Virus record (IMG/VR): IMGVR_UViG_2534681936_000021
Coordinates: 1 to 37,481 of that record
Origin: a virus
Taxonomy: Duplodnaviria; Heunggongvirae; Uroviricota; Caudoviricetes
Reading direction: 5' to 3' (one strand)
Length of the DNA: 37,481 bases
In this document: in pieces, positions 1 through 37,481 of the stretch
How the letters are laid out: the number at the start of each line of letters is the position of its first letter
Position numbering within the stretch: position 1 is the stretch's first letter
Notes under the pieces: model-generated
The model's database searches: none
What the model was told of the DNA's origin: nothing
The model's input: the letters and a program-made list of their open reading frames with translations, nothing else
Translations under genes and position numbers: made by a program

Positions 1-1005
1 TTAATCCCCCGTGGACACTGCGTGGACACTTACGCCACCTTTCAGCGGATTAAGGGCCACCGCATCCTGCAGGTAATCCGGTGCAAAATGCGCATATGCC
101 ATTGTTTGCTGAATGGTTGCGTGACCAAGAATCTTCTGAAGCGCAATAATGTTTCCTCCGTTCATCACAAAATGGCTGGCGAACGTATGCCGCAGCACAT
201 GTGCAGCCTGGCCTTTTGGTAAATCGGGCTTAACTCTTTTCAGCGCCAGGCAGAATTCCCGGTACTTCACCTCAAACAAGCTGCCTGTTTCTCTGGTTTT
301 GATCGCCTCACAAACTGCCTGCGAAATTGGCACTGTTCTCTTCCGGCCATTTTTGGTTTCAAGAAACGTTACACGGTTATGAACTATCTGTTCACCACGA
401 AGCTTACAAGCTTCACTCCAGCGCGCCCCTGTGCTTAAACACAAAAGCGCAACACGCCAGTAGTCGCCCTCCAGTGTATCGAGCAATAGCGCCACTTCCT
501 TCTGTGACAGGAACGCCATTTCTCGTGGAGATACATAAAGAATAGAAATTCCCCTTACTGGATGTTCTGCATCCCAAAGACCTATTTTTTTCAGCACGGT
601 AAACATTCCGGATAACCGATTCATGTACCTGTTAGCAGATGACGGTTTCAATCCTTCAGCTATCTTTTGAGAACGCCACGCGATAATTTTCAGCTTATCA
701 AGATCCACAGCCTGCATATCAGCGCCAAGCTCATTAATTATGTTGCGCAGTTGTTTTCGGTCTTCTTCCGCCTTACGCCTGTGCTGGCCGTGATACATCC
801 ACCACAACTCAAGCAAATCATTTAGCGTTCGACGATCACGGTAGCCCTGTATATATTCCCGCTTTTCAGCGTTCGCCATGATGTAGCGTTCAGTGGCCAC
901 CGCTACCGATTTTTTGTCAAATACCTTACGCACGCGCTTTCCCTTGCGTCCGTTCGGCCTGATGTCCAGCAAATAACGACCATCTTCGAGCTTCTTAATC
1001 GACAT
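1..1005 (-). CDS. int: tyrosine integrase, P2 Int-like
   Basis: Translation from the ATG at 1005 begins MSIKKLEDGRY...; C-terminal catalytic region HVLRHTFASHF...GH...Y resembles P2 Int as recalled. The track ORF starts at an upstream TTG (1020). Confidence 0.9.
   Translation of the reverse strand: MSIKKLEDGRYLLDIRPNGRKGKRVRKVFDKKSVAVATERYIMANAEKREYIQGYRDRRTLNDLLELWWMYHGQHRRKAEEDRKQLRNIINELGADMQAVDLDKLKIIAWRSQKIAEGLKPSSANRYMNRLSGMFTVLKKIGLWDAEHPVRGISILYVSPREMAFLSQKEVALLLDTLEGDYWRVALLCLSTGARWSEACKLRGEQIVHNRVTFLETKNGRKRTVPISQAVCEAIKTRETGSLFEVKYREFCLALKRVKPDLPKGQAAHVLRHTFASHFVMNGGNIIALQKILGHATIQQTMAYAHFAPDYLQDAVALNPLKGGVSVHAVSTGD
10..29. repeat. candidate attL core (tandem cgtggacac units) inside the int 3' end
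   Basis: cgtggacactgcgtggacac matches 36300-36319 at 17 of 20 positions in direct orientation. Confidence 0.35.
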
Positions 1006-1101
1006 TACGAAGCCCTCCAATGAACCGCTCTACAATTTCTCCAGCCTCTTTCCAGCAATAATCAGACCAGACAAAAAGCAGGTCTAACCAGTTTTCTGGC
1101 C

Positions 1102-1422
1102 TCAGCGGGATAATTTTTGGATTGTTTCGGTTGAAACGCGATCTCCCTCCGAATTGCAGGAACCATCAAGAGAGAGAGCCGGAGAAATTTGCCCGACCTC
1201 CGGCATCGTTTCATCTGTTGATAACCAATAAGCATACTTCTTAAATTTAGGGTGTTTCGTAACCTTAAGTAAGGCACCCTCTGTTACTTGCTTCCCCCTC
1301 ACCTCATAGTTAGTTACCGTCCCATAAGGCAGCCCAACACAATCCGCAAACTCCTGGCGGGTCATACCTTCTGCTTCACGAATCAGGCGAAATTTTTCAC
1401 CCATGCTTGACAAAGATGCCAT
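1102..1422 (-). CDS. C: P2 C-type immunity repressor (start uncertain: ATG at 1422 or 1404)
   Basis: Segments GLPYGTVTNYE and EVGQISPAL resemble P2 C repressor as recalled; sits upstream of int on the same strand as in P2. Confidence 0.7.
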   Translation of the reverse strand: MASLSSMGEKFRLIREAEGMTRQEFADCVGLPYGTVTNYEVRGKQVTEGALLKVTKHPKFKKYAYWLSTDETMPEVGQISPALSLDGSCNSEGDRVSTETIQKLSR

Positions 1423-1476
1423 ATCGGGCACATCCTCCATCACAACATGCCACATCGGGCACAAACATAAAAACAC

Positions 1477-1535
1477 TCAAATAAGCCGATATAAGCCATT
1501 TTGAGCCATTCGAACGAATTAGGGAGATTACCACA
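1477..1535. promoter_or_regulatory. C/cox divergent promoter-operator region with direct repeats
   Basis: Repeated ataagcc and agccatt units between divergent C and cox starts; a P2-like lysis-lysogeny switch is expected here. Confidence 0.4.
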
Positions 1536-1823
1536 ATGAGCGAATCAGAGCTTGGGGGGTTCATTCAGGTAGCACCATATCCACTTGAAGCGGTGCCATA
1601 TCAACTATTCGCCAAGATGATCGGCCGCAAGGAATCCACAGTCAGAACCATGATTGACGCAGCAAAGCTACCGACAATTGACTTTGTGAAACCAGGTTCA
1701 GTAAAGACGCGTGCATCAGAAAACTGGGTATATCTGCCAGCATTTAACGAAGGCATGCGCAAAGCGTTTTTTGAGCAACCGAAAGAACGCCGCGACGCAT
1801 GGTTGTTGTGGCTGGGACTTTAG
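1536..1823 (+). CDS. cox: Cox-like excisionase / switch regulator
   Basis: 95 aa; PYQLFAKMIG...WVYLPAFN...WLLWLGL resembles P2 Cox; RBS agggag 10 nt upstream; divergent from C. Confidence 0.8.
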   Translation: MSESELGGFIQVAPYPLEAVPYQLFAKMIGRKESTVRTMIDAAKLPTIDFVKPGSVKTRASENWVYLPAFNEGMRKAFFEQPKERRDAWLLWLGL

Positions 1824-1829
1824 TCATAA

Positions 1830-2036
1830 ATGACCAGCCATATCATCAGCGCCATTCTGACCCTTGTTTTTATTGAGATAGGCGTAATAGAGATCTATTT
1901 GTTTCGCAAGTTAACGGGACATGAAGAACGCTTTATTGAACTCAGCATTGAATATATCGCCGCTTATACCAAAGGACTTTTCCCGGCAGCTATTGGGGCG
2001 ATGTTTATAGCGTTTGTTATCTGGTTTATCGGGTGA
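1830..2036 (+). CDS. small hydrophobic membrane protein (68 aa), unknown function
   Basis: ATG 7 nt after the cox stop; two predicted hydrophobic helices; lower GC than neighbours. Confidence 0.4.
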   Translation: MTSHIISAILTLVFIEIGVIEIYLFRKLTGHEERFIELSIEYIAAYTKGLFPAAIGAMFIAFVIWFIG

Positions 2037-2288
2037 GAAACCTGACAACCCACAACTACTGCAATGAGGGTAATTATGTGTGGCATGGACAAATTGGACC
2101 TTATGTTAATTGTAATACTATCAATTAACTTCGGTTACCTCTTAAGCGGCGCAATTCTCATGTGCGGAGGCAAACGAAAATGAACCAGCAGTCCGCAAAA
2201 CGTGAAAACAATGCGATGCGATTTAATCGCAAATATTTTGAGTTCGGCCTCTATGCCGGAATAATTAAATCTGTACAGAGTCTTTAAC

Positions 2289-2630
2289 ATGAAACAGCAA
2301 CGTAATTCACGCTTTCGCAATGGTGCAGAACGCCACGCTAACCGTTTTGCTACCAGTGCATCACGCAGCAACATCCGCTACAGCCTGAGTGATACACACG
2401 CAACGCCGGATGGCTACCCAGTAAAACAAATCGGCGAGCATGCCTGGCTGATTGAGAAAGCTGGAATCGTGATCCACAAATGCCCACGCAATCCGTTTAC
2501 CGGAAACCGCATTTTTGCTCTAAGCAGTGGCGACAATCAGTTCGGGCAGGATTTCACATTATACGAAGCACTTCGCACGGTTGATCGTCTGCTTCGCGGG
2601 CAAAGTTTTATTAAACAGGCTGATTTATAA
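2289..2630 (+). CDS. early-region hypothetical protein (113 aa)
   Basis: Clean ORF in the early rightward operon; no family recognised. Confidence 0.5.
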   Translation: MKQQRNSRFRNGAERHANRFATSASRSNIRYSLSDTHATPDGYPVKQIGEHAWLIEKAGIVIHKCPRNPFTGNRIFALSSGDNQFGQDFTLYEALRTVDRLLRGQSFIKQADL

Positions 2631-2640
2631 CAGGTGCTTT

Positions 2641-2928
2641 ATGACCAAAGACCATGCACAAGGTGTATTTATCCGTTTTATTGATTTTCGCGGTGAACTG
2701 TTATTACGTGCATCCGCTATTGACGGAGTGACTCCGGCGGGTAAAAACGGAGCCGACGAAGCCACTTACGTTTATCTGAACGGCACGCGACTGCTTCTGG
2801 AACTTCCGTACCAGACCGTACGAGAAATCATTAGCGAAGCTGAAAAGGCACGCCAGGCTAATGGCGATGAACCCTATATCGAAATTATTTGTATGGATTC
2901 AGAAGCTGAAATACAGAAAGCAGATTAA
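2641..2928 (+). CDS. early-region hypothetical protein (95 aa from the ATG at 2641)
   Basis: In-frame ATG at 2641 just after the upstream stop; the track ORF begins earlier at 2527 but overlaps the previous gene. Confidence 0.5.
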   Translation: MTKDHAQGVFIRFIDFRGELLLRASAIDGVTPAGKNGADEATYVYLNGTRLLLELPYQTVREIISEAEKARQANGDEPYIEIICMDSEAEIQKAD

Positions 2929-2936
2929 AGGGCGTT

Positions 2937-3182
2937 GTGATGGGCAAAGAATATAAAACTCTCATTAACAAAGCACTTGAGCGTTTTTATTTTCGCTTAA
3001 GTGCATCAGGCGCTCATGCTGAACGTGCGGCCCGTGACTCATTGACCAGAGCAATCCGAAGTCTGTATGACGTGGCTTTTTACGCTGATGATCTGGATGC
3101 ACTTAACGAACTTTCCGAGCTGATCTGTGCCGCAGAATGCGGGGAACATATTGAACCGTATAAGCTGGGGAATATCGCATGA
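2937..3182 (+). CDS. early-region hypothetical protein (about 80 aa)
   Basis: GTG-ATG start at 2937/2940 directly after the upstream stop. Confidence 0.45.
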   Translation: MMGKEYKTLINKALERFYFRLSASGAHAERAARDSLTRAIRSLYDVAFYADDLDALNELSELICAAECGEHIEPYKLGNIA

Positions 3183-3292
3183 GTATATTTATCTCATGGC
3201 TTGTTCTGATTATTTCGGTGGCCTGCGCTATTGGGATTATGCGAATTATTCATTCAATAAAAAAGATTGAACGTTTTTTCACTGGCGAATAA
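3179..3292 (+). CDS. possible 37-aa hydrophobic peptide (MSIFISWLVLIISVACAIGIM...), below the ORF-track size cutoff
   Basis: ATGA start/stop overlap with the upstream ORF; single predicted transmembrane helix. Confidence 0.3.
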   Translation: MSIFISWLVLIISVACAIGIMRIIHSIKKIERFFTGE

Positions 3293-3378
3293 CAGAGCAA
3301 ATAAAACCACAGATAAAATAAGAAAATGTAAAAACAATCCGCATTAGCGGAGGTATTCGCACACGCCAAGGAGGCGTA

Positions 3379-3582
3379 ATGGCAATTAAGCATTTTCCTG
3401 TCGTTCGTTTTACCTCCAGAGGGCGTGAATACGAAGTCGACGAACGCCTGATTACCACAATCGACAAACACCGTTCGGAAAAGGATGCACACCACATCTA
3501 CCTCACTGACGGCACTTACTTCTGCGCCACCAACGTGGCGCGGGTGAATCTTATCCGACAGGTACAGGAGCCACGCAGATGA
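3379..3582 (+). CDS. early-region hypothetical protein (67 aa)
   Basis: RBS aaggagg upstream; stop overlaps the next start (ATGA). Confidence 0.45.
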   Translation: MAIKHFPVVRFTSRGREYEVDERLITTIDKHRSEKDAHHIYLTDGTYFCATNVARVNLIRQVQEPRR

Positions 3583-3845
3583 CCATTCTGGACTACATCG
3601 CTACCCATCCGGGTTGTAGCGGCGGAGAAATCGCCGCAGCACTGAATACCCCAACCACAGCCATCAATGCTGAGTTACGCCGACTCTGGCGCGGCGGCTT
3701 AGTCATCAGAACAAACCGCAGCACAGGTGGTCGCGCTCGCAAAGCAGGAGGCCAAGCTTCTTACCACGTAAACCCGATGCCGTTCGGGTGTAGCAATCCA
3801 CTTACTCACATGTTTAACCAGCTACTGAAGGAAACCAGAGCATGA
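3579..3845 (+). CDS. early-region protein, possible winged-helix DNA-binding fold (88 aa)
   Basis: Translationally coupled to both neighbours; the N-terminal 60 aa read as a small helix-turn-helix/winged-helix pattern (inference only). Confidence 0.4.
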   Translation: MTILDYIATHPGCSGGEIAAALNTPTTAINAELRRLWRGGLVIRTNRSTGGRARKAGGQASYHVNPMPFGCSNPLTHMFNQLLKETRA

Positions 3846-4141
3846 GCACCATCAATCACCAGAAGCTACGCGAACTGGCATTTGCCCTGCAACGAATGGC
3901 AACGCCTCAAAAATTACTGGTATTTCGCGCAATGCTCTCGCCGTCTGCTGTGCTGGCACTGCTGGATGAGCTGGAGCACGCCAGAACCACGGCTCCTGCC
4001 ATTCGCCTGACGCTCCATCATGAAATCGCTGATTTCTGCGCGACGTTGAAGGCGCCAGGCGAACCGGAAACACCGGAAGTAATACAGCAAGAGCTGCTGC
4101 AACGCATTGACAAGGTTTTTGATTTTTTTCTGAACCAGTAA
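3842..4141 (+). CDS. early-region hypothetical protein (99 aa)
   Basis: ATGA overlap with the upstream gene. Confidence 0.45.
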   Translation: MSTINHQKLRELAFALQRMATPQKLLVFRAMLSPSAVLALLDELEHARTTAPAIRLTLHHEIADFCATLKAPGEPETPEVIQQELLQRIDKVFDFFLNQ

Positions 4142-4263
4142 GAAACCAGAACATGCACACACAAAAAAACCGCTTGCCATGCCGCAATCAGTCAGGTTAC
4201 ATTTCCGCTGCACCTCACAAAACGGGTGTCGGGTTTCGCAGCCTGCTGACTACACAAGCGCAC

Positions 4264-4284
4264 AACCGCGCCAGCGGTTTTTTT
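4264..4284 (+). terminator. intrinsic terminator-like hairpin (aaccgc-gcca-gcggtt followed by T7)
   Basis: 6-bp GC stem, 4-nt loop and a run of 7 T; lies within the non-coding stretch after the early ORFs. Confidence 0.5.
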
Positions 4285-4463
4285 GTGCGTACTGTATTGC
4301 CACGTTTTTTTCGCGTCAGAATTATGGCGGGGCGTACGGGGCCGACTTCGGTCGGGCCGGGTTCTTGTGTAGCCGGTACTGCGAACCTCGTACGTCTCGC
4401 CACCCACAGTTTCGCAGCTCTGGATGGTGAGTTTTCACAACTTACTACACAAGGGGCCACACC

Positions 4464-4640
4464 ATGGCAAACCGCAGACTTTCCCGCGCATCACGCGTCG
4501 CGCAAATCATGCACATCAATATGCTGCATGAGCGCAGCCACGCACTATCAAACATTTATTCCGCCTCTGTTTTCAGCTATCTGGCGGATGATCTGCGCGA
4601 GCTTCAACAGCTCATCCAGCAGCAAAACAAACTCCATTAA
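4464..4640 (+). CDS. possible 58-aa helical protein (MANRRLSRASRVAQIMHINMLHERSHAL...), below the ORF-track size cutoff
   Basis: ATG preceded by aagggg about 7 nt upstream; translation reads as amphipathic helix. Confidence 0.35.
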   Translation: MANRRLSRASRVAQIMHINMLHERSHALSNIYSASVFSYLADDLRELQQLIQQQNKLH

Positions 4641-4712
4641 TTCCTGTTCCGGGCCTTTCCTGCACCTTGCGGCGGGAGGCCTTCGCACATCTGTAACAAG
4701 AGGATTGCCGCA

Positions 4713-5078
4713 ATGATTCTCGCCAACGACTTTCTTGAATACCTGCTCAACACAGAACGTGATCTTGCCGCTCGCGTGCGTGATCGTTATGACATGTACC
4801 AGAAATCCCTGCCTGTACCGCAGCTCGCTGACGGAAAGATTGTTATTGATGGTCGCTACATGATTGACAGCCACGAGGGAAATTACAGGCTTTACCGCAT
4901 TGAAGGTGGCACCCCGTCCGTTATTGGCATTTACCAGCGCCCATCCTCTGCAATCGTCGATGTGATTGCCGACAGCATCCGCATCACACATCGCCATGCC
5001 GACACAGAAGACACCGTGCTGGAAATTCAGCGGCTGGCTGCCGTCTGCCGCGACACCCTGAATGGCATGACGAAGTAA
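4713..5078 (+). CDS. hypothetical protein preceding replication gene A (121 aa)
   Basis: RBS aagagga upstream; clean ORF ending 6 nt before the gene A start. Confidence 0.55.
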   Translation: MILANDFLEYLLNTERDLAARVRDRYDMYQKSLPVPQLADGKIVIDGRYMIDSHEGNYRLYRIEGGTPSVIGIYQRPSSAIVDVIADSIRITHRHADTEDTVLEIQRLAAVCRDTLNGMTK

Positions 5079-5084
5079 ATCACT

Positions 5085-7943
5085 ATGACGGCAGAGTACA
5101 TCAGGGACTGGCAACAACCGCGCCACGCAGTGGGGCGTGAAGGAACGGGGATCCCCGTTCCTGAATCCGCGCTTTCCTCCTGGCTGGATGCCTACCGGGC
5201 AGAGAACGAGCGCCGCCAGGAAATGGCTGATGCGGCGTTCTCCGCCACGCCGCTGAGCAACCTGATTAATAAAAGCCTGGACGCACAGGAAAAACAGGAC
5301 AAAACCATCACACTGGCAGGAGACGCCAGAAAACAGGCACGCGGCGCGGTGGATGAAGCCATGGCCTCGCTGCGCCTGCTGCCGTCCTATCTGCGCGATC
5401 CGCTTATTCGCCACCTCTCCTTCCTGCGCAAAAAACAGGAAGCCGATCGCCGGAAAGGCAAAAAGAGCTGGCAGGCTGAACGCTACGCGCGCGGAACCCT
5501 GCGCAAAATATTCGAACGTCTGGACCGCACCGACCACCGCTGGCTGACACCGGGTTATCGCTCCCTTGCCGGACGCGAACGCCTGGATGATTTGCTTTAC
5601 CTGCCGCAGCTCAACCAGCACCAGATACAGACGCTGGCCACCATGACGGCGGCGATGTTCAGCAGCACCTTCGAAAAACTCTGCGATGGCTTTGGCGCGA
5701 CCGATGGCGAACTGACCATGGATGTAACGCTGAAGGCGTATCAGATGCTGGCCCGCATGGCGTTACACCTGCACGCCATGCCGCCACATTACGAAGCTCT
5801 GAACAAGAGCGATCCGGATACGGAACTGTTACCGGGCGCAATCCTTCGCCTGACCTGTGCGGAATGGTGGAAACGCAAACTGTGGCTGTTACGTTGCGAG
5901 TGGCGGGAAGAACAACTCCGCGCCGCCTGTCTGGTTTCCAAAAAAACATCGCCCTATCTGAGCCAGGACGCGTTAAGCGAGTTTCGCGCACAGCGCGAGA
6001 AAACACGCGATTTCCTGAAAAGTTTCATGCTGGAAAACGAAGACGGGTTCACGATTGATCTCGAGACAGTGTATTACGCGGGAGTAAGTAACCCGGTTCA
6101 CCGTAAGGCAGAAATGATGGCCACCATGAAGGGGCTGGAACTTCTGGCCGAAGCCCGTGGCGACAAAGCGGTGTTTCTGACCATCACCTGCCCGTCAAAA
6201 TACCACGCCACAACAGAGAACGGTCATCCGAATCCCAAATGGAACGGGGCCACCATGCGCGACTCCAGCGATTACCTGGTTAACACGTTTTTTGCGGCGG
6301 TCCGCAAGAAACTGAACCGCGACGGCCTGCGCTGGTATGGCATCCGCACAGTGGAGCCTCACCATGACGGCACCGTGCACTGGCATATGATGGTCTTTGC
6401 TCATCCGGAAGAAATCGACACCATTGTGTCCCACACCCGCGATATTGCCATTCAGGAAGATCGTCACGAGCTGGGTGATGATATTACCCCACGCTTTAAG
6501 GCGGAGTACGTCGACGGCTCAAAAGGCACGCCAACCAGCTACATCGCCACCTACATCGGAAAGAACCTGGACAGCCGCGCCGTAGATGGCATCGACCCGA
6601 AAACGGGCAAGCCACGCGTTGACCACGAAACCGGAAAATCGATGGCCGAGAGCGTGGAACGCGCCATCGGCTGGGCGCGCCTTCACCGTGTCCGCCAGTT
6701 CCAGTTCTTTGGTATCCCCTCCCGTCAGGTGTGGCGTGAACTCCGCCGCCTTGCCAGCCAGATGGCACGCAACCCGGAAGGCCCGCAACGGCTGAAGGAT
6801 GACGCAATGGATGCGGTACTCGCTGCCGCTGATGCCGGATGTTTTGCCACCTACATAGAGAAACAGGGCGGCGTACTTGTTCCACGCAAAGACTACCTGA
6901 TTCGCACCGCCTACGACCTCGCAGATGAGCTGAACGATTACGGCGAACAGAGCGTACAGATTTACGGGATCTGGTCACCACTCATCGGGGAATCCTCCCG
7001 TGTGTGCACGCATCCGGATAACTGGAAGCTGGTAAGACGCAAACCGGAAGCGGAAGACAGCGCCCGCGAAAATGGTTTTGACCTTCAGGGCGCCCCTGCC
7101 GCCCCTTGGACTCGTGGCAATAACTGTCCCCGTATACAGGAAACGGGCAACAACGGGACAGAACAGCCGGAAGAACGGCCAGCACCGTGGCCGCAGCTTC
7201 CTGACGGCGTTGACGTGAATGAATGGATGCGCTCACTGAAACGGCACGAACACCGGGCGCTGATGCGTTCGCTGCGTGACAAACAGGCAAAAAACAGCAG
7301 TGATGAAATGCAGAACTGGACACAGAGCCGCAAACAGCCACAGCCTTTGCCTGATAACCACGAGTTACTCGCTAAAGAATGGCGGGAGTCTGCTGAATCT
7401 CTCGGCCTGCATATCGGTGAACAGCAGATGCAGCACCTGTTACGGGGCGGCAGTCTGTACGTTGACGGCAGCATCATTGCACCGCAGGGATTTGAAATTG
7501 TACGCAAACCGGATACCCGCCCGGACAGCCGAATCACGCAGCTCTGGCAACGCCTGAGCCGTAATCACGGCGTAAGCAGCACGGAGATCCGCCATAACCC
7601 GGTCGCCAGCTATCTGGAACAGCTGGGGGCATCAGACCCCGAAGCCGCCACACGCCTGGAATCCACACTTCAGCAGGACCAGAACACCATGAAAACCCCC
7701 GTTACCGTGCTTTCTGACATGCTGTGCGCCATCCGTGACGCAGAGCACGCACAGAGAATCAGTGAAACCACTGAACGCGCCCGCCGCAAAGCAGACCTGC
7801 TGCGGGGTAGCCTGACCAGTGGAAACAAAAAACAGACAGAAACGGGACTCACAAATCCCGTAAATGAGCAAAAACGTGCCGCGATATATGAAGCGCGCAC
7901 AAAACAGGCAAAAGCGGGATTTAAAAATCCTGTAACCGATTAA
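5085..7943 (+). CDS. A: replication initiation endonuclease, P2 gpA family (rolling-circle HUH nickase), 952 aa
   Basis: HUH-like motif EPHHDGTVHWHMMVF and tyrosine motif YIATYIGK in the translation; position after the early genes as in P2. Confidence 0.9.
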   Translation: MTAEYIRDWQQPRHAVGREGTGIPVPESALSSWLDAYRAENERRQEMADAAFSATPLSNLINKSLDAQEKQDKTITLAGDARKQARGAVDEAMASLRLLPSYLRDPLIRHLSFLRKKQEADRRKGKKSWQAERYARGTLRKIFERLDRTDHRWLTPGYRSLAGRERLDDLLYLPQLNQHQIQTLATMTAAMFSSTFEKLCDGFGATDGELTMDVTLKAYQMLARMALHLHAMPPHYEALNKSDPDTELLPGAILRLTCAEWWKRKLWLLRCEWREEQLRAACLVSKKTSPYLSQDALSEFRAQREKTRDFLKSFMLENEDGFTIDLETVYYAGVSNPVHRKAEMMATMKGLELLAEARGDKAVFLTITCPSKYHATTENGHPNPKWNGATMRDSSDYLVNTFFAAVRKKLNRDGLRWYGIRTVEPHHDGTVHWHMMVFAHPEEIDTIVSHTRDIAIQEDRHELGDDITPRFKAEYVDGSKGTPTSYIATYIGKNLDSRAVDGIDPKTGKPRVDHETGKSMAESVERAIGWARLHRVRQFQFFGIPSRQVWRELRRLASQMARNPEGPQRLKDDAMDAVLAAADAGCFATYIEKQGGVLVPRKDYLIRTAYDLADELNDYGEQSVQIYGIWSPLIGESSRVCTHPDNWKLVRRKPEAEDSARENGFDLQGAPAAPWTRGNNCPRIQETGNNGTEQPEERPAPWPQLPDGVDVNEWMRSLKRHEHRALMRSLRDKQAKNSSDEMQNWTQSRKQPQPLPDNHELLAKEWRESAESLGLHIGEQQMQHLLRGGSLYVDGSIIAPQGFEIVRKPDTRPDSRITQLWQRLSRNHGVSSTEIRHNPVASYLEQLGASDPEAATRLESTLQQDQNTMKTPVTVLSDMLCAIRDAEHAQRISETTERARRKADLLRGSLTSGNKKQTETGLTNPVNEQKRAAIYEARTKQAKAGFKNPVTD

Positions 7944-7967
7944 TTATTCAACATAAGGAAAAGCGAC

Positions 7968-8927
7968 ATGAAAATTTGTATCGATGACGGCTCCACCAAC
8001 ATCAAGCTGGCATGGACTGAGAACGGCGAACGCCGCAACGCCATCAGCCCAAACAGCTTCAAGTCGGAATGGTCTGCGCCGTTCGGTGGCACGCAGCCCG
8101 CGAACTACATGCTTGATGGCGTGCGCTATGGTTTTGATCCGGTCAGCGATCGCTTTGTCCAGACGACCGACACGCAATACCAGTACAGCGATGTGAATGT
8201 CATTGCTATTCATCACGCGCTGGTCAAATCAGGCATCACACCACAGGAAGTGGATGTGGTTGTCACCCTGCCACTGAGCGAATATTTCGACACAAACGCA
8301 CAGCCGGACATGGTCAACATCAACCGCAAAAAAGCGAACGTCATGCGCCCGGTGGAGTACCAGAACGGCGAAGCATTCACTATCCGTAACGTACGGGTTA
8401 TGCCTGAATCCATTCCGGCTGGCTTTAAAGCACTGGCTGACATGAGTCCGTTTGAATCCCTGCTGATTGTGGATTTGGGCGGAACCACGCTGGATGTGGC
8501 AAAGGTTCAGGGGCAACTGGCAGGTATCAGCCAGGTGTTTTGCGATCCACACGTAGGCGTTTCTCTGATGGCCGATGCCGTACTGTCGGTGATGGCCACT
8601 AACGGTATGCGCACCAGTCACCACATCGCCAATACCATTATCGAACGTCGCCATAATGAAGCCTGGCTGCGCCAGCACATCCACAATGACGCGCATTACG
8701 CCAGCCTGATGGCGGTTATTCGTGAAAAGGAAGAAACACTGAAACAACGCGTGATCCGCGCGCTGGCGGGTTTTTCGGGTTACGGGCGGGTGATGGTTGT
8801 CGGTGGAGGGGCGGAGATTGTGGCACCCGCTATCCGCGAAGCCTGCGGAGTTAATGCGACTTTCATCGCGGACGGGGTGCCACAGTTTGCTCTGGTTAAT
8901 GGGCTGTACGCAATGGACAAGGAGTAA
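7968..8927 (+). CDS. parM: ParM/StbA-family actin-like ATPase
   Basis: N-terminus MKICIDDGSTNIKLAW plus YSDVNVIAIHHAL, VMPESIPAGF, LIVDLGGTTLDV and VMVVGGGAE closely parallel plasmid R1 ParM as recalled. Confidence 0.85.
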   Translation: MKICIDDGSTNIKLAWTENGERRNAISPNSFKSEWSAPFGGTQPANYMLDGVRYGFDPVSDRFVQTTDTQYQYSDVNVIAIHHALVKSGITPQEVDVVVTLPLSEYFDTNAQPDMVNINRKKANVMRPVEYQNGEAFTIRNVRVMPESIPAGFKALADMSPFESLLIVDLGGTTLDVAKVQGQLAGISQVFCDPHVGVSLMADAVLSVMATNGMRTSHHIANTIIERRHNEAWLRQHIHNDAHYASLMAVIREKEETLKQRVIRALAGFSGYGRVMVVGGGAEIVAPAIREACGVNATFIADGVPQFALVNGLYAMDKE

Positions 8928-8931
8928 ACCA

Positions 8932-9243
8932 ATGACAACACCAACCAGACGGATAAGTTTCTATCTGAAGCCAGCTGCCGTCAAGAACGAAGGAGAAGCA
9001 TGCGCCTGGCTGGACAGCCTTACACCAGAAGCCCGCAAAAGCGGCCAACGCGTGGCTTTTCTGGCCGGGCTGGCACTTCTGAAGACGAATCCGGCAGAGG
9101 CTTACCGACTGGCCGCATGGGCTGATGATGAGATGTTACCTGTGACACAAATCAGCTCAAAAAAGTTTGAAGCACAGTCTGCACCAGTGGCTAAGATAAC
9201 CAGCCAGATGGCTGGGAATATCCGGGCGTTATTTCCTGAGTAA
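8932..9243 (+). CDS. parR: ParR-like small DNA-binding partner (103 aa)
   Basis: RBS aaggag upstream, 4 nt after the parM stop; N-terminus RRISFYLKP and LAGLALL segment resemble R1 ParR as recalled. Confidence 0.6.
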   Translation: MTTPTRRISFYLKPAAVKNEGEACAWLDSLTPEARKSGQRVAFLAGLALLKTNPAEAYRLAAWADDEMLPVTQISSKKFEAQSAPVAKITSQMAGNIRALFPE

Positions 9244-9284
9244 AAGCATCTGCGCGAAAAATGCTCACGTTTATAGAGACAGTA

Positions 9285-9430
9285 TCATTCCATTTGGCAC
9301 ACTTACTTCAATAATCGATCTGTTAAACAAATAGATTGTCTATTATCTATCGATTAAAACGATCAATTATCTTGACAGTAATGTGCCTTTTTGTAAGATC
9401 GTTCGCATTGTGAGCGACAAGATAATTGCG
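9285..9430. repeat. iteron-like repeat cluster (four CGATC/TCGAT cores; inverted repeat caattatcttg / caagataattg)
   Basis: Seen directly in the sequence downstream of parR; candidate centromere or operator. Confidence 0.35.
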
Positions 9431-9448
9431 CGGCATTGTCCATGCAAA

Positions 9449-9478
9449 ACGCCCCAATAGCAGCAACTATTGGGGCGT
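9449..9478. other. perfect 12-bp stem hairpin (acgccccaatag / ctattggggcgt)
   Basis: Perfect inverted repeat with a 6-nt loop, flanked by AAAA on one side. Confidence 0.5.
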
Positions 9479-9505
9479 AAAACTCGGTCGGACTCACTTA
9501 ACCTG

Positions 9506-9590
9506 ATATGCGTGCCTTCCGAAGTAAATCAAAATGTGCGTCGTATATTTTATTGCTTACACGCACCTCTGTAAAGGCACGCATATTTTT
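9506..9590 (+). promoter_or_regulatory. nested palindromes plus T-run immediately upstream of the 89-aa ORF (attenuator/terminator-like leader)
   Basis: 13-bp perfect inverted repeat atatgcgtgcctt / aaggcacgcatat enclosing an inner gtgcgt/acgcac pair, followed by TTTTT and then the RBS. Confidence 0.4.
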
Positions 9591-9607
9591 CCTATGAGGT
9601 AAATAAA

Positions 9608-9877
9608 GTGCGGGCTAAAACAGGTATTTGCAAGAACCCTCATCGTTATAATCCAACATTTCTGTCTCTCCCTGAATATCAAGGACAAGAAGGTCGGCAC
9701 AAATGCGCTGCCTGTGCTTTTGAGCTAGGCATAAAAGATGCGCTTGAAGGACGCGCTATGGCTCAGAATGATTTAGTTTTAGCTAACATTCCGTTTAGCC
9801 AGGCTGGAACTGTAAGGCACAGAGATGCCTATGAAGCATATGTTCGTGGTTGGCGATTAATACACAGCAACAATTGA
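9608..9877 (+). CDS. hypothetical 89-aa protein (GTG start)
   Basis: RBS gaggt 7 nt upstream; ORF followed directly by an intrinsic terminator; no family recognised. Confidence 0.4.
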   Translation: MRAKTGICKNPHRYNPTFLSLPEYQGQEGRHKCAACAFELGIKDALEGRAMAQNDLVLANIPFSQAGTVRHRDAYEAYVRGWRLIHSNN

Positions 9878-9885
9878 TACTTTTG

Positions 9886-9909
9886 AAGCGCCGATAAGGC
9901 GCTTTTTTT
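9886..9909 (+). terminator. intrinsic terminator (aagcgcc-gataa-ggcgctt followed by T7)
   Basis: 7-bp stem, 5-nt loop and T-run 9 nt after the ORF stop. Confidence 0.65.
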
Positions 9910-10438
9910 GTTTGCACGATAGTGCACAAGTTTGCACAATTTTTTTGAACGACTTTTTGTACTTCCGGCCCGCGTGGTGGCTGGATCCGTCAAGGATCCG
10001 TACGTGCACAAAAAAACGCGTTTTTTCTGCGCGCAGGTGACGGGGGAACAGCCCGCGTTTCAGGGGGTAAACAGCATTCCCTGAACGATGTCGCAGCGAC
10101 ACAACGGAATGGCTGTCTTTCTCACGCTGAGCGTGAAAAATACGTGAGGGCTTTTGATTTGATGGGGTGACTGATAAGGCCGTCAAAATCGCACTGAGGC
10201 GACGAGAACATGCAGTCAGCACGGCGGGATTGCGTAAGAGCCTGACCGTCGATGATGACAATAAGCTGGAAGGCGTCGTGAAATTATCTGATTGATACAG
10301 GAGCTGGAGAGTCGGGGCATAAATTTTTTATGCCCCGGCGAAGCAGCAGACAAGCGAAGCGCGTCAGCGATACGGCACCTTGCCGACCATACTTCATAAG
10401 TGCAAAATACGAGCAAAGAAATCAATGGAGGCTGTCTT

Positions 10439-10963
10439 ATGGTCATTAATTACAAGCAGTTAAGAGAAAAACGGGAGCAGGTAAAGGAGAGCTTTCGCCG
10501 CAATGAAGATCTGACCCCGCTTGTACGCCTTGCCCAGGGCATTGTTGATGCTTATGAAATCTCGCTGGAGCTGCCATCACAGACCTGGACAGATAGCGAC
10601 GGTAATCGCCAGCATTACGTTTCATGCGGACTGGAAGCAGCCGAAGGATTTCGCAGAATGCCTTTATCCCAGATCCCTGCCGCTACCCCCAAAGCACGAG
10701 GCAGCAATGATGAGCGAAAACTGACTTTTAGTATTGAAACGGTGGTTGACGACACACCTGGCGAAGTCGCGTTCGTGCACACTCCTGTTTCGATCGCAAT
10801 GTATAACGATGAAATACAGGTTCGCGTTAATAATAATATCGTGCCACTTAAAGAAGGTAATTCACCCTACACCACCGTTTGTGAAGCCATTCAATATTAC
10901 GTTCTCTCTGAAATTGATAATCTCAAGCCTGACGGCACCCAGAAAATGGTTCAACTCTGGTAA
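10439..10963 (+). CDS. hypothetical 174-aa protein, unknown function
   Basis: RBS ggagg 8 nt upstream of the ATG at 10439; ends at the bidirectional terminator shared with Q. Confidence 0.5.
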   Translation: MVINYKQLREKREQVKESFRRNEDLTPLVRLAQGIVDAYEISLELPSQTWTDSDGNRQHYVSCGLEAAEGFRRMPLSQIPAATPKARGSNDERKLTFSIETVVDDTPGEVAFVHTPVSIAMYNDEIQVRVNNNIVPLKEGNSPYTTVCEAIQYYVLSEIDNLKPDGTQKMVQLW

Positions 10964-10994
10964 AAAGGACAGCCCCATCACGGGGCTGTTTTTT
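10964..10994. terminator. bidirectional intrinsic terminator between the 174-aa ORF and Q
   Basis: aaaaa-acagcccc-atcac-ggggctgt-tttttt: 8-bp stem flanked by an A-run and a T-run. Confidence 0.65.
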
Positions 10995-12024
10995 CATCAA
11001 GAAGAGCATAAGAGTTAAAACGGATCACCTCTTCGCCAAGCCAGTCATTGATGTGCTTCATAGCCTCCATGACGGGCATCAGCTCGTTAATTGCGTAAAC
11101 CCGCGCGGCCTTCTCCACATCACCAAACGCACTTTTTTCGCCCGGCATCGCCCCCATCAGTTGCGGCGGAACGCGGTGCGCAGCCAGCACATCATCACGG
11201 GATGCCGCCTTAACATTCATGAACTCATCCTTTGCGGTGATCTGCTGGAACGGCAAAATTTGCACCCCCTCTTTGCCCCCGTTGGGCGCATGGATGAGCA
11301 CGTTTTTAAACGCACCACCACCACGCGCACCCTGTAACGTTTCTTTCAGGGAGTCCATGCTTTCGCGGTTTACCTGCGCTGCACCGATGTAGATGATGCA
11401 CCCGGCGTGGGATCCATTGTCGTAATACAGTTTTCTGAACATGTCCGCCGAATGAGACAGGCTGGCCGAGAGTAATGCGCCAAGATATTCCGGCATGCCG
11501 TAAATTTCCTGGTTAATGTCCGGATTCATCAGGTGGCACACTTTGCCAGGGCGAAACTGAAACGCGTCCTTGCCATCCTGCACATACCACCATGATTCAA
11601 GATCGCTTCCGCGTCGCATGTATTTCGCCAGGGCGTGCCGTAATTTAAGCGGTTCACCGAGCATATTGCTTCGAAGCTCAAGGAATGCGTTACCGAACAC
11701 AAACCAGTCCAGCGCCAGCGCCGAGAAATCCTGCCGGGAAAGCAGCGGGTGCGGAATATAGCAGCCGAGCAATACATTGCGCTTAAAGTAAAGCGCAGAC
11801 TGATGCCAGGACGTTTGCCGGGCAGCTCTTGCCAGACCGTACCAGTCCACCGGGGTTTCATACCACCGCCCGTTATCAGCACAGTACATATTGTCCAGCA
11901 GGTCATGCCCGGTCAGGCGATAAGGACCATCAAATGTGAATGCACTGAGCGATGATTCTTTCCTGAGCGCATCAGCGAGATCAATGCGTGAACTCATGCG
12001 CACTTTTTTATTTTTTCTGCTCAT
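10978..12024 (-). CDS. Q: portal protein, P2 gpQ-like
   Basis: 348 aa; position and size match P2 Q; divergent from O as in P2. Confidence 0.85.
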   Translation of the reverse strand: MSRKNKKVRMSSRIDLADALRKESSLSAFTFDGPYRLTGHDLLDNMYCADNGRWYETPVDWYGLARAARQTSWHQSALYFKRNVLLGCYIPHPLLSRQDFSALALDWFVFGNAFLELRSNMLGEPLKLRHALAKYMRRGSDLESWWYVQDGKDAFQFRPGKVCHLMNPDINQEIYGMPEYLGALLSASLSHSADMFRKLYYDNGSHAGCIIYIGAAQVNRESMDSLKETLQGARGGGAFKNVLIHAPNGGKEGVQILPFQQITAKDEFMNVKAASRDDVLAAHRVPPQLMGAMPGEKSAFGDVEKAARVYAINELMPVMEAMKHINDWLGEEVIRFNSYALLDEKTAP

Positions 12025-13775
12025 CAGAACTCCATAACCGTGAAACGCTCGTTTTCTCCTTCGCCGCCAATCGGTTCATTAATGACAGCAAGCATGGTTG
12101 CCCACGCAAGGTCGCCGTGGCTGATCCCCCTCGCTCGGTCCGTTTCGTAAGTGATAAAGCCGCCCGGTGTTTTCACCTTACGCACGGCGTTAAAGGCCGC
12201 GACCAGCTCGCGTTCGGCGCGATCGTATTCCCACCGCCCGGCACGCATTATTTGCAGCATTTTCAGTACCAGCGACCGTTTTGATGACAGCGTGAAGGTG
12301 TACGGAATAGCAGCAGGGAAAAACCGTTTCACTATCTGATAAACAGCCTCCCCGTTCCCGCCCGTCACATCAATGCCGATGTGTTCCACGTTGTAGCGAC
12401 ACGTGAACTCCTCAATGACTCTGGCCTGTTCTTCAAACTCCAGCCCCTGAACGCGTCGCGTCTCCACCGTTCGAAAACGGCCACCAGGAACAGCCGGAGG
12501 AACCACCACGGACACCGCGCCGCTGTCGCCGTTTCCACTGCTGCCGTTTGCGTCATACCCAATCCATACCGGACGATTCCCCATCGGGCGGGGAGCAAAA
12601 GGTTTCCAGTCTTTCCAGTCGTCGTATCCATCAACACCGCAGCCAATCAGGATATTCAGGTTAAATGCCGATTCCCCTTCGTGGACAAACTCACACATAT
12701 AGAGATTGCGGAACTCGTCTTCGGTGTTTTCATCACGAATTTCATCAATATCGGTGTGTTTCCAGCCGTGATTAACCACATCTTCCAGCGTGACAATTTG
12801 CCGCCACGTCCGGTCGGGGCAGATAAGTCCGTTATGCAGCGTTTTCCAGTCCACAGAAAAACGCTGGCGTTTATGCGCGGCCTTTTTCTCGTTCCAGCGG
12901 TCGCCGTTCCAATAGACGTATGCCTCGTGCGTTTCGGTGGATGGCGTGGAGAAGTAGGTGCGCCGCAGTCCGCTGAGGGTTGCCATAGCGCCAGCCACCT
13001 TGCGCAGTTCAGCAAAGCGACTGACCCAGAAAAATTCATCAAAATAAAAATTGCCTGTGTAGGACTGTGCCGTCGCAGCAGAAGTACCGAGAAAATGCAG
13101 TTCTGCGCCGTTGGAGAGGATGATTTTATCGCCCCCTTTCAGCTCCACATCAACTTCAGCCGCGGCCTTCTGAATAATGCTTTTAAACTGGAACGCCTGA
13201 CGACGCGACGCAGACAAAAAAATCTGGTTACGCTGGTAAGGTTGTGCCACATCGTCACGCAGCGCCATCAGCAGTGCTTCCTGTGCAAAATACCAGGTCG
13301 CCCCAATCTGTCGGGATTTCAGGATCATCCTGTTACGTATCCCGGCTTCACTGCAAAGGGTCAGGGAGTCAAACCAGCCCCGCTGATGCCACTCCAGCCT
13401 GCTGATGATTTTTTCCCGCAGTGCGGCAATCTGCTCCGGCGTGAAATGATTTTTAAGTTTTTTCGCCCGGCCTTTCTTTCCTGTGGCCGTCGCATCCGGC
13501 TGGCCATCATGCAGTTTTTTAAGCTGCCGGGTCAGCAGGTCTATTTCCTTAAAGTCACCACCTGTTTTATTCTGTTTTTCAGTAAGCTGGATGAGGCGCG
13601 CATCGATGGACTGCGTGACACGCTGCACGGGTGGCGTTTCATCCCACTGGTCGCGTTTTTTCCACGCATAAATCGTGTTCGGGTTTATTCCCATCAGACG
13701 TGATATTTCTGCGGGCGGATAACCCTGCCAGTAAAGTTGCCGCGCACGCTGGCGCACAAAAGCGTCCTGAATCAT
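12024..13775 (-). CDS. P: terminase large (ATPase) subunit, P2 gpP-like
   Basis: 583 aa; ATPase-like segment; stop overlaps the Q start. Confidence 0.9.
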   Translation of the reverse strand: MIQDAFVRQRARQLYWQGYPPAEISRLMGINPNTIYAWKKRDQWDETPPVQRVTQSIDARLIQLTEKQNKTGGDFKEIDLLTRQLKKLHDGQPDATATGKKGRAKKLKNHFTPEQIAALREKIISRLEWHQRGWFDSLTLCSEAGIRNRMILKSRQIGATWYFAQEALLMALRDDVAQPYQRNQIFLSASRRQAFQFKSIIQKAAAEVDVELKGGDKIILSNGAELHFLGTSAATAQSYTGNFYFDEFFWVSRFAELRKVAGAMATLSGLRRTYFSTPSTETHEAYVYWNGDRWNEKKAAHKRQRFSVDWKTLHNGLICPDRTWRQIVTLEDVVNHGWKHTDIDEIRDENTEDEFRNLYMCEFVHEGESAFNLNILIGCGVDGYDDWKDWKPFAPRPMGNRPVWIGYDANGSSGNGDSGAVSVVVPPAVPGGRFRTVETRRVQGLEFEEQARVIEEFTCRYNVEHIGIDVTGGNGEAVYQIVKRFFPAAIPYTFTLSSKRSLVLKMLQIMRAGRWEYDRAERELVAAFNAVRKVKTPGGFITYETDRARGISHGDLAWATMLAVINEPIGGEGENERFTVMEF

Positions 13776-13929
13776 TGCTCCCCCTGAGTAATTACAGGAA
13801 GATTACCCGCGCGCGAAACCGTTCTCCTTAACCCCCTGTTCTGGCCGTTTTCTTACAACAAAAGCCCTTTGTATCAGCCTGTTACGCTTTGCCATCATGA
13901 CTGAAGAACCAGTCAGAGGGGCAAAAACT

Positions 13930-14766
13930 ATGGCTAATGAAAAAAAGACATCCCGCAAAAAGTTTCGCGTGGCTGTCTCCGGATCAACTGTTGATGGCCG
14001 TGAAATCAGTCCGGTGCATCTGCGTGAAGCCGCCGAGAACTTCAACCCGGATGTTTACGCTGCCCGCGTGAACGTTGAGCACTATCTCTCGCCATGCCCG
14101 TCAAGCGAATTTTCCGCAATGGGCGATGTCACCGCACTGAGTACGGAAGACATTACGGAAGGTCCGCTGGCCGGACGTACTGCGCTGTATGCAGAAATCG
14201 AACCGACCGAGCGCATGAAGCAGCTTGTCGCGGACGGCAAGAAAATCTATTCCAGTATCGAACTGCACCCGCAGTTCTCCGTTAACGGGCGCGCCTATCT
14301 GGTCGGGCTGGCGATGACCGACACCCCGGCAAGCCTGGGCACTGAGCGCCTGAAATTCACGGCACAGCAACGTCAGGCGGTGATGACGTTCAACAGTGTC
14401 CAGGGTGAAGCACCGCTCATTTCCGAAGCCATCGAGTCTGAAATCATCGAAATGGCAGAACAACGCCAGGAAGAAGGCACCCAGTGGTTTAACCGCGTAA
14501 TGGGGATTATTGGTCGTGGCCGCAAAGCGGATGACGCCAGTTTCTCCCGTATTCAGGAAGCGGTGGAAGGCGTCGCAACGTCACAGGCCGACATTATCGA
14601 CCGTTTTAATGTGCTGGAAACCCGCCATCAGCAGGACCGCCAGAAAATCACGTCACTGACCACAGAGCTGACAGCACTGAAGGAAAAACTGCGCACGCAG
14701 GACGGCGATCCGCAGAACCGGTTCACCGCAACAGGTGCAGCCTCCGACCAGCTGGCTGACTTCTGA
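13930..14766 (+). CDS. O: capsid scaffolding protein, P2 gpO-like
   Basis: ATG at 13930 with RBS gagggg upstream; acidic coiled-coil C-terminus; size matches gpO. Confidence 0.8.
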   Translation: MANEKKTSRKKFRVAVSGSTVDGREISPVHLREAAENFNPDVYAARVNVEHYLSPCPSSEFSAMGDVTALSTEDITEGPLAGRTALYAEIEPTERMKQLVADGKKIYSSIELHPQFSVNGRAYLVGLAMTDTPASLGTERLKFTAQQRQAVMTFNSVQGEAPLISEAIESEIIEMAEQRQEEGTQWFNRVMGIIGRGRKADDASFSRIQEAVEGVATSQADIIDRFNVLETRHQQDRQKITSLTTELTALKEKLRTQDGDPQNRFTATGAASDQLADF

Positions 14767-14789
14767 TAAGACAAAGGAGCAAATTTTTT

Positions 14790-15841
14790 ATGAATCTGGT
14801 GATGTCAGATATTACCCGCAACAAGCTGGGTTGCTATATGGCGCAGCAGGCGTCGCTTAACAATATCCCGGTATCTGCACTGGTATCGCGATTTACCGTG
14901 GAACCCTCGGTGCAGCAGCGTTTTGAAAACGCAGTAAAGGAGAGCACTGAATTTACAAAAAAATTAACGTGTTCGGTGTGACTGACCAGAAAGGCGAAAA
15001 AATCCTCCTGGACACCACCGGGCCGATTGCGCGCACGAATACCAGTTATGACGGCACAAAACGCCGTAACCCGAATAACGTGGTTGATCTGAAAAACCGC
15101 AAATACCAGTGCGAACAGGTGAACTACGACACGTTTATTTCGTATCCGCAGCTTGATGCCTGGGCGGCACACCCTGATTTTCAGTCCCGCGTCAGCACAC
15201 AGATTGCCCGGCAGGTGGCGCTTGACCGCATCATGATCGGTTTCAACGGCACGTCTCACGCGGATGAGTCCAACTTCAGCACTAACAAGCTGCTTCAGGA
15301 CGTTAACGTGGGATGGCTGGAGCACATCAGAACCGACGCCAGCGAGCGCGTTATGAATGATGTAACGCTGACCTCCCGCAACATGGACAACACCGTGGCG
15401 CACGCGGGTAAATATGCGAACGCTGATGCACTGGTACAGGACGCGCGCTCATCCCTGCTGGATGAATGGCACAAGGAAGCTGACGACCTCGTGGTGATTA
15501 TGGGGCGCAACCTGTTTAACTCGCTGCGTCTGCCCGTGCTGAACAGCATCAGCGGCCAGAATCCCAATGCGGAATTACTTGCCGGACAGCTCATCCTGTC
15601 ATCGCGCGCCATTGGCGGGCTGGATGTATTCCTTGCGCCGTTCTTCCCGGATGCAACGATGCTGATCACCTCGTTCAACAACCTGTCAATTTACTGGCAG
15701 AAAGGAACAATGCGTCGCCTGATGAAAGACGAGCCGGAATACAACCGCATTGCCACCTACCAGTCCATCAATGACGCTTATGTCGTTGAAGACTATGGCA
15801 AGTGCGCGATGGTCACTGGCCTGAAGTTCGCCGACAGCTAA
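14790..15841 (+). pseudogene. N: major capsid protein gpN-like, split by a single-base frameshift near the A7 run at 14957-14963
   Basis: Track ORFs 14790-14981 and 14969-15841 together read as one gpN-like protein (FTVEPSV..., KGEKI..., LSIYWQ..., YVVEDYG) if one base is restored near 14960-14970. Confidence 0.75.
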
Positions 15842-15886
15842 TCACCTCACGGCGGGCATCATGCCCGCCTGTAACGGAGAGAAAAA

Positions 15887-16687
15887 ATGATTACTCCTGC
15901 ACAGCAACACTGGCAGAACGTGATGGCACAGCGCGCAGGCCGGGCGAATGAAGGCGTGGACCACGCCGCGCGTACCGCGCATGAAGAGGTGCTGTATCGT
16001 CTGCGTCTGGCACAGGCCCGGCTTAAGGGCGTACAGGCCAGAAGCGCGAAAGCCGCCATCAAAAAAGAGTTATTGCCGGACTTTTCCGGCTGGATTGAGG
16101 GAACGCTGGAGGCTGACGGCGGGCAGCAGGATGAAGTGATTGCCACGCTGATGGTGTGGGCGATTGACTGCGGCGATCTTCCGCTGGCGCTGCGTATTGG
16201 TGCATATGTGGTCCGTCACAACCTCATCATGCCGGATAACTTTGGACGTACTGCTGCCACGGTACTGACCGAAGAAATCTGTAATCCGGTACTGACGCAG
16301 GCCGGGACGGATGCCGACGCGGATTTGTCCGCCTTTATCGAACCACTGGACACCCTCCGGGAGATTGTCACCGACCAGGACATGCCGGACGAAGTGCGCG
16401 CCAAATTATGCAAGGCGTGCGCCTTTGCCCGCCGTGGCCTGAGCGATGCGGACAGCATGGCCCTGTCATTGAAGCTGCTGCGCGAAGCAATGCACCTGAA
16501 CCCGAACGCAGGTGTGAAACGCGAGATTGCAACCCTTTCCCGCGCCCTGAAAAAAGCCGATTCCGCAGCAGCACCAGAAGACGCCAGCGCACAGCAGGCG
16601 CAGGACGAAAGCAGCAAAAGTAAAAAGACAACGCGGAAGCCTGCAACACGAAAAACCACCGCGACGCAGAAGGCGAAGCGCGGTTAA
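15887..16687 (+). CDS. M: terminase small/endonuclease subunit, P2 gpM-like
   Basis: 266 aa; position after N and size match gpM. Confidence 0.8.
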   Translation: MITPAQQHWQNVMAQRAGRANEGVDHAARTAHEEVLYRLRLAQARLKGVQARSAKAAIKKELLPDFSGWIEGTLEADGGQQDEVIATLMVWAIDCGDLPLALRIGAYVVRHNLIMPDNFGRTAATVLTEEICNPVLTQAGTDADADLSAFIEPLDTLREIVTDQDMPDEVRAKLCKACAFARRGLSDADSMALSLKLLREAMHLNPNAGVKREIATLSRALKKADSAAAPEDASAQQAQDESSKSKKTTRKPATRKTTATQKAKRG

Positions 16688-16779
16688 CGACTGACCCCGT
16701 CAGCGGGCGGCGTGCGCGGTGTTCCGGTTTGACTCCGTGACCGTTTACACCGCGCACCCACCGCCCGATTTTTTCAGGA

Positions 16780-17283
16780 GTGAACCCCATGAGTATGGTT
16801 GCCAGAACCAACCCCGGACCCGCAGAGGACGACATCACCGATACCGATGATGGTGATACCCGTATTTCAGCGGGTGCATTCTGGCCGGATATTGTGCTGC
16901 GTGAACTGCGTCTGGCGGTACGACTGCCGGGGCGCGTGACCACCTCCCGCCTGCTGCATACCGCCACCGGAGCTGTGGCACACGTTACCCGCGAGCTGGA
17001 AGCATGGCAGCAGGAACAGCAGGCAGCTGGCCATCAGACGCTGGCCGATGTTCCGGCACCCGTAATTAACGGAGAAAGCGTCAATCTCTGGCACTGGCGC
17101 AATGCTGTTTATACCGCCACGCGCGCCCTGATTCTGGAGCGTTATCGTGATGCAGACACAACGGACAAGGGCGACCGCCGGGCGGACGCTCTGGATATAC
17201 AGACATCGGATTTGTGGCGTGATGTGAGCTGGGCCATCTCTGACATTCTGTGCCGCCCGCGAATCTTTGCGGAGTTGTGCTGA
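16780..17283 (+). CDS. L: head completion protein, P2 gpL-like
   Basis: C-terminal segment ...RADALDIQTSDLWRDVSWAISDIL resembles P2 gpL as recalled. Confidence 0.85.
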   Translation: MNPMSMVARTNPGPAEDDITDTDDGDTRISAGAFWPDIVLRELRLAVRLPGRVTTSRLLHTATGAVAHVTRELEAWQQEQQAAGHQTLADVPAPVINGESVNLWHWRNAVYTATRALILERYRDADTTDKGDRRADALDIQTSDLWRDVSWAISDILCRPRIFAELC

Positions 17284-17483
17284 TGAAAGTGAAGGCACTG
17301 GAAGGCGACACCGTGGATTCGCTCTGTTTCCGGTACTACGGCACGACGCAGGGCGTCACCGAAAAGGTGCTGGATGCCAACCCCGGACTCTGTCAGCAGG
17401 TATTTCTGGACGCCGGGCAGGAAGTGGAGATGCCGGAGCCGGAGAAAAAGAAACGAGAAATGATTCAGTTGTGGGGGGAGTAG
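17283..17483 (+). CDS. X: tail protein X-like (LysM-like), 66 aa
   Basis: ATG overlaps the L stop (TGATG); MKVKALEGDTVDSLCFRYYGTTQGV resembles P2 gpX. Confidence 0.7.
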   Translation: MKVKALEGDTVDSLCFRYYGTTQGVTEKVLDANPGLCQQVFLDAGQEVEMPEPEKKKREMIQLWGE

Positions 17484-17485
17484 CA

Positions 17486-17809
17486 GTGAGCACCATTCAA
17501 ACAGGGATCACAGAGCAGGTTATTGCGTGGCTCTTTGACCACCTGCCAACGGTGTATGCAGTAGGCGCGGCGGTCAGCATTTCCGCGCTGATGAGTCTTT
17601 ATGACGGACGAACACTGGTTCAGACCGTAACGGGATCGCTGGCGTGCGGCGTTCTTGCCATGGCCGTGGCCGGGTCGTTGCGCTTCTTCGGGTTTCCTGA
17701 AGATGCCGTGACGTTTATCGGCGCATCAATCGGTTTTATGGGCGCAGAGAAAGCACGCGACAAGGTTATTGCGGCCTTTAATCGCAGGGTGAAGGAGAAG
17801 GACGAATGA
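17486..17809 (+). CDS. Y: holin (gpY-like), GTG start
   Basis: RBS gggggag 5 nt upstream of the GTG; hydrophobic helices; directly precedes the endolysin. Confidence 0.6.
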   Translation: MSTIQTGITEQVIAWLFDHLPTVYAVGAAVSISALMSLYDGRTLVQTVTGSLACGVLAMAVAGSLRFFGFPEDAVTFIGASIGFMGAEKARDKVIAAFNRRVKEKDE

Positions 17810-18198
17810 GCAACACATTTAAATTCAGCAGCCGGAGCGAAAAGAATTTGCAGGGCGTAAATCCTGATCTGGTGAAAGTGACCCGACGGGCACTGGAAAT
17901 TTCGGAAGTGGATTTTGGTATCACCGAAGGGTTGCGCAGCCGTTACCGCCAGAAGCAACTGGTGGCCACGGGTAAGAGCCAGACCATGAACAGCCGCCAC
18001 CTTACGGGGCATGCCGTGGATGTTGTGGCTTATATCGGCAGCCAGGTGTCATGGGAATGGCCGCTGTACGAAAAAATCGCAGCAGCATTCAGACAGGCCA
18101 GCCGGGAACTGAATATTCCGGTGGAATGGGGCGGTGACTGGAAGACCCTGAAAGACGGACCGCATTTTCAGTTACCACACGGAGCCTATCCGGCATGA
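17806..18198 (+). CDS. endolysin, L-alanyl-D-glutamate peptidase type (peptidase M15-like)
   Basis: 130 aa with ...SRHLTGHAVDV... metal-binding motif typical of M15 endolysins; lies in the lysis cassette. Confidence 0.75.
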   Translation: MSNTFKFSSRSEKNLQGVNPDLVKVTRRALEISEVDFGITEGLRSRYRQKQLVATGKSQTMNSRHLTGHAVDVVAYIGSQVSWEWPLYEKIAAAFRQASRELNIPVEWGGDWKTLKDGPHFQLPHGAYPA

Positions 18199-18602
18199 AG
18201 CTCTGGCCCACGCTTGGCGTCGCTTTCCTTCTGATTGCCGGATGGGGAACATCCATGCGTCTGTCGTGGTCGCTGGGCCGGGAGAACGCCAGAAACGAAG
18301 CGCAGGCCAGCACCCTGAAAAGTACCGCCGACACCCTGAATATCATCAGCGCCGGGGTACAGGATATGCAGCAGGTGCTGGCGCAACTCCGCGTGGAAAA
18401 TCAGCAACGCAATCAGGACGGAGAGGTAAGACGTGAACAGCTACGCAACGATATTGCAAAAGATGAATGCGCCCACGCTTTGCCTGACGCTCGTTTTACT
18501 GACAGGCTGCGCAGGCACGCAGAACGCGCCACTGCCAGCGCCGTCAGTCCGGCTTATACCGCAGACGCTGACCATACCGGTAACGCCTCCCCCCTTCCCT
18601 GA
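18195..18602 (+). CDS. i-spanin (Rz/LysB-like)
   Basis: N-terminal transmembrane helix followed by a charged coiled-coil region; downstream of the endolysin. Confidence 0.6.
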   Translation: MKLWPTLGVAFLLIAGWGTSMRLSWSLGRENARNEAQASTLKSTADTLNIISAGVQDMQQVLAQLRVENQQRNQDGEVRREQLRNDIAKDECAHALPDARFTDRLRRHAERATASAVSPAYTADADHTGNASPLP

Positions 18603-18753
18603 CACTCCCACATGGGGAAATCTCGGTATATGGGGCGACCGCCTTCTGGATGCACTGGAAACCTGTAACGCGGATAAACGGGCCATTGAATTACTGGAAC
18701 AACGCAGGCTGCAACGACTGAACAACGAGGATAACAACCATGCTGAAAACTGA
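18463..18753 (+). CDS. o-spanin (Rz1/LysC-like lipoprotein) overlapping the i-spanin in another frame
   Basis: Lipobox LLTGC and proline-rich body; start embedded in the i-spanin gene. Confidence 0.55.
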   Translation: MNAPTLCLTLVLLTGCAGTQNAPLPAPSVRLIPQTLTIPVTPPPFPDTPTWGNLGIWGDRLLDALETCNADKRAIELLEQRRLQRLNNEDNNHAEN

Positions 18754-19207
18754 TTCCCTGCGTGAAGCCATGACCCGTTCATGCCGATGGTGTCAGGCTA
18801 ACCCGGAAAAATTCACCATTTTCGTGGAGAGCGGCAACATTGAAACGACCGGAGAAACTCCCTCGTTTGTTTACCGCTATCAGATGGTGATGTTTGTCAT
18901 GGATTACGCCGGGGAGCTGGACGACCTCACGCTGCCGCTGCTGGCGTGGTTATCCGAAAATCAGCCACAGTTGTTGCTCAATCCGGAGCGTAATCAGGAC
19001 ATCAAATTTTCCGCCGTTATCAATGACGATGACAGCGCCGATCTCCTGTTTACGCTCCCCCTGCGGGAACGCGTTCGCATTACGCGCAACAGTCAGGGCA
19101 CACCGCAGGCAGAACACCTGCCGGAGCCAAAACCCCGCCTGCCCTCTTCCGAAGGCGACTGGTCGCATGTATTCCAGGATGTGACGCGGGGTGAAAGCGA
19201 TGGATAA
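18740..19207 (+). CDS. R: tail completion protein gpR-like
   Basis: 155 aa; size and position match P2 R. Confidence 0.75.
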   Translation: MLKTDSLREAMTRSCRWCQANPEKFTIFVESGNIETTGETPSFVYRYQMVMFVMDYAGELDDLTLPLLAWLSENQPQLLLNPERNQDIKFSAVINDDDSADLLFTLPLRERVRITRNSQGTPQAEHLPEPKPRLPSSEGDWSHVFQDVTRGESDG

Positions 19208-19835
19208 GGCATTCACCCGCGTGGATGAAACCTTTGAGGCTATCCGCGACAGCCTGAATCAGCAGGCCATCAATAACATCGCCAGAAAGCTGGCACAGGA
19301 TTTACGCCGCGCCCAGCAGGCGCGCATCCGGTCACAGAAAGCGCCGGACGGGACCGCATGGACACCACGCAGACGCCGCGTAACCCGGATACAGGAGCGC
19401 ATTCGCTTTATCTGGAATAACGAAGCACGCACGCTGAAAAACTGGCATCACGACACGGGGAAATACGGGCGAACCATTACCGGGTGGGATGAGGATAAAA
19501 ACAATATCCGCACGTTTTATCGGGATGACATCGACCGTTTTCTGGAAATACGCACCCGGCGCATCAACCAGGACAGCACAAAGCGCGTCCCCATGTTCGT
19601 AAAACTGCGCACCGCCCGCTACCTGAAAGCCCGTGCAGATGCTTCCGGTGTGACGGTGGGTTACAGCGGCGTAGCCGCACGTATTGCCCGCGTTCATCAG
19701 TACGGTGAGCGCGATCAGGTTGCGCCGGGCATTTTCACCGATTACCCGGTACGTGAGCTGCTGGGTATCAGCCAGGCAGATGAGCGCCTGATTTATAACA
19801 CGGTGCTGGGCCGGATTGCGGAGGCTGTACGGTGA
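19200..19835 (+). CDS. S: virion morphogenesis / tail completion protein gpS-like (a GTG at 19191 is an alternative start)
   Basis: Position between R and V. Confidence 0.7.
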   Translation: MDKAFTRVDETFEAIRDSLNQQAINNIARKLAQDLRRAQQARIRSQKAPDGTAWTPRRRRVTRIQERIRFIWNNEARTLKNWHHDTGKYGRTITGWDEDKNNIRTFYRDDIDRFLEIRTRRINQDSTKRVPMFVKLRTARYLKARADASGVTVGYSGVAARIARVHQYGERDQVAPGIFTDYPVRELLGISQADERLIYNTVLGRIAEAVR

Positions 19836-20413
19836 GCGCAGAACTCATGCGACTGCTGAGCAATATCATCCGCACCGGGATCATCTCTGAAGTTGATGAG
19901 AAGTCCTGGCGCGTGCGCGTTCGCAGCGGCGAACTGGAAACAGGCTGGTTGCGCTGGAACACCACGCGCGCGGGAGCCTTCAATGTGTGGCTGCCGCCAT
20001 CAGTGGGCGAACAGGTGGTAATTGCCTGCATTGGCGGCAACCCGGAAACCGCCATGATAATTGGCAGCCTGTGGAGTGATGCCAATCCGGCCCCTGGCAA
20101 AAGCCTGAAAGAAATCGTGATCAGCGCGCCGGACGGCGCGGTGTTCCGCTACGACGCGGACGCAGGCGCACTGAGCGCCAGCGGCATGAAAACGGCCACT
20201 TTACAGGCATCCGTCAGCGTGAAACTAGACACGCCCGTCGTGGAATGCACAAACCTTCTGAGAACGGCGACGCTTGACGTCACAAAAGGAGGAAAGATGA
20301 GCGGCAATATCACGCACAGCGGCGGCAACTTCACCTCAAACGGCATTACCGTGCATACGCATAAACACGGTGGCGTGAAAGGCGGCAGCGATTCGACAGG
20401 AGGCCCGCAGTGA
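19832..20413 (+). CDS. V: baseplate spike / assembly protein gpV-like
   Basis: 193 aa with glycine-rich C-terminus (HSGGNFTSNGITVHTHKHGG). Confidence 0.85.
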   Translation: MSAELMRLLSNIIRTGIISEVDEKSWRVRVRSGELETGWLRWNTTRAGAFNVWLPPSVGEQVVIACIGGNPETAMIIGSLWSDANPAPGKSLKEIVISAPDGAVFRYDADAGALSASGMKTATLQASVSVKLDTPVVECTNLLRTATLDVTKGGKMSGNITHSGGNFTSNGITVHTHKHGGVKGGSDSTGGPQ

Positions 20414-20760
20414 CAACCCGCTACACAGGAATGAACCCGGACGGAACGGGAAACCTGAACGATATGGAGCACCTGAAACAGTCAGTCAGGGACATCCTGA
20501 CCACCCCGCTGGCAAGCCGGGTTATGCGACGGGAATATGGCAGCCTTGTGCCTGATTTGATTGACGAACCCATGAATAACACCACGCGTCTGCAATGCAT
20601 GAGTGCTGCCGTGATTGCGCTGACACGATGGGAACCCCGCATTGCCCTGGACGCTATCGACGTTGTCTGGAAGGCAGGAGGCCGCGCCGGGGTGACGCTG
20701 TCGGGCACTGTTATGCAGACCATGCAGAATGTTGAATTAACCATCACGCTGAGAGAGTAA
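20410..20760 (+). CDS. W: baseplate wedge protein gpW-like (gp25/lysozyme-like fold)
   Basis: RVMRREYGSL motif characteristic of the gpW/gp25 family. Confidence 0.8.
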   Translation: MTTRYTGMNPDGTGNLNDMEHLKQSVRDILTTPLASRVMRREYGSLVPDLIDEPMNNTTRLQCMSAAVIALTRWEPRIALDAIDVVWKAGGRAGVTLSGTVMQTMQNVELTITLRE

Positions 20761-20763
20761 ATC

Positions 20764-21660
20764 ATGCCTGCTGTTGACCTTTCCCAGTTACCGGAACCAG
20801 CCATCATCGCGGAGCCTGATTTTGAGGCAATTCTGGCTGACACAAAGGCCATGATGATTGCGGCTTATCCCGCCGAACAGCGTGAAGCCGTTTCCGCCGC
20901 GCTGGAGCTGGAATCGGAACCCCTGAACGTTATCGCCCAGACAACAGCGTTTCGTGAAATGCTGTTACGCCAGCGGGTCAATGAGGGGGCACGCGCCTGC
21001 ATGTTAAGCCACAGCGCCGGGACAGACCTGGACAACCTCGCGGGCAATATGAACACAAAGCGCCTGACCATCACTCCGGCAACGGATACCACCGACGCGG
21101 TGATGGAGAGCGACACCTCGCTGAGACTGCGGGCGCAGCGGGCGTACGACGGCCTGAGTGTTGCTGGCCCGTCAGGTGCATACGAGTATTTTGCCCGCAG
21201 CGCCAGCGGTCTGGTGCGTGATGCGCGGGCTATCAGCCCGTCTCCGGCAAATGTGACGGTTTCCATCCTGTCCACTGAGGGCGACGGCACAGCAACGGAG
21301 GCGTTGCTTAATACCGTTCGCGCCGTTCTGAATGCAGAGGATACCCGCCCGGTGGCCGACCGCCTGACCGTACAGAGCGCCAGAATCGTGACATGGCGGC
21401 TGAATGCAAAACTGTACTTTTACCCCGGCCCGGAATCCGAACCTATTCTGGCCGCGGCTGAATCGTCGTTCAGGAAGTGGCTGGCTGAGCAGGGGCTTAT
21501 CGGTCAGGACGTGGCGTTGTCCGCCATTGCTGCCGCACTGCATGTGCACGGTGTGCAACGCGTGGAGATAATCGAACCCACACAGAATATGGCCATCAGC
21601 GACATACAGGCGGCGCGCTGTGAGTCATTCACCATCAGCGAAGGTGGACGCAATGAGTAA
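20764..21660 (+). CDS. J: baseplate protein gpJ-like
   Basis: 298 aa; position and size match P2 J. Confidence 0.85.
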   Translation: MPAVDLSQLPEPAIIAEPDFEAILADTKAMMIAAYPAEQREAVSAALELESEPLNVIAQTTAFREMLLRQRVNEGARACMLSHSAGTDLDNLAGNMNTKRLTITPATDTTDAVMESDTSLRLRAQRAYDGLSVAGPSGAYEYFARSASGLVRDARAISPSPANVTVSILSTEGDGTATEALLNTVRAVLNAEDTRPVADRLTVQSARIVTWRLNAKLYFYPGPESEPILAAAESSFRKWLAEQGLIGQDVALSAIAAALHVHGVQRVEIIEPTQNMAISDIQAARCESFTISEGGRNE

Positions 21661-22261
21661 TTCGTTGTTACCACCATCAGCCAGCAATTTCATGCGTTGT
21701 GCCGAAGCCGTCGGAACACGCATTACAGACATTCCGGTAGACCTCAACACGCTGTGGTCGCCGGACACCTGCCCGGTGCATCTGCTGCCTTATCTCGCCT
21801 GGGCGTTTTCCGTTGACCGCTGGGATCGCAACTGGCCGGAAGAGACAAAGCGACAGGTAATTCGTGATGCATGGCTGATACACCGACACAAAGGGACCAT
21901 CAGCGCACTGCGAAGAGCCGTGGAGCCTCTCGGCTACCTGATTGAAGTAAAGGAGTGGTGGCAACTCAACGAGGAGCCAGGAACATTTCGCATTGTTGTC
22001 GGAGTACTTGATCAGGGCATCACCGATGAAATGTATCAGGAACTTGAGCGCCTTATTGCGGATGCAAAACCAGTAAGTCGCCATCTGACGGGGCTGGCGA
22101 TCAGCCTGAGTGTGAACGGAAAGATTTTCGTTGGTACGGGATGCTATCACGGCGATGCCCTGACGGTTTATCCCTACACCCCGGAGTCCATTATTGTCGA
22201 AGGGGATTATTTCCCTGCCCCGGCCATTCATTTAATTGATAATCTGAGAGTAAACGCATGA
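21653..22261 (+). CDS. I: baseplate protein gpI-like
   Basis: ATG at 21653 with RBS aaggtgga upstream; overlaps the J stop. Confidence 0.8.
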   Translation: MSNSLLPPSASNFMRCAEAVGTRITDIPVDLNTLWSPDTCPVHLLPYLAWAFSVDRWDRNWPEETKRQVIRDAWLIHRHKGTISALRRAVEPLGYLIEVKEWWQLNEEPGTFRIVVGVLDQGITDEMYQELERLIADAKPVSRHLTGLAISLSVNGKIFVGTGCYHGDALTVYPYTPESIIVEGDYFPAPAIHLIDNLRVNA

Positions 22262-23892
22262 CAGTGAAATACTACGCCATTCTGACTAATCAGGGCGCAG
22301 CACGACTGGCTAACGCGACGATGCTCGGCAGTAAGCTGAATCTGACGCAAATGGCCGTTGGTGATGCAAATGGTGTGTTACCAACACCAGACCCTGCACA
22401 AACAAAACTGATTAACCAGAAACGCATTGCACCGCTGAATCTTCTGAGTGTTGACCCTAACAATCAGAGCCAGATTATTGCGGAGCAAATCATCCCTGAA
22501 AACGAGGGAGGATTCTGGATCCGTGAGATTGGTCTTTATGATGATGAAGGTGTACTCATTGCGGTGGCAAACTGCCCGGAAACGTACAAACCGCAGTTGC
22601 AGGAAGGCAGTGGACGCACCCAGACTATCCGCATGATTCTGGTTGTCACGAACACCGAAGCCATCACGCTGAAAATCGACCCGTCTGTGGTTCTGGCAAC
22701 CCGCAAATATGTGGATGATAAAATATCAGAGCACGAACAGTCACGACGTCACCCGGACGCCTCGCTGACCGTAAAAGGTTTTACTCAGTTAAGCAGTGCA
22801 ATTAACAGTGAATCAGAAACACTGGCCGCAACACCGAAAGCGGTTAAGGCTGCATATGACCTGGCTAACGAGAAATATACCGCCCAGAACGCCACCACTA
22901 CACAAAAAGGGATTGTTCAGCTCAGTAGCGCCACGAACAGCACGTCTGAAACACTGGCAGCGACACCAAAAGCTGTTAAGGCGGTAATGGATGAAACGAA
23001 CAAGAAAGCACCATTAAACAGCCCGGCACTGACCGGAACGCCAACAACACCAACAGCGCCACAGGGGACTAATAGTACCCAGATCGCAAGCACGGCTTTC
23101 GTTATGGCCGCGATTGCCGCACTTGTAGATTCGTCACCTGATGCACTGAACACGCTGAACGAACTGGCTGCGGCGCTGGGCAATGACCCGAATTTTGCGA
23201 CCACCATGACTAACGCGCTTGCGGGTAAGCAACCGAAGGATGCCACCCTGACGGCGCTGGCGGAGCTTGCTACATCAGCAGATAAACTCCCATATTTTAC
23301 AGGGGCAGATCGTGCCGCGTTAACCGCGTTGACAAGTGTTGGACGTGCCATTCTTGGTAAAACCAGCACTCAGGGAGTTCTTGATTACCTTGGTTTGGGA
23401 GAAGGTTCGGCATTACCCGTTGGTGTGCCTGTTCCGTGGCCTTCCGCCACTCCGCCAACAGGCTGGCTGAAATGCAATGGTGCGGCTTTTTCTGCTGAAG
23501 AATACCCGGAACTGGCAAAGGCTTATCCAACAAATAAATTACCTGATTTACGCGGTGAGTTTATTCGTGGATGGGATGATAGTCGTGGTATCGACAACGG
23601 GCGTGCGCTGCTTTCATCTCAAGGCCATTCACTCAGAGACCACTCACATAACCAGCAGATCTGGACAGGTTCAAATACAACATCGTCAACTATTGGTCAG
23701 GCCGGGAGTTATGCTCCGCTAGCAACTGGAGGGGATGGGGGGATTGCCTATACTGACCGGGAGCCTCAAAGCCTACCTTCAGCAGTAAGAGCTGTCAGCA
23801 CTCGTGGGGTTGCTTCTGACAATGCAGCGAATATTGGCACTGAAACCCGCCCGCGCAACATTGCATTTAACTACATCGTGAGGGCTGCATAA
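22258..23892 (+). CDS. H: tail fibre protein gpH-like; constant N-terminal part fused to variable C-terminus 1
   Basis: 544 aa; internal SETLAATPKAVKA repeats; the left inversion crossover site lies at codon 377-378. Confidence 0.85.
   Translation: MTVKYYAILTNQGAARLANATMLGSKLNLTQMAVGDANGVLPTPDPAQTKLINQKRIAPLNLLSVDPNNQSQIIAEQIIPENEGGFWIREIGLYDDEGVLIAVANCPETYKPQLQEGSGRTQTIRMILVVTNTEAITLKIDPSVVLATRKYVDDKISEHEQSRRHPDASLTVKGFTQLSSAINSESETLAATPKAVKAAYDLANEKYTAQNATTTQKGIVQLSSATNSTSETLAATPKAVKAVMDETNKKAPLNSPALTGTPTTPTAPQGTNSTQIASTAFVMAAIAALVDSSPDALNTLNELAAALGNDPNFATTMTNALAGKQPKDATLTALAELATSADKLPYFTGADRAALTALTSVGRAILGKTSTQGVLDYLGLGEGSALPVGVPVPWPSATPPTGWLKCNGAAFSAEEYPELAKAYPTNKLPDLRGEFIRGWDDSRGIDNGRALLSSQGHSLRDHSHNQQIWTGSNTTSSTIGQAGSYAPLATGGDGGIAYTDREPQSLPSAVRAVSTRGVASDNAANIGTETRPRNIAFNYIVRAA
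22790..22990 (+). repeat. in-frame tandem repeat in the tail fibre (two copies of the SETLAATPKAVKA-containing unit)
   Basis: Repeated peptide in the H translation. Confidence 0.5.
23378..23403. promoter_or_regulatory. left crossover site for the DNA invertase (gix/hix-like, 26 bp: ttcttgattacc-tt-ggtttgggagaa)
   Basis: 12-bp half-sites around a 2-bp core; inner half plus core is the exact reverse complement of 25254-25267. Confidence 0.65.
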
Positions 23893-24494
23893 TGACACAG
23901 GCAAAATTAAACAGTGAATTTATTGCCACAGTAGCGGGTGATATTACCGTCTATAACTATGACAACACGACACGGGAATACATTTCATCATCAACAGAAT
24001 ATCTTGCCGTTGGCGTCGGTATCCCGGCATGTTCTTGTTTAGATGCACCAGTTACACATAAAGCTGGTTATGCAATCTGCCGTTCTGCAGATTTTAACTC
24101 ATGGGAATATGTACCAGACCATCGCGGTGAAATCATCTATAGCACCGAAACAGGAGAATCGAAAGAAATCACAGCTCCGGGTGATTACCCTGAAAATACA
24201 ACCACTATCGCCCCGTTAACGCCATTCGATAAATGGGATGGTGAGAAATGGGTGACGGATACCGAGGCACAGCATAGCGCCGCACTAGACGCGGCAGAAG
24301 CAAAGCGCCAGTCGCTGATTGATGCTGCAATGGCTTCCATCAGTCTGATTCAGATGAAATTACGGGCCGGGCGGAAGCTGACGCAGGCAGAAACCACCCG
24401 ACTTAACGCTGTGCTGGATTACATTGACGCGGTGGAGGCAACAGATACCAGCACCGCGCCTGATGTCATCTGGCCTGAACTGCCGGAGGCGTAG
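23892..24494 (+). CDS. G: tail fibre assembly chaperone gpG-like (copy 1)
   Basis: 200 aa; C-terminal WPELPEA-type tail typical of fibre assembly proteins; follows H. Confidence 0.8.
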   Translation: MTQAKLNSEFIATVAGDITVYNYDNTTREYISSSTEYLAVGVGIPACSCLDAPVTHKAGYAICRSADFNSWEYVPDHRGEIIYSTETGESKEITAPGDYPENTTTIAPLTPFDKWDGEKWVTDTEAQHSAALDAAEAKRQSLIDAAMASISLIQMKLRAGRKLTQAETTRLNAVLDYIDAVEATDTSTAPDVIWPELPEA

Positions 24495-24906
24495 GCCATT
24501 CAATATCTGGCGCACCGGAAGTATCGACCAGTTCCAGTGCGTCCAGATAATCCAGCCACAAATTATATTGCGCCAGTTCCCCACCTTTCAGGCGACCAAT
24601 CGCCGCTTTACCAGGCCATTGCTTACTGTTTATGTATTCGTTGACCTGATTAATCAATTGCTGCTTTTCCAGTTCGGCTGCGGCAATTTGTTCCTCATGA
24701 GTTGGCGGTGGAGTATCAATCCATGCAGGCATTCCGTCGATGACACCTCTGTATTTTCCTTCTGGTGCTTCCTTCATAAATTCGGCGGCAACAGTGTCGT
24801 CAATTTCGATTCCATCACCGGGCCATTCGCCGGATTCCTGATAAGCGATTTTAAGCTCCACAGGGAAAAACGCATTTTTATCGGCACTGAAAATATATTT
24901 CTGCAT
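24466..24906 (-). CDS. tail fibre assembly chaperone, alternative copy (G')
   Basis: 146 aa, convergent with and overlapping G by 29 bp; similar C-terminal motif (DIEWPTPP). Confidence 0.75.
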   Translation of the reverse strand: MQKYIFSADKNAFFPVELKIAYQESGEWPGDGIEIDDTVAAEFMKEAPEGKYRGVIDGMPAWIDTPPPTHEEQIAAAELEKQQLINQVNEYINSKQWPGKAAIGRLKGGELAQYNLWLDYLDALELVDTSGAPDIEWPTPPAVQAR

Positions 24907-24908
24907 TT

Positions 24909-25307
24909 CTACCGTCCTATCGAAATATAACTGAATCTGTATTGCTGTGAGATATCACTGGTTGCCACACGCCACGCTGAATTACTGATATGTTCAAAAT
25001 TTACAGACAAAACCTGCGGGGCAGGATTCGACGGGGCTGACTGAACGGCATCAGACATAACACTGACTGAAACCATCGGCTGATTAGGGAATGGTATAGG
25101 GAAGTGTCCACTGATAAAGCGGGTCGTGTTTCCTGAAAAAGTGCCAAACTGAACAATATATCCACCTGGTAGCCTGAACCATCCCGAACCAGAAGCGAAT
25201 GCTCCCATATCCGGTATCTGATTATCTCCTGTGCCCACATTCCGTTTTGCCGCTTCTCCCAAACCAACGTTTAAGAAAATGCAGAGATTATGGCTAACTG
25301 GCATCAT
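24909..25307 (-). CDS. alternative tail fibre C-terminal segment (Hv'); functional only when fused to the H N-terminus by inversion
   Basis: Frame is continuous with the crossover core at 25265; translation after the core (GLGEAAKRNVG...) parallels H after its core (GLGEGSALPVG...). Confidence 0.6.
   Translation of the reverse strand: MMPVSHNLCIFLNVGLGEAAKRNVGTGDNQIPDMGAFASGSGWFRLPGGYIVQFGTFSGNTTRFISGHFPIPFPNQPMVSVSVMSDAVQSAPSNPAPQVLSVNFEHISNSAWRVATSDISQQYRFSYISIGR
25254..25279. promoter_or_regulatory. right crossover site for the DNA invertase (ttctcccaaacc-aa-cgtttaagaaaa)
   Basis: Inverted partner of 23378-23403; lies 56 bp upstream of the invertase gene. Confidence 0.65.
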
Positions 25308-25334
25308 CCCCGGTTTTTATTCAGGGGATCCATC

Positions 25335-25934
25335 ATGCTTATTGGCTATGTCCGCGTATCAACAAATGACCAGAATACAGAATTGCAGCGTAACGCGCTG
25401 GAGTGCGCAGGATGTGAACTGATTTTTGAAGATAAAATCAGCGGAACGAAATCAGCCAGACCGGGATTGAAAAAACTGATCAGAACGCTATCAGAAGGAG
25501 ATACGCTGGTTGTCTGGAAGCTGGACAGACTGGGCAGAAGTATGAAACACCTGATCACGCTTATTGAGGAATTGCGGGAAAAAGGTGTTAATTTCCGTAG
25601 TCTGACGGACAGCATTGACACATCAACACCCATGGGGCGTTTCTTTTTTCACGTCATGGGGGCTTTAGCCGAAATGGAACGTGAATTAATTGTAGAGCGT
25701 ACACTGGCCGGGCTGGCAGCAGCACGCGCACAAGGACGCATTGGCGGACGTCGCCCGAAGTTGACAAAAGAACAACACGAGCAAATAGCGAGGCTGATTA
25801 AAAACGGTCATGACAGGAAACAACTGGCGATCATTTACGACATCGGCATATCGACGATTTATCGTTATCACCCTGTAGGCGATATACAGGCTGAAGAAAC
25901 AACCAGGCAGACTCAGGAAAATGAAAACCGCTAA
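25335..25934 (+). CDS. serine DNA invertase (Gin/Hin/Pin/Cin family)
   Basis: N-terminus MLIGYVRVSTNDQNTELQ with the catalytic serine context; resolvase-type fold and C-terminal helix-turn-helix (GISTIYRY). Confidence 0.9.
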   Translation: MLIGYVRVSTNDQNTELQRNALECAGCELIFEDKISGTKSARPGLKKLIRTLSEGDTLVVWKLDRLGRSMKHLITLIEELREKGVNFRSLTDSIDTSTPMGRFFFHVMGALAEMERELIVERTLAGLAAARAQGRIGGRRPKLTKEQHEQIARLIKNGHDRKQLAIIYDIGISTIYRYHPVGDIQAEETTRQTQENENR

Positions 25935-25953
25935 TCTGACCATTAGCGGTTTT
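25924..25953. terminator. hairpin between the convergent invertase and U genes (aaaaccgctaat / attagcggtttt)
   Basis: 12-bp perfect stem spanning the invertase stop; short T-run on both sides. Confidence 0.45.
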
Positions 25954-25960
25954 GCGTTAA

Positions 25961-26455
25961 TCAAAACAGCCCTTTAACGGAGCTGGCCGCGCTGTTAAGG
26001 GATGATGTGACCTTATCTTTGAAGCCGGACAGCATATCACTGAACGATGAGGATTGCAGGCGCTCCCGCAAATCCTCATCACAGCGTTCAAGGGTCAGTG
26101 AAAATTCTATCTTTTTCGCCTTACCGTAGCGATCAAACTCGGAACGGGTCGTATTCGTTCCAGTCAGGACATACATGCCGTAAATCTGCCCGACGCCATC
26201 AATCAAAGGCCAGGGTCGTCCTGTATAAGCCTGCGTGGTCAGCAGCGACAGCGACACTTCGCCACCTGTAATTTCAGGATAAAGCACACCAGAAAGAACG
26301 ATGCGATCATCACCTGCACCGATATACTGCCAGCTTGCTGAACGGTTAATGCGTTCATTTTTCACATGCCGCCAGCTTTTGTTTTGCTGTAACTGCTGAT
26401 GCGGCAGCGTGCGCAGCTCAAAAACAAACATGCCGTAGATCATCATCATGGCCAT
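25961..26455 (-). CDS. U: tail protein gpU-like
   Basis: 164 aa, immediately downstream of the tape measure gene on the same strand. Confidence 0.8.
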   Translation of the reverse strand: MAMMMIYGMFVFELRTLPHQQLQQNKSWRHVKNERINRSASWQYIGAGDDRIVLSGVLYPEITGGEVSLSLLTTQAYTGRPWPLIDGVGQIYGMYVLTGTNTTRSEFDRYGKAKKIEFSLTLERCDEDLRERLQSSSFSDMLSGFKDKVTSSLNSAASSVKGLF

Positions 26456-26461
26456 GACTCC

Positions 26462-29305
26462 TCAATCTTTATCGTAAAAACTGCCACGCCCGGCACGGGC
26501 GCGCCGTTCCATTTCTGCCCTGACCATTTCACCGACCAGTTTCGCCAGTTCGCGGGGATTCTGCGTAACAACGTTATGCAGATGAACATGAATTTCACCA
26601 CCAAATTCGGAGGCAACAGGCTCCCGGTTACGGGAAGTTACAGGAACTGATGCCACTGGAGATCGTATAGCCTCCGCCACCGGGCGGGAGCTGGCCGCAA
26701 CAACAGTGACCAGCGCCGGAGGCAGCGGAGCCGGGACCACGGGTGTGATATTAATTGCGGGGGCAGGCTTACTGACCTGCGCAATCTTCCGCTCCTGCCA
26801 CTCCCCACGAACAGCAAGTGCCCGGGGCAGGTTTTTAAAGACAATATCGCCGGGGCCAATGCGTTTTTTCGTCTCCTCAACCAGCTTACCTGTGTTATCA
26901 GCAATTTTGCTGAGTCTGCGCAGCGTACCGGTATTGCTGTCTGTGAGCGGTTTATTGTCTTTGGGGTTATCACCTCCGGTGCCATTGCCATTTTCCACAG
27001 GCTTCGGCGGATTGATTTTCGCCAGGTCCCCCTGAAGCAAGGCAACCTTGTCCTGAAGAATGGCCGCACGCTGTGCGTCTTCGATTTTCTTGCGCGCCCT
27101 TTCCGCTTCATCCGGAAGCACACCAAGCTTTTCAAGTATCCACGCCAGCGTATCCAGCAACATTTTTGCAGGTGTCAGAACAAGTTGTAACGCACCGCCA
27201 AGAACGTTACCGAATATCTCGCCAGCACTGGTACATTTATCCAGAGTTTCCTTGCTGGACTCCATCGGTGACAGCAGCGATTTAAACCAGTTAAACACCT
27301 GGCTGATCCCACTCCCGATTGCGTCAAAAACAGGACTAAACCGTTCAAAGGTTTCGCGCAACGGGGTCAGCCTTTCCATAATCCCGCTGAACACCCCGGC
27401 AAAAAATGCCCTGATGGGATCCCAGTATTTCCAGATAAGAACGGCAGCTCCGGCAAGCGCAGCCACGATAAGACCAACCGGACTGAACAACGCCCCGATA
27501 GCGCCTCCCAGCAAAGAAACGGAACCCGTCACCATTCCCCATAGTGCTGGCAGAACCCTGACAGCATTCATTGATCCGGTCAGGAGGGAAAAACCAAGAC
27601 GCAGTTTTGCCAGCGGGCCAGCAAGCACACCAATAGCCAGCGACAACGAGCCAACCGTTGCAGTCATTGCCAGCAGTGCACCGCCTGCAATCAGTAGCTG
27701 GCGCGTCAGTGCGGGATGGGCCTGCGCCAGCGCCGTCACCTTTGATACCACACGCGTGAGCCACTGCGTGACAGAACGCAGCGGACCGTCAATCAGATCT
27801 GCAATGCGGATGCGCAACCCTTCCCATGCACTGCTGAGTGATTTCAGATCGCCGTCAAGGTTGTTGGCCATAACCTTTGCCGTGCGTTCAGCCTCACCGC
27901 GCGCACCTTCAAGTTCTTTTCTCAGTTTGGGTAAGGAGCCGTCACCTGCCGCATCAACGAGGGCCATAAATGATGTGAAAGCCTCTTCTCCGGCAATGTC
28001 CTTAAAGAACGATACCCGGTCAACTTCCCCGTATTTGCGGGTAGCTTTATAAAGGTCAGCCAGCACATCCTCCATCGGACGCATTTTGCCCCCGGCATCC
28101 GAGACAGACACGCCAAGCTCTTTCAGCGCCTCTGCTGCCGCCTTTGGCGGTGATGCCAGACGAGCCAGGCTGGCACGCATTGCCGTCCCGGCATCACTCC
28201 CCCTGATACCCATATTCGCCAGCACGCCTGCCATCGCTGCGGCCTGCTCCAGCGATATTCCCAGCTTACCCGCCACCGGACCTGCATATTTCATGGTTTC
28301 ACCCAGTGCGCGAAGGTCAGTGTTGGTACGGGTAAACGCTGCGGTGAGTGTGTCGCCGACCCGGTCCATCTGGTCAGCAGAAAGACCGAACTGCGTCAGA
28401 ATATTTGAGCCAATATCCGCCGTCTCACCGAGGTCCATACCGCCAGCCGTTGCCATGCTCAGTACGCCAGGGAGCGCAGCCTGAATGGCCTGTGGTGTGA
28501 AGCCGGCCATTGCAAGAAATGCCTGCCCACTGGCGGCATCGCCTGCGGTGAACTGCGTTTCAGAGCCAAGTTTTAACGCCTGCTCACGCAGCGCCTTAAA
28601 CTGCGGGCTGTTTTTGTCGATTCGCGTCAGTGCCTGAACGCGGGACATCTCTTTCCCGAACCCGATCGCAGGCTGCAAAAAACGCCCGGCAGCATAGCCG
28701 CCCGCAGCTGCCGCACCAATTGCCAGCGCACCACCTGTTTTCAGTTTTCCCGCTGTTTCCTGCGCGCGCGAATACCGCTCACGCGCCCGCGTTACACGCG
28801 CAAGCGCCTGCCGTTCGCGTTCAAGCTGGTTGTTGTACTGTTCGGTGCGTCTGATGGCCTGCTGGATGGTGTTATCGCTGCCTGTCAGGGAAATGCCGTG
28901 GCGTTTCAGCTCTCCGCCAAGCTCCCGCATTTTCTGAATTTCCCGTGTGCGCGATTCATTCAGGCGTTCAAGCCGGGTGCTTAACTGCTGCATCAGCTTT
29001 TGTTGTTTTTCGCTGAGCACTGTACCCGTGCGTTGTAACTGATTAAGGGCGTTAAGCTGGCGTCGTGCTTTCACGATACCCGCATCCGCTTTACTGACAG
29101 CGTCGCGGGCGCGCTCAAATGAACGCGCCTGACGCTCGAGATTTTTGATCGCCCCCTGCGTTCGCTGGATGGAGTCACCAAACTGCCCCATCAGGCGGCG
29201 GGCGTTTTCGGCAGGCCGGGTCAGCCTGTCAACGGCGCTGAAAGCGACCCGGATATCAAGAGTCTTCATTGTCTGCATTCCCGCTGCGAAGTGCCGCCCG
29301 CTCAC
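26462..29305 (-). CDS. T: tail tape measure protein gpT-like
   Basis: 947 aa, coiled-coil N-terminal half and glycine/alanine-rich hydrophobic central region. Confidence 0.85.
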   Translation of the reverse strand: MSGRHFAAGMQTMKTLDIRVAFSAVDRLTRPAENARRLMGQFGDSIQRTQGAIKNLERQARSFERARDAVSKADAGIVKARRQLNALNQLQRTGTVLSEKQQKLMQQLSTRLERLNESRTREIQKMRELGGELKRHGISLTGSDNTIQQAIRRTEQYNNQLERERQALARVTRARERYSRAQETAGKLKTGGALAIGAAAAGGYAAGRFLQPAIGFGKEMSRVQALTRIDKNSPQFKALREQALKLGSETQFTAGDAASGQAFLAMAGFTPQAIQAALPGVLSMATAGGMDLGETADIGSNILTQFGLSADQMDRVGDTLTAAFTRTNTDLRALGETMKYAGPVAGKLGISLEQAAAMAGVLANMGIRGSDAGTAMRASLARLASPPKAAAEALKELGVSVSDAGGKMRPMEDVLADLYKATRKYGEVDRVSFFKDIAGEEAFTSFMALVDAAGDGSLPKLRKELEGARGEAERTAKVMANNLDGDLKSLSSAWEGLRIRIADLIDGPLRSVTQWLTRVVSKVTALAQAHPALTRQLLIAGGALLAMTATVGSLSLAIGVLAGPLAKLRLGFSLLTGSMNAVRVLPALWGMVTGSVSLLGGAIGALFSPVGLIVAALAGAAVLIWKYWDPIRAFFAGVFSGIMERLTPLRETFERFSPVFDAIGSGISQVFNWFKSLLSPMESSKETLDKCTSAGEIFGNVLGGALQLVLTPAKMLLDTLAWILEKLGVLPDEAERARKKIEDAQRAAILQDKVALLQGDLAKINPPKPVENGNGTGGDNPKDNKPLTDSNTGTLRRLSKIADNTGKLVEETKKRIGPGDIVFKNLPRALAVRGEWQERKIAQVSKPAPAINITPVVPAPLPPALVTVVAASSRPVAEAIRSPVASVPVTSRNREPVASEFGGEIHVHLHNVVTQNPRELAKLVGEMVRAEMERRARAGRGSFYDKD

Positions 29306-29474
29306 GCCAGCTAACCACTTCGCCGGGCGTCATCATGAAGATTTCGGCGGGCGACCAGTTAAAAATAACGGCAATATCTGCCACAAAGTCTTCTATGTGC
29401 TCAAAGCACACAACCGTGATCAGGCTTCCGTCGCCTGTTCGTTCTTCCCGCCAGAGTCCGCACCGCTCAAAAAA
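29256..29474 (-). CDS. E' extension, expressed as an E+E' fusion by programmed -1 frameshift
   Basis: ORF in the -1 frame continues from the slippery site and overlaps the T start. Confidence 0.6.
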   Translation of the reverse strand, partial: FFERCGLWREERTGDGSLITVVCFEHIEDFVADIAVIFNWSPAEIFMMTPGEVVSWRERAALRSGNADNEDS

Positions 29475-29785
29475 TTTACGGCAACCACACATAACTGAAT
29501 AAAGTCACGGGATGCTATTTTTTTGATCGTCACTTCATCCAGTCGCGGTGATGTCACGCGTGACAGCAGCGTAAACATGGATTCCGCTTTCAGATTCAGC
29601 ACATCAGACAGCGACAAATCTCGCAGAGATCCAGCCTGCTCAATAGCTCCGGTGATCTCCACATACGTGATTTTTTCGCCGCCTCGCTCAATTGGTTGGG
29701 TAAGTTTTACGCCACGCTCACTGGTTTCTTTCACAGTGTCAGCAACGACCGTGTTTTCGGTATCGATGTTTTTCGTCTCTTTCAT
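29420..29785 (-). CDS. E: tail assembly chaperone gpE-like
   Basis: 121 aa; RBS aaggag upstream; lies between the tube and tape measure genes. Confidence 0.8.
   Translation of the reverse strand: MKETKNIDTENTVVADTVKETSERGVKLTQPIERGGEKITYVEITGAIEQAGSLRDLSLSDVLNLKAESMFTLLSRVTSPRLDEVTIKKIASRDFIQLCVVAVNFLSGADSGGKNEQATEA
29468..29474 (-). other. slippery heptamer T_TTT_TTG for the programmed -1 frameshift (E to E+E')
   Basis: TTTTTTG in the correct register near the 3' end of E (zero-frame codons TTT TTG). Confidence 0.65.
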
Positions 29786-29839
29786 CAGGAAACTCCTTTC
29801 AGTCAGAGGCGACGCACTGCGCCGCCTGCATATTACTTA

Positions 29840-30352
29840 TCAGCCAAGCCCGAGCGCGGAACGGATGCGATCGGGCACAATGTCCTTGCCGTCCTTCCGG
29901 TAAATGAAGTTCAGCAGGTCAATCTCCCACAACGGGCGATCGTTAACACTCAGCTTGTAGTAGGTGTTTTTAATGGCGTAAGTGTGTGATGTGGCTTCGC
30001 CCTGTTTGGCTTCCCCCATATCAATTTCCGTCACACGTCCGCGCATTTCGACTTCATACAGGTCGCTTTCTGCATCGGTGTAATATTCACCCGCAAAACG
30101 CAGCAGCGTGCCGTCAATCGTGCCGCCATACTTAAGGAACAGCTCACGAACTGCGCCCCCCATGACAAAGCTCGCATCAAGCGCGGAGTCGTCCAGACCG
30201 AGATCAATACTTACCGCCCCCATCATGCCACCACCCCGGTAGCTGTCGGTTTTGCGCGTCAGCTTAGGCAGAGTGACGGACGTCACCTTACCCACTTCGT
30301 TTTCACCATCCACAAACAGCGTAAAAAAGCGAAGATGTTTTGGCACAGCCAT
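29840..30352 (-). CDS. FII: tail tube protein gpFII-like
   Basis: 170 aa directly downstream of the sheath gene. Confidence 0.85.
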   Translation of the reverse strand: MAVPKHLRFFTLFVDGENEVGKVTSVTLPKLTRKTDSYRGGGMMGAVSIDLGLDDSALDASFVMGGAVRELFLKYGGTIDGTLLRFAGEYYTDAESDLYEVEMRGRVTEIDMGEAKQGEATSHTYAIKNTYYKLSVNDRPLWEIDLLNFIYRKDGKDIVPDRIRSALGLG

Positions 30353-31536
30353 CAGGCACCTCCCAGCACCGCAAATGCGGGACCAAAGAATTCATCAGTA
30401 AACGTCTGGTAAAGCTCCATGTCTTCCAGTGGCGGAACGGGCGTATATTTGTAGCGAATACGCACACGCCCCTGACGTAAATCCGTGGTGCCGTTATCCA
30501 CCACGTCATACCAGCACGACGCCCCAATCAGTTTCCCGGCAGTAACCAGTGAATCCAGTTTTGCCCTGATGGCACTGATAACATCTTTCACGTTCGCAGG
30601 CGTCAGTGGACTGTCGATGGTTTCAAACTGCGCTTCCGCAATTGAATCAGCCAGCACCTGTGCGGTTCGGGTATACACCTCAAAGATGTAGGCGTTCGTT
30701 TCCGGTGTGCGGTTGCCCCAGAAGCGGAACCCGTTGCGACGAATAATGGTCGTGATTTCTTTGTTGTTGAGGCTGTTGGCATCACTGTCTTCGGCCTGCA
30801 ACGACCAGAACACATGCCTCGACATCCCCAGCACATTCTTAACCGGAACGTTGGAGAGTGATTTGTGCCATCCCTGCTCATGGTCAATGTACGCACGAAG
30901 GCCGCACGCATAGGCAGGCGCGGGGAACGTTTCGTTTTTGCCACTTTTCGGGTTGTAGGCGATGAAGTCCGGCCATAAGAGCATCACCTCACGTTCGTTG
31001 AATTTCTGGCGGTAGGTAATCGCATCAGCCATCGTGTCACAGCCATGACATGAGGCATACACAAACGCGCGCAGTTTACCCGCAATCACGCACAGGGATT
31101 TTGTCACCGCCTCCGTATCCAGCTCCGGCGCGGCCAGAATACGCGGACGGTATCCGATGCTTTCATCCTGCTCTGCAACAAGCAGCGCATACATCCCCGT
31201 ATAGCTGCCGTCAGATTCAGAACCACCGATAACCAGTTGATCCTGCGTTTTTCCGTCTTCTTCTTTGTGTTCAGCCACGCGAACGACGATCACCTTTGTG
31301 CTCACCTGGTCTGCGATGGCCTTAAGCGCACGATAAAGCGTCCCCGTTGTTCCGCATTTTCCCAGCACGTCATTGACGCGGGTCAGCAGTGTGGGCTTGT
31401 TCAGCGGGAACAGCTCCGCGTCCGCATCATCCGCCGTTGCCACGATACCGATAACACTGGAATCAACATCATTAATCGCTGTTACCAGGTCGGTACTTTC
31501 CGTAACACGGGCACCATGAAAACGAGTTTCACTCAT
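30352..31536 (-). CDS. FI: contractile tail sheath protein gpFI-like
   Basis: 394 aa; segments FPLNKP, KLRAF, WPDF, DHEQGWHKSLSNV, RRNGFRFWGNRT, YTRTAQV and YTPVPPLE resemble P2 FI as recalled. Confidence 0.9.
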   Translation of the reverse strand: MSETRFHGARVTESTDLVTAINDVDSSVIGIVATADDADAELFPLNKPTLLTRVNDVLGKCGTTGTLYRALKAIADQVSTKVIVVRVAEHKEEDGKTQDQLVIGGSESDGSYTGMYALLVAEQDESIGYRPRILAAPELDTEAVTKSLCVIAGKLRAFVYASCHGCDTMADAITYRQKFNEREVMLLWPDFIAYNPKSGKNETFPAPAYACGLRAYIDHEQGWHKSLSNVPVKNVLGMSRHVFWSLQAEDSDANSLNNKEITTIIRRNGFRFWGNRTPETNAYIFEVYTRTAQVLADSIAEAQFETIDSPLTPANVKDVISAIRAKLDSLVTAGKLIGASCWYDVVDNGTTDLRQGRVRIRYKYTPVPPLEDMELYQTFTDEFFGPAFAVLGGA

Positions 31537-31693
31537 AGCTTCAGCCCCTTGTATCCGTTAAATGATTCGGCAACAATCATCACCCACCACGCGCGTAATC
31601 TCACTCCTGCGCCGTTCTCCCGCCACGGCGACAACAAAAAGCAGTAACCCCCTCCGCACGCACATGCGACCATGCCGCACAGGGAGGGAACAG

Positions 31694-32802
31694 ATGACCG
31701 ACACCACCATGCAATTGCTCAGTCAGGGCACAGACCCCGTGAAAATGCCGGATTTTGATATTCTCGCGGAGGGTAAAACGCTGTCAGGCGTGGCAGAGCG
31801 CCTGATGAGCCTGTCACTGACCGACAACCGGGGATTTGAAGCGGACCAGCTCACCATCACGCTGGATGATGCGGATGGTCAGTTGCAGCTACCGCCACGG
31901 GGCGCGCGCCTGACGGTTCTCATTGGCTGGAAAGGAGAACCGCTGACAGAAAAAGGCACTTACATTGTTGATGAAATCGCTCACGAAGGACCGCCGGACA
32001 GGCTGACTGTTTCAGCCAGAAGCGCAGATTTTCGGGATGAATTTAACGTTAAACGTGAGGTGTCCTGGCATGATGTGACCGTTGAGCGTGTGGTATCCGC
32101 CATCGCTCATCGGTACGGTCTGAAACCGCAAATCAGCGAAATGCTGATGGATATCGAAATCGACCACGCCGACCAGACCGAAGAAAGCGACATGTCCTTC
32201 CTTACGCGCATGGCGGAAATGCTGGGCGCAATCACCACGGTAAAAAGCGGCAATCTGTTATTCATCATGCCTGGTGGTGGCGTGAACGCACAGGGCCAGC
32301 CGTTGCCCTCGTTCGCCATTACACGCAGCAGTGGCGATCGCCATCAGTTCCGCATTGCTGACCGCGAGGCGTATACGGGTGTACGCGCCTACTGGCTTGA
32401 TCTTAATTACGGGAAAAAGAAAAAGTCAGCGTGAAACGCCGCAAACCGCCAAAACCCAAAAAGGAGAAAAGCAGCAGCCGTGAAGGTGATTATATGGAAG
32501 GCGCGGAAGGCAATGTGTTTGTGTTACGCAAGACTTATCAGAACGAGCAGGCAGCAAGACGCGCAGCGGCGGCAAAGTGGCAGCAGCTACAACGCGGAGC
32601 CGCATCATTCTCCATCATGCTGGCACGCGGACGCGCAGAACTCTACCCCGAAATGCATGGCACGGTAACAGGCTTTAAAAGCGAGATTGATAATCAGGAC
32701 TGGATTATTGCAAAAGCCGAGCACACCATTGATAACAGCGGCTTTACCACACAGCTTGAGCTTGAGGCAAAAATCCCGGAATGGATAGCAGAAACAGAGT
32801 GA
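31694..32802 (+). pseudogene. D: late control / tail protein gpD-like, split by a single-base frameshift in the gggaaaaagaaaaag run (about 32411-32430)
   Basis: Track ORFs ending at 32434 and starting at 32431 together give a gpD-like protein (...SWHDVT..., ...GDRHQF..., ...QDWIIAKAEH...SGFTTQLELE...). Confidence 0.75.
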
Positions 32803-32870
32803 GCAACTTAGACATATTAGCTCAGACTTAAACTGGCAAGTTTACAGTATAGAATTAAACATAAACGACG

Positions 32871-32899
32871 GTCCGCTCCGTGTCAGAAGCGGACTTTGT
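32871..32899. terminator. hairpin between convergent D and the 340-aa gene (gtccgct / agcggac followed by TTTGTC)
   Basis: 7-bp stem flanked by A-rich and T-rich sequence. Confidence 0.45.
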
Positions 32900-32922
32900 C
32901 ATCCCTATGTAAGGTTGATTGC

Positions 32923-33945
32923 TTAATACGCATTTAATTTAAATTTGTATTTGCCTTCTATGTAATGGATAAATTCAATTATGCTTTTTTCTATCGCATC
33001 TAATATATGAATATATCCATCCCGATTTAAGGTCCTATCCAACTCAAAGTGATGAACTATCCCATGTCTATATTGTATGATTTCAGAAATTCGATTCTCA
33101 AGAAAATCAACTGATTTTCCAATTCTTTTTTTCTTATAAAGAATCGCTCTCACATCTATATCCAGCCACTCTTTATATGCTTTGTTTAGGTGGGTTAAGT
33201 TTTGAAAAGTGTAATTTCTTGCAATAACACTTTCTATTGAAATATTTCCTTTCTCTATCTCAAGCAGAATATCAAAATCAACTTTTTGCTTATACGATGT
33301 TCTTTTTGCTATTGCGAAAGGATCGTACTTTATAAGTATTTGAAAAGCTCTAGAGAAAAAATATTCAAACATAGCAACCGCAAAAGGTACTAATCCATTA
33401 TATATAACTCTACTGGGATCCATACATTGCATGTAATCAAAGTATTCGGATAAGCCGCCATCTTCCGGTAGGTTTAATTTAATAGAAGGTTCAGGTAAGG
33501 CATGTTTAACAGCGGAAATCTCATGATGGACATGATTAAATATTGAAGAAATGCCACGACTGATCGGACTACTAGAATCCTTCCATAGAGGAGCGTACCT
33601 ATTTTTCCCATAATCACCTATAAGTGTTCCACCAAAAAGACTCCGTGCGCCTTTTAGAACATCATTAAGCATTTTTACATCATGCCAACTAGCGCTATAT
33701 AAATTACGCACATGCAATGCCCATTTATTACCAGATATGTGTAGTTCGTCATTTGAAACAGGATATATATCAGCCGAAACTCCATCTGTAGATTTGAAGT
33801 CCGTATCATCAAACCAAGAGTAATTCAACGTTCCTTGGGGCCATTCCCACAAATGTTTACACCTTTTAAAACCTAAATTTTCAAGGTAATTTTTAAGTTC
33901 GTTTCTAGTTGCTTTTTTAGGGTACAGCGTTATATCTCTTCCCAT
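32923..33945 (-). CDS. hypothetical 340-aa protein in an AT-rich insertion; C-terminal Rx4HH motif (candidate HEPN-like abortive-infection protein)
   Basis: Long clean ORF in markedly AT-rich DNA between D and ogr; motif YRHGIVHHFE near the C-terminus. Confidence 0.6.
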   Translation of the reverse strand: MGRDITLYPKKATRNELKNYLENLGFKRCKHLWEWPQGTLNYSWFDDTDFKSTDGVSADIYPVSNDELHISGNKWALHVRNLYSASWHDVKMLNDVLKGARSLFGGTLIGDYGKNRYAPLWKDSSSPISRGISSIFNHVHHEISAVKHALPEPSIKLNLPEDGGLSEYFDYMQCMDPSRVIYNGLVPFAVAMFEYFFSRAFQILIKYDPFAIAKRTSYKQKVDFDILLEIEKGNISIESVIARNYTFQNLTHLNKAYKEWLDIDVRAILYKKKRIGKSVDFLENRISEIIQYRHGIVHHFELDRTLNRDGYIHILDAIEKSIIEFIHYIEGKYKFKLNAY

Positions 33946-34136
33946 GCTTTATTCACCTGATATACAATATTTTAAATTTTAACTATTATGAACGTATGAA
34001 TTTTCACATTGGATGTATGGAAGTTCAACAACTATTGAAAGTTCAATTTTCACTCTTCGCACAGAGCGAGCTGTTAGTTGGAATTAGGGATCGTACAATC
34101 TAGAATAGCGGCAACACCACGTTAAGGGAGGTCGCT

Positions 34137-34397
34137 ATGTTCCGTTGTCCGCTTTGTGGCGCATCTGCCCGTATCCGCACAAGTCGTCCGGAAAATGATT
34201 CAAACACCGTGCGGCAAAAGTATTACCAGTGTAACAATCTGGAATGCGGCGTATGCTTCTCAACACTGGAAGCTTTCCATAAATTCACATCGAAACACGC
34301 CTCCGGCGTTCACTCTTCAGAAGGTATCCCGTGGCATGAGCTACCAGCTTCACACAGGGGAAACAATCAGATGAGTTTGCCTTTACCTCAGAATTAA
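34137..34397 (+). CDS. ogr: Ogr/Delta-family zinc-finger late transcription activator
   Basis: MFRCPLCGA...CNNLEC zinc-finger pattern typical of P2 Ogr; RBS agggagg upstream. Confidence 0.8.
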   Translation: MFRCPLCGASARIRTSRPENDSNTVRQKYYQCNNLECGVCFSTLEAFHKFTSKHASGVHSSEGIPWHELPASHRGNNQMSLPLPQN

Positions 34398-34588
34398 CAA
34401 GCAGAATTGCCGGAGTAACAAAAAAGCGATAGATTACGCGCGGGTGCCTTTCGGCTGATGGTCGGAGGGAATACCCGAAGGCCAGATGTGGAAAGGCCCC
34501 GGAAAACACTTTTGTTTAACCGAGGCCCTAACCGTCTACCCTAAGCAAGTGAAAGGTTAGCGCCTCTCCGGAAAAGGAGCAAGTGCTA

Positions 34589-34729
34589 TGTCGCAAAAAT
34601 CGCTTACAGCCATCACGTTCTGCGTGACGGTAATCCTCATCATCTGGATGTTGCACGGTTCGCTGTGCGAAATACGGATGAGTTTCTGGGGAGCGGAGTT
34701 TGCGGCGTTCTTACAGTGTAAGCAGTAAG
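34589..34729 (+). CDS. Hok/Gef-family type I toxin (46 aa), below the ORF-track size cutoff
   Basis: MSQKSLTAITFCVTVILIIWMLHGSLCEIR...AEFAAFL: transmembrane helix followed by the Hok-like SLCEIR and E(F/V)AAF motifs; RBS aaggag 8 nt upstream. Confidence 0.6.
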
Positions 34730-34738
34730 GAAACCGCG

Positions 34739-34760
34739 ACGGGGGAGTAATCCCCCGTCA
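34739..34760 (+). other. stable 9-bp hairpin just 3' of the hok-like ORF (gacggggga-gtaa-tcccccgtc)
   Basis: Perfect inverted repeat 10 nt after the stop; consistent with a hok mRNA 3' fold. Confidence 0.5.
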
Positions 34761-34989
34761 ATCGGTTGCCAGGGTAAGGTCGATAAGGCACCCTATCTCA
34801 CGGCTCTAAATGCAAAAATTCCATGAAACTGTGGGATTTTTGCATCACTACTGATACAGATCTGACCTTCTTTATGTCTCACTCTATACCAGCTAATCAA
34901 TTGACACTTATCAATAAAAAAAAATCTGATAAAATCAAAATGTTTTGTAACAAATATCAACTCGTATTGATCCAAAGGAGGCGGATTAC

Positions 34990-35322
34990 ATGGCATTAAT
35001 CAAATGTCCTGAATGCCAGAAAGAGGTGAGCGATTCAGCATTGTATTGCCCTGCTTGCGGTAAACAAATAAAAAAACTTAAGCGTTCATTTTTTGGAAAG
35101 CTCATTAAGTGGATTTTTATATTATTTAATATTTTTATGATCTATACGCTTTTAGTTGGACTGGGAGGCACTAGTGAAATAATAAATAATGCTACATCCG
35201 ATGCCGAAAAAGCCGGTGCAGTTATTGGTACAGGCTTAGGTTTAATTACCATTGGAAGTTTATGGGTTATTGGCGATATCATTATCGGAATTTTAGTGTT
35301 TCTTACTAAACCAAAAGGATAA
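34990..35322 (+). CDS. zinc-ribbon membrane protein (110 aa)
   Basis: N-terminal CPEC...CPAC zinc ribbon followed by two hydrophobic helices; AT-rich context. Confidence 0.5.
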   Translation: MALIKCPECQKEVSDSALYCPACGKQIKKLKRSFFGKLIKWIFILFNIFMIYTLLVGLGGTSEIINNATSDAEKAGAVIGTGLGLITIGSLWVIGDIIIGILVFLTKPKG

Positions 35323-35326
35323 CAAA

Positions 35327-36218
35327 ATGAAAAATATAATTTTTCTATAGGTGCATCATTTATATCAATTGGTGTACTGCCTGTTCACGCAGCAACTGAA
35401 CATAATAACTTCAATGCAGTACTCCAGTGCCGAGCAATAGAAAATAATAAAGACAGACTTTCTTGTTACGATAAGTCAATACAACCGACTCGAACGAAAG
35501 TTGCTGAAAAATTCGAAAGCAGAGATCAATGCCCTGATGAGAAAGATGATGACAGACGTTTATCTTGTTATGATCGTTTTTTTCTCCAACATTTACTCCA
35601 TCTGTAAACTCAAAATCTAAAACGGAAAAGCCAGTAACAACAGAGGCTCAGCAACCAAATCTTTCTGAGATATCTAAATGCCGAGCAGAAAATGATAAAG
35701 AAGCCAGACTAAACTGCTACGATAAACTATTCCCACAGGATAAAGCTGTTCAAGCTGAATCAAAATTAGAGAAAGCCACAGATGTAGGAAAATGGCACAC
35801 ATCCATTACTACATCGCCAATTGATGATTCGAAAAATGTAATTTTATCGTTAGAAAGTGATGATTATATCAGAACTCCATTTGGAGAAGCGGTTACTCCT
35901 ACTCTGTTTATAGCTTGCCGAGAAAAGAAAACCGAAGTATTTCTTGGTTGGGATGTATATTTAGGCCTTGAACAAACCAGCATGCTTTATCGTCTTGATA
36001 AACAGAAAGCAGTTGAGCGAAACTGGCTAGTATCTACAGATACAAAGGCTGTTTTTTATAAAGGTAATGACATTGATTTCATCCGAAAACTAGCCAACTC
36101 AAACAAAATGTATACAAAAATAACTCCTTATAATGAGAGCCCTGTAAGTGCAACTTTCAATTTAAACGGCCTGTCAAACGCGCTAAAACCACTTCAAGCT
36201 GCTTGTAACTGGAAATAG
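35327..36218 (+). pseudogene. frameshifted gene for a secreted protein with three Cys-x9-10-Cys-Tyr-Asp repeats
   Basis: Signal-peptide-like start (MKNIIF...); frame breaks at T-runs near 35340 and 35577-35583; an ATG-less open frame continues to 36218. Confidence 0.45.
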
Positions 36219-36245
36219 CATAAATCATGTGGCTTAGCCACAATC

Positions 36246-36289
36246 ACAGATAACACAAAGCCCGTGGAAACGGGCTTTGTGTTATCTGT
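36246..36289. other. 19-bp perfect inverted repeat with 6-nt loop (acagataacacaaagcccg / cgggctttgtgttatctgt)
   Basis: Seen directly; lies between the upstream pseudogene and the candidate attR. Confidence 0.55.
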
Positions 36290-36299
36290 AACTCGAAAA

Positions 36300-36319
36300 T
36301 GTGGTCACTACGTGGACAC
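36300..36319. repeat. candidate attR core (tgtggtcactacgtggacac)
   Basis: 17 of 20 identity in direct orientation with 10-29 at the int end. Confidence 0.35.
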
Positions 36320-36485
36320 GTGCTGATATAAATCCTTTTATATCAATAAATTAAATCATCATTTTTTTCATCAACAAGGATTTTCACGTTTGTGTTACCT
36401 GTATGAGACGAGAGTTAACCGGACAAGTGTGCCATAATCTCGCGGCCAGGCATACTTGCGAAGATTTCAGGTATAAGGATACGTA

Positions 36486-37481
36486 ATGATACAACCTATT
36501 TCCGGCCCTCCTCCTGGGCAACCACCAGGTCAGGGAGATAACCTGCCGTCTGGCGCGGGCAATCAGCCTTTATCCAGTCAGCAACGTACTTCGCTGGAAA
36601 GCTTAATGACGAAAGTGACCTCACTGACGCAACAGCAAAGAGCAGAACTGTGGGCGGGTATCAGGCACGATATTGGTCTGTCGGGAGATTCACCGCTGCT
36701 TTCGCGTCACTTCCCTGCCGCTGAGCATAATCTGGCGCAACGTCTGCTGGCCGCGCAAAAAAGCCATTCTGCCCGCCAGCTTTTAGCGCAATTAGGGGAG
36801 TATTTACGTCTGGGGAATAATCGTCAGGCGGTCACGGATTATATCCGTCATAACTTTGGTCAGACGCCGCTGAATCAGCTCTCACCGGAGCAATTAAAAA
36901 CCATTCTCACCCTGTTGCAGGAAGGGAAGATGGTTATTCCGCAACCGCAGCAGCGCGAGGCGACCGATCGTCCTCTATTACCGGCGGAGCACAATGCGCT
37001 CAAACAGCTGGTGACCAAACTTGCGGCGGCAACGGGGGAGCCCAGCAAACAGATCTGGCAATCGATGCTGGAACTTTCCGGGGTGAAAGATGGCGAGTTA
37101 ATTCCAGCGAAACTGTTTAACCATCTGGTGACCTGGCTGCAGGCGCGTCAGACGCTAAGCCAGCAAAATACGCCGACGCTGGAATCACTACAAATGACGC
37201 TAAAACAACCTTTAGATGCCAGTGAACTGGCGGCGTTATCGGCATATATCCAGCAAAAATATGGCCTTTCTGCGCAATCATCGCTTTCTTCTGCCCAGGC
37301 CGAGGATATTCTTAATCAGCTTTATCAACGGCGGGTTAAAGGGATTGATCCGCGTGATATGCAACCGCTGCTTAATCCTTTTCCACCGATGATGGACACG
37401 TTGCAAAATATGGCAACGCGTCCCGCGCTGTGGATACTGTTAGTCGCGATTATCCTGATGCTGGTCTGGCTGGTTCGTTAA
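36486..37481 (+). CDS. flk: Flk-like flagellar regulator with C-terminal membrane anchor (host gene)
   Basis: Pro/Gln-rich N-terminus MIQPISGPPPGQPPGQ and C-terminal hydrophobic anchor ALWILLVAIILMLVWLVR; recognised from memory of enterobacterial Flk. Confidence 0.55.
   Translation: MIQPISGPPPGQPPGQGDNLPSGAGNQPLSSQQRTSLESLMTKVTSLTQQQRAELWAGIRHDIGLSGDSPLLSRHFPAAEHNLAQRLLAAQKSHSARQLLAQLGEYLRLGNNRQAVTDYIRHNFGQTPLNQLSPEQLKTILTLLQEGKMVIPQPQQREATDRPLLPAEHNALKQLVTKLAAATGEPSKQIWQSMLELSGVKDGELIPAKLFNHLVTWLQARQTLSQQNTPTLESLQMTLKQPLDASELAALSAYIQQKYGLSAQSSLSSAQAEDILNQLYQRRVKGIDPRDMQPLLNPFPPMMDTLQNMATRPALWILLVAIILMLVWLVR

Follow-up and report, generated by a model that had tools for sequence, protein, structure and literature searches.

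Phages P1 and P7 differ in the specificity of their immI regions and are heteroimmune. The immI region, ordered a1 b1 – c4 – a2 b2 – icd – ant1/2, yields the C4 antisense RNA from the target's own transcript, carries two short specificity elements three times each, and has a target overlapping the ribosome-binding site of the first downstream gene; it expresses an anti-repressor directed against the main repressor (PMC8198154). In the satellite P4, the immunity region comprises, on one strand, the seqA leader, the CI RNA, which is now described as the immunity factor (PMC4825925, PMC10111431), and seqC. A reading frame named eta opens ahead of the internal promoter and continues across both RNAs (PMC10111431), and the epsilon protein encoded downstream is an anti-repressor of the P2 C repressor. 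In the isrK – orf45 (STnc1160) – anrP locus of the lambdoid prophage Gifsy-1, the RNA after the IsrK member is stable, arises by processing, measures ~80 nt and is complementary to IsrK. An ORF that crosses it is translated and AUGA-coupled to the next gene, and IsrK in trans activates downstream translation by base pairing, the output being an anti-repressor (PMC4825925). IsrK and seqA are treated in the literature as equivalents, as are C4 and CI RNA, and the whole is described as an immunity system (PMC3632133, PMC4825925, PMC10111431). Accounts of the two systems disagree on the direction of the IsrK effect, which is required for immunity in P4 and activating in Gifsy-1.

We analysed a stretch of 37,481 nucleotides (IMG/VR record IMGVR_UViG_2534681936_000021), hereafter the window, in which a sequence-only reading had described positions 4142–4463 as a GC-rich element preceding gene A, either a structured RNA or an iteron-like protein-binding region. 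Judged from its sequence, this region is very probably an IsrK–C4 antisense-RNA immunity cassette of the type found in P4 (seqA / CI RNA / seqC) and P1 (a1b1 / c4 / a2b2). It adds one more example to a phage RNA switch known from earlier work and is not a new kind of system, and its carrier is a complete P2-like phage. The GC content of the element, 55%, is mildly above the 51.8% of the window, and 65% is reached in the C4 part only; the element does precede gene A (5085–7943), but with two intervening genes (4464–4640 and 4713–5078). The features considered are the following.

4153–4716 (+), pass-through ORF of 187 codons, spanning the promoter, both RNAs, the target site and the epsilon-like gene
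4157–4177 (+), left inverted-repeat arm, with perfect core CACAAAAAAACCGCT (4160–4174)
4174–4203 (+), predicted sigma-70-like cassette promoter: −35 TTGCCA (4174–4179), 18-nt spacer, −10 TACATT (4198–4203)
4210–4284 (+), IsrK-like / P4 seqA-like leader sRNA of 75 nt, Rfam RF01394 isrK
4210–4229 (+), hairpin 1 of the leader
4230–4245 (+), hairpin 2 of the leader, presenting a1 (UUCGCAG, 4235–4241)
4250–4258 (+), b1 (CUACACAAG), single-stranded in the leader
4264–4284 (+), intrinsic terminator of the leader, from a terminator scan: stem 4264–4279, U-run to 4284
4320–4407 (+), C4 / P4-CI-like antisense RNA, Rfam RF01695
4356–4377 (+), second hairpin of C4, whose 12-nt loop carries b' (CUUGUGUAG, 4364–4372)
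4379–4385 (+), a' (CUGCGAA), single-stranded in C4
4411–4456 (+), putative mRNA target site, with a2 (UUCGCAG, 4411–4417) and b2 (CUACACAAG, 4445–4453)
4464–4640 (+), putatively controlled gene, P4 epsilon homologue ("derepression protein"), 58 aa, Pfam PF25738
4713–5078 (+), gene for a 121-aa protein, PHROG 3237 (function unknown)

Two RNA families and a target site

Covariance models of two Rfam families match the region above their gathering scores. The isrK model (RF01394) aligns over positions 1–77 of 77 with 4210–4284 (+) at 61.9 bits (gathering score 50), and the C4 model (RF01695) over positions 1–87 of 87 with 4320–4407 (+) at 83.2 bits (gathering score 45). The P4 immunity region contains the same families in the same order (isrK, 60.8 bits; C4, 74.9 bits), then epsilon, and the P4 order of seqA leader, CI-like RNA and seqC on one strand recurs on the + strand of the window. 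The expectation of a structured RNA is therefore borne out as far as structure is concerned, but not as a single RNA, since the region consists of the IsrK-like leader (4210–4284), the C4/CI-like RNA (4320–4407) and the a2/b2 target (4411–4453).

The promoter scan gives 9 of 12 matches for the site at 4174–4203, and the transcription start predicted from it, at about 4210, is the first base of the isrK match. Both hexamers are invariant in 34 of 34 P88-like cassettes, as is the leader terminator in the 34 P88-like relatives. This predicted promoter would be the counterpart of PLE in P4 and of PisrK in Gifsy-1. As in P4, a1 and b1 lie in a terminated, isrK-type leader (seqA according to PMC3632133) and a' and b' in the following RNA; a difference from P1/P7 is that the leader with a1 and b1 here fits the isrK model and ends in a terminator of its own. 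The Rfam c4-a1b1 model (RF03163), which overlaps the first two hairpins of the leader and includes a1, scores 19.9 bits on the leader, below its gathering score of 46.7; the isrK model describes the leader better, also covering b1 and the terminator. The folding energy of the IsrK-like RNA alone is unremarkable (z = −0.4). A second promoter-like site at 4297–4325 (TTGCCA, 17-nt spacer, AATTAT), whose −35 is not conserved in close relatives and whose start would sit within the 5' stem of C4, was treated as a chance occurrence, as was a match to STnc410 at 4106–4154 (E = 0.39, far below the gathering score). SOS control of the cassette was rejected because there is no LexA-box-like site nearby, the nearest weak matches being at 2282 and 4960.

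The C4-like RNA displays the conserved AUGG at its 5' edge and CCACC at its 3' edge. A 13-bp stem noted earlier is real and belongs to a 17-bp closing helix (4325–4341 / 4386–4402) with three G-U pairs, which encloses the equally confirmed CCGAC-UUCG-GUCGG hairpin (4342–4355). The minimum-energy fold is identical to the Rfam model (−47.7 kcal/mol, z = −4.46), none of 200 shuffled sequences folding as well. Among 60 variants, compensatory changes are seen in 14 of the 25 pairs predicted for the C4 consensus, the kind of evidence by which the sequence-only reading had proposed to judge the pairing.

Downstream, a2 and b2 are exact complements of a' and b' (7 nt and 9 nt), and all four RNA pairings are perfect in the window. 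The b2 site overlaps the Shine-Dalgarno sequence AAGGGG (4451–4456) of the gene starting at 4464. This arrangement corresponds to a2/b2 in P1 and to seqC in P4, whose sequences allow the complements of a' and b' to be read directly, although the loop specificities of P4 and the window differ. As in P1/P7, two short specificity elements occur three times each, the antisense RNA would come from the transcript of its own target, and the ribosome-binding site of the first gene downstream lies partly within the target.

Covariation of the a and b sites

All of the repeated motifs reported earlier are present, namely GTTTCGCAGC in two copies (4233–4242 and 4409–4418), ACTACACAAG in two copies (4249–4258 and 4444–4453) and an inverted CTACACAAG at 4364–4372. 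The inverted partner of the first motif, CTGCGAA at 4379–4385, had been overlooked. The 37.5-kb window holds only three exact copies of CTACACAAG; no further exact copy of a b site was found elsewhere in the phage, and matches with one mismatch are at chance level; the idea of extra C4 targets there was rejected.

We compared 34 P88-like cassettes comprising 12 different loop combinations. For a1:a' and b1:b' together, 99.8% of the cells are paired and 11 of 16 pairs have changed on both sides; for a':a2 and b':b2, the values are 97.8% and 10 of 16. No set among 500 shuffles reaches this covariation score, and slid controls are 28–54% paired. Five sequences retain a pair through G-U. Most of the variation falls in six short blocks, whose changes form complementary sets, while the backbone remains ~91% identical despite at least 12 loop combinations. 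Among 98 distinct cassettes on viral contigs, complementarity in cis extends over 7–9 nt, compared with ~5 nt in cross-locus controls, and the geometry is constant in 37 loop combinations, with the start codon 7–11 nt after b2. Cross pairs with P88 are less stable than the cognate duplexes of the window (−13.7 and −10.5 kcal/mol). Such specificity variants would be heteroimmune, as P1 and P7 are.

A further repeat, described earlier as a 12-bp inverted repeat formed by A7CCGCT (4163–4174) and AGCGGT7 (4273–4284), is present and longer than had been given: 15 bp are perfect (4160–4174 / 4273–4287), and a repeat search extends the arms to 21 nt with 90% complementarity (4157–4177 / 4270–4290). 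The left arm is complementary to 4270–4290, a stretch made up of the 3' half of the IsrK terminator and the U-tract that follows, and the A7 tract of the left arm lies directly upstream of the −35 hexamer. It is a candidate promoter UP element and/or antiterminator for transcripts from upstream, the antiterminator role being put forward as a hypothesis. A fold of 4150–4290 pairs both arms (−53.6 kcal/mol, z = −4.2), and the homology between P88 and the window starts exactly at the left arm. Among 25 distinct terminator contexts, an equivalent upstream arm occurs only in the P88-like subfamily, where three of four terminator/upstream variants have the full A7 form (11-nt match) and the fourth (L016) a shortened A5 form (9-nt match). 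Compensatory variation in this repeat was not found in the P88-like subfamily, so that covariation neither supports nor refutes the pairing.

A reading frame through the cassette

The region had been taken to lack a credible ORF, but a 187-codon ORF (4153–4716) extends across all of it, in a frame that relatives also keep open. The ATG of this ORF comes 11 nt after the stop codon of the preceding gene and ahead of the predicted cassette promoter, and its TGA shares bases with the start codon of the next gene (ATGA, 4713–4716); both the upstream ATG and the ATGA overlap are conserved in relatives. The frame differs from that of the epsilon-like gene. In 32 of 33 P88-like cassettes, the pass-through frame is free of stops from a1 to b2, compared with 6/33 and 1/33 for the other frames; outside the P88-like group, it is stop-free in 12 of 22 non-redundant cassettes, the other frames in 3 and 2. 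A shuffle test of the long ORF on the single sequence (97 of 5000) is weakly significant, against a weak null, and we therefore rely on conservation of the frame across the family.

We propose that this ORF is the counterpart of P4 eta and of Gifsy-1 orf45, a comparison that rests on position. In position it fits eta (PMC10111431), starting upstream of the predicted cassette promoter and crossing both RNAs, but eta and kil share a frame in P4, whereas the pass-through ORF is out of frame with the first gene. The Gifsy-1 ORF has 45 codons and is coupled directly to the anti-repressor gene, whereas the ORF in the window overlaps the anti-repressor gene and ends at the gene after it. The product of the ORF is probably not the point.

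The 121-aa gene is predicted, from the ATGA overlap, to be translationally coupled to the pass-through ORF, which resembles the AUGA coupling in Gifsy-1, and is presumably a member of the module. A comparison with P4 ORF151 found no similarity, and homology between the two was accordingly rejected.

The epsilon-like gene and its phage

The gene following the target site encodes a homologue of P4 epsilon. In its common form, the protein has 76 aa and shares 29% identity with P4 epsilon (BLASTP, E = 4e-9). PF25738 (cut-off 27) matches the 76-aa form at 32.7 bits and the window copy at 28.3 bits. Alignment with the common form reveals that the window copy carries a 54-bp in-frame deletion of residues 4–21 (18 codons), leaving 56 residues that match the family (PHROG 3688, E = 1e-32). 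The exact 58-aa allele occurs on 5 contigs and a second 58-aa variant on 23, compared with at least 1000 for the 76-aa form. The product of the 76-aa family is under selection, because it is conserved on at least 1000 contigs and matches PF25738. The rare allele lacking 18 codons may indicate that the output of the switch is impaired here.

The repressor of this phage is a homologue of P2 C (37% identity, E = 1e-22), and the window also has int, cox and gene A, together with P2-type portal, terminase, scaffold, capsid, baseplate, fibre, tape-measure and sheath proteins. With its own capsid and tail genes, it is not a helper-dependent satellite, and it differs in this from P4, being a complete, P2-type helper-like phage. 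As in P4, a replication gene lies beyond the epsilon homologue, but it is P2 gene A here and the alpha primase in P4. The first gene after the target site is epsilon-like, whereas P4 has a Kil/Icd-like gene there and P1/P7 have icd; no Icd/Kil-like match was found among the window ORFs (NCBIfam Icd-like model), while the P4 Kil region scores 73.9 bits. With respect to P1/P7, a small epsilon-type anti-repressor, assigned by homology, stands in place of Ant1/2, and a P2 C-type repressor in place of C1. The Gifsy-1 anti-repressor AnrP is unrelated to epsilon.

Proposed mechanism and alternative explanations

The best explanation, which we consider highly probable, is that the cassette controls the epsilon-like anti-repressor; it draws on the sequence, and its regulatory steps follow the analogy with P1 and P4. 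Transcription would begin at about 4210 from the promoter-like site at 4174–4203, and, as in P1 and P4, where RNase P frees the mature RNA from a longer precursor, read-through transcripts would be processed into a stable C4-like RNA whose pairing with a2/b2 prevents the anti-repressor from being translated. The block would, through polarity, reduce transcription into the 121-aa gene and the replication gene A (5085–7943), both of which are probably subject to such polarity; this step is an extrapolation, because there is no Icd/Kil-like first gene, unlike in P1 and P4. The block would act in cis, and also in trans on incoming phages of the same a/b specificity, amounting to RNA immunity. The short IsrK-like RNA, carrying a1 and b1, may compete for the C4 loops and thereby tune or relieve the block, a relief that was shown experimentally for IsrK in Gifsy-1 (PMC4825925). 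Translation of the pass-through ORF across the cassette, in the manner of P4 eta, would let transcripts from the upstream early promoter escape both the terminator and the C4 block. The epsilon-like protein, once made, would inactivate a P2 C-type repressor, either that of its own phage or that of a related prophage.

One alternative is that the cassette mainly provides a P4-style replication immunity, stopping transcription from its own constitutive promoter and in incoming homoimmune phages before gene A, with the epsilon-like gene serving as a translated "sensor" ORF that sets Rho-dependent termination, as kil does in P4. The gene order mirrors that of P4 (leader, CI-like RNA, epsilon, small ORF, replication gene), and the P4 CI RNA prevents expression of the replication genes by premature termination (PMC4825925, PMC10111431). 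The epsilon-like gene also tolerates the loss of 18 codons in the window, and a related prophage lacking the cassette and epsilon retains the 121-aa gene and gene A. However, the wide conservation of the 76-aa epsilon-like family points to a protein that matters as such, and in lambdoid and Salmonella phages the same cassette precedes anti-repressors of the Rha/Ant type and not replication genes. We regard this alternative as possible but rather doubtful, and it does not exclude control of the anti-repressor. It is also conceivable, though unlikely, that the cassette is intact in sequence and yet a non-functional leftover in this prophage, since its output gene is truncated and the truncated alleles are rare. 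Against this, the RNA pairings, the promoter and the terminator are all intact, the deletion is in frame with the remaining residues matching their family, and C4 immunity in trans would not require the protein.

The two readings that place the function outside RNA pairing fare less well. That the functional product is a protein from the pass-through ORF, with the RNA features being secondary, might be argued from the conserved open frame, from a weak match to Pfam Ash (24.9 bits, cut-off 26), from PHROG "transcriptional regulator" families matching residues 4–104 (E = 1e-9 to 1e-15), and from the PGAP label "similar to ash family protein" given here in a relative. All of these protein-family matches, however, coincide with the RNA cassette and not with the rest of the ORF, and Pfam Ash matches the old "cI" ORF of P4 over the stretch that holds the CI RNA gene. 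In translation, the ORF is of low complexity, with many Cys, Arg and Ser residues, no NCBIfam model matches it, and a BLASTP comparison with the P4 "cI" ORF found nothing. Moreover, the frame overlaps a real gene in another frame, 10 of the 22 divergent cassettes have stops in it, and selection on a protein cannot explain six short blocks that co-vary as complementary sets, which makes this reading very improbable. Still less credible, and to us almost negligible, is iteron-like or operator-like DNA bound by a neighbouring early protein, as the sequence-only reading had also suggested. The short repeats do occur in direct (two copies) and inverted (one copy) orientation, and a MarR-like winged-helix gene (3579–3845) lies directly upstream. 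Nevertheless, the repeat sequences differ between close relatives, always co-changing so that complementarity is kept, and the G-U wobble of the five sequences noted above is a mismatch at the DNA level; pairing of + strand RNA fits this pattern and recognition of a DNA sequence by a protein does not. In addition, the repeats coincide exactly with the places that curated RNA families give to a1/b1, a'/b' and a2/b2, and the P2 replication origin is annotated within gene A and not in an intergenic region.

Distribution and significance

Classical P2 is not known to be inducible. That a P2-type helper-like phage contains an RNA immunity module of the P4 type, together with an epsilon-type anti-repressor, bears on the induction of P2-like prophages and on cross-talk among helpers, satellites and related prophages. 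We tentatively hypothesize, as one possibility that we hold with some reserve, that P2-type "helpers" of the P88/Xuanwuvirus kind captured the immunity/anti-repressor module of a P4 satellite as an RNA-gated switch in prophage conflicts, with the a and b loops, which are hypervariable and reassort into at least 12 combinations, acting as a two-part barcode. If so, the resident C4 RNA would fail to act on a superinfecting relative whose barcode differs, and this relative would make its epsilon-like protein and derepress the resident P2-type prophage, whereas one with a matching barcode would be silenced. Interference by the C4-like RNA might extend to P4-like satellites with a loop in common.

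The P88-like cassettes also constitute a natural compensatory series for RNA–RNA recognition, with 12 loop combinations at three sites each on a near-constant backbone. The cassette is found in 1271 of 5426 complete E. coli genomes (~23%), among them E. coli FDAARGOS_946 (NZ_CP065607), in which the sequence of window positions 4142–4700 recurs without a difference. Despite this frequency, phage and genome records either lack the cassette or label it wrongly, the entries being "hypothetical protein", "transcriptional regulator", an "ash family" pseudogene or "none". In the case of at least one Pfam family (Ash) and several PHROG "regulator" families, what has been collected seems to be, for the most part, this RNA cassette in translation.

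Identification of an IsrK–C4 cassette

A covariance-model search against RNA families, one of the checks proposed in the sequence-only reading, gave two full-length matches in the region 4142-4463: Rfam isrK (RF01394) at 4210-4284, with 61.9 bits against a gathering score of 50, and C4 antisense RNA (RF01695) at 4320-4407, with 83.2 bits against a gathering score of 45. The structured RNA suspected there thus belongs to two curated families. The 13-bp stem with its UUCG hairpin, present as described in that reading, is the core of C4, which folded alone adopts exactly the Rfam model (-47.7 kcal/mol, z = -4.46). Alignment, another of the proposed checks, reveals compensatory base changes in the C4 stems, at 14 of 25 consensus pairs (60 variants). 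The region, described as GC-rich, is only mildly so (55% vs 51.8% for the window).

The inverted repeat A7CCGCT/AGCGGT7 is also present and longer than described, with a perfect match over 15 bp, or arms of 21 nt at 90%. Its AGCGGT7 arm supplies the 3' half of the isrK terminator together with the U-tract, and the A7CCGCT arm sits just upstream of the -35 hexamer. A second sigma-70-like match occurs at 4297-4325 (TTGCCA, 17-nt spacer, AATTAT). Its -10 coincides with AUUAUGG, which is conserved where C4 begins on the 5' side, and its -35 hexamer varies among relatives; this match is probably due to chance. We also observe a conserved AUG at 4324-4326, in frame with a long ORF that crosses the cassette (4153-4716, the pass-through ORF).

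The repeats GTTTCGCAGC and ACTACACAAG, in two copies each, and the inverted CTACACAAG are all present as the sequence-only reading described, and correspond to the specificity elements of P1 c4. Exact copies of CTACACAAG number three in 37.5 kb, with no others.

Elements of the cassette in the window (all on the + strand)
4235-4241, +, a1, in the leader
4250-4258, +, b1, in the leader
4325-4341 / 4386-4402, +, C4 closing helix, 17 bp, enclosing both hairpins
4342-4355, +, C4 UUCG hairpin
4356-4377, +, C4 second hairpin, whose loop carries b'
4364-4372, +, b', in the loop of the second C4 hairpin
4379-4385, +, a', single-stranded in C4
4411-4417, +, a2, downstream of C4
4445-4453, +, b2, downstream of C4, overlapping the Shine-Dalgarno sequence

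The Shine-Dalgarno sequence overlapped by b2, AAGGGG (4451-4456), is that of the ORF starting at 4464. Across the loci found on viral contigs the geometry is constant, with a1 about 86 nt, b1 about 71 nt and the terminator U-run about 43 nt before C4. Beyond the a' region, a2 follows at about 23 nt and b2, usually ending in GGA or AGA, at about 57 nt; from b2 it is 7-11 nt to the start codon.

Covariation of the specificity elements

The cassette of phage P88 is nearly identical to that of the window, but a1/a'/a2 and b1/b'/b2 all differ; despite this, complementarity is intact in both. The cognate loop–target duplexes sum to about -24 kcal/mol in the window and -23 kcal/mol in P88, whereas the cross pairs between the two are weaker (-13.5 and -17.4 kcal/mol), and the two phages should therefore differ in RNA specificity.

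Scanning viral contigs with a structure-based pattern gave 119 loci, or 98 distinct cassettes, containing 34 different b' loops and 19 different a' elements. In these 98 cassettes the exact complement found in cis for each loop, upstream and downstream, has a mean length of 7.0-8.4 nt, compared to 4.5-5.1 nt when the loops of other loci are used as a control. In an alignment of 34 P88-like cassettes (mean identity 91%, 12 loop combinations), variation is confined almost wholly to the six a/b blocks. The leader pairings a1:a' and b1:b' are 99.8% paired, with both sides changed in 11 of 16 pairs and a covariation score of 0.665, against 0.122 in shuffles (none of 500 equals it); in slid controls 28-54% are paired. 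The target pairings b':b2 and a':a2 are 97.8% paired, with both sides changed in 10 of 16 pairs.

The sequence-only reading had also offered an iteron-like, protein-binding region, a reading to which the repeated motifs lend themselves. We reject it: the repeats change from relative to relative while complementarity persists, and G-U pairs occur. Indeed, a G-U wobble retains the pair in five of the 34 P88-like sequences, which points to RNA pairing instead of DNA recognition.

The a and b specificities reassort independently among the loci (L003-L121), and the three copies match in each case: the b' loop CTTTGGTTG is found with three different a' elements, and the a' element CTGCGAA with four different b' loops. 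Three dispersed copies thus change in step.

The epsilon-like gene, the proposed object of control

The ORF at 4464-4640 matches the Pfam family PF25738, "Derepression protein", which P4 epsilon matches full-length with 170 bits; the common 76-aa form shows 29% identity to P4 epsilon (E = 4e-9). P4 epsilon is said to derepress P2 through binding of the C repressor (reportedly the work of Liu, Renberg and Haggård-Ljungquist, 1998). The phage in the window encodes a homologue of P2 C (37% identity, E = 1e-22), so a target is available for the epsilon-like protein.

The window copy carries a 54-bp in-frame deletion, giving 58 aa instead of 76, and this form is a rare allele: its exact sequence occurs on 5 contigs and another variant of 58 aa on 23, compared to at least 1000 for the 76-aa form. 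The deletion, apparently between AACCGCA direct repeats, has its junction at 4464-4476 (AACCGCA at 4470-4476). It may have left the module impaired in this prophage.

N-terminally extended epsilon-like ORFs of 129 aa, found on more than 1000 contigs (cluster of L002:3165-3395), carry the name "inositol monophosphatase" in public records, almost certainly a propagated misannotation. By arithmetic, an extension of 53 codons (159 nt) would begin inside the C4 RNA region or shortly ahead of it.

The ORF crossing the cassette

The sequence-only reading saw no credible ORF here, which does not hold: the 187-codon pass-through ORF extends from the promoter across the two RNAs and the target site and continues through the epsilon-like gene, which is in a different frame. 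It opens ahead of the cassette promoter, with an ATG located 11 nt past the stop codon of the preceding gene, and closes with a TGA that shares bases with the ATG of the following gene. Taken as a single sequence the open frame is weakly unusual (equalled by 97 of 5000 dinucleotide shuffles). Between a1 and b2, 32 of 33 P88-like cassettes have no stop in this frame, compared to 6 and 1 of 33 for the other frames; in non-redundant cassettes of other types the values are 12, 3 and 2 of 22. The upstream ATG is conserved, and the ATGA overlap is present in most of 41 P88-like regions.

This conservation could reflect a functional protein, and the Pfam Ash family (PF10554) does match the pass-through ORF, weakly (24.9 bits). 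The same family matches the obsolete P4 "cI" ORF (L122, 8168-8584), which lies across the CI RNA gene, with 59.7 bits, and PHROG "regulator" families match the pass-through ORF only over its cassette part. Because these matches fall on the RNA cassette, we infer that translation of the frame matters and its product does not; the protein itself is unlikely to be what functions here. Two described ORFs fit such a role. P4 eta contains an internal constitutive promoter, seqA and CI, is translated only from an upstream promoter, in coupling to the gene before it, and when translated averts termination (PMC10111431). Gifsy-1 orf45 is translated across the processed RNA STnc1160 and is conserved in nucleotides, not in amino acids (PMC4825925).

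PHROG "transcriptional regulator" matches and PGAP "ash family protein" pseudogene calls fall on IsrK–C4 cassettes (including L002, 2854-3114). From their positions, Ash and several of these PHROG families look largely like translations of the RNA cassette and the pass-through frame.

Comparison with known systems and proposed mechanism

The kind of system is already known, and its novelty is low: IsrK corresponds to P4 seqA and C4 to P4 CI RNA, and the "IsrK-C4 immunity system" is also used by P1, P7 and N15 and occurs in some lambdoid prophages (PMC3632133; PMC4825925; PMC10111431; for P1 immI, PMC8198154). The P4 immunity region has the same anatomy as the window, with isrK (60.8 bits), C4 (74.9 bits, the CI RNA), epsilon, small ORFs and the replication gene in this order. 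Nevertheless, P4 is a satellite and the window a helper-type P2-like phage, such that a P4-type RNA immunity and epsilon module is located inside P2-type phages. The Kil/Icd-like first gene of P4 and P1 is absent, as nothing in the window matches NCBIfam Icd-like, and the first gene after the target site is instead the epsilon-type anti-repressor gene. The Kil part of the P4 "cI" ORF (L122 8168-8584, residues 85-132) matches NCBIfam "host cell division inhibitor Icd-like" with 73.9 bits; from sequence, P4 and P1 appear to have in common both the RNA and the first gene that follows C4. A blastn search also places the cassette, at about 70% identity, ahead of Rha/Ant-type anti-repressor genes of Stx and Salmonella phages. 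Standing before different output genes in several phages, it is therefore a portable regulatory cassette, of which the window holds a further member. Among complete E. coli genomes, 1271 of 5426 carry the cassette, which in records lacks annotation or has a wrong label.

At the level of sequence we can establish the parts and their order, a complementarity that is conserved and covaries, a b2 that overlaps the ribosome-binding site, and the epsilon homology of the output gene. By analogy with P1, P4 and Gifsy-1, transcription would be constitutive from about 4210, most transcripts stopping at 4284 as IsrK-like RNA and read-through transcripts being processed into C4-like RNA. Pairing of C4 with a2/b2 would block epsilon translation and, through polarity, limit transcription into the 121-aa gene (4713-5078) and gene A, while the IsrK-like RNA would compete for the C4 loops. 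Transcripts from the early promoter would escape the block by translation of the pass-through ORF, and perhaps also because 4160-4174 pairs with the terminator's 3' arm; this repeat is lineage-specific and lacks compensatory variation. The main role may be control of the anti-repressor or of the replication genes, and we rank neither above the other.

Carrier phage and gene neighbourhood

The window holds a complete temperate phage of P2 type, a member of the P88/Xuanwuvirus group, encoding integrase, a P2 C-like repressor, cox, gene A and parM, together with P2-type portal, terminase, scaffold, capsid, baseplate, tail-fibre, tape-measure and sheath genes. Its positions 3800-5100 are 93-98% identical to P88-like phages. 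P88 itself was obtained following mitomycin C treatment (PMC5285337); no LexA box was found near the cassette.

Just upstream of the cassette, P88 has about 1.1 kb of extra genes (L001 3854-5191, compared with window 4142-4158), a membrane protein and a lipoprotein annotated as serine protease. Homology between P88 and the window restarts exactly at CACAAAAAAACCGCT, which marks the left boundary of the cassette. In the P88-like prophage of NZ_CP027352.1 (L123, 2474-2620) the whole cassette and the epsilon-like gene are absent, and the order is a MarR-like gene, an "ash family" remnant of about 120 nt, the 121-aa gene and gene A. This makes the module an accessory one.

Gene A of the window (5085-7943) encodes 952 aa, compared to about 761 aa (2286 nt) in P2. 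Its Pfam GPA domain begins only at residue 179, leaving about 180 N-terminal and 450 C-terminal residues without assignment. Directly after it, at 7968-8927, lies a full-length gene for a ParM-type plasmid segregation ATPase (Pfam StbA_N 273.8 bits, ParM_N 225.9 bits), which could indicate an episomal phase or a role in DNA segregation.

Follow-up and report, generated by a model that had tools for sequence, protein, structure and literature searches.

The cos-proximal gpA-gpQ interval of an integrated P88-like Escherichia coli prophage is probably a mosaic of independent units, including a lineage-fixed parMR cassette

The window analyzed here, a stretch of 37,481 nucleotides, is a P88-like (Xuanwuvirus, P2 family) prophage of Escherichia coli with an integrase at its start. 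The genes for gpA, the replication endonuclease, and for gpQ, which is the portal protein, bracket ParM, ParR, an 89-aa ORF, a 174-aa ORF and palindrome-rich DNA (Table 1). All of these elements were found where the original prediction, made from the sequence alone, had placed them, and its proposal that they occupy the old/tin-equivalent position was confirmed by synteny of the interval with P2 orf91-tin-old-cos. The interval shares its position, hypervariability and proximity to cos with the P2 old/tin locus. In contrast, old and tin of P2 are convergent with gpA whereas the cargo genes of the window are co-oriented with it, and the hotspot of the window splits into two separate slots flanking the cos region.

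Table 1. Features of the gpA-gpQ interval and its boundaries (positions in the window)
Feature	Position	Strand	Basis or remark
gpA replication endonuclease, left boundary	5085-7943	+	Phage_GPA, E 4e-131
Two 38-nt direct repeats, 72 bp apart, each with palindrome CGGGA-N8-TCCCG (7843-7860, 7915-7932)	7826-7935		Sequence, relatives
parM, actin-like segregation ATPase	7968-8927	+	StbA_N, ParM C-terminal domain, PDB 1mwk
parR, adaptor	8932-9243	+	Plasmid_stab_B 82 bits (cutoff 25), phrog_2515
Variable slot 1, whole 89-aa gene cassette (promoter, leader, ORF, terminator)	9244-9897	+	Boundaries versus P88, 520873, P884B11
Control region of 89-aa gene	9311-9428	+	Sequence elements; conservation
Imperfect 26-nt inverted repeat, GATC in each arm	GATC at 9317 and 9361
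Sigma-70-like promoter	TTGACA (9372) - 16 nt - TAAGAT (9399)	+	GATC at 9397 overlaps -10
11-nt perfect inverted repeat bracketing promoter	9364-9374 / 9418-9428
Structured leader and candidate cis-antisense RNA	9440-9586	-	z -3.75
12-bp hairpin, then TTTTG on - strand	9449-9478
13-nt perfect inverted repeat in leader	9506-9518 / 9574-9586
Promoter-like site	TTTACA (9575) - 17 nt - TAAAAT (9547)	-
89-aa protein WP_001390707	9608-9877	+	PGAP annotation in identical E. coli chromosomes; PHROG of unknown function
Intrinsic terminator of 89-aa gene, 8-bp stem (5 G-C pairs) then T-run	9885-9905	+
Conserved cos-proximal region	9898-10367		Conservation, P884B11 record break
TGCAC repeats in cos-proximal region	9910-9943
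P884B11 linear record break	9957/9958
Two GGATCC sites in cos-proximal region	9982-9999
Perfect palindrome AAAAAACGCGTTTTTT in cos-proximal region	10011-10026
Perfect palindrome CTGCGCGCAG in cos-proximal region	10027-10036
Slot 2, present or absent, 174-aa gene cassette	10368-11002	+	Junctions seen in comparison with relatives
174-aa protein WP_000236495, alpha+beta orphan	10439-10963	+	PGAP annotation in identical E. coli chromosomes; PHROG of unknown function
Bidirectional terminator hairpin, common to 174-aa gene (+) and portal gene (-)	10969-10989
Portal protein gpQ, right boundary	10978-12024	-	phrog_68 E 5e-153, Phage_portal

The interval is 100% identical to a sequence of E. coli O55:H7 DEC5A. 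Parts of it were found in 1439 of 5426 complete E. coli genomes (about a quarter), the 89-aa cassette in 166 and the 174-aa cassette in 397, and the arrangement with all four genes is complete in 161. The gpA-gpQ hotspot of P2-like phages, partition genes included, was catalogued earlier by Rousset et al. (2022; PMC9122126), and their Table S5 contains the exact arrangement of StbA, Plasmid_stab_B and hypothetical proteins, with WP_000211267, WP_001390707 and WP_000236495. The description of the interval as an undescribed module therefore does not apply, as the hotspot and the partition system had been published and both small ORFs are listed there by accession. With the hotspot and its partition genes already known and the prophage so common, the finding as first written matters little.

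Comparison with relatives resolved two slots within the interval and confirmed the variation that had been predicted. Slot 1 holds 20 alternative contents in the 45 loci compared. Slot 2 is empty (21 bp) at 38 of these loci and filled at 7, and in the window its cassette replaces the last 8 codons of the portal gene. We consider it probable that this interval represents the diversity hotspot between gpA and gpQ, next to cos, in an integrated P88-like prophage and that it is a mosaic of five independent units, which would be parMR, slot 1 with the 89-aa cassette, the conserved cos region, slot 2 with the 174-aa cassette, and the end of the portal gene.

Between positions 9244 and 10438 there are 13 perfect 9-nt inverted-repeat seeds where 0.27 are expected, a number reached in none of 300 shuffles. 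Terminator-like sites also number 13, against an expected 3.8 +/- 2.0. The dense palindromes of the original prediction are thus a true enrichment, but their assignment to the cargo did not stand, as they belong for the most part to the conserved packaging region near cos, a cis element that is essential. This region is 92-95% identical in 16 matching records, from related E. coli and Citrobacter P2-like phages, and its core (9907-10057) retains 75% identity even in an Enterobacter phage. The cos site of P2 adjoins Q, and no significant similarity was detected between the region and P2 cos. The conserved palindrome-rich region probably contains cos, as suggested by one record break together with conservation, and the exact cut position is a presumptive one. 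Further hairpins lie within the same region.

The 174-aa gene has a GGAGG Shine-Dalgarno sequence 6 nt upstream and, when read by eye, a weak promoter (TTGCCG at 10379 and CAAAAT at 10407, 17 nt apart). The hairpin that follows the gene was called as a terminator on the - strand, and on the + strand the same stem is followed by TTTTTT. Judging from its pN/pS of 0.097, the gene is under purifying selection. We infer that slot 2 is a promoter-ORF-terminator moron, the product of which is probably that of a lysogen-expressed accessory gene of the exclusion type.

The two small ORFs were correctly described as lacking an assigned function, each matching a PHROG of unknown function. The suggestion of a defence module fared less well: none of the four proteins matches a known PADLOC defence family, with no match in PADLOC-DB up to E 1 for ParM, ParR, the 89-aa protein or the 174-aa protein. 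It is possible, if somewhat unlikely, that at least one of the two small ORFs is a new gene for anti-phage defence or superinfection exclusion, as cargo of this hotspot would lead one to expect. Both are morons that vary between relatives and have expression signals of their own, and the selection on the 174-aa gene points in the same direction. On the other hand, neither protein has a match in PADLOC, Pfam or NCBIfam or an enzymatic or effector domain, and the table of tested systems of Rousset et al. (2022; PMC9122126) includes no StbA-containing (partition-containing) arrangement.

The identification of a ParM-like ATPase and a ParR-like partner was confirmed by Pfam domains and by a match to R1 ParM. 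ParM matches StbA_N (E 5.6e-82, 273.8 bits) and the ParM C-terminal domain (E 3.3e-67, 225.9 bits), far over the cutoffs, and R1 ParM (PDB 1mwk; E 7e-91, residues 2-316), to which it is 55% identical over the full length. Its phosphate and adenosine motifs are intact, with DDGSTN, DLGGTT and GGGAE conserved relative to R1 ParM. An alignment of ParR alleles revealed two conserved parts, the N-terminal region (residues 4-63), predicted to be ribbon-helix-helix by analogy with known ParR proteins, and the NIxxLFPE tip at the C-terminus, with a variable linker; the tip, as NIxxLFP(D/E), is common to an IncF ParR. All 14 phage records that have a P88-type gpA (14/14) carry parMR, and two of the four genes are therefore conserved lineage genes rather than the variable cargo that had been assumed for all four. 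The pN/pS of parM is 0.058 (72 alleles) versus 0.028 for the portal gene, and by this measure parM is under strong purifying selection. Our results indicate that parM and parR form a partition cassette of type II (actin-type) that is fixed in the P88-like lineage.

The cassette has the gene order of the type II R1/R100 system ParMRC (stbAB), and its ParR belongs to the same Pfam family. It differs in residing in an integrating phage, directly 3' of the replication gene gpA. As plasmid ParMs are at most 52% identical to the phage ParM, the latter represents a separate clade. Neither a separate parM promoter nor a gpA terminator was detected, which suggests that parMR is co-transcribed with gpA, located directly upstream on the same strand. 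A canonical parC consists of repeated ParR-binding sites, about ten iterons, and is normally situated upstream of parM over its promoter. While R1/R100 have an array of about ten 11-bp iterons, no iteron array of the IncF-plasmid type was found upstream of the phage parM, only the two palindromes 72 bp apart. The second of these, which precedes parM by ~33 bp, falls between genes in most relatives, in which gpA stops at a TGA near 7892 (upstream alignment, 57 distinct sequences); in the window copy of gpA, a 1-nt deletion in an A-run adds 17 codons and the ORF crosses the palindrome. The palindromes are conserved in 57 distinct upstream sequences among 80 relatives, even where non-coding, and both are unchanged among phages whose ParR differs in the linker only. 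A comparison of relatives detected nothing conserved downstream of parR. The palindromes are accordingly regarded as a candidate ParR operator/centromere (parC) on the basis of sequence conservation, but they might also represent terminators of the - strand or a repeat within the gpA tail.

As to function, the two conserved palindromes a short distance upstream of parM would be the binding sites of ParR, and filaments of ParM would push phage circles apart, with the system acting on the extrachromosomal circular phage genome after infection or induction and not on the integrated state. Rousset et al. (2022; PMC9122126) have proposed a role of parMR in plasmid-prophage maintenance. We find it unlikely that parMR serves to keep these phages as low-copy plasmid prophages. 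The cassette is complete and under selection, and in one complete assembly (NZ_CP148288) a P88-like genome is present in full as a circular "plasmid" of 34.5 kb, but this circle could be an excised or replicating form captured in sequencing. Moreover, 1707 of the 1709 places at which parts of the interval occur in complete E. coli genomes are chromosomal, the integrase is retained, and P88 and PhiSM have been described as phages induced from chromosomal prophages. That a fully selected actin-type partition system has become fixed in a phage found almost always in the integrated state conflicts with the plasmid-prophage explanation, and points to a role in segregating the DNA of a P2-type phage while it is extrachromosomal.

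The 89-aa protein contains one putative CHCC zinc unit (C8, H12, C33 and C36), one degenerate unit and two SQxGxxRH motifs. It has 1598 homologues (172 representatives), across which the four zinc-unit residues are invariant or nearly so. Its predicted model is a confident fold (pLDDT 90) that had no match in the PDB, and neither a helix-turn-helix (HTH) nor any other Pfam or NCBIfam match was found in the protein. Among 61 longer relatives, 25 carry NOV_C, 14 HNH or HNH_2, and 3 DndB. Ten cellular contexts were picked from the top hits of the profile and are probably from related low-GC bacteria; in nine of them the gene adjoins DNA methyltransferase genes, and seven of the nine also have a DpnII or a DUF6996/6997/7226 protein. 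On phage contigs a methyltransferase neighbour was found at 2 of 34 loci. What is new here is a widespread, unstudied family of ~1600 proteins with a confident unmatched fold, neighbours of the Dam-class methyltransferase/DpnII type in its cellular members, fusions to NOV_C and HNH nucleases and, among phages, a travelling cassette in which GATC sites cluster and the leader has a conserved hairpin.

The distribution of the family, whose small members are encoded inside restriction-modification cassettes and have orphan phage copies, resembles that of restriction-modification controllers (C proteins) and phage restriction-alleviation factors (lambda Ral, Rac Lar). Unlike these, the 89-aa protein has no helix-turn-helix and no sequence similarity to them, and its fold is unmatched. 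An assignment as a restriction-modification controller (C) protein was rejected for the lack of an HTH, the genomic association being all that the two have in common. One cellular cassette already has a separate HTH_3 controller adjoining the 89-aa homologue.

These associations suggest that the 89-aa protein may be a small DNA-binding factor tied to GATC methylation. In NOV_C and HNH nucleases the domain would presumably be a DNA-targeting module, in Dam-class methyltransferase/DpnII cassettes the family is an accessory gene, and the likeliest roles of the phage protein would be those of a regulator, a restriction-alleviation factor or an anti-restriction factor. Quite tentatively, and with more doubt than confidence, we propose a new, structurally unmatched CHCC-zinc DNA-binding domain that reads GATC or its methylation state, used by bacteria as a targeting module of NOV_C/HNH nucleases and as a Dam/DpnII-type accessory, and carried by diverse temperate phages as orphans that sense or manipulate host GATC methylation or restriction, for example by restriction alleviation. 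The orphans would sit in a conserved cassette whose promoter is GATC-gated, whose leader hairpin covaries and which may include an antisense RNA. The gene in any case opens up ~1600 uncharacterised proteins, in which a confident fold unmatched in the PDB is combined with fusions to nucleases and a connection with GATC restriction-modification; should the link to methylation be real, it would represent a new DNA-reader domain and a new phage route into the Dam/DpnII world.

The region upstream of the 89-aa gene bears on this proposal. Conservation of the promoter, the GATC sites and the hairpin exceeds that of the coding sequence (alleles are 59-63% identical in protein), and the TGTAAAG box and the layout of the cassette are conserved across diverse phages. 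At phage loci of the family, 112 upstream GATC sites were counted against 24.7 expected, with at least three at 28 of 33 loci; the window alone has only three in its control region, which is not statistically significant. As in Dam-sensitive promoters (IS10 transposase pIN, Mu mom, pap and agn43), there are GATC sites over the -10 element and just upstream of the -35 element. Across phages, these sites form clusters at conserved positions, and a dependence on methylation is putative. Cellular homologues, by contrast with the phage genes, are ordinary operon members of restriction-modification cassettes, with gene gaps of 19-20 bp and no such leader, and no GATC sites were found upstream of them.

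The ~200-nt leader is strongly structured (z -3.9), and in this respect it resembles the attenuator-like leader that had been predicted. Its main hairpin (9449-9478) lacks a U-run on the + strand, and therefore this is not a classical terminator-type attenuator. The hairpin is retained in other phages with different stem sequences, in most relatives without a clean U-run on either strand. The leader matches no Rfam family, and the phage cassette thus contains conserved non-coding elements absent from Rfam. Expression of the 89-aa protein may be gated by the promoter GATC sites together with the structured leader or an antisense RNA.

In combining a small prophage gene, a structured leader of some length and a candidate cis-antisense RNA, the cassette resembles type I toxin-antitoxin pairs with protein toxins (SymE/SymR, RalR/RalA), to which it has no sequence relation. 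It seems rather improbable that the 89-aa gene is paired with the opposite-strand RNA of its leader in a toxin-antitoxin (type I) or abortive-infection system, in which a toxic DNA-binding factor would be restrained by the antisense RNA. The promoter-like site and terminator-like hairpin on the - strand of the leader, the conservation of the cassette layout with its TGTAAAG box, the moron positions of the gene and the attachment of its domain to nucleases elsewhere are consistent with such a pair. However, the protein has no nuclease or membrane domain, the hairpin mostly lacks a clean U-run on either strand in relatives, and the cellular homologues lie in ordinary operons.

Returning to the mosaic of independent units, it remains to consider the original claim of one module. 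Four same-strand genes lie within one interval, and the 89-aa cassette is accompanied by the 174-aa cassette in 161 of its 166 genomes, but it is very improbable that the whole 3-kb interval is one undescribed accessory module (defence, exclusion or maintenance) with four genes acting together. Four pieces (parMR, the cos region and the 89-aa and 174-aa cassettes) are separately bounded, with their own promoters and terminators, and occur independently, and the conserved cos region separates the two small ORFs. The 89-aa cassette is present without the 174-aa gene at two loci (L026 and L038) and in phage 520873, the 174-aa gene is paired with five other slot-1 contents, and 174-aa homologues occur in other P2-like hotspots without parMR. 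These independent distributions already largely refute a single module. Because the pieces are separately bounded and independently distributed, clonal descent best explains the co-occurrence of the 89-aa and 174-aa cassettes in the same genomes.

Our results demonstrate that the interval between gpA and the portal gene gpQ (7944-10977) is a known hotspot comprising a partition cassette fixed in this phage lineage, a probable cos region and two independent cargo genes. The interval does occupy the position of old and tin in P2, as the original prediction proposed: the syntenic P2 interval contains orf91, tin, old and cos. It had also been read as a candidate for a single, undescribed accessory module, and neither part of that reading is supported. 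Comparison with P88, 520873 and P88_4B11 resolves five units with sharp, separate boundaries, and the cassettes occur independently. Sequence is common to the compared phages as far as the parR stop codon (9243); slot 1 (9244-9897), which holds the 89-aa gene cassette, is swapped for other DNA in other phages; 9898-10367 is again common; and slot 2 (10368-11002), which holds the 174-aa gene cassette, is either present or reduced to 21 bp, the portal gene coming next. Moreover, the same gpA-gpQ locus was analysed by Rousset et al. 2022 (PMC9122126; 18,150 E. coli loci), whose Table S5 lists arrangements with ParR (WP_000211267), the 89-aa protein (WP_001390707) and the 174-aa protein (WP_000236495), and whose table of tested systems includes no StbA-containing arrangement.

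Features of the gpA-gpQ interval and of other regions of the prophage
Feature	Position	Strand	Remarks
Ash-family ORF	4153-4716		Early region
isrK Hfq-binding RNA	4210-4284	+	61.9 bits, above Rfam gathering threshold
C4 antisense RNA	4320-4407	+	83.2 bits, above Rfam gathering threshold
gpA	5085-7943		Phage_GPA, E 4e-131
Palindromes CGGGA-N8-TCCCG	7843-7860 and 7915-7932		72 bp apart
ParM	7968-8927		StbA_N, E 5.6e-82; ParM C-terminal domain, E 3.3e-67
ParR	8932-9243		Plasmid_stab_B, 82 bits (cutoff 25)
GATC	9317 and 9361		One per arm of an imperfect 26-nt inverted repeat
GATC	9397		Overlaps -10 of TTGACA-16-TAAGAT promoter
Promoter-like site	9575 to 9547	-	89-aa leader
89-aa ORF	9608-9877		PGAP, hypothetical protein; PHROG 3941
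174-aa ORF	10439-10963		PGAP, hypothetical protein; PHROG 5091
340-aa ORF	32923-33945	-	Weak HEPN_RiboL-PSP match, E 1e-4, below cutoff
110-aa zinc-ribbon ORF	34990-35322		In low-GC island 32900-36500

Variation among related prophages, predicted for the whole interval, applies to the two slots, whereas parMR is fixed in the lineage. Among 80 IMG/VR loci retrieved with ParM, 45 reach the next anchor; these display 20 distinct contents in slot 1, including ClpX-type zinc-finger proteins and other small ORFs, while slot 2 is empty in 38 and filled in 7. The 89-aa cassette accompanies an empty slot 2 in phage 520873 and in two comparison loci (L026 and L038), and the 174-aa cassette is found beside five other slot-1 contents. 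Of 5426 complete E. coli genomes, 166 contain the 89-aa cassette and 397 the 174-aa cassette, with 161 containing both; since their distributions are independent elsewhere, we attribute this co-occurrence to clonal descent.

The window represents a P88-type prophage (P2 family, genus Xuanwuvirus) in integrated form and encodes a tyrosine integrase at its left end. The interval matches chromosomal DNA of E. coli O55:H7 DEC5A and FDAARGOS_946 at 100% identity, and parts of it are present in 1439 of the 5426 complete E. coli genomes, with a chromosomal location at 1707 of 1709 places. Among the 16 phage records that match it are P88, P88_4B11 and Citrobacter phage PhiSM; published accounts of P88 and PhiSM present both as temperate phages that are active and are released by prophages in the chromosome. 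One complete E. coli assembly (NZ_CP148288.1, L113) presents a whole P88-like genome as a circular 34,461-bp (~34.5-kb) "plasmid" encoding integrase, cox, gpA, parMR, structural genes, Hok/Gef, and a Com regulator with a DNA methyltransferase. With 1707 chromosomal places and only one or two for the plasmid form, these phages do not as a rule persist as stable plasmid lysogens.

The assignments of a ParM-like ATPase and a ParR-like partner were borne out by their domain matches and, for ParM, by alignment with R1 ParM (PDB 1mwk; E 7e-91, residues 2-316), in which the nucleotide-binding motifs are preserved. parMR is present in each of the 14 phage records that encode a gpA of the P88 type (at least 83% identity; next-best gpA at most 43%). 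No close ParM was found in phages of the collection without this gpA, that of phage D6 being 47.5% identical. Plasmid ParMs are at most 52% identical, and sequence comparison places the prophage ParM in a clade apart from them. Judged by a pN/pS of 0.058 (72 alleles), compared with 0.028 for the portal gene, parM is under selection. ParR alleles vary in the linker and retain residues 4-63 and a C-terminal NIxxLFPE tip, which is also found in an IncF ParR. At least two allelic types of ParR, differing in the linker and only 48-55% identical, were observed (loci L147 and L148, 3365-3676); their partner ParMs are 96% identical to each other, and both types share an unchanging N-terminus of 60 residues and C-terminal tip (NIxxFPE). 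Because parM starts 24 bp 3' of gpA and scans detected no promoter for parM and no terminator for gpA, parMR would be co-expressed with the early replication operon, and it would act on the extrachromosomal circle. We found no functional study of parMR in P88-like/Xuanwuvirus phages in the literature.

A candidate centromere lies upstream of parM, where two 38-nt repeats each contain a palindrome CGGGA-N8-TCCCG. Both palindromes are conserved over 57 distinct upstream sequences from 80 relatives. In most relatives gpA ends at a TGA near 7892 and the second palindrome is intergenic; in the window, one nucleotide is missing from an A-run (five A rather than six; 7870-7943), which lengthens gpA by 17 codons, across the second palindrome, to 24 bp from parM. 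Downstream of parR there is no conserved DNA, since slot 1 begins directly 3' of that gene. The arrangement differs from that of an IncF parC, which shows T-rich repeats with ~10-bp periodicity. Alternatively, the palindromes could be terminators on the minus strand. Since the linker is the only part in which the divergent ParR alleles differ, the unchanged palindromes are uninformative on ParR/parC covariation.

The density of palindromic DNA noted in the original prediction exceeds chance: 9244-10438 contains 13 perfect 9-nt inverted-repeat seeds (0.27 expected; none of 300 shuffles reached 13). Terminator-like sites number 13 (3.8 +/- 2.0 expected). Within the palindromic DNA, 9898-10367 is 92-95% identical across 16 matching records of related E. 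coli/Citrobacter P2-like phages, and a core (9907-10057) retains 75% identity in an Enterobacter P2-like phage. The P88_4B11 record is linear, starting with TGCCCTTCCAGCCCGCGTGG and finishing with GAACGAATTTT; the break between the two maps to 9957/9958, amid TGCAC repeats, perfect 16-bp and 10-bp palindromes and two GGATCC sites. Given this conservation, the position of the break and the P2 layout, in which cos adjoins Q, we conclude that 9898-10367 is probably the packaging (cos) region, with a putative cut position. The GGATCC sites (9982-9999) are 11 bp apart, each include a GATC, and lie on the right-hand side of the presumed cos break at a distance of ~25-40 bp, recalling the P1 pac site, which is Dam-regulated. 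A blastn-short comparison of the P2 cos junction with 9850-11000 gave chance-level words and no significant similarity, and a P2 cohesive-end match proposed by eye, GGTGACGGGGGAACAGCCC (13/19), was dropped as unsupported. Contig ends were also discarded as evidence for cos, as only four IMG/VR loci end within the conserved block, at scattered positions.

As predicted, the 89-aa and 174-aa ORFs resist assignment, both belonging to PHROGs of unknown function. The new and useful lead from this analysis is the 89-aa family, together with the conserved cassette that carries it in phages. The protein had no matches in Pfam, NCBIfam, PADLOC or PDB, and no functional study of it was found in the literature. 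An exhaustive HMMER search recovered homologues in 172 cluster representatives, and a profile search recovered 1598 proteins, mostly of 84-89 aa. C8, H12, C33, C36 and two Q-x4-RH motifs are invariant or nearly so. Longer relatives contain a ~45-aa unit, C-x3-H...SQGGxGRHKCxxCAYxxG, frequently in tandem; fusions among 61 longer relatives are to NOV_C (25), HNH or HNH_2 (14), DndB (3), WYL (1) and HEPN (1). NOV_C is a PD-(D/E)xK nuclease domain. The stand-alone gene was examined in 10 cellular contexts, where it is often separated from its neighbour by 19-20 bp; in 9 of them a DNA methyltransferase (MethyltransfD12 and/or N6_N4_Mtase) is encoded within ~3 genes, accompanied in 7 of the 9 by DpnII or a DUF6996/6997/7226 protein. 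The latter, a ~420-425-aa protein seen in five loci (L009, L013, L016, L020 and L021; e.g., L009:3704-4981), always lies 3' of a Dam-class (D12) methyltransferase, the position of a restriction endonuclease, and probably represents an uncharacterised restriction enzyme family; no sequence relative in PDB and no paper on it were found.

A second scan of viral contigs yielded 96 loci with an 89-aa homologue, 50 of them at 41-63% identity. A neighbouring methyltransferase was seen in only 2 of 34 distinct phage loci; the phage genes occupy accessory (moron) positions, beside CI-type repressors, UmuD/UmuC, antiterminator Q, GtrA and similar genes. P88 gp20, considered as a diverged homologue, was ruled out on translation. 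In about half of 25 listed genomes in which the cassette is present (99-100% identity), PGAP has left the ORF unannotated, so that protein-based surveys under-count the gene.

Phage copies keep their own upstream region, in which GATC sites are enriched (112 in the 320 nt upstream, 24.7 expected), with at least three sites at stereotyped spacing in 28 of 33 loci. No such GATC operators are present upstream of cellular homologues, because those genes are co-transcribed. In comparison with alleles whose proteins share only 59-63% identity, several elements are conserved better than the coding sequence: the repeat block, the -35, the -10 and the GATC overlapping it, a hairpin (9449-9478), a TGTAAAG box and the Shine-Dalgarno sequence. 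The hairpin is maintained with differing stem sequences in other phages; this was read per sequence, as RNAalifold on the MAFFT leader alignment misaligned the hairpins and gave an uninformative consensus. The minus-strand promoter-like site and this hairpin, followed on that strand by TTTTG, would produce a ~100-nt RNA antisense to the leader (z -3.75). Rfam gave no match at gathering score across the interval or in 15 related leaders, and ctRNA_pGA1 and sar hairpin matches (E 0.3-0.4) were rejected as generic stems. Taken together, the fusions, neighbours and promoter content suggest putative DNA binding and a link to GATC methylation for the 89-aa protein.

The 174-aa cassette substitutes for the last eight portal codons. 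Its gene has a GGAGG Shine-Dalgarno sequence and, by eye, a weak promoter, and shares a bidirectional terminator with the portal gene. The family has a narrow distribution, spanning E. coli, Salmonella and Trabulsiella, and in the contexts examined its members lie in P2-like gpA-gpQ hotspots, including ones without parMR. A pN/pS of 0.097 points to purifying selection. The predicted structure (pLDDT 80) has two N-terminal helices, an antiparallel sheet and a C-terminal helix, with generic structural matches only. We found no functional study of the protein in the literature; the prior from the hotspot favours a putative exclusion or defence role, expressed in the lysogen.

Elsewhere in the prophage, tandem isrK and C4 RNAs lie upstream of the Ash-family ORF. 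Phage_GPD is matched by two adjacent ORFs of 290 and 123 aa (31562-32802), covering profile positions 48-207 and 218-304; tail gene D thus appears split, and this prophage copy may be defective. A second low-GC island (32900-36500; GC 0.32-0.38), 3' of the gpD region, looks like another cargo or defence hotspot.

Follow-up and report, generated by a model that had tools for sequence, protein, structure and literature searches.

On balance we favour the view that the segment 7826–9243 of an E. coli prophage constitutes a complete, selectively maintained ParMRC-type cassette, probably expressed together with the replication genes and serving transient extrachromosomal circles of the phage genome. 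Among temperate phages of the P2 type, those of the P88-like group (Xuanwuvirus) have it as a near-core component. It is not new: RefSeq and PHROGs have names for both parM and parR, and Rousset et al. 2022 (PMC9122126), who reported a putative partition system in about a quarter of P2-like phages, have published both its association with these phages and the idea of plasmid maintenance. With names, association and idea already public, the discovery value is modest.

The prophage and its parM and parR genes

The window (the whole stretch of DNA that was analysed, 37,481 nt) carries an integrated P2-like E. coli prophage of the P88-like class, with genes for integrase, Cox, gpA, portal, terminase and tail proteins. 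The integrase is intact, and the prophage is integrated between the host genes pdxB and flk. The replication gene, gene A, encodes the P2 gpA rolling-circle endonuclease (Pfam match). The segment 7900–9600 is 100% identical to NZ_CP065607.1, where the annotation agrees with the open reading frames of the window. A preliminary description had placed an actin-type ParM/ParR module at 7968–9243 inside an integrase-bearing P2-like prophage; matches to structure and Pfam profiles, together with the integrase and the flanking pdxB and flk, establish that the homologues and their setting are genuine, and the coordinates run exactly from the start of parM to the stop codon of parR.

The parM gene (7968–8927, plus strand) encodes an actin-like segregation ATPase of 319 aa. 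The protein matches the R1 ParM structure (1mwk_A) over its full length, residues 2–316, with an E-value of 7.1e-91, as well as the Pfam families StbA_N (5.6e-82) and ParM C-terminal domain (3.3e-67). It is 46% identical to an IncF R1-type ParM over the full length. The alignment to R1 ParM, suggested earlier as a check, showed IDDGSTNIKL, MPESIPAG, DLGGTTLD and GGGAE all to be conserved; thus the phosphate-1, catalytic Glu, phosphate-2 and adenosine motifs of a type II ParM are present.

The parR gene (8932–9243, plus strand) starts with ATG 4 nt after the parM stop codon and encodes a protein of 103 aa, by its family a centromere-binding adaptor (PF10784, Plasmid_stab_B, the ParR/StbB family, E-value 9.8e-24; phrog_2515). 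The 148-aa open reading frame with a TTG start at 8797, given in a mechanical list of reading frames, was rejected as parR in favor of the ATG frame at 8932. Alignment to R1-type ParR, the second check proposed, gave 34% identity over the N-terminal 56 residues (6–61), so that a small ParR adaptor gene does lie directly downstream of parM. ParR is laid out as a conserved N-terminal segment and a C-terminal motif, GNIRALFPE, that is conserved as well, with a linker between them that varies. The alleles are only 54–66% identical overall, yet their N- and C-termini are nearly invariant and it is the linker that diverges, to ∼55% identity. By analogy with the family, the N-terminal TRRISFYLKP would be the strand of a ribbon-helix-helix (RHH) domain. 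The C-terminal motif, NI(R/Q)xLFPE, is kept in all alleles and can be aligned to the C-terminal end of the plasmid proteins; residues 87–100 are predicted, with low confidence, to be helical (AlphaFold2 monomer, 12-sequence alignment, pLDDT 52.6). In Serratia and Enterobacter phages the N-terminus reads NRKISFYLKP and the upstream repeats differ too, a co-variation seen in two groups only.

It was found that parM is under strong purifying selection, with dN/dS of 0.05–0.19 against ten relatives (dS 0.58 and dN 0.027 in comparison with Hafnia). One could take the gene pair for an inert relic of past plasmid recombination, hitch-hiking in the phage genome, and five of the 75 contig-complete copies are indeed disrupted, including one (L047) in which an IS66-family insertion has removed the distal upstream unit. 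However, the other 70 copies (93%) are intact, and prophages of the P2-like kind from eight or more genera have the pair in this position, even where ParM identity falls to 53%. The selection analysis effectively refutes the relic, which we regard as hardly credible.

All ParM relatives at 53–63% identity are encoded in P2-like prophages, with gpA on one side and the portal gene on the other, while the two relatives examined at 52% lie outside phages; plasmid ParMs in PLSDB are all at most 52% identical to the prophage protein. In a neighbour-joining tree, built without support values, the phage ParMs are spread over two clades or more, and one ancient origin specific to phages can thus not be taken as established. 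A ParM search of genome contigs gave three near-identical loci only, one of them labelled Vagococcus and probably from a contaminated assembly.

The upstream region and the start of variable DNA

The centromere is likely to be situated upstream of parM and not in the repeats downstream of parR. In the preliminary description it was argued that no centromere would fit upstream, as gene A ends only 24 bp before parM. This distance is literally true of the window, but it is caused by a 1-nt deletion: the A5 run at 7870–7874 (plus strand) has one A fewer than in most relatives, and the frameshifted gene A reads on to the TAA at 7941–7943. In relatives gene A stops ∼76 nt before parM, and the relatives have 44–183 non-coding bp before parM as well as two conserved GGG-N10-CCC units, which contradicts the claim that there is no room for a centromere.

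The candidate centromere/operator (parC-like; 7826–7967, plus strand) overlaps gene A at its 3′-end, as extended here by the frameshift, and would be the left edge of a mobile par cassette. It contains a 38-nt direct repeat. The distal unit (7826–7863) consists of an A-rich flank and the 20-bp palindrome ACGGGACTCACAAATCCCGT at 7842–7861, the proximal unit (7898–7935) of an A-rich flank and the palindrome GCGGGATTTAAAAATCCTGT at 7914–7933; the GGG-N10-CCC cores are 72–73 bp apart. A GATTAAT box (7938–7944, plus strand) follows the proximal unit and precedes the ribosome-binding site of parM (AAGGA, 7955–7959); its columns are invariant in a five-lineage alignment. The window contains just two matches to the palindrome pattern, and two or more matches were seen in none of 100 shuffles. 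The units are conserved in 58 unique upstream sequences; the GGG and CCC triplets and the ∼72-bp spacing, like the GGGA...CCC core of the distal unit, are invariant across five lineages, down to 61–63% ParM identity.

The last ∼140 bp before parM are inherited with parMR even alongside an unrelated gene A. Homology to a phage with an unrelated gpA (L083; 32% identity) starts abruptly at ∼7826, and the identity between the E. coli and Hafnia sequences rises at ∼7824 from 50–60% to ∼80–95%. We found no iteron array like that of R1 upstream of parM. A-tract phasing in 7820–7930 gave a weak signal only. A search with an approximate form of the P2 nick site, meant to show whether the palindromes could be the P2 ori, gave no match; with such a query and a diverged gpA this is uninformative.

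The E. coli units also resemble intrinsic terminators of the minus strand, which is a point against their role in partition. One could suppose that the palindromes are tandem terminators or insulators for leftward transcription out of the hotspot or the late genes, and that ParMR uses another site or has no dedicated centromere. Each unit, taken on the minus strand, has the form of an 8-bp GC-containing hairpin with a T-rich tract behind it, folding energies are −10.5 and −11.3 kcal/mol (z ∼−2.5), a terminator scan flagged both units in P88 and the distal unit in the window, and several relatives have minus-strand genes just past parR. Still, the nearest possible minus-strand gene is 1.3 kb from the units, across parMR, and the units are inherited with parM rather than with gene A. 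In P2-like prophages of Plesiomonas (L139) and of a second Hafnia (L140) the inner arms are non-complementary, although the GGG-N10-CCC geometry and the ∼72-bp spacing (72 bp in Plesiomonas) are kept; the Plesiomonas units have no stable hairpin, and GCGGGACAACAAAAACCCG would form a stem of no more than 4 bp around a 10-nt loop. Compensatory changes were not seen among the 58 unique upstream sequences. We therefore consider terminators a rather unlikely explanation of the units. To tell an RNA hairpin from a DNA site, substitutions compatible with wobble pairing were also counted by eye in the palindromes (∼6 versus 4 between strands); this asymmetry is uninformative, as every transition is wobble-compatible on one strand.

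No terminator was found on the plus strand between gene A and parM, nor a consensus sigma-70 promoter upstream of parM. As parMR directly follows gene A with neither a terminator nor a recognisable promoter between, its expression most likely goes along with that of the early replication operon, and we infer co-transcription with gene A. A weak internal promoter between the upstream units is conceivable; it would make expression of parMR possible in the lysogen.

On the other side of the gene pair, the repeats at 9285–9430 had been proposed as targets of ParR. The DNA following the parR stop codon turned out to be unrelated among relatives with more than 94% identical parMR. Since the relatives' DNA diverges from the first base past this codon, the repeats were rejected as a centromere; they flank a separate promoter/antisense cassette and are part of unrelated variable cargo. 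Searches of Rfam gave nothing but sub-threshold matches, to a hairpin at 9449–9478, and those of NCBIfam only weak matches below threshold.

The place of the cassette in the gpA–gpQ interval, a hotspot of defence and accessory genes in P2 (PMC9122126), suggests another role, in lysogenic conversion or competition: parMR, expressed from a resident prophage, could act on targets other than the phage genome. It might destabilise incoming plasmids or phages with the same centromere (partition incompatibility), defend the cell against phages or affect the chromosome of the host. The linker of ParR diversifies between alleles, as is often the case in competition-driven genes, genomes tolerate up to three copies, and the cassette was listed as a ‘fitness’ gene in the phiSM paper (PMC6456863). 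However, parMR is 94–99% identical in relatives and is the conserved part adjoining gene A, while variability, and with it the true hotspot, begins only past the parR stop codon. Neither the DNA-binding N-terminus of ParR nor the upstream units are diversifying, both being invariant, and there is no consensus promoter for independent expression before parM. PADLOC gave no match for ParM, ParR or two neighbouring reading frames, so that parMR shows neither the family match nor the variable locus by which known anti-phage defence systems are recognised. The distance to plasmid ParRs is too great for tblastn with the prophage ParR to detect them at E<1e-3, and a specificity in common with known plasmids is thus unlikely. 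Such a role for the resident cassette is, in our estimate, improbable.

Distribution, chromosomal location and the plasmid option

The cassette is present in 1303 of the 5426 complete E. coli genomes (∼24%), with up to three copies per genome; all but two of the 1451 places where it occurs (1449) are chromosomal. One complete circular P88-like genome of 34,461 bp was deposited as plasmid pZ1323PEC0009-2, the sole circular record of this kind, and a 6-kb early region of the same phage has a 99.9% identical match which is chromosomal in another strain. The remaining ‘plasmid’ records with the cassette are of megaplasmid or chromosome size, or a linear degraded fragment; a 26.7-kb ‘plasmid’ of Shigella boydii was rejected as an episome, being a linear prophage fragment full of IS elements. 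The records ‘Escherichia phage 520873’ and ‘503458’ were rejected as evidence of an episome as well; the former, on inspection, proved to be cut out of a prophage: the record is linear, has yecA of the host at its flank and contains genes with frameshifts.

These data bear on the suggestion (Rousset et al. 2022) that the cassette lets the phages persist for many generations as free plasmid prophages. It is a bona fide plasmid-type partition system, and phage genomes with plasmid partition genes are known: P1 and N15 (ParAB/Sop), the P1-like phage-plasmid D6, the R1-type (StbA-type) ParM of which is 47.5% identical to the prophage ParM, and the P2-like Burkholderia phage KS14 (RepB and ParA), a proven plasmid prophage showing that P2-type virion modules are compatible with a plasmid lifestyle (PMC3091744). 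The circular record described above could be taken in the same sense. But D6, P1, N15 and KS14 have plasmid replicons and extrachromosomal maintenance, while P88-like phages are chromosomal and have integrase, Cox and gpA; KS14 has swapped gpA for RepB and ParA, whereas P88-like phages retain the gpA replicon. Expression of gpA in P2 accompanies lytic development. The prophage and its relatives keep integrase and Cox and are integrated, so that we see here neither the free replicon with plasmid-type replication nor the usual lack of integration of a phage-plasmid. With nearly all places chromosomal, and the circular record matched on a chromosome, we find long-term plasmid persistence quite unlikely.

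Proposed function and comparison with known systems

Two functional options had been named at the outset, an episomal phase and a repurposed cytoskeletal role, and we consider them the right pair. In the mechanism that we propose for transient circles, parMR would be expressed after infection or induction, while gpA copies the extrachromosomal circular genome. ParR dimers would bind both GGG-N10-CCC units upstream of parM via the N-terminal RHH strand, the conserved C-terminal helix of ParR would capture the ends of ATP-ParM filaments, and the growing filaments would push apart ParR-bound phage DNA molecules. In this way the cassette may distribute or position the transient circles, either so that an unintegrated or excised genome is not lost when the cell divides, or to organise replication and packaging in space. 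Permanent maintenance of a plasmid prophage would not be its job. A point against partition is that the benefit is not obvious for a genome which either integrates or lyses the cell.

A close relative is ParMRC (StbAB) of R1/R100, the type II partition system. The order repeats–parM–parR is the same, with the repeats upstream of parM; the ParMs are similar over their full length and share all nucleotide-binding motifs, the ParRs belong to the same family and are homologous in the N-terminal domain and the C-terminal motif, and the parM leader is similar (CATAAGGA). The host element, on the other hand, is an integrating P2-like phage, and the prophage ParR is shorter than the plasmid ParRs compared (103 versus 116–147 aa). 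The centromere of R1 is built of 11-bp direct iterons, with a block of five on either side of a clear promoter, whereas the prophage candidate has two ∼20-bp units, no consensus promoter and an overlap with the end of the replication gene. Having only two units, against ∼ten direct iterons in R1-type parC, counts against the partition model.

It was stated earlier that type II loci are features of plasmids or phage-plasmids. This is too narrow, as actin-type modules have been studied experimentally in the SXT/R391 integrative and conjugative elements (ICEs; PMC4489591) and in the integrated prophage CGP3 (PMC4446434). In SXT/R391, SrpMRC has been shown to stabilise the circle in which the element exists for a time after excision (Carraro et al. 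2015, PMC4489591); it is the best functional analogue of the prophage cassette. Both are actin-type partition modules in normally integrated elements; SrpMRC, for its part, is expressed only with excision, replication and transfer functions. The differences are that SrpM is but a distant relative of R1 ParM, a ParR domain cannot be recognised in SrpR, and the element is conjugative rather than viral, its function demonstrated whereas ours is deduced.

The AlpAC/alpS system of the Corynebacterium prophage CGP3, in which AlpAC is induced early and is needed for full replication of phage DNA (Donovan et al. 2015, PMC4446434), is similar in that an integrated prophage carries an actin-like protein with a DNA-binding adaptor. 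The CGP3 adaptor is co-transcribed, binds repeats upstream of the operon and links circular phage DNA to the filaments (PMC4446434). AlpAC differs in its unrelated actin-like family, in having the adaptor gene first and 24 short repeats, and in its phenotype, a two-fold drop in phage DNA replication and not a partition defect.

A broader statement can be made only tentatively, and it may well prove too bold: that P2-type phages of Enterobacterales, in at least two deep lineages, carry in the early replication module a ParMRC system with a minimal two-site centromere at the end of the replication gene or overlapping it, and that this system separates or positions the monomeric circles made by gpA. 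If this is true, we would have a type II centromere of unusually small size. There is also a warning for annotation: a contig with ‘ParM/ParR’ should not be taken for a plasmid or phage-plasmid on that evidence. To our knowledge, a cytoskeletal step has so far been shown only for the large Corynebacterium prophage CGP3, for the tubulins of jumbo phages and for ICEs. If transient circles of P88-like phages are indeed segregated or positioned, E. coli would offer a simple and genetically tractable case of such a step in temperate-phage development. An integrative phage found in one of every four E. coli strains would thereby gain a brief ‘plasmid phase’ with active partition, which would raise the fidelity of lysogenisation or the yield of replication and packaging.

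The parM and parR genes and their place in the prophage

The preliminary description placed a ParM/ParR pair in an integrase-bearing phage, and database comparisons bore this out at the coordinates it gave (7968-9243). The product of parM (7968-8927, plus strand, 319 aa) aligned over its full length with ParM of plasmid R1 as crystallised (E=7e-91), matched both Pfam ParM domains and was 46% identical to an IncF R1-type ParM; its phosphate-1 loop, catalytic MPESIPAG segment, phosphate-2 loop DLGGTTLD and GGGAE motif are all conserved. The gene parR (8932-9243, 103 aa) is closely coupled to parM in translation: its ATG at 8932 lies four bases past the parM stop, behind an AAGGAG ribosome-binding site. 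Its product matched Pfam PF10784 (StbB/ParR, E=1e-23) and, in the N-terminal domain, shared 34% identity with R1-type ParR. The pair is named ‘plasmid segregation protein ParM’ and ‘plasmid partitioning/stability family protein’ in RefSeq, and both proteins fall in PHROGs ‘partition protein’ families (phrog_691 and phrog_2515). The pair is thus already annotated, and it has been remarked on in print: Rousset et al. (PMC9122126) reported a putative partition system in about a quarter of P2-like phages. The P88 and phiSM genome papers offer no analysis of the par cassette, and we found no functional study of it in the literature.

The P2-type prophage starts with the integrase gene (1-1005, minus strand), followed by the repressor and Cox genes; the gene of the replication endonuclease gpA (5085-7943, plus strand, 952 aa; Pfam Phage_GPA, 4e-131) is the last one of the rightward early operon before parMR. 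A 1.7-kb stretch of small ORFs follows parMR; beyond it are the leftward portal and terminase genes, then the P2 head, lysis and tail genes, ogr and host DNA. E. coli FDAARGOS_946 (NZ_CP065607.1), where pdxB and flk flank the element, was 100% identical over 7900-9600, with an annotation that agrees with the ORFs of the window. By DNA identity the element is a P88-like phage of the genus Xuanwuvirus in the family Peduoviridae.

Several features of the right part deserve mention. A DNA invertase gene (‘recombinase family protein’, ∼25336-25935) adjoins oppositely oriented tail-fibre assembly genes (23892-24494, plus; 24466-24906, minus), so that 23892-25935 looks like a Gin/Cin-type invertible host-range segment. 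A gene D-like late/tail gene is apparently split into overlapping ORFs (31562-32434 and 32431-32802; a partial CDS in RefSeq over 31562-32802). An uncharacterised ORF of 340 aa on the minus strand (32923-33945) separates it from ogr (34137-34397). The prophage is possibly defective. Just right of ogr, near the prophage end, RefSeq has a Hok/Gef family toxin gene (34590-34730), followed by a zinc-ribbon gene and by a TagO gene with a frameshift.

A candidate centromere upstream of parM

A 38-nt direct repeat is present upstream of parM (7826-7863 and 7898-7935), each copy containing a 20-bp palindrome, ACGGGATT-N4-AATCCCGT; the palindromes are 72 bp apart. The palindrome pattern was not found elsewhere in the window, and none of 100 shuffles produced two or more matches. 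In three comparisons the units go with the par genes and not with gene A. First, the E. coli and Hafnia elements share 50-60% identity up to where gene A ends, with a jump to ∼80-95% from ∼7824 on. Second, an IMG/VR contig (L083) encodes a replication protein only 32% identical, yet has the same units and the same parMR, its homology to the window beginning abruptly at ∼7826. Third, P2-like prophages of Plesiomonas and of a second Hafnia lineage, with ParM only 61-63% and ParR 36-39% identical, keep the ParR motif TRR(I/V)SFYL as well as both units in the form GGG-N10-CCC, at an unchanged spacing of ∼72 bp; across an alignment of five lineages no column of the GGG and CCC triplets varies. In P2-like prophages of Serratia and Enterobacter the ParR N-terminus reads NRKISFYLKP, and the upstream repeats are different 14-20-nt inverted repeats, a small but consistent sign that the ParR N-terminus and the repeats co-vary. 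Given the three comparisons and the conservation of the units, we set the par cassette at 7826-9243, its candidate parC being 7826-7967. R1-type parC is built differently, with two blocks of ∼11-bp direct iterons around a clear promoter.

The units could instead be transcription terminators, with the centromere elsewhere. In the E. coli phages, when the minus strand is read, they do look like two intrinsic terminators, each with an 8-bp stem and a T-rich tail (hairpins of -10.5 and -11.3 kcal/mol). However, the inner arms lack complementarity in the Plesiomonas and second Hafnia lineages, which nevertheless retain the triplets and their spacing, a pattern better suited to a protein-binding site than to a hairpin. 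We consider it unlikely that the units are terminators with the centromere elsewhere; the two roles are not mutually exclusive.

The preliminary description had argued that no centromere fits upstream, as only 24 bp separate gene A from parM. This short distance turned out to be peculiar to this copy. Alignment with seven relatives showed that the window is without one A of the A-run at 7870-7874; the run is polymorphic at the 3′-end of gene A (A5 versus A6, rarely A7), with six A's in most relatives and the A5 state shared by a few other copies (u18 and u44 among the unique upstream sequences). As the loss of one A shifts the frame, gene A reads on to 7943; its stop is ∼76 nt before parM in most relatives, and more distant ones have 44 to 183 non-coding bases between the two genes. 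Through the frameshift gpA has a replaced or lengthened end (952 aa here versus 940 aa in P88), and given this variation in length and frame the extreme C-terminus of gpA is apparently dispensable. The earlier anatomy of the cis-acting site is accordingly wrong: conservation points upstream, partly within the frameshift-extended end of gene A.

Variable DNA downstream of parR

The repeats at 9285-9430, proposed earlier as ParR targets, do not belong to the par cassette: relatives with >94% identical parMR have wholly unrelated DNA from the first base past the parR stop, where the true variable gpA-gpQ hotspot begins. Inside these repeats is a sigma-70-like promoter (9372-9399, plus strand), bracketed by an inverted repeat (9364-9374/9418-9428) and faced by a second, convergent promoter (9575-9547, minus strand); a strong 12-bp GC-rich hairpin (9449-9478) reads as a minus-strand terminator. 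Together these elements would yield an antisense RNA of ∼95 nt; Rfam gave only sub-threshold matches (sar, ctRNA) at the hairpin. The interval 9244-9600, common to phage 520873 and only a minority of E. coli genomes, is a separate small regulatory/cargo unit leading into an 89-aa ORF.

The 89-aa ORF (9608-9877, phrog_3941) and a 174-aa ORF (10439-10963, phrog_5091), both of unknown function and without Pfam, NCBIfam or PADLOC match, are placed in the gpA-gpQ interval, the usual site of defence cargo in P2-like phages. The Serratia and Enterobacter prophages (L141, 7450-8084; L142, 7411-8757) have HicAB toxin-antitoxin genes or a KAP-family NTPase gene after parMR, and show the same layout as the window, a conserved par cassette and then a variable hotspot.

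Distribution, selection and possible role

Among 5426 complete E. coli genomes, 1303 have the par cassette, at 1451 places, of which 1449 are chromosomal. Seven PLSDB records matched: five very large replicons, a linear degraded Shigella fragment and a 34,461-bp circular record, which is a copy of a whole P88-like genome; for a 6-kb early-region segment of this phage, a chromosomal match at 99.9% identity exists in a different strain. The suggestion of an episomal option, in the sense of a permanent plasmid lifestyle, is not supported by these counts, and with nearly all places chromosomal we regard a stable plasmid option as very unlikely. On the 226-kb contig NZ_JBQPOM010000071.1, from a genome labelled as the Gram-positive Vagococcus sp., lies a P88-like par cassette of E. 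coli type at 97% identity, probably through contamination of the assembly.

Plasmid ParMs are at most 52% identical to that of the window, and among 50,697 phage records this ParM type was confined to Xuanwuvirus and the P1-like phage-plasmid D6. All four examined relatives at 53-63% identity lie between gpA and the portal gene in P2-like prophages of other genera, and two at 52% are in plasmid or other non-phage contexts. Phage ParMs fall into at least two clades in a rough NJ tree. From this tree and the shared gpA-portal position, the association of P2-type phages with par is judged to be old and recurrent, always at the same position and alongside integration.

The dN/dS values of parM against ten relatives (0.05-0.19; dS 0.58 and dN 0.027 against the Hafnia prophage) show strong purifying selection, and 70 of the 75 par copies complete within their contig are intact. 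Several ParR alleles are only 54-66% identical overall; still, 66 of 67 ParR sequences have an unchanged TRRISFYLKP at the N-terminus, and all alleles keep the motif NI(R/Q)xLFPE at the C-terminus. By analogy with other ParRs the former is the putative DNA-reading strand. The C-terminus aligns with that of plasmid ParR, which in R1 is the part that binds ParM. Recombination breakpoints are found inside parR near 8986 (codon 18), where nucleotide homology ends in one group of relatives, and exactly at the parR stop (9243), where it ends in another; thus, parR exists as at least three alleles with the linker and C-terminal half swapped and the N-terminal strand and C-terminal motif constant. Selection, intactness and the invariant ParR termini together leave a negligible chance that the cassette is a decaying relic. 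An example of decay is seen in L047 (IMG/VR 2874920711_000009, 500-3300), where an IS66-family insertion stands in place of the distal unit and the gene A terminus, and a frameshift interrupts parM past 91 ParM-matching residues (110-aa ORF).

Between gene A and parM we detected neither a plus-strand terminator nor a consensus promoter; we infer that the early replication operon includes parMR at its distal end and that the two proteins would be made when the genome is extrachromosomal. P2 gpA yields monomeric double-stranded circles, which would be natural ParMRC substrates. ParR bound to the two units could recruit ParM filaments to push sister circles apart. The pay-off may be retention of an unintegrated or excised genome in both daughter cells, for which SrpMRC of the integrative SXT/R391 elements is a demonstrated precedent (PMC4489591), or organisation of replication in space, which AlpAC of the Corynebacterium prophage CGP3 has been shown to provide (PMC4446434). 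We lean, by a little, towards this family of explanations, an early-operon ParMRC acting on extrachromosomal circles with either pay-off. A competition or defence role for parMR expressed in the lysogen finds no PADLOC match and seems to us quite unlikely. An integrating phage equipped with an actin-type segregation machine under selection is thus present in a quarter of E. coli strains.

Follow-up and report, generated by a model that had tools for sequence, protein, structure and literature searches.

The segment at positions 9361-9915 of the window, which is the whole stretch of 37,481 nucleotides of viral DNA that was analyzed, is probably an autonomous moron cassette in which a gene for an 89-aa protein is placed under cis-antisense control, similar to type I toxin-antitoxin loci or IS10. 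According to the proposed mechanism, a plus-strand promoter, P(+), would generate an mRNA consisting of a ~200-nt leader, the 89-aa open reading frame (ORF) and its own terminator, and a convergent minus-strand promoter, P(-), would generate a non-coding RNA (sRNA) of ~97 nt that ends at a hairpin, hairpin 1 (9478..9449), with its U-run. The sRNA would pair perfectly with the leader, and a leader helix termed IR2 would be remodelled. If the sRNA exists, repression of the ORF is its slightly favoured effect, and by analogy with hok/sok, RNA-OUT of IS10 and CopA this might occur by duplex formation and RNase III cleavage, by refolding of the leader or by transcriptional interference.

The window represents a P2-like prophage (Xuanwuvirus), with Peduoviridae/Xuanwuvirus phages as its closest records, and the unit is located in the cos-proximal gpA-gpQ defence hotspot, where its neighbours are gpA, ParM, ParR and the portal protein. 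A comparison of ~45 diverged loci provided the basis for a reinterpretation of the palindromes located 5' of the gene. In sequence comparisons, cassettes that have diverged and reside in different phage backbones retain both predicted promoters, the stem-loops of the predicted sRNA and the leader helix, and we infer that both transcripts exist in the prophage of the window.

Composition of the cassette

The ORF is preceded by the Shine-Dalgarno (SD) motif GAGG (9596-9599), starts with GTG at 9608 and extends on the plus strand to position 9877, including the stop codon. It is followed by a canonical intrinsic terminator (9885..9915, plus strand) with an 8-pair stem containing five G-C pairs (9885-9905), a 5-nt loop and a T-rich tail, the stem being followed by TTTTGTTTGC. 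Equivalent terminators are present 3' of the ORF in a Providencia phage, a Salmonella phage and Arsenophonus (loci L003, L004 and L005). An earlier note on this DNA had described the ribosome binding site, the gene and its terminator as a stand-alone transcription unit, and this description is borne out by a predicted promoter and a terminator belonging to the unit and by its recurrence as a mobile cassette.

The palindromes listed in the same note were likewise recovered. The 12-bp perfect hairpin consists of the arms 9449-9460 and 9467-9478 (100% complementary) with a 6-nt loop. The 13-bp perfect inverted repeat (arms 9506-9518 and 9574-9586, 100% complementary, 55 nt between them) encloses a second inverted pair of 6 bp (GTGCGT 9536-9541/ACGCAC 9561-9566) and ends in five T residues (T5) at 9586-9590; these elements form the plus-strand leader helix IR2 (9506..9590). 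Folding, which had been proposed as a check, yielded z = -5.1 for 9400-9620 on the plus strand and z = -6.5 for 9435-9600 on the minus strand, and 0 of 200 dinucleotide shuffles were as stable. The structure of the leader and sRNA region thus exceeds chance.

The predicted sigma-70 promoter P(+) of the ORF is located at 9361..9400 on the plus strand (-35 TTGACA 9372-9377, 16-nt spacer, -10 TAAGAT 9394-9399) and matches the consensus at 10 of 12 positions, and no other plus-strand promoter with at least 8 of 12 matches was detected between P(+) and the ORF. The start site expected from the position of P(+) yields a predicted 5' leader of ~202 nt (9406..9607); this leader is considered to be transcribed on the plus strand because the IR2 helix makes sense only then. 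The pattern TTGAnn-16..18-TAnnAT was found 200-236 nt 5' of the start codon in all cassette groups except the Enterobacter/Klebsiella (L076/L081) and Serratia (L084) types, in which the best candidates for P(+) are TTGTGC/TTGCAA at -258 to -265.

Two Dam sites (GATC) are associated with P(+) in the window, one at 9361-9364, 11 nt 5' of the -35 region, and one at 9397-9400, overlapping the -10 region. P(+) therewith carries GATC within the promoter in the manner of pIN of IS10, and this placement recurs across most groups: a GATC ~10 nt 5' of the -35 region, often with another over the -10 region, is present in all groups but L076/L081 and L084. The density of GATC amounts to 13.7 per kb in the leaders versus 2.4 per kb in the flanks (5.6-fold). 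By analogy with IS10, Dam methylation may gate P(+).

The predicted minus-strand promoter and antisense RNA

The predicted sRNA promoter P(-) is located inside the leader, ~30 nt 5' of the start codon of the ORF (9547..9575, minus strand; -35 TTTACA 9575..9570, 17-nt spacer, -10 TAAAAT 9552..9547), and also matches the consensus at 10 of 12 positions, with a start site placed at ~9540. The motif (G/C)CTTTACA-17-TAnnnT was observed 28-41 nt from the start codon in all unique cassette loci (35+), except that the -10 region reads CACAAT in two loci and the -35 region TTTACT in one group, and that the spacer has 18 nt in L084 alone. The information content, computed over 19 sequences with less than 90% identity, was 1.95 bits for the -35 region, 0.54 for the spacer, 1.32 for the -10 region and 0.49 for positions +1..+20. 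The -35 region is thus close to invariant, whereas the spacer and the transcribed sequence have diverged.

P(-) and hairpin 1 set the inferred ends of a predicted cis-antisense sRNA of ~97 nt (9444..9540, minus strand), which would be fully complementary to nt 43-135 of the predicted leader. The predicted sRNAs of relatives are in the range of 65-75 nt; homologues of 64-72 nt have a common layout of a single-stranded 5' tail, a stem-loop (SL1), a U-rich stretch and a terminator. In the window, the putative sRNA terminator is hairpin 1 (9449..9478, minus strand), whose 12-bp stem has a folding energy of -25 kcal/mol and is followed by UUUGCAUGG, corresponding to four U residues when the closing U is counted, as in an intrinsic terminator; it fell one T short of being called in a consensus terminator scan. 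The plus-strand sequence after hairpin 1 reads AAAACTCGG and contains no U-run. Hairpin 1 is therefore terminator-like for a minus-strand transcript only, and its earlier interpretation as an attenuator of the plus-strand leader is not retained. The U-run of the window is short with its four U residues, many relatives contain UUUCCCUU, and the homologous hairpins of the L076/L081 type carry a canonical U6-7 tract. An equivalent hairpin was found in 25 of 25 representatives, with -13 to -25 kcal/mol and four to six pair types at the inner stem positions, and its distance from the start site of P(-) is constant in all groups.

Searches of the window and related loci against Rfam, with E-value and with gathering thresholds, returned only sub-threshold terminator-like matches, namely (bits versus gathering threshold) sar (RF00262; 22.1/45), ctRNA_pGA1 (RF00236; 22.0/43), CopA (RF00042; 15.1/60) and Spot_42 (RF00021; 19.4/80), and six related loci scanned with the gathering thresholds gave no hit at the sRNA. 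The minus strand is also the one on which the terminator hairpins of sar and ctRNA_pGA1 were weakly matched.

Since RNAalifold on a plain MAFFT alignment of all sRNAs misaligned the hairpin indels, a covariance-model alignment was used instead. The covariance model R1, built from six P22-like copies, detected full-length minus-strand matches directly 5' of the ORF at 25 loci belonging to four groups (E = 1e-9 to 5e-6), among them the sister allele of the P2-like phages. In the window, the terminator alone matches R1 (9450-9480, minus strand, E = 0.0018), and the body of the window's predicted sRNA is unrelated to the sRNA bodies of the relatives; the 32 near-identical copies of the window's allele contain too few substitutions to be informative. 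Within the R1 alignment, 96% of the cells are paired, and compensatory changes occur in 16 of 21 pairs; for the terminator, such changes were found in 9 of the 12 pairs. The covariation score was 0.551, compared with a mean of 0.19 for shuffled alignments, 0 of 500 of which reached 0.551, and 0.04-0.09 for slid registers. Read on the minus strand, the stems of the relatives contain 73 G·U against 5 A·C combinations. As deduced from these alignments, the structured RNA is a minus-strand RNA, and the retention of pairing by G·U in arms that have diverged points to a constraint at the level of RNA and not of duplex DNA.

These results separate the modes of control that the earlier note had offered side by side: antisense control gains support from the retained minus-strand promoter, the covariation of the terminator and SL1 and the G·U bias, whereas protein operator control does not. 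It is highly improbable that the palindromes are DNA operators at which a repressor, either the 89-aa protein itself or ParR, acts on both promoters. The perfect 13-bp arms do flank the -10 region and the start site of P(-), a 26-nt imperfect palindrome abuts P(+), and the basic 89-aa protein probably contains a Zn site and has a domain that is fused elsewhere to the DNA-related DndB/DpdB, NOV_C and WYL proteins. However, the sequence, length and spacing of the arms are wholly different between groups while the conserved residues of the protein remain constant, the stems of the hairpins covary freely, and pairing by G·U is relevant to RNA only.

The leader helix and the likely target of the predicted sRNA

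The left arm of IR2 is located within the region complementary to the sRNA, the right arm overlaps the -35 region of P(-), and the helix is present in the minimum-free-energy fold of the leader. The segment covered by the sRNA and the segment from the -35 region to the SD are more complementary to each other than shuffled sequences are, in the window (z = -4.6) as well as in the second P2-like allele (L040/L043 type), the lambda-like group (L003 type), the L055/L063 groups and some P22-like loci, and the helix sequences are unrelated between these groups. By the same shuffle test, no leader helix was detected in the Enterobacter/Klebsiella (L076) and Serratia (L084) types. As one side of IR2 belongs to the sRNA target and the other is located just 5' of the SD, binding of the sRNA would have to remodel the leader.

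The consequences for translation were addressed by constraint folding mimicking sRNA binding, which made the SD less accessible in the predictions for 13 of 15 leaders, whereas the leader of the window showed no such drop (0.42 to 0.45). A conserved switch by SD occlusion is not relied on, the drop being small in the relatives and absent from the window. In the free leader of the window, ACCU (9501-9504) is a further possible pairing partner of the SD; as this pairing and the T5 helix would be lost on binding of the sRNA, activation of the ORF instead of repression is also possible.

IR2 together with T5 may act as an attenuator in the window's allele. Plus-strand attenuation as the sole mode of control, with hairpin 1 and the 13-bp repeat plus T5 serving as terminator and antiterminator and with no antisense RNA involved, is nevertheless very unlikely. 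In its favour, the core of the 13-bp helix is rich in G and C, with AUAUUUUU after the helix, the counterparts of this helix in the sister P2-like allele and in many leaders of the P22 type likewise precede U-rich runs, and the leader fold is very stable; against these points, hairpin 1 has no U-run on the plus strand, and IR2 with its U-run encloses 55 nt, so that the terminator scan made no call. Furthermore, a competing antiterminator pairing was not found, nor was a conserved leader peptide when the upstream ORFs (uORFs) of 21 leaders were compared with shuffles, and attenuation leaves the invariant minus-strand promoter and the 73:5 G·U bias unexplained.

The same comparison of uORFs led to the rejection of a hok/mok-like coupling frame as a conserved mechanism: uORFs occur in 15 of the 21 leaders, with 11.3 expected from shuffles, and ATG-only uORFs number 4 across the leaders versus 5.1 expected. 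The window contains a uORF of 22 codons (9534-9602), the start of which lies under the sRNA and the stop of which lies in the SD.

A further explanation accepts the sRNA as real and regards it as mainly trans-acting, on RNAs of superinfecting phages or of the host, and merely as a neighbour of the ORF. Its nt ~10-21 are perfectly complementary to CGAAGUAAAUCA at 5071-5082, 3-14 nt 5' of the gpA start codon, and the NN-ATG spacing that follows this match is also common to the leader. Moreover, convergent sRNAs have been described at moron sites of prophages (PMC4104026), and precedents are provided by EHEC anti-sRNAs and by the antisense RNA STnc6030 of prophage BTP1, which mediates exclusion (PMC7067206). 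This explanation is nonetheless unlikely, given that the sRNA always accompanies the ORF and overlaps its leader across unrelated backbones and that the sister allele (L042/L173), with an identical translation-initiation region of gpA, lacks such complementarity; the 12-nt match itself was found post hoc, with a rough chance estimate of ~0.007. RNAduplex energies of the sRNA with gpA initiation regions were uninformative, non-cognate pairs being as strong, and the exact 12-mer is treated as a lead only.

The encoded protein, related systems and distribution

The possibility that the ORF is non-coding, which the earlier note had left to conservation analysis, is contradicted by its sequence relatives, according to which it is a conserved protein-coding gene. 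The product belongs to the family phrog_3941 (E = 6e-49), which comprises 172 representatives when clustered at 50% identity and no fewer than 1,598 clusters at 90%. Invariant residues of the family are C8, H12, R30, H31, C33, C36, Q65, R70 and H71, among which C8, H12, C33 and C36 probably form a Zn site. The protein contains an internal repeat, is soluble and basic (pI 9.2, GRAVY -0.57; family median GRAVY -0.82) and was modelled by AlphaFold2 (pLDDT 88) with three amphipathic or soluble helices. It had no match in Pfam, NCBIfam, PDB, BFVD or PADLOC, including the defence models of PADLOC-DB v2. The range of the domain reaches Bacteroidota, Spirochaetota and Myxococcota, and elsewhere it is fused to DndB/DpdB, to NOV_C nucleases and to WYL regulators; matches to PADLOC-DB v2 defence models were obtained only for fusion partners (DpdB/DndB, the PDC-S36/TmtA C-terminus and WYL), and the plasmid contexts of distant homologues gave no functional clue. 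The ORF product may be a harmful or exclusion-type effector that is nearly silent in the lysogen.

With hok/sok (R1 parB) and other type I loci the cassette shares a small mobile-element gene with a long structured leader and a predicted constitutive, cis-encoded antisense RNA of 65-100 nt, in which a 5' tail precedes a stem-loop and a terminator and whose complementarity lies in the leader rather than in the coding region; in the window, this pairing involves the sRNA 9540..9444 and the predicted leader in silico. Like hok/sok of R1, the unit adjoins a ParM/ParR partition locus. Unlike hok/sok, it has neither a conserved mok-like frame nor similarity in sequence or Rfam assignment, and it encodes a hydrophilic, basic, probably Zn-binding protein of 85-90 aa with an internal repeat instead of a hydrophobic membrane peptide. 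With 89 aa, GRAVY -0.57 and pI 9.2, the ORF product thus differs from the small hydrophobic, membrane-active toxins, usually of less than 60 aa, that are typical of type I systems. Soluble exceptions among type I toxins are SymE and RalR; the hydrophilic character of the ORF product therefore makes a toxin-antitoxin-like mode less likely, but still possible. A type I locus in a prophage is exemplified by hokW/sokW in Sp5 of the Sakai strain (PMC8621323).

The cassette further resembles IS10 in that two layers of control would restrain a rarely needed gene, one being an antisense RNA of ~70 nt, predicted in the cassette, from a promoter in the 5' region and the other a GATC overlapping the -10 region of the sense promoter (9397-9400 in the window). 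The transposase of IS10 is reportedly controlled by the antisense pair RNA-IN/RNA-OUT and by the Dam-sensitive promoter pIN. The two systems differ in that RNA-OUT covers the ribosome binding site of the transposase gene, whereas the predicted sRNA of the cassette stops ~55-65 nt 5' of the SD, and in that the cassette gene does not encode a transposase.

Small terminator-ended antisense RNAs are also found in control regions of temperate phages, such as sar/ant of P22, OOP/cII of lambda and C4 of P1/P7, and sar is the best sub-threshold Rfam match of hairpin 1, on the same strand (22 bits versus a gathering threshold of 43-45). In contrast to these RNAs, which have other targets and genes, the sRNA of the cassette travels with one accessory gene and not with an immunity circuit. 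An antisense RNA directed against a long leader with a helix and a U-run just 5' of the ribosome binding site is likewise known from the countertranscript-driven attenuation of plasmid rep genes (pT181, pIP501 and CopA/CopT of R1), and ctRNA_pGA1 and CopA appear as weak Rfam echoes in the cassette. In those plasmids, however, the antisense RNA binds 5' of the terminator and induces it, whereas the predicted sRNA covers the 5' arm of IR2, so that its binding would prevent the helix; moreover, what those plasmids control is a replication gene, unlike the gene of the cassette.

That small genes of mobile elements can be controlled by cis-antisense RNA is an established principle. The pairing of this sRNA with this protein is absent from Rfam, Pfam, NCBIfam and PADLOC, and searches of the literature by accession, sequence strings and topic retrieved no description of the cassette. 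The gpA-gpQ hotspot of P2 has been defined as carrying old, tin, retrons, PARIS and others, and the gene arrangement of the window is contained in the hotspot catalogue, merely as 'hypothetical' (PMC9122126). Like known cargo of this hotspot, the cassette is a stand-alone unit in the gpA-gpQ site next to cos, the content of which varies between close phages, and is swapped between near-identical phages; unlike such cargo, it matches no PADLOC model.

More speculatively, the cassettes could constitute a new type I-like (RNA-antitoxin) family for abortive infection or exclusion, in which a Dam-gated promoter and a cis-antisense RNA of 65-100 nt restrain a soluble, internally duplicated, Zn-binding protein of ~85 aa with a fold not seen before. 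The cassette would hop between defence and moron hotspots of P2-, P22- and lambda-like phages, and its sRNA allele may also target the replication gene A of related phages; we regard this extended reading as rather doubtful. The cassette is common and occurs in loci that are richest as a source of new anti-phage systems, and its study might uncover a new fold of a toxin or exclusion effector, together with a natural combination of methylation and antisense control outside transposons.

The same order of promoters, sRNA, ORF and terminator recurs at moron sites of temperate phages that are unrelated to each other. Besides the gpA-gpQ hotspot of P2-like phages, it was found 3' of cI in phages of the P22 type and, in lambda-like phages as well as in a plasmid-prophage of Arsenophonus, in the interval separating Q from the lysis genes. 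Additionally, the cassette is present in chromosomes of Klebsiella, Citrobacter, Buttiauxella, Pantoea, Proteus and Providencia. Allelic replacement was observed within the same backbone, with ParM being 96-99% identical and the ORF 63%, and a 630-bp insertion adjoining the unit is variable. The allele of the window itself occurs in 166 of 5,426 complete E. coli genomes.

Convergent promoters and a predicted antisense RNA

All elements that the earlier note had described for this region were found in the sequence at their places. This set includes a hairpin with perfect 12-bp arms (9449-9460/9467-9478; hairpin 1), an inverted repeat with perfect 13-bp arms separated by 55 nt (9506-9518/9574-9586) that encloses the inner pair GTGCGT/ACGCAC (9536-9541/9561-9566) and is directly followed by T5 (9586-9590), the SD sequence GAGG (9596-9599), the plus-strand 89-aa ORF with a GTG start (9608-9877) and the intrinsic terminator of the ORF (9885-9905, plus strand) with its subsequent T-run. 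RNA folding yielded z values of -5.1 (plus strand) and -6.5 (minus strand) in comparison with dinucleotide shuffles, none of which was equally stable.

The 280 nt located 5' of the homologous ORF were compared among about 50 diverged loci of viruses and plasmids. Across these loci, the plus strand contains the motif TGTAAAG 28-41 nt 5' of the start codon, which represents on the minus strand the -35 region of (G/C)CTTTACA-17 nt-TAnnnT. Computed over 19 sequences of less than 90% identity, the information content per position amounted to 1.95 bits (-35 region), 0.54 bits (spacer), 1.32 bits (-10 region) and 0.49 bits (first 20 transcribed bases), a pattern that we read as the footprint of a functional sigma-70 promoter, P(-). 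In the window, P(-) comprises TTTACA (-35, 9575..9570) and TAAAAT (-10, 9552..9547) on the minus strand, and its position places the start of the predicted sRNA near 9540. A stable hairpin of -13 to -25 kcal/mol is always located downstream of this start site, at a distance of 64-72 nt, or of 93-104 nt in the window, L076/81 and L084. This hairpin comes after a U-rich stretch of the minus strand and is succeeded there by UUUCC(C)UUAU, by UUUUCCUAU or, in L076/81, by a canonical U6-7 tract. Hairpin 1, whose 3' sequence is AAAACTCGG on the plus strand and UUUGCAUGG on the minus strand, corresponds to this predicted sRNA terminator element. Among the readings offered in the earlier note, the comparison supports a stand-alone, tightly regulated unit and control by antisense RNA; it does not support operators for a protein or an attenuator function of hairpin 1 on the plus strand.

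A covariance model derived from six P22-like copies, consisting of a 9-bp first stem-loop (SL1) and a 12-bp terminator, detected full-length minus-strand matches immediately 5' of the ORF at 25 loci that belong to four sequence groups and include the P2-like sister allele (E = 1e-9 to 5e-6), and also matched the chromosomes of E. whittamii and Pantoea. In the resulting alignment, which is itself fitted to the model, 96% of the cells are paired, compensatory changes occur in 16 of 21 pairs (89 cells), and covariation reaches a score of 0.551 versus a shuffle mean of 0.191 (reached by 0 of 500 shuffles) and 0.04-0.09 in slid registers. Reading the stems on the minus strand gave 73 G·U and five A·C combinations, which identifies the structured RNA as the minus-strand transcript. 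In the window, the model recognized the terminator only (9450-9480, minus strand, E = 0.0018), and the sRNA body of this allele has been replaced by one that is about 25 nt longer. The near-identical P22-like cassettes L004 and L050 share the stems of the equivalent hairpin and differ in an inverted 6-nt loop (cggcaa versus ttgccg), the signature of a palindrome flip.

On the plus strand, a promoter of the type TTGAnn-16..18-TAnnAT is present 200-236 nt 5' of the start codon in all groups except the L076/L081 and L084 types, for which the best matches lie at -258 to -265. This predicted promoter P(+) reads TTGACA (9372-9377) and TAAGAT (9394-9399) in the window. Comparative sequence analysis shows two convergent conserved promoters in the cassette. 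A GATC site is found about 10 nt 5' of the P(+) -35 region, and often a second one overlaps the -10 region as TA[AG]GATC (9397-9400 in the window); the leaders contain 13.7 GATC sites per kb, compared with 2.4 per kb elsewhere in the same loci. By analogy with pIN of IS10, whose control resembles that of the cassette, GATC methylation probably gates P(+). Moreover, most groups have a covarying 5' stem-loop downstream of the predicted plus-strand start.

Leader helix and proposed mode of control

The 13-bp repeat is the form that a long-range helix of the plus-strand leader takes in the window. The left arm of this helix lies within the segment complementary to the sRNA, and the right arm overlaps the -35 region of P(-) and stops 10-25 nt short of the SD sequence. 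Complementarity of the arm segments, when compared with shuffled sequences, gave z = -4.6 in the window, -3.5 and -5.6 in the second P2-like allele (L040/43), -3.1 to -4.0 in the lambda-like L003/46/5 group, -3.2 and -4.6 in the L055/63 group and values down to -5.3 in several P22-like loci, with a different helix sequence in each group; by this measure the helix is absent in L076 and L084 and weak in some P22-like loci. Since the sRNA contains just one arm, the helix is a property of the plus-strand RNA, which argues for an upstream start of the ORF mRNA at P(+).

According to the sequence comparison, the structured minus-strand sRNA falls entirely within the leader of a small conserved gene, to which it is complementary, and the helix ties the sRNA target to the segment just 5' of the SD sequence. 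Both RNAs are presumably produced in this prophage, and the sRNA would most likely repress the ORF, as in hok/sok, IS10 RNA-OUT/RNA-IN, CopA/CopT and SymR/SymE, by duplex formation with RNase III cleavage, by refolding of the leader or by transcriptional interference between promoters located about 135 bp apart. When the sRNA-covered segment was constrained during folding, the predicted accessibility of the SD sequence dropped in 13 of 15 leaders, whereas that of the window changed from 0.42 to 0.45 and showed no drop. Additionally, the window helix and T5 could form an attenuator that is opened by sRNA binding, and pairing of ACCU (9501-9504) with the SD sequence extends the helix. Because folding does not settle the sign of control, repression, provided that the sRNA exists, is judged somewhat probable and activation improbable; the antisense model as a whole is considered quite likely.

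Two further features of the leader were noted. A 22-codon upstream ORF (9534-9602; MCVVYFIAYTHLCKGTHIFPMR) starts in the sRNA-covered segment, continues through the right helix arm and terminates inside or beside the SD sequence, in a geometry like that of hok/mok; conserved coupling of this kind was rejected, as such frames are not commoner in the other groups than in shuffled leaders. The sequence CGAAGTAAATCA-NN-ATG occurs twice in the window, in the leader (9520-9536), where it is covered by the predicted sRNA 5' end, and at the start of replication gene A (5071-5087), so that sRNA nucleotides ~10-21 would pair 3-14 nt 5' of the gpA AUG (rough post hoc chance estimate ~0.007). The sister allele has an identical gpA start region without sRNA complementarity.

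Distribution of the cassette and the 89-aa protein

The cassette occurs in P2-like phages (the window allele and a second allele in L039-43), in lambda-like phages (a Providencia phage, an Arsenophonus plasmid-prophage and L044-49), where it lies between Q and the lysis genes in antiparallel orientation, in P22-like phages downstream of cI at the rexAB position (Salmonella phage BIS08P22 and many IMG/VR contigs) and in two further groups. One layout is common to all backbones, though the leader sequences are mostly unrelated, and each cassette is closed by its own terminator. The whole cassette appears to be limited to phages and prophages of Enterobacterales, including Morganellaceae, and the range of the protein domain is far wider. 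In L092 (E. coli CH4793), IS1X4 is inserted with an 8-bp target duplication at the equivalent of 9530-9537, between the sRNA start and the sRNA body, and cuts the ORF and P(-) off from P(+); this may be an inactivating event in a single genome. In the P22-like contig L061, a P1/P7-type immunity RNA module (1259-1457) is located about 0.9 kb upstream of the cassette copy; it comprises a C4 antisense RNA with significant Rfam score, the a1/b1 targets of this RNA, and isrK.

The cassette RNA of the window and the related loci matched no Rfam family, the best scores being obtained for the terminator hairpins of sar and ctRNA_pGA1 (22 bits versus thresholds of 43-45). Searches by accession, sequence and topic revealed no description of the cassette in the literature, where its sole trace is a 'hypothetical' entry in a catalogue of the P2 hotspot (PMC9122126). 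The predicted sRNA family and the protein family coupled to it are both undescribed, and no neighbour is known for the fold of the protein.

The coding status of the ORF was confirmed, since its product matches phrog_3941 (E = 6e-49) and homologues are widespread; Pfam, NCBIfam and PADLOC contained no match. An exhaustive search provided 172 representatives (50% identity), and at least 1,598 clusters (90% identity) were obtained with a profile search. The homologues come from Enterobacterales, Vibrio, Aeromonas, Bacteroidota, Treponema, Myxococcota and other taxa. The residues C8, H12, R30, H31, C33, C36, Q65, R70 and H71 are invariant, which suggests a C-H-C-C metal site, and the sequence represents an internal duplication of [LI]P..Q....RH.xA..A[FY]..G. 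Elsewhere the domain is fused to WYL, to DndB/DpdB and to NOV_C nuclease domains, the last of which match PADLOC PDC-S36 and TmtA; these partners are related to nucleic acids or defence and assign no direct function to the 89-aa protein. Although the cassette works similarly to type I toxin-antitoxin systems, its hydrophilic and basic product (GRAVY -0.57, pI 9.2) is not a classical small hydrophobic toxin. A role as exclusion, abortive-infection or addiction effector, in line with the suspicion of the earlier note, would fit three features, namely the location at three classical moron/defence sites, the tight double control and the swapping between near-identical phages.

Genomic setting in the prophage

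The records closest to the window belong to the genus Xuanwuvirus of the Peduoviridae. Of 5,426 complete E. coli genomes, 166 contain the 677-bp region with 95-100% identity, in every case on the chromosome. The cassette is flanked by the genes for the P2 replication protein gpA (5085-7943), ParM (7968-8927) and a ParR/StbB homologue (ending at 9243) on one side and the portal protein (10978-12024, minus strand) on the other. Rousset et al. 2022 (PMC9122126) defined the cos-adjacent gpA-gpQ interval as the P2 defence hotspot. An insertion of about 630 bp (10372-11002), in place of which Escherichia phage 520873 has only 18 bp, lies between the cos-proximal region and the portal gene. It carries a 187-aa ORF (10400-10963, plus strand) of phrog_5091, for which Pfam, NCBIfam and PADLOC gave no match, and represents a second, uncharacterised cargo of this hotspot.

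In comparison with the sister phages L039-L043, ParM is 96-99%, ParR about 54% and the 89-aa protein about 63% identical, which indicates a recombination joint within the par locus and an exchange of the downstream cassette as an allele. Directly 5' of the P(+) -35 region, an imperfect 26-nt inverted repeat (9311-9370, 73% complementary) with nested perfect 8-bp arms (TAATCGAT/ATCGATTA) and GATC sites at 9317 and 9361 in its region is also kept in the sister allele. There is no space for parC upstream of parM, since the gap between the gpA stop and the parM start is only 25 nt. The repeat could be a ParR centromere or operator, in which case ParR would be coupled to P(+).

Downstream of the cassette, positions 9906-10030 contain dense short repeats, with two copies each of GTTTGCAC (9910, 9930), GTGCACAA and GGATCCGT (9983, 9994), and a self-complementary 8-bp palindrome centred at ~10018-10019 (AAAAAACG/CGTTTTTT). 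As the record of Xuanwuvirus P884B11 starts at about window position 9958, this is probably the cos/packaging region, which would make the 89-aa cassette the final gene before the genome end.

What the first reader, a model, noticed from the sequence alone, without database searches (positions are those of the whole stretch)
10439..10963. 174-aa ORF of unknown family immediately inside the prophage end region
It has a strong SD and ends at the bidirectional terminator shared with Q. If the cos site is in the upstream non-coding stretch, this gene would be the first one at the left genome end of the linear phage, an unusual position for a cargo gene.
Basis: inference. Interest (0 to 1): 0.5.

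Follow-up and report, generated by a model that had tools for sequence, protein, structure and literature searches.

The report
Uncharacterised cargo gene beside phage cos
This is a real, well-conserved accessory gene of unknown function, carried as a self-contained cassette in a known "foreign gene" slot of P2-like prophages in about 7% of complete E. coli genomes; it is a reasonable but unproven candidate for a phage-conflict factor, and it is not a DNA-packaging protein.

Summary
The 174-aa ORF (10439-10963, +) is real. It has a GGAGG Shine-Dalgarno 6 nt upstream, dN/dS of about 0.07 across 19 variants, and a confident AlphaFold model (pLDDT 88.9).

The window is an integrated P88-like (Xuanwuvirus, P2-type) prophage. 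The ORF lies between the conserved cos-like region (about 9913-10046) and the portal gene Q, and shares a bidirectional hairpin terminator with Q.

It is an optional cassette of predicted promoter, gene and terminator. In complete E. coli genomes the site is filled in 397 and empty in 712, and viable phages exist with and without it.

Relatives (phrog_5091, Enterobacterales only) sit in cargo slots of P2-like, E217-like and lambdoid prophages, and once in a plain chromosomal context. This excludes a cos or packaging role.

The gpA-Q interval is the published P2 anti-phage hotspot, and the cosL-Q slot was already described as a foreign-gene pick-up site. Rousset 2022 lists a 99.7%-DNA-identical copy as "hypothetical".

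The position is therefore ordinary. The function is unknown. My best guess is a lysogen-expressed, non-enzymatic binding protein involved in phage exclusion.

The parts
9913..10046 (.). Probable cos / terminase-recognition region. TGCAC occurs at 9913, 9923 and 9933 (exact 10-bp phasing) and again at 10005. A GC-rich stretch that varies between lineages follows, then the conserved block CTGCGCGCAGGTGACGGGGG at 10027-10046.
   Evidence: The blocks are conserved in E. coli, Salmonella and Trabulsiella P2-like phages. The P88_4B11 record starts at the equivalent of about 9958. P2 and 186 have TGCGCGC directly after their 19-nt cohesive end. The P2/186 19-mer itself is absent. The cut site is inferred, not shown.
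10167..10295 (+). A 42-codon frame annotated as a CDS in P88 and related records. It is probably not a protein-coding gene.
   Evidence: Differences among 23 variants concentrate at codon position 2. The start codon is lost in three variants and there are internal stops in two.
10311..10338 (.). Conserved strong hairpin (GGGGCATAAA...TTTATGCCCC) with no U-tract after it. In phages with the empty site it lies about 30 nt beyond the Q stop codon.
   Evidence: Free energy -28.9 kcal/mol, z-score -6.6. It is invariant in the four-phage alignment.
10368..11025 (+). The insertion/replacement module. The left junction is at 10367|10368. The right edge is fuzzy and lies inside the last 12-16 codons of Q.
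   Evidence: Alignment with P88 and phage 520873, which lack the module. The empty junction is found in 712 complete E. coli genomes and the filled one in 397.
10380..10408 (+). Predicted sigma-70-type promoter: TTGCCG, 17-nt spacer, CAAAAT.
   Evidence: Only 8 of 12 consensus matches, so below the scan threshold used. The same architecture (TTGTCT-17-CAAAAT) sits at the same distance from the ATG in Salmonella homologues whose proteins are only 60-63% identical. Inferred, not shown.
10428..10432 (+). Shine-Dalgarno sequence GGAGG, 6 nt before the ATG.
   Evidence: Read directly from the sequence.
10439..10963 (+). Coding sequence of the 174-aa protein (phrog_5091 family).
10969..10989 (.). 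Bidirectional intrinsic-terminator hairpin shared by the 174-aa gene and Q.
10978..12024 (-). Portal gene Q. Its last roughly 12 codons (NSYALLDEKTAP*) are a variant that travels with the module.
   Evidence: Pfam Phage_portal match. The tail differs from P88/520873 (NPYALLDIQPTS*) and resembles the Salmonella phage that carries the ORF (NTYALLEEK*).

Best explanation
The gene is a self-contained accessory cassette, a 'moron': a predicted weak sigma-70 promoter, a strong ribosome-binding site, one gene and its own terminator. It lies between cos and the portal gene of a P88-like (P2-type) prophage.

It spreads by recombination between the conserved cos-side sequence and the 3' end of Q. It is dispensable for phage growth.

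The product is a small (19.8 kDa), soluble, mildly acidic single-domain protein. It consists of an N-terminal helical hairpin, an eight-stranded antiparallel sheet and a C-terminal helix, with no catalytic motif.

I infer that it acts by binding another protein rather than as an enzyme. I infer that it is transcribed independently of the phage late operons, probably in the lysogen. Its most likely role is to interfere with a competing phage or satellite, that is, exclusion of the Tin type by blocking an essential protein of the invader.

Shown here: the gene is real; it is present or absent between close relatives; the cassette anatomy; the family also occurs in cargo slots of unrelated phages; it matches no known family.

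Inferred: promoter activity, expression in the lysogen, a binding mechanism, and an anti-phage role.

My confidence that it is an accessory moron and not a packaging gene is about 0.9. My confidence in the anti-phage role specifically is about 0.35-0.4.
For: Real gene: dN/dS of about 0.07; AlphaFold pLDDT 88.9 and pTM 0.79 with 47 sequences.

Optional: absent from P88 and phage 520873, whose flanking DNA is otherwise collinear. It is filled in 397 and empty in 712 of 5426 complete E. coli genomes. Phage genome records exist both with it (vB_EcoM-705R2, vB_EcoM-569R5, PhiR44_2) and without it (P88).

Cassette: the promoter-like element is conserved in position in Salmonella, and every homologue examined except the Trabulsiella one is followed by its own hairpin; the window's terminator is confirmed by folding. 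There is no Ogr-type TGT-N12-ACA element upstream (read from the sequence).

Cargo behaviour: in 38 of 40 IMG/VR loci (two are truncated upstream) the gene sits at the same place while the cargo to the left of cos varies. Distant homologues lie next to the portal in Salmonella and Morganella P2-like prophages, and after gpA on the other side of the cos-like region in Trabulsiella. In Providencia-type E217-like prophages they lie between the tail tube genes and a large protein that is probably the tape measure. In a Klebsiella lambdoid prophage one lies between antiterminator Q and the lysis genes. One lies in a non-phage chromosomal site.

Against: There is no match to any of the 5027 PADLOC models, for this protein or for any of the 47 family members.

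It has no effector-like domain, no transmembrane segment and no partner gene, which is atypical for abortive-infection defence systems.

The promoter is weak by consensus (8 of 12) and untested.

In P2-like phages only 15-32% of unknown hotspot proteins were predicted to be antiviral by machine learning (PMC13586616).

This exact cos-to-Q site is essentially biallelic in E. coli, either empty or carrying this gene, unlike the highly diverse cargo to the left of cos.

Within-species selection is purely purifying and shows no arms-race signature.

No experiment on this protein was found in the searchable literature. Rousset 2022 lists a 99.7%-DNA-identical copy only as 'hypothetical'.
Confidence: 0.4

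Rival explanations
1. Counter-defence protein. A small soluble inhibitor made by the phage to neutralise a host or prophage immune system, for example by binding a sensor or effector. It would be useful to several phage types and would therefore move between them.
Against: There is no significant fold or sequence match to any solved anti-defence protein. Its charge is far too weak for a DNA mimic. One family member sits alone in a bacterial chromosome between an efflux pump and an AraC regulator. In lambdoid and E217-like phages it sits among late genes rather than early ones. The cassette architecture, with its own terminators, resembles lysogenic-conversion morons.
Confidence: 0.2
2. Another lysogenic-conversion or regulatory function unrelated to phage conflict. 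Examples would be modulation of a host pathway, stress tolerance, or an effect on prophage induction or maintenance.
For: Morons commonly carry host-fitness genes. The family has a stand-alone chromosomal member. Selection is strongly purifying and the gene is frequent in successful lineages, including ST131 strain JJ1886. Rousset 2022 notes that the hotspot also holds non-defence genes such as partition systems and cytolethal distending toxin.
Against: No domain, signal peptide, membrane segment or DNA-binding motif points to any such pathway. The family is nearly always in prophages.
Confidence: 0.2
3. Packaging, cos-binding or virion accessory protein. Examples would be a helper of terminase at cos, or a portal- or head-associated protein.
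Against: It is absent from about two-thirds of P88-like prophages that have the same cos region (91-100% identical in the sampled loci) and 96-99% identical Q and terminase genes. In Trabulsiella it lies on the other side of the cos-like region. It also occurs between lambdoid Q and the lysis genes and in a non-phage context. It has its own promoter and terminator rather than being part of a late operon. No DNA-binding domain was found.
Confidence: 0.04
4. A chance or decaying ORF with no function.
For: Several truncated or frameshifted copies exist (P0011-P0017; L056).
Against: dN/dS of about 0.07, full-length conservation across genera, and a confident fold prediction.
Confidence: 0.01

Closest known systems
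phrog_5091 (PHROGs v4, 'unknown function')
   Same: Full-length HMM match at E = 1.4e-67. All 47 aligned family members hit this family and no other.
   Different: Nothing differs; this is the family itself. It carries no functional annotation.
Cargo in the cosL-to-gpQ slot of other P2-like phages: phiRSY1 ORF1-4 as described in PMC5694545, which cites Dodd & Egan 1996 (retrons Ec67/Ec86 in 186-like prophages) and Nakayama 1999 (phiCTX; from my own knowledge, the cytotoxin gene ctx)
   Same: The same slot: the first gene(s) at the left end of the virion chromosome, between cos and the portal gene, acquired without disturbing the phage's own functions.
   Different: The proteins are unrelated. 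Those cargoes are a toxin, reverse transcriptases or other ORFs. Here it is a 174-aa protein with no recognisable domain.
P2 old and tin, and the gpA-gpQ anti-phage hotspot (Rousset 2022, Vassallo 2022)
   Same: An accessory gene in the same inter-core interval next to cos, probably transcribed from its own promoter. A 99.7%-DNA-identical copy of the locus (JJ1886, protein WP_000236495) is counted inside this hotspot in Rousset's Table S5A.
   Different: old and tin lie on the gpA side of cos, whereas this gene lies on the Q side. There is no sequence similarity. No anti-phage activity has been shown. The site is biallelic rather than hyper-diverse.
Classical lambdoid morons between antiterminator Q and the lysis genes
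   Same: A Klebsiella family member occupies exactly that slot. The window copy has the same promoter-gene-terminator anatomy.
   Different: The host phage type is different and there is no homology to any characterised moron product.
Best structural neighbours: PI31/Fbxo7 FP domain, actin-capping protein, TnsE C-terminal domain, P1 DarA

Membership tests
phrog_5091 | Significant full-length match to the family HMM | tested here: met
   E = 1.4e-67, residues 1-168 against profile positions 1-164 of 164. All 47 relatives also match.
Moron (autonomous accessory cassette in a phage genome) | Present in some phages and absent from close relatives, with otherwise collinear flanks | tested here: met
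   P88 and phage 520873 lack 10368 to about 11025. 397 complete E. coli genomes carry the filled site and 712 the empty one.
Moron (autonomous accessory cassette in a phage genome) | Its own terminator downstream | tested here: met
   Hairpin at 10969-10989 with T-runs on both strands. Homologues in four other genera examined also have a hairpin immediately downstream.
Moron (autonomous accessory cassette in a phage genome) | Its own promoter upstream | tested here: inconclusive
   TTGCCG-17-CAAAAT at 10380-10408 matches only 8 of 12 consensus positions and was missed by the standard scan. Its position is conserved in Salmonella homologues. No transcript data are available.
Moron (autonomous accessory cassette in a phage genome) | Base composition different from the neighbouring phage genes | tested here: inconclusive
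   GC is 0.43-0.53 across the ORF against 0.52-0.58 in Q and P. The difference is modest.
Moron (autonomous accessory cassette in a phage genome) | Expressed from the repressed prophage | not testable with these tools
   This needs RNA-seq or 5' RACE on a lysogen.
P2 gpA-gpQ hotspot anti-phage system (Rousset 2022) | Located between gpA and gpQ of a P2-like prophage | tested here: met
   gpA is at 5085-7943 and Q at 10978-12024. The 99.7%-DNA-identical JJ1886 copy (WP_000236495) is listed in Table S5A.
P2 gpA-gpQ hotspot anti-phage system (Rousset 2022) | Homology to a known or candidate defence protein | tested here: not met
   PADLOC-DB v2 gives no hit for the protein and only scattered single-member noise for the family.
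P2 gpA-gpQ hotspot anti-phage system (Rousset 2022) | Confers resistance to phage infection | not testable with these tools
   No experiment on this protein was found.
cos-binding / packaging accessory protein | Conserved in all phages that share the same cos and terminase | tested here: not met
   Absent from P88, phage 520873 and 712 E. coli genomes that share the conserved flanking DNA.
cos-binding / packaging accessory protein | Fixed position relative to cos and the packaging genes across the family | tested here: not met
   In Trabulsiella it is on the gpA side of the cos-like region. In Klebsiella it is between lambdoid Q and the lysis genes. In Providencia it is in the tail cluster. 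One lineage has a non-phage context.
DNA-mimic anti-restriction proteins (Ocr/ArdA type) | Very strong negative charge that mimics the DNA backbone | tested here: not met
   Net charge is -6 and pI 5.0. Family members range from -1 to -12.
Solved anti-defence, anti-CRISPR or immunity protein folds | Significant structural similarity | tested here: not met

The most novel reading that the evidence does not exclude
The protein founds a new family of single-gene, non-enzymatic phage-conflict factors (exclusion or counter-defence). It has a fold without detectable relatives in PDB or BFVD and is spread as a promoter-gene-terminator cassette among P2-like, E217-like and lambdoid prophages of Enterobacterales, including pandemic E. 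coli ST131.
Probability: 0.45. Interest if true: 0.55.

Novelty: new member of a known kind. Interest (0 to 1): 0.33.

Why it matters
If the protein has anti-phage or anti-defence activity, it would add a small effector with no known fold relatives to the catalogue. It is present in about 7% of complete E. coli genomes, including clinically important lineages, so it would bear on phage-therapy host range.

Because the site is either empty or filled between otherwise near-identical prophages, natural isogenic comparisons are easy. As it stands, this is one more uncharacterised hypothetical gene in a hotspot that has already been mapped, and its location is not surprising.

Tried and rejected
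**Family and sequence searches**
- Pfam, NCBIfam and PADLOC scans of the protein and of 47 relatives gave nothing above noise.
- A PDB sequence search with the close-relative profile gave E = 3e-10 to designed helical-repeat proteins. Each repeat matches only at E of 0.06-0.9 ('LKEsGSsYEvICE') and the scores add up over repeats. The hit vanishes with the broader profile, so I rejected it as spurious.

**Structure searches**
- Foldseek against PDB and BFVD gave nothing below E = 0.02.
- The AFDB library was unavailable.

**cos site**
- The P2 and 186 19-nt cos sequences are absent; matches of 12 or more of 19 bases are common by chance.
- The cut site is therefore only inferred from conserved blocks.

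**Other checks**
- An Ogr-dependent late promoter (TGT-N12-ACA) is absent upstream (read from the sequence).
- Rfam finds nothing in 9200-11000.
- Literature searches for WP_000236495 and phrog_5091 found no papers. No supplementary files for the 2026 NAR paper are held as text.
Single distant members found few extra loci.
- tblastn of distant members against sequenced phages found only the same four E. coli phages, or nothing.

Full report
**What is there**

The window is an integrated P2-type prophage of the P88 group (genus Xuanwuvirus, Peduoviridae). It contains:
- an integrase at 1-1020 (-)
- replication gene A at 5085-7943
- a ParM/StbB-type partition pair at 7968-9243
- portal Q at 10978-12024 (-)
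- large terminase P at 12024-13775 (-)
- the scaffold gene from 13897 onward

The reported ORF runs from ATG 10439 to TAA 10963 and encodes 174 aa. GGAGG lies 6 nt upstream of the ATG. All homologues begin at the equivalent methionine, so the alternative GTG at 10400 is not used.

Five nucleotides after the stop codon there is a 9-bp-stem GC-rich hairpin at 10969-10989. It is flanked by an A-run and a T-run. Its free energy is -21.3 kcal/mol on one strand and -17.4 on the other, both far below shuffled controls. The stop codon of Q and its last three codons lie inside this hairpin.

**It is a real gene**

Nineteen distinct intact natural variants differ from the window copy mainly at synonymous sites. 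A typical comparison has 22 synonymous and 6 non-synonymous differences, and dN/dS is about 0.07.

The protein matches PHROG family 5091 end to end at E = 1.4e-67. An exhaustive profile search of 1.8 billion cluster representatives found 87 matches, mostly full-length proteins of about 155-175 aa, of which 46 were aligned with the query. Those with a source name come from Escherichia, Salmonella, Trabulsiella, Klebsiella, Serratia, Pectobacterium, Providencia, Morganella and Xenorhabdus.

Two motifs are shared across the family: Y-x2-S-L-x-L-P-x3-W-x-D-x2-G-x4-Y-V and F-x-I-x-T-V-x-D-D-x-P-x-G-G.

AlphaFold with 47 sequences gives a confident single domain (pLDDT 88.9, pTM 0.79). It has a helical hairpin (residues 5-42), an eight-stranded antiparallel sheet and a C-terminal helix (143-160). 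A low-confidence loop at 80-92 is specific to this lineage. The protein is soluble and mildly acidic, with pI 5.0 and net charge -6.

**It is optional cargo with a cassette anatomy**

Phages P88 and 520873 are collinear with the window on both sides but lack 10368 to about 11025. The left junction is sharp, at 10367|10368. The right junction lies inside the last 12-16 codons of Q.

The C-terminal tail of Q therefore differs between the two states:
- NSYALLDEKTAP* in the window
- NTYALLEEK* in a Salmonella phage that also carries the gene
- NPYALLDIQPTS* in phages with the empty site

This suggests that the module moves by homologous recombination. One arm would be the cos-side sequence and the other the end of Q.

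Among 5426 complete E. coli genomes, 397 carry the filled site and 712 carry the empty junction, out of 1146 genomes with this locus. At this exact site the choice is essentially binary.

In 38 of 40 IMG/VR loci (two are truncated upstream) the order is the same: cos region, 42-codon frame, hairpin, module, Q. The genes to the left of cos vary freely. Phage genome records exist both with the gene (vB_EcoM-705R2, vB_EcoM-569R5, PhiR44_2) and without it (P88).

Inside the module, 12 nt from its left edge, there is a weak sigma-70-like element: TTGCCG-17-CAAAAT at 10380-10408. It is too weak for the standard scan. However, the same arrangement, TTGTCT-17-CAAAAT, sits at the same distance from the ATG in Salmonella homologues whose proteins are only 60-63% identical. 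Homologues examined in four other genera are followed by their own hairpin; none is evident after the Trabulsiella copy. There is no Ogr-type late-promoter element upstream (read).

**Where cos is**

The P2 and 186 19-nt cohesive-end sequences are not present. The stretch 9913-10046 nevertheless has the expected look of a cos region:
- three TGCAC at exact 10-bp spacing, and a fourth further on
- a GC-rich segment that differs between lineages
- a block, CTGCGCGCAGGTGACGGGGG, that resembles the sequence directly after the cohesive end of P2 and 186

These blocks are conserved in Salmonella and Trabulsiella P2-like phages. The P88_4B11 genome record is linearised at the equivalent of window position 9958.

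The only ORF between this region and the gene is the 42-codon frame at 10167-10295. Its substitutions fall mainly on second codon positions, and it has lost its start codon or gained a stop in several phages. It is probably not a gene.

The cut site itself is inferred, not determined.

cos is not a prophage end. In P2-type prophages it lies in the middle of the integrated element, here about 10 kb from the integrase.

The position is also not unusual. The gpA-to-gpQ interval around cos is the principal accessory and anti-phage hotspot of P2-like phages (PMC9122126, PMC9519451, PMC13586616). The cosL-to-Q slot itself was proposed decades ago as a place where P2-like phages pick up foreign genes (PMC5694545, citing Dodd & Egan 1996 and Nakayama 1999).

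[quoted passage not shown] I found no sign that it was tested.

**What it is not**

A packaging or cos-binding role is excluded for practical purposes. The gene is missing from about two-thirds of prophages that share the same cos region and near-identical portal and terminase genes.

Its relatives also occupy other places:
- Trabulsiella: directly after gpA and before two toxin-antitoxin pairs, on the other side of the cos-like block.
- Providencia-type E217-like prophages: between the tail tube genes and a roughly 810-aa protein, probably the tape measure, set off by hairpins on both sides.
- A Klebsiella lambdoid prophage: between antiterminator Q and the lysis genes, the classical moron slot.
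- One metagenomic contig: next to an EcoRII-type restriction-modification pair.
- One lineage: alone between an RND efflux pump and an epimerase/AraC pair.

**What it might do**

The conserved residues are mostly structural and no catalytic constellation stands out. The autonomous cassette and the repeated use of moron slots point to expression independent of phage late transcription, most likely in the lysogen. That, together with the hotspot's record, makes a phage-exclusion role by protein binding my leading guess, at roughly 0.35-0.4.

A counter-defence inhibitor (about 0.2) and an unrelated lysogenic-conversion or regulatory role (about 0.2) remain open. The remaining probability is not assigned to any specific role.

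Points against the defence reading:
- there is no effector domain or partner gene
- the promoter is weak
- selection is purely purifying
- only 15-32% of unknown P2 hotspot proteins are predicted to be antiviral

**Verdict**

Its location is a textbook cargo site rather than an oddity, and the locus has already been catalogued. What remains is an uncharacterised, fairly common, structurally unassigned single-gene cassette that is easy to test. It is of moderate interest.

Noticed in passing
window 10167-10295 (+): A 42-codon frame annotated as a CDS in P88 (gp22), P88_4B11 (gp01) and PhiR44_2 does not evolve like a coding sequence. Differences concentrate at codon position 2, the start codon is lost in three variants and there are internal stops in two. 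It may be a non-coding cos-proximal element.
   Followed up: partly
window 9913-10046: Three TGCAC motifs at exact 10-bp phasing (9913, 9923, 9933), a fourth at 10005, and the block CTGCGCGCAGGTGACGGGGG (10027-10046) are conserved across E. coli, Salmonella and Trabulsiella P2-like phages, with a variable GC-rich stretch between them. This is the probable cos / terminase-binding region of a cos type different from P2 and 186. If so, P4-type satellites that share the P2 cos might not be packaged by these phages.
   Followed up: partly
window 10311-10338: A very stable, invariant 13-bp-stem hairpin (-28.9 kcal/mol) with no U-tract on either strand. In phages with the empty site it lies about 30 nt beyond the Q stop codon. 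Its role is unknown.
   Followed up: partly
window 10978-11025 (-): The last roughly 12 codons of portal gene Q form a divergent variant that is linked to the presence of the 174-aa gene: ...ALLDEKTAP* here against ...ALLDIQPTS* in phages with the empty site.
   Followed up: partly
window 4210-4407 (+): Rfam matches above the gathering score to isrK (4210-4284) and C4 antisense RNA (4320-4407), overlapping an Ash-like ORF (4153-4716). This is a P1/P7-type antisense immunity element in the early region of a P2-type prophage.
   Followed up: no
window 31562-32802 (+): The tail gene D homologue is split into two overlapping ORFs (290 aa and 123 aa), and both match Phage_GPD below Pfam's cut-off. 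This is either a frameshift (a defective prophage) or a sequencing error.
   Followed up: no
window 9608-9877 (+) and 9244-9607: An 89-aa ORF (phrog_3941, unknown function) preceded by an AT-rich non-coding stretch (GC about 0.40). It is variable cargo on the left side of cos, present in 12 of the 40 IMG/VR loci. Other relatives carry different genes at this place, for example DUF4760 plus a hypothetical gene in JJ1886, or ClpX-like zinc-finger ORFs in P88.
   Followed up: partly
window 7968-9243 (+): A ParM/StbA plus Plasmid_stab_B partition pair lies directly after gpA in a prophage that also has an integrase. Rousset 2022 notes that about a quarter of P2-like phages carry such a system.
   Followed up: no
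window 32923-33945 (-): A 340-aa ORF with a weak, sub-threshold HEPN_RiboL-PSP match (E = 1.2e-4, 22.5 bits against a cut-off of 28.4), just beyond the tail gene D homologue. It is a possible second cargo or defence gene.
   Followed up: no
L004 8738-10053 (Trabulsiella guamensis prophage): The Trabulsiella homologue is followed by a HicB-containing pair and a Phd/Fic pair, lying between gpA and the cos-like region. This is a small cluster of toxin-antitoxin-type cargo.
   Followed up: no

Follow-up and report, generated by a model that had tools for sequence, protein, structure and literature searches.

The major capsid gene N of this prophage is split by a frameshift that, together with a similar split in tail gene D, most probably reflects a base-calling or assembly artefact of a draft assembly from 2012; from the sequence comparisons described here, we put the probability of this reading at about 0.88. 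The window, by which we mean the whole stretch of 37,481 nucleotides that was analysed, had been described in an earlier note as carrying either a genuine lesion in N or a homopolymer sequencing error at a run of A residues, with a leaning toward systematic error. The sequencing error is strongly supported. The window corresponds to what is very probably the draft of Escherichia coli strain DEC5A, and both the closed DEC5A genome and that of FDAARGOS_946 have eight A residues (A8) at the site in N and six (A6) at the site in D, leaving N and D intact. The other possibility, a defective prophage unable to form capsids, is not supported for DEC5A, N being intact in the closed genome.

The prophage in the window is complete and belongs to the P88-like genus Xuanwuvirus of the P2 family; its limits are given by the integrase gene at one end (1-1005, minus strand) and the host gene flk at the other (36486-37481). 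In the closest genomes, the insertion site lies between pdxB and flk. The order of the head module is canonical, with Q and P on the minus strand divergent from O-N-M-L (Table 1). The prophage also carries ParM/StbA-like and plasmid-stability genes, and the related loci L016-L025 differ in the cargo that separates the partition genes from the portal gene (for example KAP NTPase; AAA with S8 peptidase; HTH with M78 peptidase). Cargo ORFs of unknown function include a 340-aa ORF between D and ogr (32923-33945, minus strand) and small ORFs upstream of the portal gene (9300-10963 and 7968-9243); a comparison of the cargo ORFs with the PADLOC defence models gave no matches. In the tail-fibre region (24466-25934), oppositely oriented tail-fibre-assembly and gp53-like genes are found beside a resolvase-family recombinase gene (25290-25934), an arrangement that looks like a Cin/Gin-type invertible host-range segment.

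Table 1. Coordinates of the head module, the sites of the frameshifts and neighbouring features, numbered from the first base of the window
Feature	Position	Strand	Basis or remark
Portal gene	10978-12024	-	ORF map and annotation of relatives
Terminase large gene	12024-13775	-	ORF map and annotation of relatives
Scaffold gene O	13897-14766	+	ORF map and annotation of relatives
Major capsid gene N of the P88-like (Xuanwuvirus, P2-family) prophage, in two frames	14790-15841	+	Gene order; PF05125 on both pieces; one base off the intact 350-aa WP_001055118.1 genes
N-terminal fragment ORF of N, 63 aa, with out-of-frame tail LTCSV-stop	14790-14981	+	Translation; PF05125 profile positions 4-49; exact product on 157 public contigs
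AAGGAG inside gene N, 13 nt upstream of the A run	14938-14943	+	Read from the sequence; bears only on leaky frameshifting
A7 run, site of the missing base	14957-14963	+	Alignment and whole-window comparison; A8 in every intact relative examined
C-terminal fragment of N, 290 aa from the first GTG (true frame entered at the A run)	14969-15841	+	Translation; PF05125 profile positions 50-324
Terminase small gene M	15887-16687	+	ORF map and annotation of relatives; L is next
A5-G-A5 in tail gene D, second draft-only single-base deletion	32415-32424	+	blastn; A5-G-A6 in closed genomes; 81-mer in 0 of 374 records
VasI/TagO-like (PF11319) gene adjoining the prophage, ATG at 35327	35327-36221		T5 at 35340-35344; T7 at 35577-35583
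G in the window, A in both closed genomes (GGAAA versus GAAAA), third draft-only difference	36267	+	blastn; G in 0 of 170 records

An uninterrupted ORF of ~350 codons for N is absent from the window, where the gene occupies two frames, and present in closed DEC5A. In the first frame (frame A), an AAAGGAG ribosome-binding site precedes the ATG at 14790, and 63 codons (MNLVMSD...ESTEFTKKLTCSV) lead to a stop codon at 14979-14981 on the plus strand. The second frame (frame B; ...KKINVFGVTDQKGEK...) is open on the same strand from 14951 onward and ends at a stop codon at 15839-15841. The overlap of the two open frames is limited to 14951-14978, and the A7 run lies inside it. On the PF05125 (Phage_cap_P2) profile, the two pieces abut exactly. 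Adding one A to the run gives a 350-aa gpN identical to the protein of functional phage P88 relatives, and this restored gpN matches profile positions 4-324 of 327 with 399.5 bits.

We compared this region with its relatives using a 1.2-kb query across N, which matched 1,102 E. coli complete-genome records as well as 17 phage records. In phage P88 (NC_026014), FDAARGOS_946, closed DEC5A and strain 90-9280, the N stretch is the same as in the window except for A8, and N is one 1053-nt ORF encoding WP_001055118.1 or YP_009113069.1. Because these relatives are identical here apart from A8, which gives them a single ORF, and because the PF05125 pieces abut, the split is, as judged from the alignments, a single-base deletion within one gene rather than two ORFs paired by chance. 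The description of N as two frames that can be joined by restoring one base near the A7 run is thus borne out by the frame overlap, the profile and the A8 relatives.

Two further observations were made on N and its leader. The T run at 14779-14784, between the AAAGGAG and the ATG of N, is T6 in the window, FDAARGOS_946 and several other loci and T5 in phage P88, strain 90-9280 and others, such that the spacing between Shine-Dalgarno sequence and start codon is polymorphic. We also considered and rejected an apparently split capsid gene in phage P88_4B11 (NC_049391.1; locus L034, 1084-2121), whose first ~640 bases align with A8 and without an indel. In the RefSeq record, the 5´ part of this gene is covered by a "hypothetical protein" on the minus strand, and the "major head protein" is just 162 aa long, which is probably a mis-annotation.

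The origin of the window was traced by exact-sequence look-up of the 63-aa and 290-aa fragments of N and the 123-aa fragment of D, each of which separately retrieved contig AIFQ01000020.1 of the 2012 draft GCA_000249495.2. The window is 100% identical to this contig over 6,192, 20,873 and 10,051 bases and is located at about 106,496-143,976. The D fragments have adjacent GenBank accessions, EHV23785 and EHV23786, at least the latter of which is named "Escherichia coli DEC5A". The C-terminal D fragment is present in only two NCBI assemblies, AIFQ01 and AIHN01, and the other name attached to it is DEC14D. Because of this pairing of names and assemblies, the only 96.9% identity of AIHN01 to the window, and the 99.99% identity of the window to the closed DEC5A chromosome, we infer that AIFQ01 is the draft of E. 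coli O55:H7 strain DEC5A.

The closed DEC5A genome (CP038394) was sequenced by PacBio RS II and Illumina (Weinroth and Bono, 2022; PMC9413875). Whole-window blastn against it revealed three differences in 37,481 bases: from closed genome to window, A8 to A7 in N, A6 to A5 in D, and A to G at 36267. The same comparison with the clade-mate FDAARGOS_946 gave four differences, these three and a change from T8 to T7 in the VasI/TagO-like gene that adjoins the prophage. All of the differences between draft and closed genome are homopolymer-length changes or lie at a homopolymer boundary. The check by orthogonal resequencing that the earlier note had proposed is in effect provided by the closed genome, where PacBio and Illumina give A8 in N and A6 in D, both genes being intact.

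The three alleles of the draft were then sought in RefSeq complete E. coli genomes. A 77-mer with A7 was found in 0 of the 207 records matching the N stretch; such short queries speak only to alleles with identical flanks, and 129 of the 207 records carry flank SNPs. Among the records with exact flanks, 78 have A8 and none has A7 or A9. An 81-mer with the A5-G-A5 of D was present in 0 of 374 matching RefSeq complete E. coli records, and G at 36267 in 0 of 170 matching complete-genome records. When an independent assembly of the same haplotype with A7 was sought, only the AIFQ01 draft was found, the other A7 and A9 carriers examined being 1.2-4.2% divergent from the window.

Gene D, which encodes a late control D/VgrG-like hub (31694-32802), is split in the window into pieces of 246 aa (31694-32434) and 123 aa (32431-32802). 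The claim that D shows the same pattern as N therefore holds, with A5-G-A5 in the window against A5-G-A6 in relatives. Broken D pieces are frequent in public assemblies, with the 246-aa piece on 165 contigs and another allele of the 123-aa piece on 260 contigs. In the DEC14D draft (AIHN01), D is also broken in the same A tract, as A4-G-A6. We take the DEC14D draft to come from the same sequencing project as the DEC5A draft (presumably that of Hazen et al., 2012). The annotation of D also varies: in the closed genomes (L004, 32464-33264; L005, 5173-5973), PGAP begins D at an internal position, as a "VgrG/Pvc8 family" protein of 266 aa, and adds a small partial CDS on the minus strand. A 369-aa D ORF from the ATG equivalent to window position 31694 is open in the closed genomes, and the 369-aa product occurs on 274 contigs. 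The third difference, the G at 36267, falls within the loop of a perfect CAAAGCCCGT/ACGGGCTTTG hairpin that separates the VasI-like gene from flk; as none of the 170 matching complete-genome records carries it, it is probably a third draft error.

The VasI/TagO-like gene, the repeat-protein gene flanking the prophage, has a different history. Of its two deletions, T6 to T5 at 35340-35344 occurs in the draft and in both closed genomes (DEC5A and FDAARGOS_946), and T8 to T7 at 35577-35583 occurs in the draft and closed DEC5A only; the PGAP annotation of both closed genomes marks the gene as "frameshifted". In DEC14D the gene is intact and encodes a 297-aa PF11319 protein. As its lesions recur in the closed genomes, the VasI/TagO-like gene is a true pseudogene. 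The frameshifts noted earlier in this gene are thus present, but they do not serve as evidence of systematic error because the closed genomes reproduce them. For the same reason, the pipeline behind the closed genomes did not merely repair frames, since both the T7 and the T5 frameshifts were retained. The three frameshift patterns of the window should therefore not be lumped together, two being draft-only and that of the VasI/TagO-like gene real. The longest homopolymer of the window is an A9 run at 34916-34924, in an unannotated stretch between the ogr-like and hok-like genes. The draft agrees with both closed genomes at this run, and hence not all long runs were miscalled in it.

We suggest that the draft undercalled the A8 of N by one base, in which case the true sequence of the strain would be A8 with an intact 350-aa N, and that it likewise undercalled the A6 of D and miscalled the G/A homopolymer boundary at 36267. 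In a paper of the same period from the institute presumed to have made the DEC5A draft, 454 Titanium reads were assembled with the Celera assembler, and the DEC drafts were presumably made alike. The draft was probably made with flow-based 454 chemistry. Two of the three draft-only changes destroy conserved essential virion genes.

Miscalling must be weighed against the possibility that the culture used for the draft carried true slippage mutations, A8 to A7 in N and A6 to A5 in D, in which case its P88-like prophage would be decaying and defective, making neither capsids nor tails. The draft and the closed genome could indeed derive from different laboratory stocks of DEC5A. In the closed genomes, A8 exceeds every other coding homopolymer of the prophage in length, and runs of this type are known slippage hotspots. 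A true change from A8 to A7 is also biologically possible, and A7 is found in many otherwise clean, apparently Illumina-based drafts of at least eight haplotypes. The broken D fragments, which are similarly frequent, could be read in the same way. However, A8 and A6 are seen both in resequenced, closed DEC5A and in the clade-mate FDAARGOS_946, and the RefSeq complete E. coli genomes searched yielded none of the three alleles with matching flanks. Real mutation would require three private homopolymer-type changes in 37.5 kb of otherwise identical sequence. Because three private changes in 0.7% of the genome would correspond to hundreds genome-wide between two stocks (a figure extrapolated from this density), we favor an artefact over divergence of stocks and consider real mutation in the draft culture unlikely.

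The A8 tract of N nevertheless has a wider record in public assemblies. By exact look-up, the 63-aa A7 product is present on 157 contigs, and the 59-aa A9 product (...EFTKKN-stop) on 121 contigs. No two of the eight A7 loci examined share a haplotype, the differences numbering 21 or more in 3.3 kb, and the eight A9 loci are 96-98% identical to the window with different cargo genes. Two of the loci, L006 and L014, are riddled with other homopolymer deletions, while most other carriers have no further broken gene in 6-20 kb. As controls, the predicted products of ±1 changes in four other runs of the same prophage were looked up. An A6 run in N gave one contig for the -1 product and one for the +1 product, an A6 run in M five and one, a T7 run in P two and one, and an A7 run in the integrase gene 46 and five. 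The A8 tract thus is a recurrent ±1 site in public assemblies and stands out against these controls. This excess is what the dependence of slippage on run length predicts, whether in the cell or in the sequencer. Given that A7 and A9 alleles occur in otherwise clean drafts, true examples of decay at this tract probably exist in other strains; some of the A7 and A9 alleles are probably real, prophage-inactivating mutations, and others may be errors.

These counts raise the question of whether A8 is a contingency tract, where frequent toggling between A7, A8 and A9 within lysogen populations switches virion production off and on and the draft happened to sample an OFF variant. The polymorphism runs in both directions, with at least eight haplotypes for each, and the counts for A8 are far above those of the two A6 controls (1-5 contigs) and also above those of the two 7-base controls (1-46 contigs). 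Eight bases are few for a tract dedicated to phase variation, however, and the excess over A6 and A7 runs is expected from run-length dependence of slippage or sequencing error without selection. Together with the uniform A8 of the exact-flank complete genomes, this makes phase variation highly improbable.

The A7 allele could also be tolerated if the split were bridged during expression. With A7, A_AAA_AAA falls in the zero frame, and a -1 ribosomal slip or the insertion of an A by RNA polymerase would yield full-length gpN (...TKKINVFG...). Lysine-codon heptamers and A runs do slip in E. coli, as in dnaX and IS elements. The heptamer, ac-A AAA AAA-tta in frame A at 14956-14963, fits the X_XXY_YYZ pattern in the zero frame, the -1 product would by translation logic be intact gpN, and the upstream AAGGAG could stimulate the slip as in dnaX. 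Since either a -1 slip on A_AAA_AAA downstream of this element or one added A regenerates the intact frame, some leakiness of the A7 state is plausible. As an explanation of the arrangement in the window, however, leaky or programmed frameshifting is exceedingly improbable. The two-frame arrangement is not conserved, as P88, P88_4B11 and all 78 exact-flank complete genomes have A8 and a single ORF, and closed DEC5A has A8 anyway. The RNA downstream of the run does not fold significantly better than shuffled sequence (MFE of -24.2 kcal/mol, z = -1.39, with 15 of 200 shuffles folding as well). Each particle takes hundreds of copies of the major capsid protein, for which frameshifting at a few percent would be a poor design. 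A conserved programmed frameshift was rejected on the basis of the single A8 ORF in P88 and the exact-flank complete genomes and the lack of a significant downstream fold.

Elements of these alternatives can be combined. A8 could be a true bidirectional slippage hotspot that time and again switches virion production off, as A7 or A9, in natural lysogens, with A7 rescued in part by -1 ribosomal or transcriptional slippage on the A_AAA_AAA downstream of AAGGAG, and the window a real OFF variant of DEC5A. We regard this combination as very unlikely; were it true, A7 lysogens would be leaky and not dead.

With a homopolymer error in the draft as the favored reading, it would be a mistake to label this prophage "defective" on the strength of the draft, since the closed genome of DEC5A shows N and D undamaged at the two sites. 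The longest coding homopolymer of P88-like prophages is where ±1 alleles accumulate in public assemblies, a modest and expected by-product of the analysis, and automated calls of prophage intactness from draft assemblies should distrust the A8 tract of N.

The protein concerned is the gpN of P2-family phages (PF05125), and the closest phage is Escherichia phage P88 (Xuanwuvirus P88, NC_026014), to which window positions 14700-15900 are 99.5% identical in DNA sequence, with the same O-N-M order over this 1.2-kb stretch tested. The difference is that P88 and the closed host genomes carry N as one 350-aa ORF, while N in the window lacks one A and is split. Compared with -1 frameshifting of the dnaX type, which combines a slippery A_AAA_AAG, an upstream SD-like element and a downstream hairpin, the window shares an all-A heptamer in frame and an AAGGAG 13 nt upstream. 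In contrast to both dnaX and the conserved E/E+E' tail-chaperone frameshift of P2, the N split is unconserved, showed no significant downstream structure and affects a high-copy structural protein. In the decay of defective or domesticated prophages by homopolymer frameshift, both lesion and site are of the kind seen here, but the lesion in DEC5A was not reproduced by independent sequencing. The resemblance to homopolymer miscalls of flow-based (454 or Ion Torrent) or nanopore sequencing differs in the low density, three differences in 37.5 kb, in a draft whose platform is presumed. The likeness lies in single-base deletions in A runs that break conserved genes and are not reproduced by PacBio and Illumina, and error-laden, long-read style assemblies such as L006 and L014 show the same A7 along with many other homopolymer deletions.

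Follow-up and report, generated by a model that had tools for sequence, protein, structure and literature searches.

The closest described relative of the locus analysed here is the P segment of element e14 in E. coli K-12, a defective lambdoid remnant in which inversion has been experimentally confirmed (PMC4272514). The Mu G/Gin and P1 C/Cin systems follow the same logic as the present locus, as a constant N-terminal fibre part is joined to either of two tips that come with chaperones of their own, and both have 26-bp sites with a 2-bp core and an enhancer within the invertase gene. The Fin system of Fels-2 is reportedly also an invertible P2-like tail-fibre locus, and can be likened to ours on that account. 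The Salmonella H segment, which is inverted by Hin, an enzyme of the same family, also has its enhancer in the invertase gene; there, however, a promoter is flipped and hin lies inside the segment, whereas in our locus the invertase lies outside and the 3′ ends of coding sequences are exchanged. Among P2-like prophages, inversion has been demonstrated by sequencing and PCR in EPEC E2348/69 (PMC4272514), and DNA invertases are frequent at this P2 hotspot (bioRxiv 10.1101/2024.10.15.618418).

Here we analyse a stretch of 37,481 nucleotides of viral DNA (IMG/VR record IMGVR_UViG_2534681936_000021), referred to as the window, and find that the locus at 22258-25934 very probably switches the tail fibre between two states by site-specific inversion of the Pin/Gin type (Din family). 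The first-pass annotation had called it a Gin/Hin-type system, and all the elements it named lie where it placed them; the enzyme is, as proposed, a small invertase of the serine type, with the domains Resolvase and HTH_7, but e14 with its Pin and pix comes closer to it than Gin or Hin. An inversion switch of this sort is ordinary and well understood, and the kind of element is already known. The element is real and probably active.

Genomic context of the locus

The carrier of the switch is, with high confidence, a P2-like, Gemsvirus-type E. coli prophage. The P2 gene order is present (int, C/cox, A, Q-P divergent from O-N-M-L, lysis, R-S-V-W-J-I-H-G, ogr, as given by the PGAP annotation of a near-identical record), and the invertase gene is followed by the tail operon FI to U on the opposite strand, an order also seen in Escherichia phage 500465-2 (Gemsvirus). 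The layout of the window agrees with this genus, and a DNA invertase is already annotated in the Gemsvirus record, where H, G, G′, alternative tip, DNA invertase, U to FI (opposite strand) and D follow one another as they do here. The DNA of 500465-2 is ∼91% identical over the right part of the cassette and the invertase, and the sole difference from the window is the combination of tips. In contrast to the remnant e14, the window holds a complete-looking P2-like prophage with a constant fibre part of the P2 gpH type.

Two pix-type sites flank the fibre tips and chaperones

The first-pass annotation had proposed two inverted 26-bp sites with an identical inner half and core, and both are indeed found, each an imperfect dyad of two 12-bp half-sites around a 2-bp core. 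The left, pixL-like site (23378-23403, plus strand; TTCTTGATTACC TT GGTTTGGGAGAA) lies within the H coding sequence (codons ...Y L G L G E) and has its core TT at 23390-23391, and the right, pixR-like site (25254-25279, plus strand; TTCTCCCAAACC AA CGTTTAAGAAAA) has its core AA at 25266-25267. The two are inverted relative to each other: the left site and the reverse complement of the right have 14 bp in common (TTGGTTTGGGAGAA, the inner half-site plus the TT/AA core), and the identity reaches 15 bp. The core dinucleotide is identical in both sites and non-palindromic, as it is in pix and cix, so religation is only possible after inversion. We scanned the 37.5-kb window with a degenerate 26-bp Din-type consensus, which matched at these two places only (chance expectation 0.15), while 0 of 100 shuffles gave at least four strand-matches. 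The exact 14-mer common to both sites likewise occurs at these two places only, and neither search found a third crossover site in the window, which with its two sites differs from the three-site shufflon at one EPEC locus (PMC4272514).

The sites were then aligned base for base with pix, cix and gix from the reference genomes (K-12 e14, P1 and Mu), a check that the first-pass annotation had suggested. The left site has the same inner half and core (TT-GGTTTGGGAGAA) as e14 pixL (CTCTCGAAAACC-TT-GGTTTGGGAGAA) and a different outer half, and the right site differs from e14 pixR (TTCTCCCAAACC-AA-CGTTTATGAAAA) at 1 of 26 positions; by this alignment the sites of the window are pix-type. The crossover given in the P1 record falls in the middle of a TT core homologous to that of the window, whereas the Mu gix core is CG-containing (TC/GA).

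From core to core the invertible segment spans 1878 bp (23390-25267, ∼1.9 kb, compared with ∼3.1 kb in Mu (record 31966-35025) and 4.2 kb in P1) and consists of two convergent cassettes. Both the ORFs and the Pfam domains agree with the proposal of an H tip with chaperone G on one strand and an alternative tip with chaperone G′ on the other. The H ORF (22258-23892, 544 aa in the present orientation, ‘phage tail protein’ in PGAP) starts with a constant P2 gpH-like N-terminal part (22258-23389, plus strand) made up of a tail-collar fibre N-terminal domain and fibre repeats (Phage_tail_fib, 1.5e-62; Phage_fiber_2, 2.1e-42), and ends in a variable StfE-like C-terminal tip (23392-23892, plus strand) with a Collar domain at aa 389-436 (4.5e-15) and 61% aa identity to e14 StfE. 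The 200-aa TfaE-like tail-fibre assembly chaperone G (23892-24494, plus strand; Caudo_TAP, 2.1e-32) is oriented as in the expressed state and is 88.5% identical in aa sequence to e14 TfaE; in strain 300709 the annotation has the same protein, WP_000189502.1, under the gene name tfaE (‘tail fiber assembly protein’). This cassette is the one homologous to a cassette of e14. On the minus strand lie the 146-aa TfaP-like alternative chaperone G′ (24466-24906; Caudo_TAP, 1.7e-32; 56% aa identity to e14 TfaP) and the currently unfused, gp53-like alternative H tip (24909-25265; Gp53-like_C, 2.6e-9; 118 aa after the core). G and G′ are convergent and overlap by 29 bp, as do tfaP and tfaE of e14. The gp53-like second tip gave no match to e14 StfP, and the tips of the window are unrelated to those of Mu and P1 (S/S′) at the sensitivity used.

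The reading frame is kept across both cores, as the first-pass annotation had claimed. In both frames the TT of the core forms the second and third bases of a codon (CTT, Leu, in H; GTT, Val, in the minus-strand ORF), and in silico inversion of 23390-25267 leaves H in frame and uninterrupted, changing its length from 544 aa to 496 aa and joining ...DYLGLGE directly to AAKRNVGTGDNQIPDM.... 

Both orientations occur in near-identical prophages

The segment occurs in both orientations in near-identical prophages with identical sites, which bears out the invertibility that had been proposed. The prophages of E. coli JB2 and 300709 differ by 1 SNP over 9061 bp after inversion of the equivalent interval of 300709, and those of O157:H7 strains BB24-1 and FRIK944 show 0 mismatches over 6095 bp after inversion of the homologous 1914-bp interval of FRIK944. 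In both pairs the prophage is homologous to ours, the 26-bp sites are identical to those of the window, and the inversion breakpoints fall within the 15-bp identical stretch of the sites. Across E. coli genomes both H fusions were found, that of the present orientation in 107 genomes and that of the inverted orientation in 16, with 100% identity of the inverted-orientation junction in strain EC02.

Could these orientation differences be assembly artefacts? In PGAP the fused H of the inverted-orientation genomes appears as partial or pseudogene pieces, which could suggest messy assemblies, but the fused ORFs are uninterrupted (496 aa and 501 aa), and the ‘pseudo’ flags come from the way models are matched and not from broken frames. 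Furthermore, assemblers cannot be misled by a 15-bp repeat, the breakpoints of both independent pairs coincide exactly with the recombination sites, and a mixed culture would itself be evidence of inversion. We therefore give practically no credence to this explanation.

It is also conceivable that the repeats are a conserved coding motif (LGLGE) at a module boundary that serves homologous or illegitimate exchange of tips, and are not substrates of inversion. The homology of unrelated phages to the window (Klebsiella P2-like phages; the side tail fibre of lambdoid HK106) starts exactly at 23386-23390, so the left site coincides with a boundary of horizontal exchange. However, the repeats match the dyad consensus over all 26 bp, also in the outer half-sites, where the shared motif is not encoded, and 56 bp away there is an intact gene for a Pin-like invertase with its conserved enhancer. 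In addition, the inversion in the two independent genome pairs is precise, otherwise nearly free of mutations (1 and 0 SNPs) and has its endpoints within the 15-bp identity. For RecA to drive such an inversion efficiently, the repeats would have to be much longer than 15 bp. Together this makes the coding motif an extremely improbable explanation in place of site-specific inversion, although the two roles of the repeats are compatible rather than exclusive.

The invertase and a putative Fis-dependent enhancer

The DNA invertase, a 199-aa serine recombinase of the Pin/Gin/Cin/Hin family (25335-25934, plus strand; Resolvase, 8.9e-52; HTH_7, 1.4e-12), begins with an ATG at 25335, 56 bp after the end of the right site at 25279 and just as the first-pass annotation had it, and its stop is at 25934. 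The order of site, short spacer and invertase is that of e14, and the Mu invertase is placed in the same way relative to its segment; P1 cin, in contrast, is on the other side of the segment, with cixL at the cin 3′ end. The protein has the catalytic Ser9 in the motif YVRVS and a C-terminal HTH, and is 82% identical to Pin (pinE product), the closest of the reference invertases compared, 75% to Cin and 73% to Gin. It matches the Gin structures 4m6f (E = 2.5e-91) and 3uj3 (E = 1.2e-90) and aligns with Gin, Pin and Cin across 181 residues free of gaps, with YVRVS the same in all four, but unlike Pin it carries a 15-residue C-terminal extension. The structure of the Hin DNA-binding domain matches its C-terminal domain (E = 1.6e-11), in which an Arg-Leu pair is the counterpart of Hin residues reported to contact Fis (PMC3798978). 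Residue Met114 is wild type, so this is not a known Fis-independent mutant. Compared with the enzymes of the lineages known in both orientations, the substitutions look conservative, with I49 being L in the JB2/300709 enzyme and three differences (I49L, T190I and T193I) from the O157:H7 enzyme.

A putative Fis-dependent recombinational enhancer lies in the 5′ coding region of the invertase gene (25353-25424, plus strand), homologous in position to the enhancer annotated at nt 19-90 of P1 cin, by which it was located in the gap-free alignment. It contains two Fis-site-like 15-mers of the form G-N13-C (25357-25371 and 25405-25419), whose centres are 48 bp apart and of which the proximal one is ∼97 bp from the right core. 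These G...C 15-mers are kept in gin, pin and cin. The Hin enhancer has Fis sites 47 bp apart and ∼100 bp to the nearest site (PMC3798978), and the spacing of 47-48 bp is thus common to Hin and the window. Synonymous codons are conserved more often within the enhancer than elsewhere in the gene (6/19 versus 9/97, Fisher p = 0.017), a difference confounded in part by protein-coding constraint. At the sequence level this region has what is expected of a Din-family enhancer, namely two candidate Fis sites ∼48 bp apart in the 5′ part of the invertase gene.

Proposed mechanism and consequence for the host range

In the proposed mechanism, dimers of the 199-aa serine invertase would bind the two 26-bp pix-type sites and, together with Fis on the enhancer in the invertase gene, would assemble an invertasome on supercoiled DNA. 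Both sites would then be cut with a 2-bp stagger at the TT/AA core, and one pair of subunits would rotate by 180 degrees before religation, leaving the 1.9-kb segment inverted. The dependence on Fis and negative supercoiling, the 2-bp stagger and a phosphoserine intermediate are predicted from the 73-82% identity to enzymes so characterized, and the literature on Hin, Gin and Cin suggests the same Fis dependence as well as the position of cleavage in the core and an effect on host range.

Because the left site is inside gene H and the cores are in the same codon phase, each orientation gives one fused tip. The constant 377-378 N-terminal residues of H would be followed by one of the two tips, with the matching chaperone directly downstream: the StfE-like Collar tip and TfaE-like G in the present orientation, the gp53-like tip and TfaP-like G′ in the other. 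By homology this may amount to host-range switching, with a difference in receptor suggested by the tip domains (Collar versus gp53-like), and a lysogenic population would then release virions of two receptor specificities.

In this particular strain the switch might be a relic, either because the prophage is defective like e14 or because the invertase is not expressed, in which case inversion would be absent or without phenotype. Compared with the otherwise identical FDAARGOS_946, the window is one A short in two homopolymers: A7 for A8 at 14964, which truncates the P2-family major capsid ORF, and A5 for A6 at 32425, which splits gpD (413 aa and intact in Gemsvirus 500465-2). If these homopolymer frameshifts are real, virions are not made and the switch has no host-range consequence here. 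Consistent with a relic, FDAARGOS_946 and DEC5A, the two genomes with 100% identity over 22900-25960, are both oriented as the window, and a consensus scan of the 56-bp spacer before the invertase found no sigma-70-like promoter. However, single-base changes in homopolymer length are typical of sequencing error, and the capsid gene of the sister record is intact. The sites, the enhancer and the invertase ORF are intact as well, both orientations occur among prophages that share the sites exactly and the invertase nearly so, and even the defective e14 inverts (PMC4272514). The first-pass annotation had named a single orientation together with an inactivated invertase as the finding that would speak against a switch; the single orientation holds for the two genomes identical over 22900-25960, but the invertase ORF is intact and both orientations occur among the near-identical prophages. 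On balance we regard a relic as unlikely and favour a functional inversion switch.

The tail operon downstream of the invertase

The FI to U tail operon (25961-31536, 5.6 kb) begins directly after the invertase gene and runs the opposite way to that of canonical P2 and of ‘Peduovirus magyaro’, in which the tail operon after the invertase has the canonical P2 orientation. One might suppose that the invertase turned the operon, in the past or still occasionally, by acting on secondary, now-decayed sites and, in a related way, that it cross-acts on other Din-type segments of the same genome. In genomes with a match, related places of this kind number 2 in the median and 12 at most. As no pix-like sites flank the operon, this idea is speculation, and we consider it very unlikely. 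Finally, the convergent invertase and gpU genes meet at a perfect 12-bp hairpin (25924-25953), a terminator-like inverted repeat that extends over the invertase stop codon and is likely to act as a bidirectional terminator.

Organization of the invertible tail-fibre segment

ORF listing combined with Pfam searches defined the parts of the locus. The tail-fibre gene H (22258-23892, plus strand, 544 aa) comprises a tail-collar-fibre N-terminal domain, fibre repeats and, in its last third, a Collar domain, and runs into the chaperone gene G (23892-24494, plus strand, 200 aa). On the minus strand lie a second chaperone gene, G' (24466-24906, 146 aa), whose product like that of G belongs to Caudo_TAP, and an alternative fibre tip with a Gp53-like_C domain (24909-25265), the frame of which is open up to the right crossover site. 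A 199-aa invertase with Resolvase and HTH_7 domains (25335-25934, plus strand) starts 56 bp beyond that site. The first-pass annotation had read this arrangement as an invertible segment that swaps the fibre tip together with its chaperone; the sites, segment and invertase are present in the sequence as it described them, and the interpretation is correct.

The left site (23378-23403, TTCTTGATTACC-TT-GGTTTGGGAGAA) and the reverse complement of the right site (25254-25279, TTCTCCCAAACC-AA-CGTTTAAGAAAA) have 14 bp in common, covering the inner half-site and the core, and the identity reaches 15 bp. If further crossover sites existed the locus would be a shufflon, as in p15B and one EPEC P2-like prophage. 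A search of the whole 37.5-kb window found the exact 14-mer only at the two sites, and a degenerate 26-bp consensus allowing up to 3 mismatches matched the same two places (0.15 matches expected by chance; observed count reached in 0 of 100 shuffles). As both searches return two places only, this is a two-site system and not a shufflon.

The core TT supplies the second and third bases of a Leu codon in H and of a Val codon in the minus-strand ORF. Inverting 23390..25267 in silico yields an unbroken H of 496 aa reading ...DYLGLGE/AAKRNVGTGDNQIPDM..., with the G' start 2 bp beyond the H stop, so that the frame-preserving geometry proposed earlier is borne out. By analogy with related switches, inversion would be expected to change host range and to proceed through a staggered cut at the sites; the annotated crossover point of P1 lies midway through the homologous TT core.

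Otherwise unrelated phages, among them Klebsiella P2-like phages, a Salmonella phage and the lambdoid HK106, share DNA homology with the window that begins exactly at the left crossover site, at 23386-23390; the HK106 match falls under genes annotated for the side tail fibre and for tail-fibre assembly. Since the homology starts there, the left site is also a module boundary at which cassettes of tip plus chaperone are exchanged horizontally.

Both orientations occur in near-identical prophages

The in-silico inverted sequence was searched against E. coli complete genomes and matched strain JB2 in a single piece with 100% coverage; the native sequence found an equally good match in strain 300709. 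Over 9061 bp these two strains are equal, bar 1 SNP outside the segment, once the predicted interval is inverted, but differ by 1427 mismatches without inversion. Similarly, O157:H7 strains FRIK944 and BB24-1 have a homologous prophage with the same 26-bp sites as the window, and over 6095 bp they show 0 mismatches with a 1914-bp segment inverted and 1410 without, the fused H in this comparison being 501 aa long. As the two outer half-sites are not alike, the breakpoints must fall within the 15-bp identity that starts at the core. In searches specific to each junction, 107 genomes showed the native H fusion and 16 the alternative one, the latter junction being 100% identical in strain EC02. 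The difference in orientation between near-identical prophages is direct evidence of recombination at these sites; in the window itself the segment is probably active. For e14 and EPEC P2-like prophages, published sequencing and PCR data show inversion (PMC4272514), and DNA invertases are noted as frequent at this P2 hotspot (bioRxiv 10.1101/2024.10.15.618418).

In genomes caught in the alternative orientation, PGAP breaks the fused fibre gene, although it is in frame, into pieces flagged as pseudogenes and a separate 'gp53-like domain-containing protein' (3088-3849 and 2359-3108 of locus L001, 857-2362 of locus L011, in their own coordinates). The fused ORFs in such genomes read through, at 496 and 501 aa, and these pseudogenes are an annotation artefact of invertible loci. 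Recognizing the switch accounts both for the apparent fibre pseudogenes and for differences in orientation that, among O157:H7 and O55:H7 genomes identical in all else, might pass for assembly errors or strain markers. RefSeq names for parts of the locus are generic ('recombinase family protein', 'gp53-like domain-containing protein').

The switch is closest to the Pin/pix system of e14

Reference loci were taken from Mu, K-12 e14 and P1. The Gin/Hin-type label of the first-pass annotation holds at the level of the family and can be refined, the nearest relative being Pin/pix of e14. The sites are of pix type: their inner half and core recur unchanged in both e14 sites, and a single base separates the right site from pixR. 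The invertase is 82% identical to Pin, 75% to Cin of P1 and 73% to Gin of Mu, its first 181 residues aligning gap-free. Against sequences of solved structures it matches Gin (E = 2.5e-91) and the Hin DNA-binding domain (E = 1.6e-11). Residue 114 is the wild-type Met, and the DNA-binding domain contains the Arg-Leu pair that in Hin contacts Fis (PMC3798978). Relative to the window's enzyme, that of JB2/300709 carries I49L and that of O157:H7 three changes (I49L, T190I and T193I).

One of the window's cassettes is homologous to StfE/TfaE of e14 (61% and 88.5% aa identity, respectively), and e14 TfaP is 56% identical to G'. By tblastn there was no homology between the gp53-like tip and e14 StfP, or between either tip and S/S' of Mu and P1, leaving the gp53-like tip without a counterpart in e14, Mu or P1. 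The layout of the window, including the DNA invertase and an opposite-strand tail operon, recurs in Escherichia phage 500465-2 (Peduoviridae, genus Gemsvirus). The element is a standard representative of a family that has been characterised in depth, and in its phage group such a switch is already known and annotated; it is a clean case of a phage bet-hedging switch, of small weight beyond correct annotation. A comparable invertible tail-fibre locus, Fin of the P2-like Fels-2, was reportedly described by Kutsukake in 2006 (cited in PMC4272514). Identical pix-type sites occur in several prophage types, which suggests that resident invertases can cross-act, a point bearing on typing by such loci and on the engineering of phages with programmable host range.

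A putative recombinational enhancer within the invertase gene

In the P1 record the enhancer of Cin spans nt 19-90 of its gene, which corresponds by homology to 25353-25424 of the window. Two G-N13-C Fis-like 15-mers lie in this stretch (25357-25371 and 25405-25419) and are kept across four invertase genes, with centres 48 bp apart and the proximal one ~97 bp from the right core; for Hin, the Fis-site centres are 47 bp apart and ~100 bp from hixL (PMC3798978). At invariant amino acids, codons are identical at 6 of 19 positions inside the stretch vs 9 of 97 outside (Fisher p = 0.017), modest support for a constraint beyond coding. By comparison with the known systems, inversion would probably depend on Fis.

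A consensus scan in and near the 56-bp spacer gave no sigma-70 promoter for the invertase, just a weak terminator-like hairpin (AACTGG...CCGGTT then TTTAT, 25296-25315) between the right site and the start codon. This outcome does not speak against a promoter. An upstream in-frame ATG at 25290 would lengthen the invertase by 15 residues (25290-25334). At its other end the enzyme has a polar C-terminal extension of ~15 residues (VGDIQAEETTRQTQENENR, 25878-25934) that Pin and Cin lack and that does not resemble the tail of Gin; T190I and T193I of the O157:H7 variant fall inside it.

State and cargo of the host prophage

The window is a P2-like prophage of E. coli. Region 22900-25960 has 100% identity in FDAARGOS_946 and O55:H7 DEC5A, and the whole window differs from the FDAARGOS_946 record, for which PGAP annotates the full P2 gene set, in only three homopolymer lengths and one SNP (36267). 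Relative to that record, the run at 14964 is A7 rather than A8, which truncates the P2-family major capsid gene; the one at 32425 is A5 rather than A6, which splits gpD (31562-32434 and 32431-32802); and T7 in place of T8 at 35584 lies in a TagO-like gene, frameshifted according to that record. The homopolymer differences reflect either sequencing errors or a defective prophage. Should the capsid and gpD changes be real, the prophage would be defective, and in this strain the switch would make no difference to virions.

The tail operon (U, T, E', E, FII, FI; 25961-31536) lies on the minus strand, gpD still being on the plus strand. Canonical P2 and 'Peduovirus magyaro' have the block in the opposite orientation, whereas Gemsvirus 500465-2, JB2, 300709 and O157:H7 share the arrangement of the window. 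Its borders contain no pix-like sites or long inverted repeats, just a 9-bp match at chance level.

After replication gene A lie genes for a ParM actin-like segregation ATPase (7968-8927) and a Plasmid_stab_B (ParR-like) protein (~8932-9243); a plasmid-type partition module within an integrase-carrying prophage is unusual cargo. The interval between gpD and ogr is a known P2 cargo hotspot, and here holds a 340-aa orphan ORF (32923-33945, minus strand). Its match to HEPN RiboL-PSP is sub-threshold (E = 1.2e-4; 22.5 bits vs a cutoff of 28.4), and it may encode an as yet uncharacterised defence protein or toxin. PADLOC gave no match to defence systems among the neighbouring cargo genes, this ORF included. 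Directly downstream of ogr, close to the right end of the prophage, lies a Hok/Gef family toxin gene (34589-34729).
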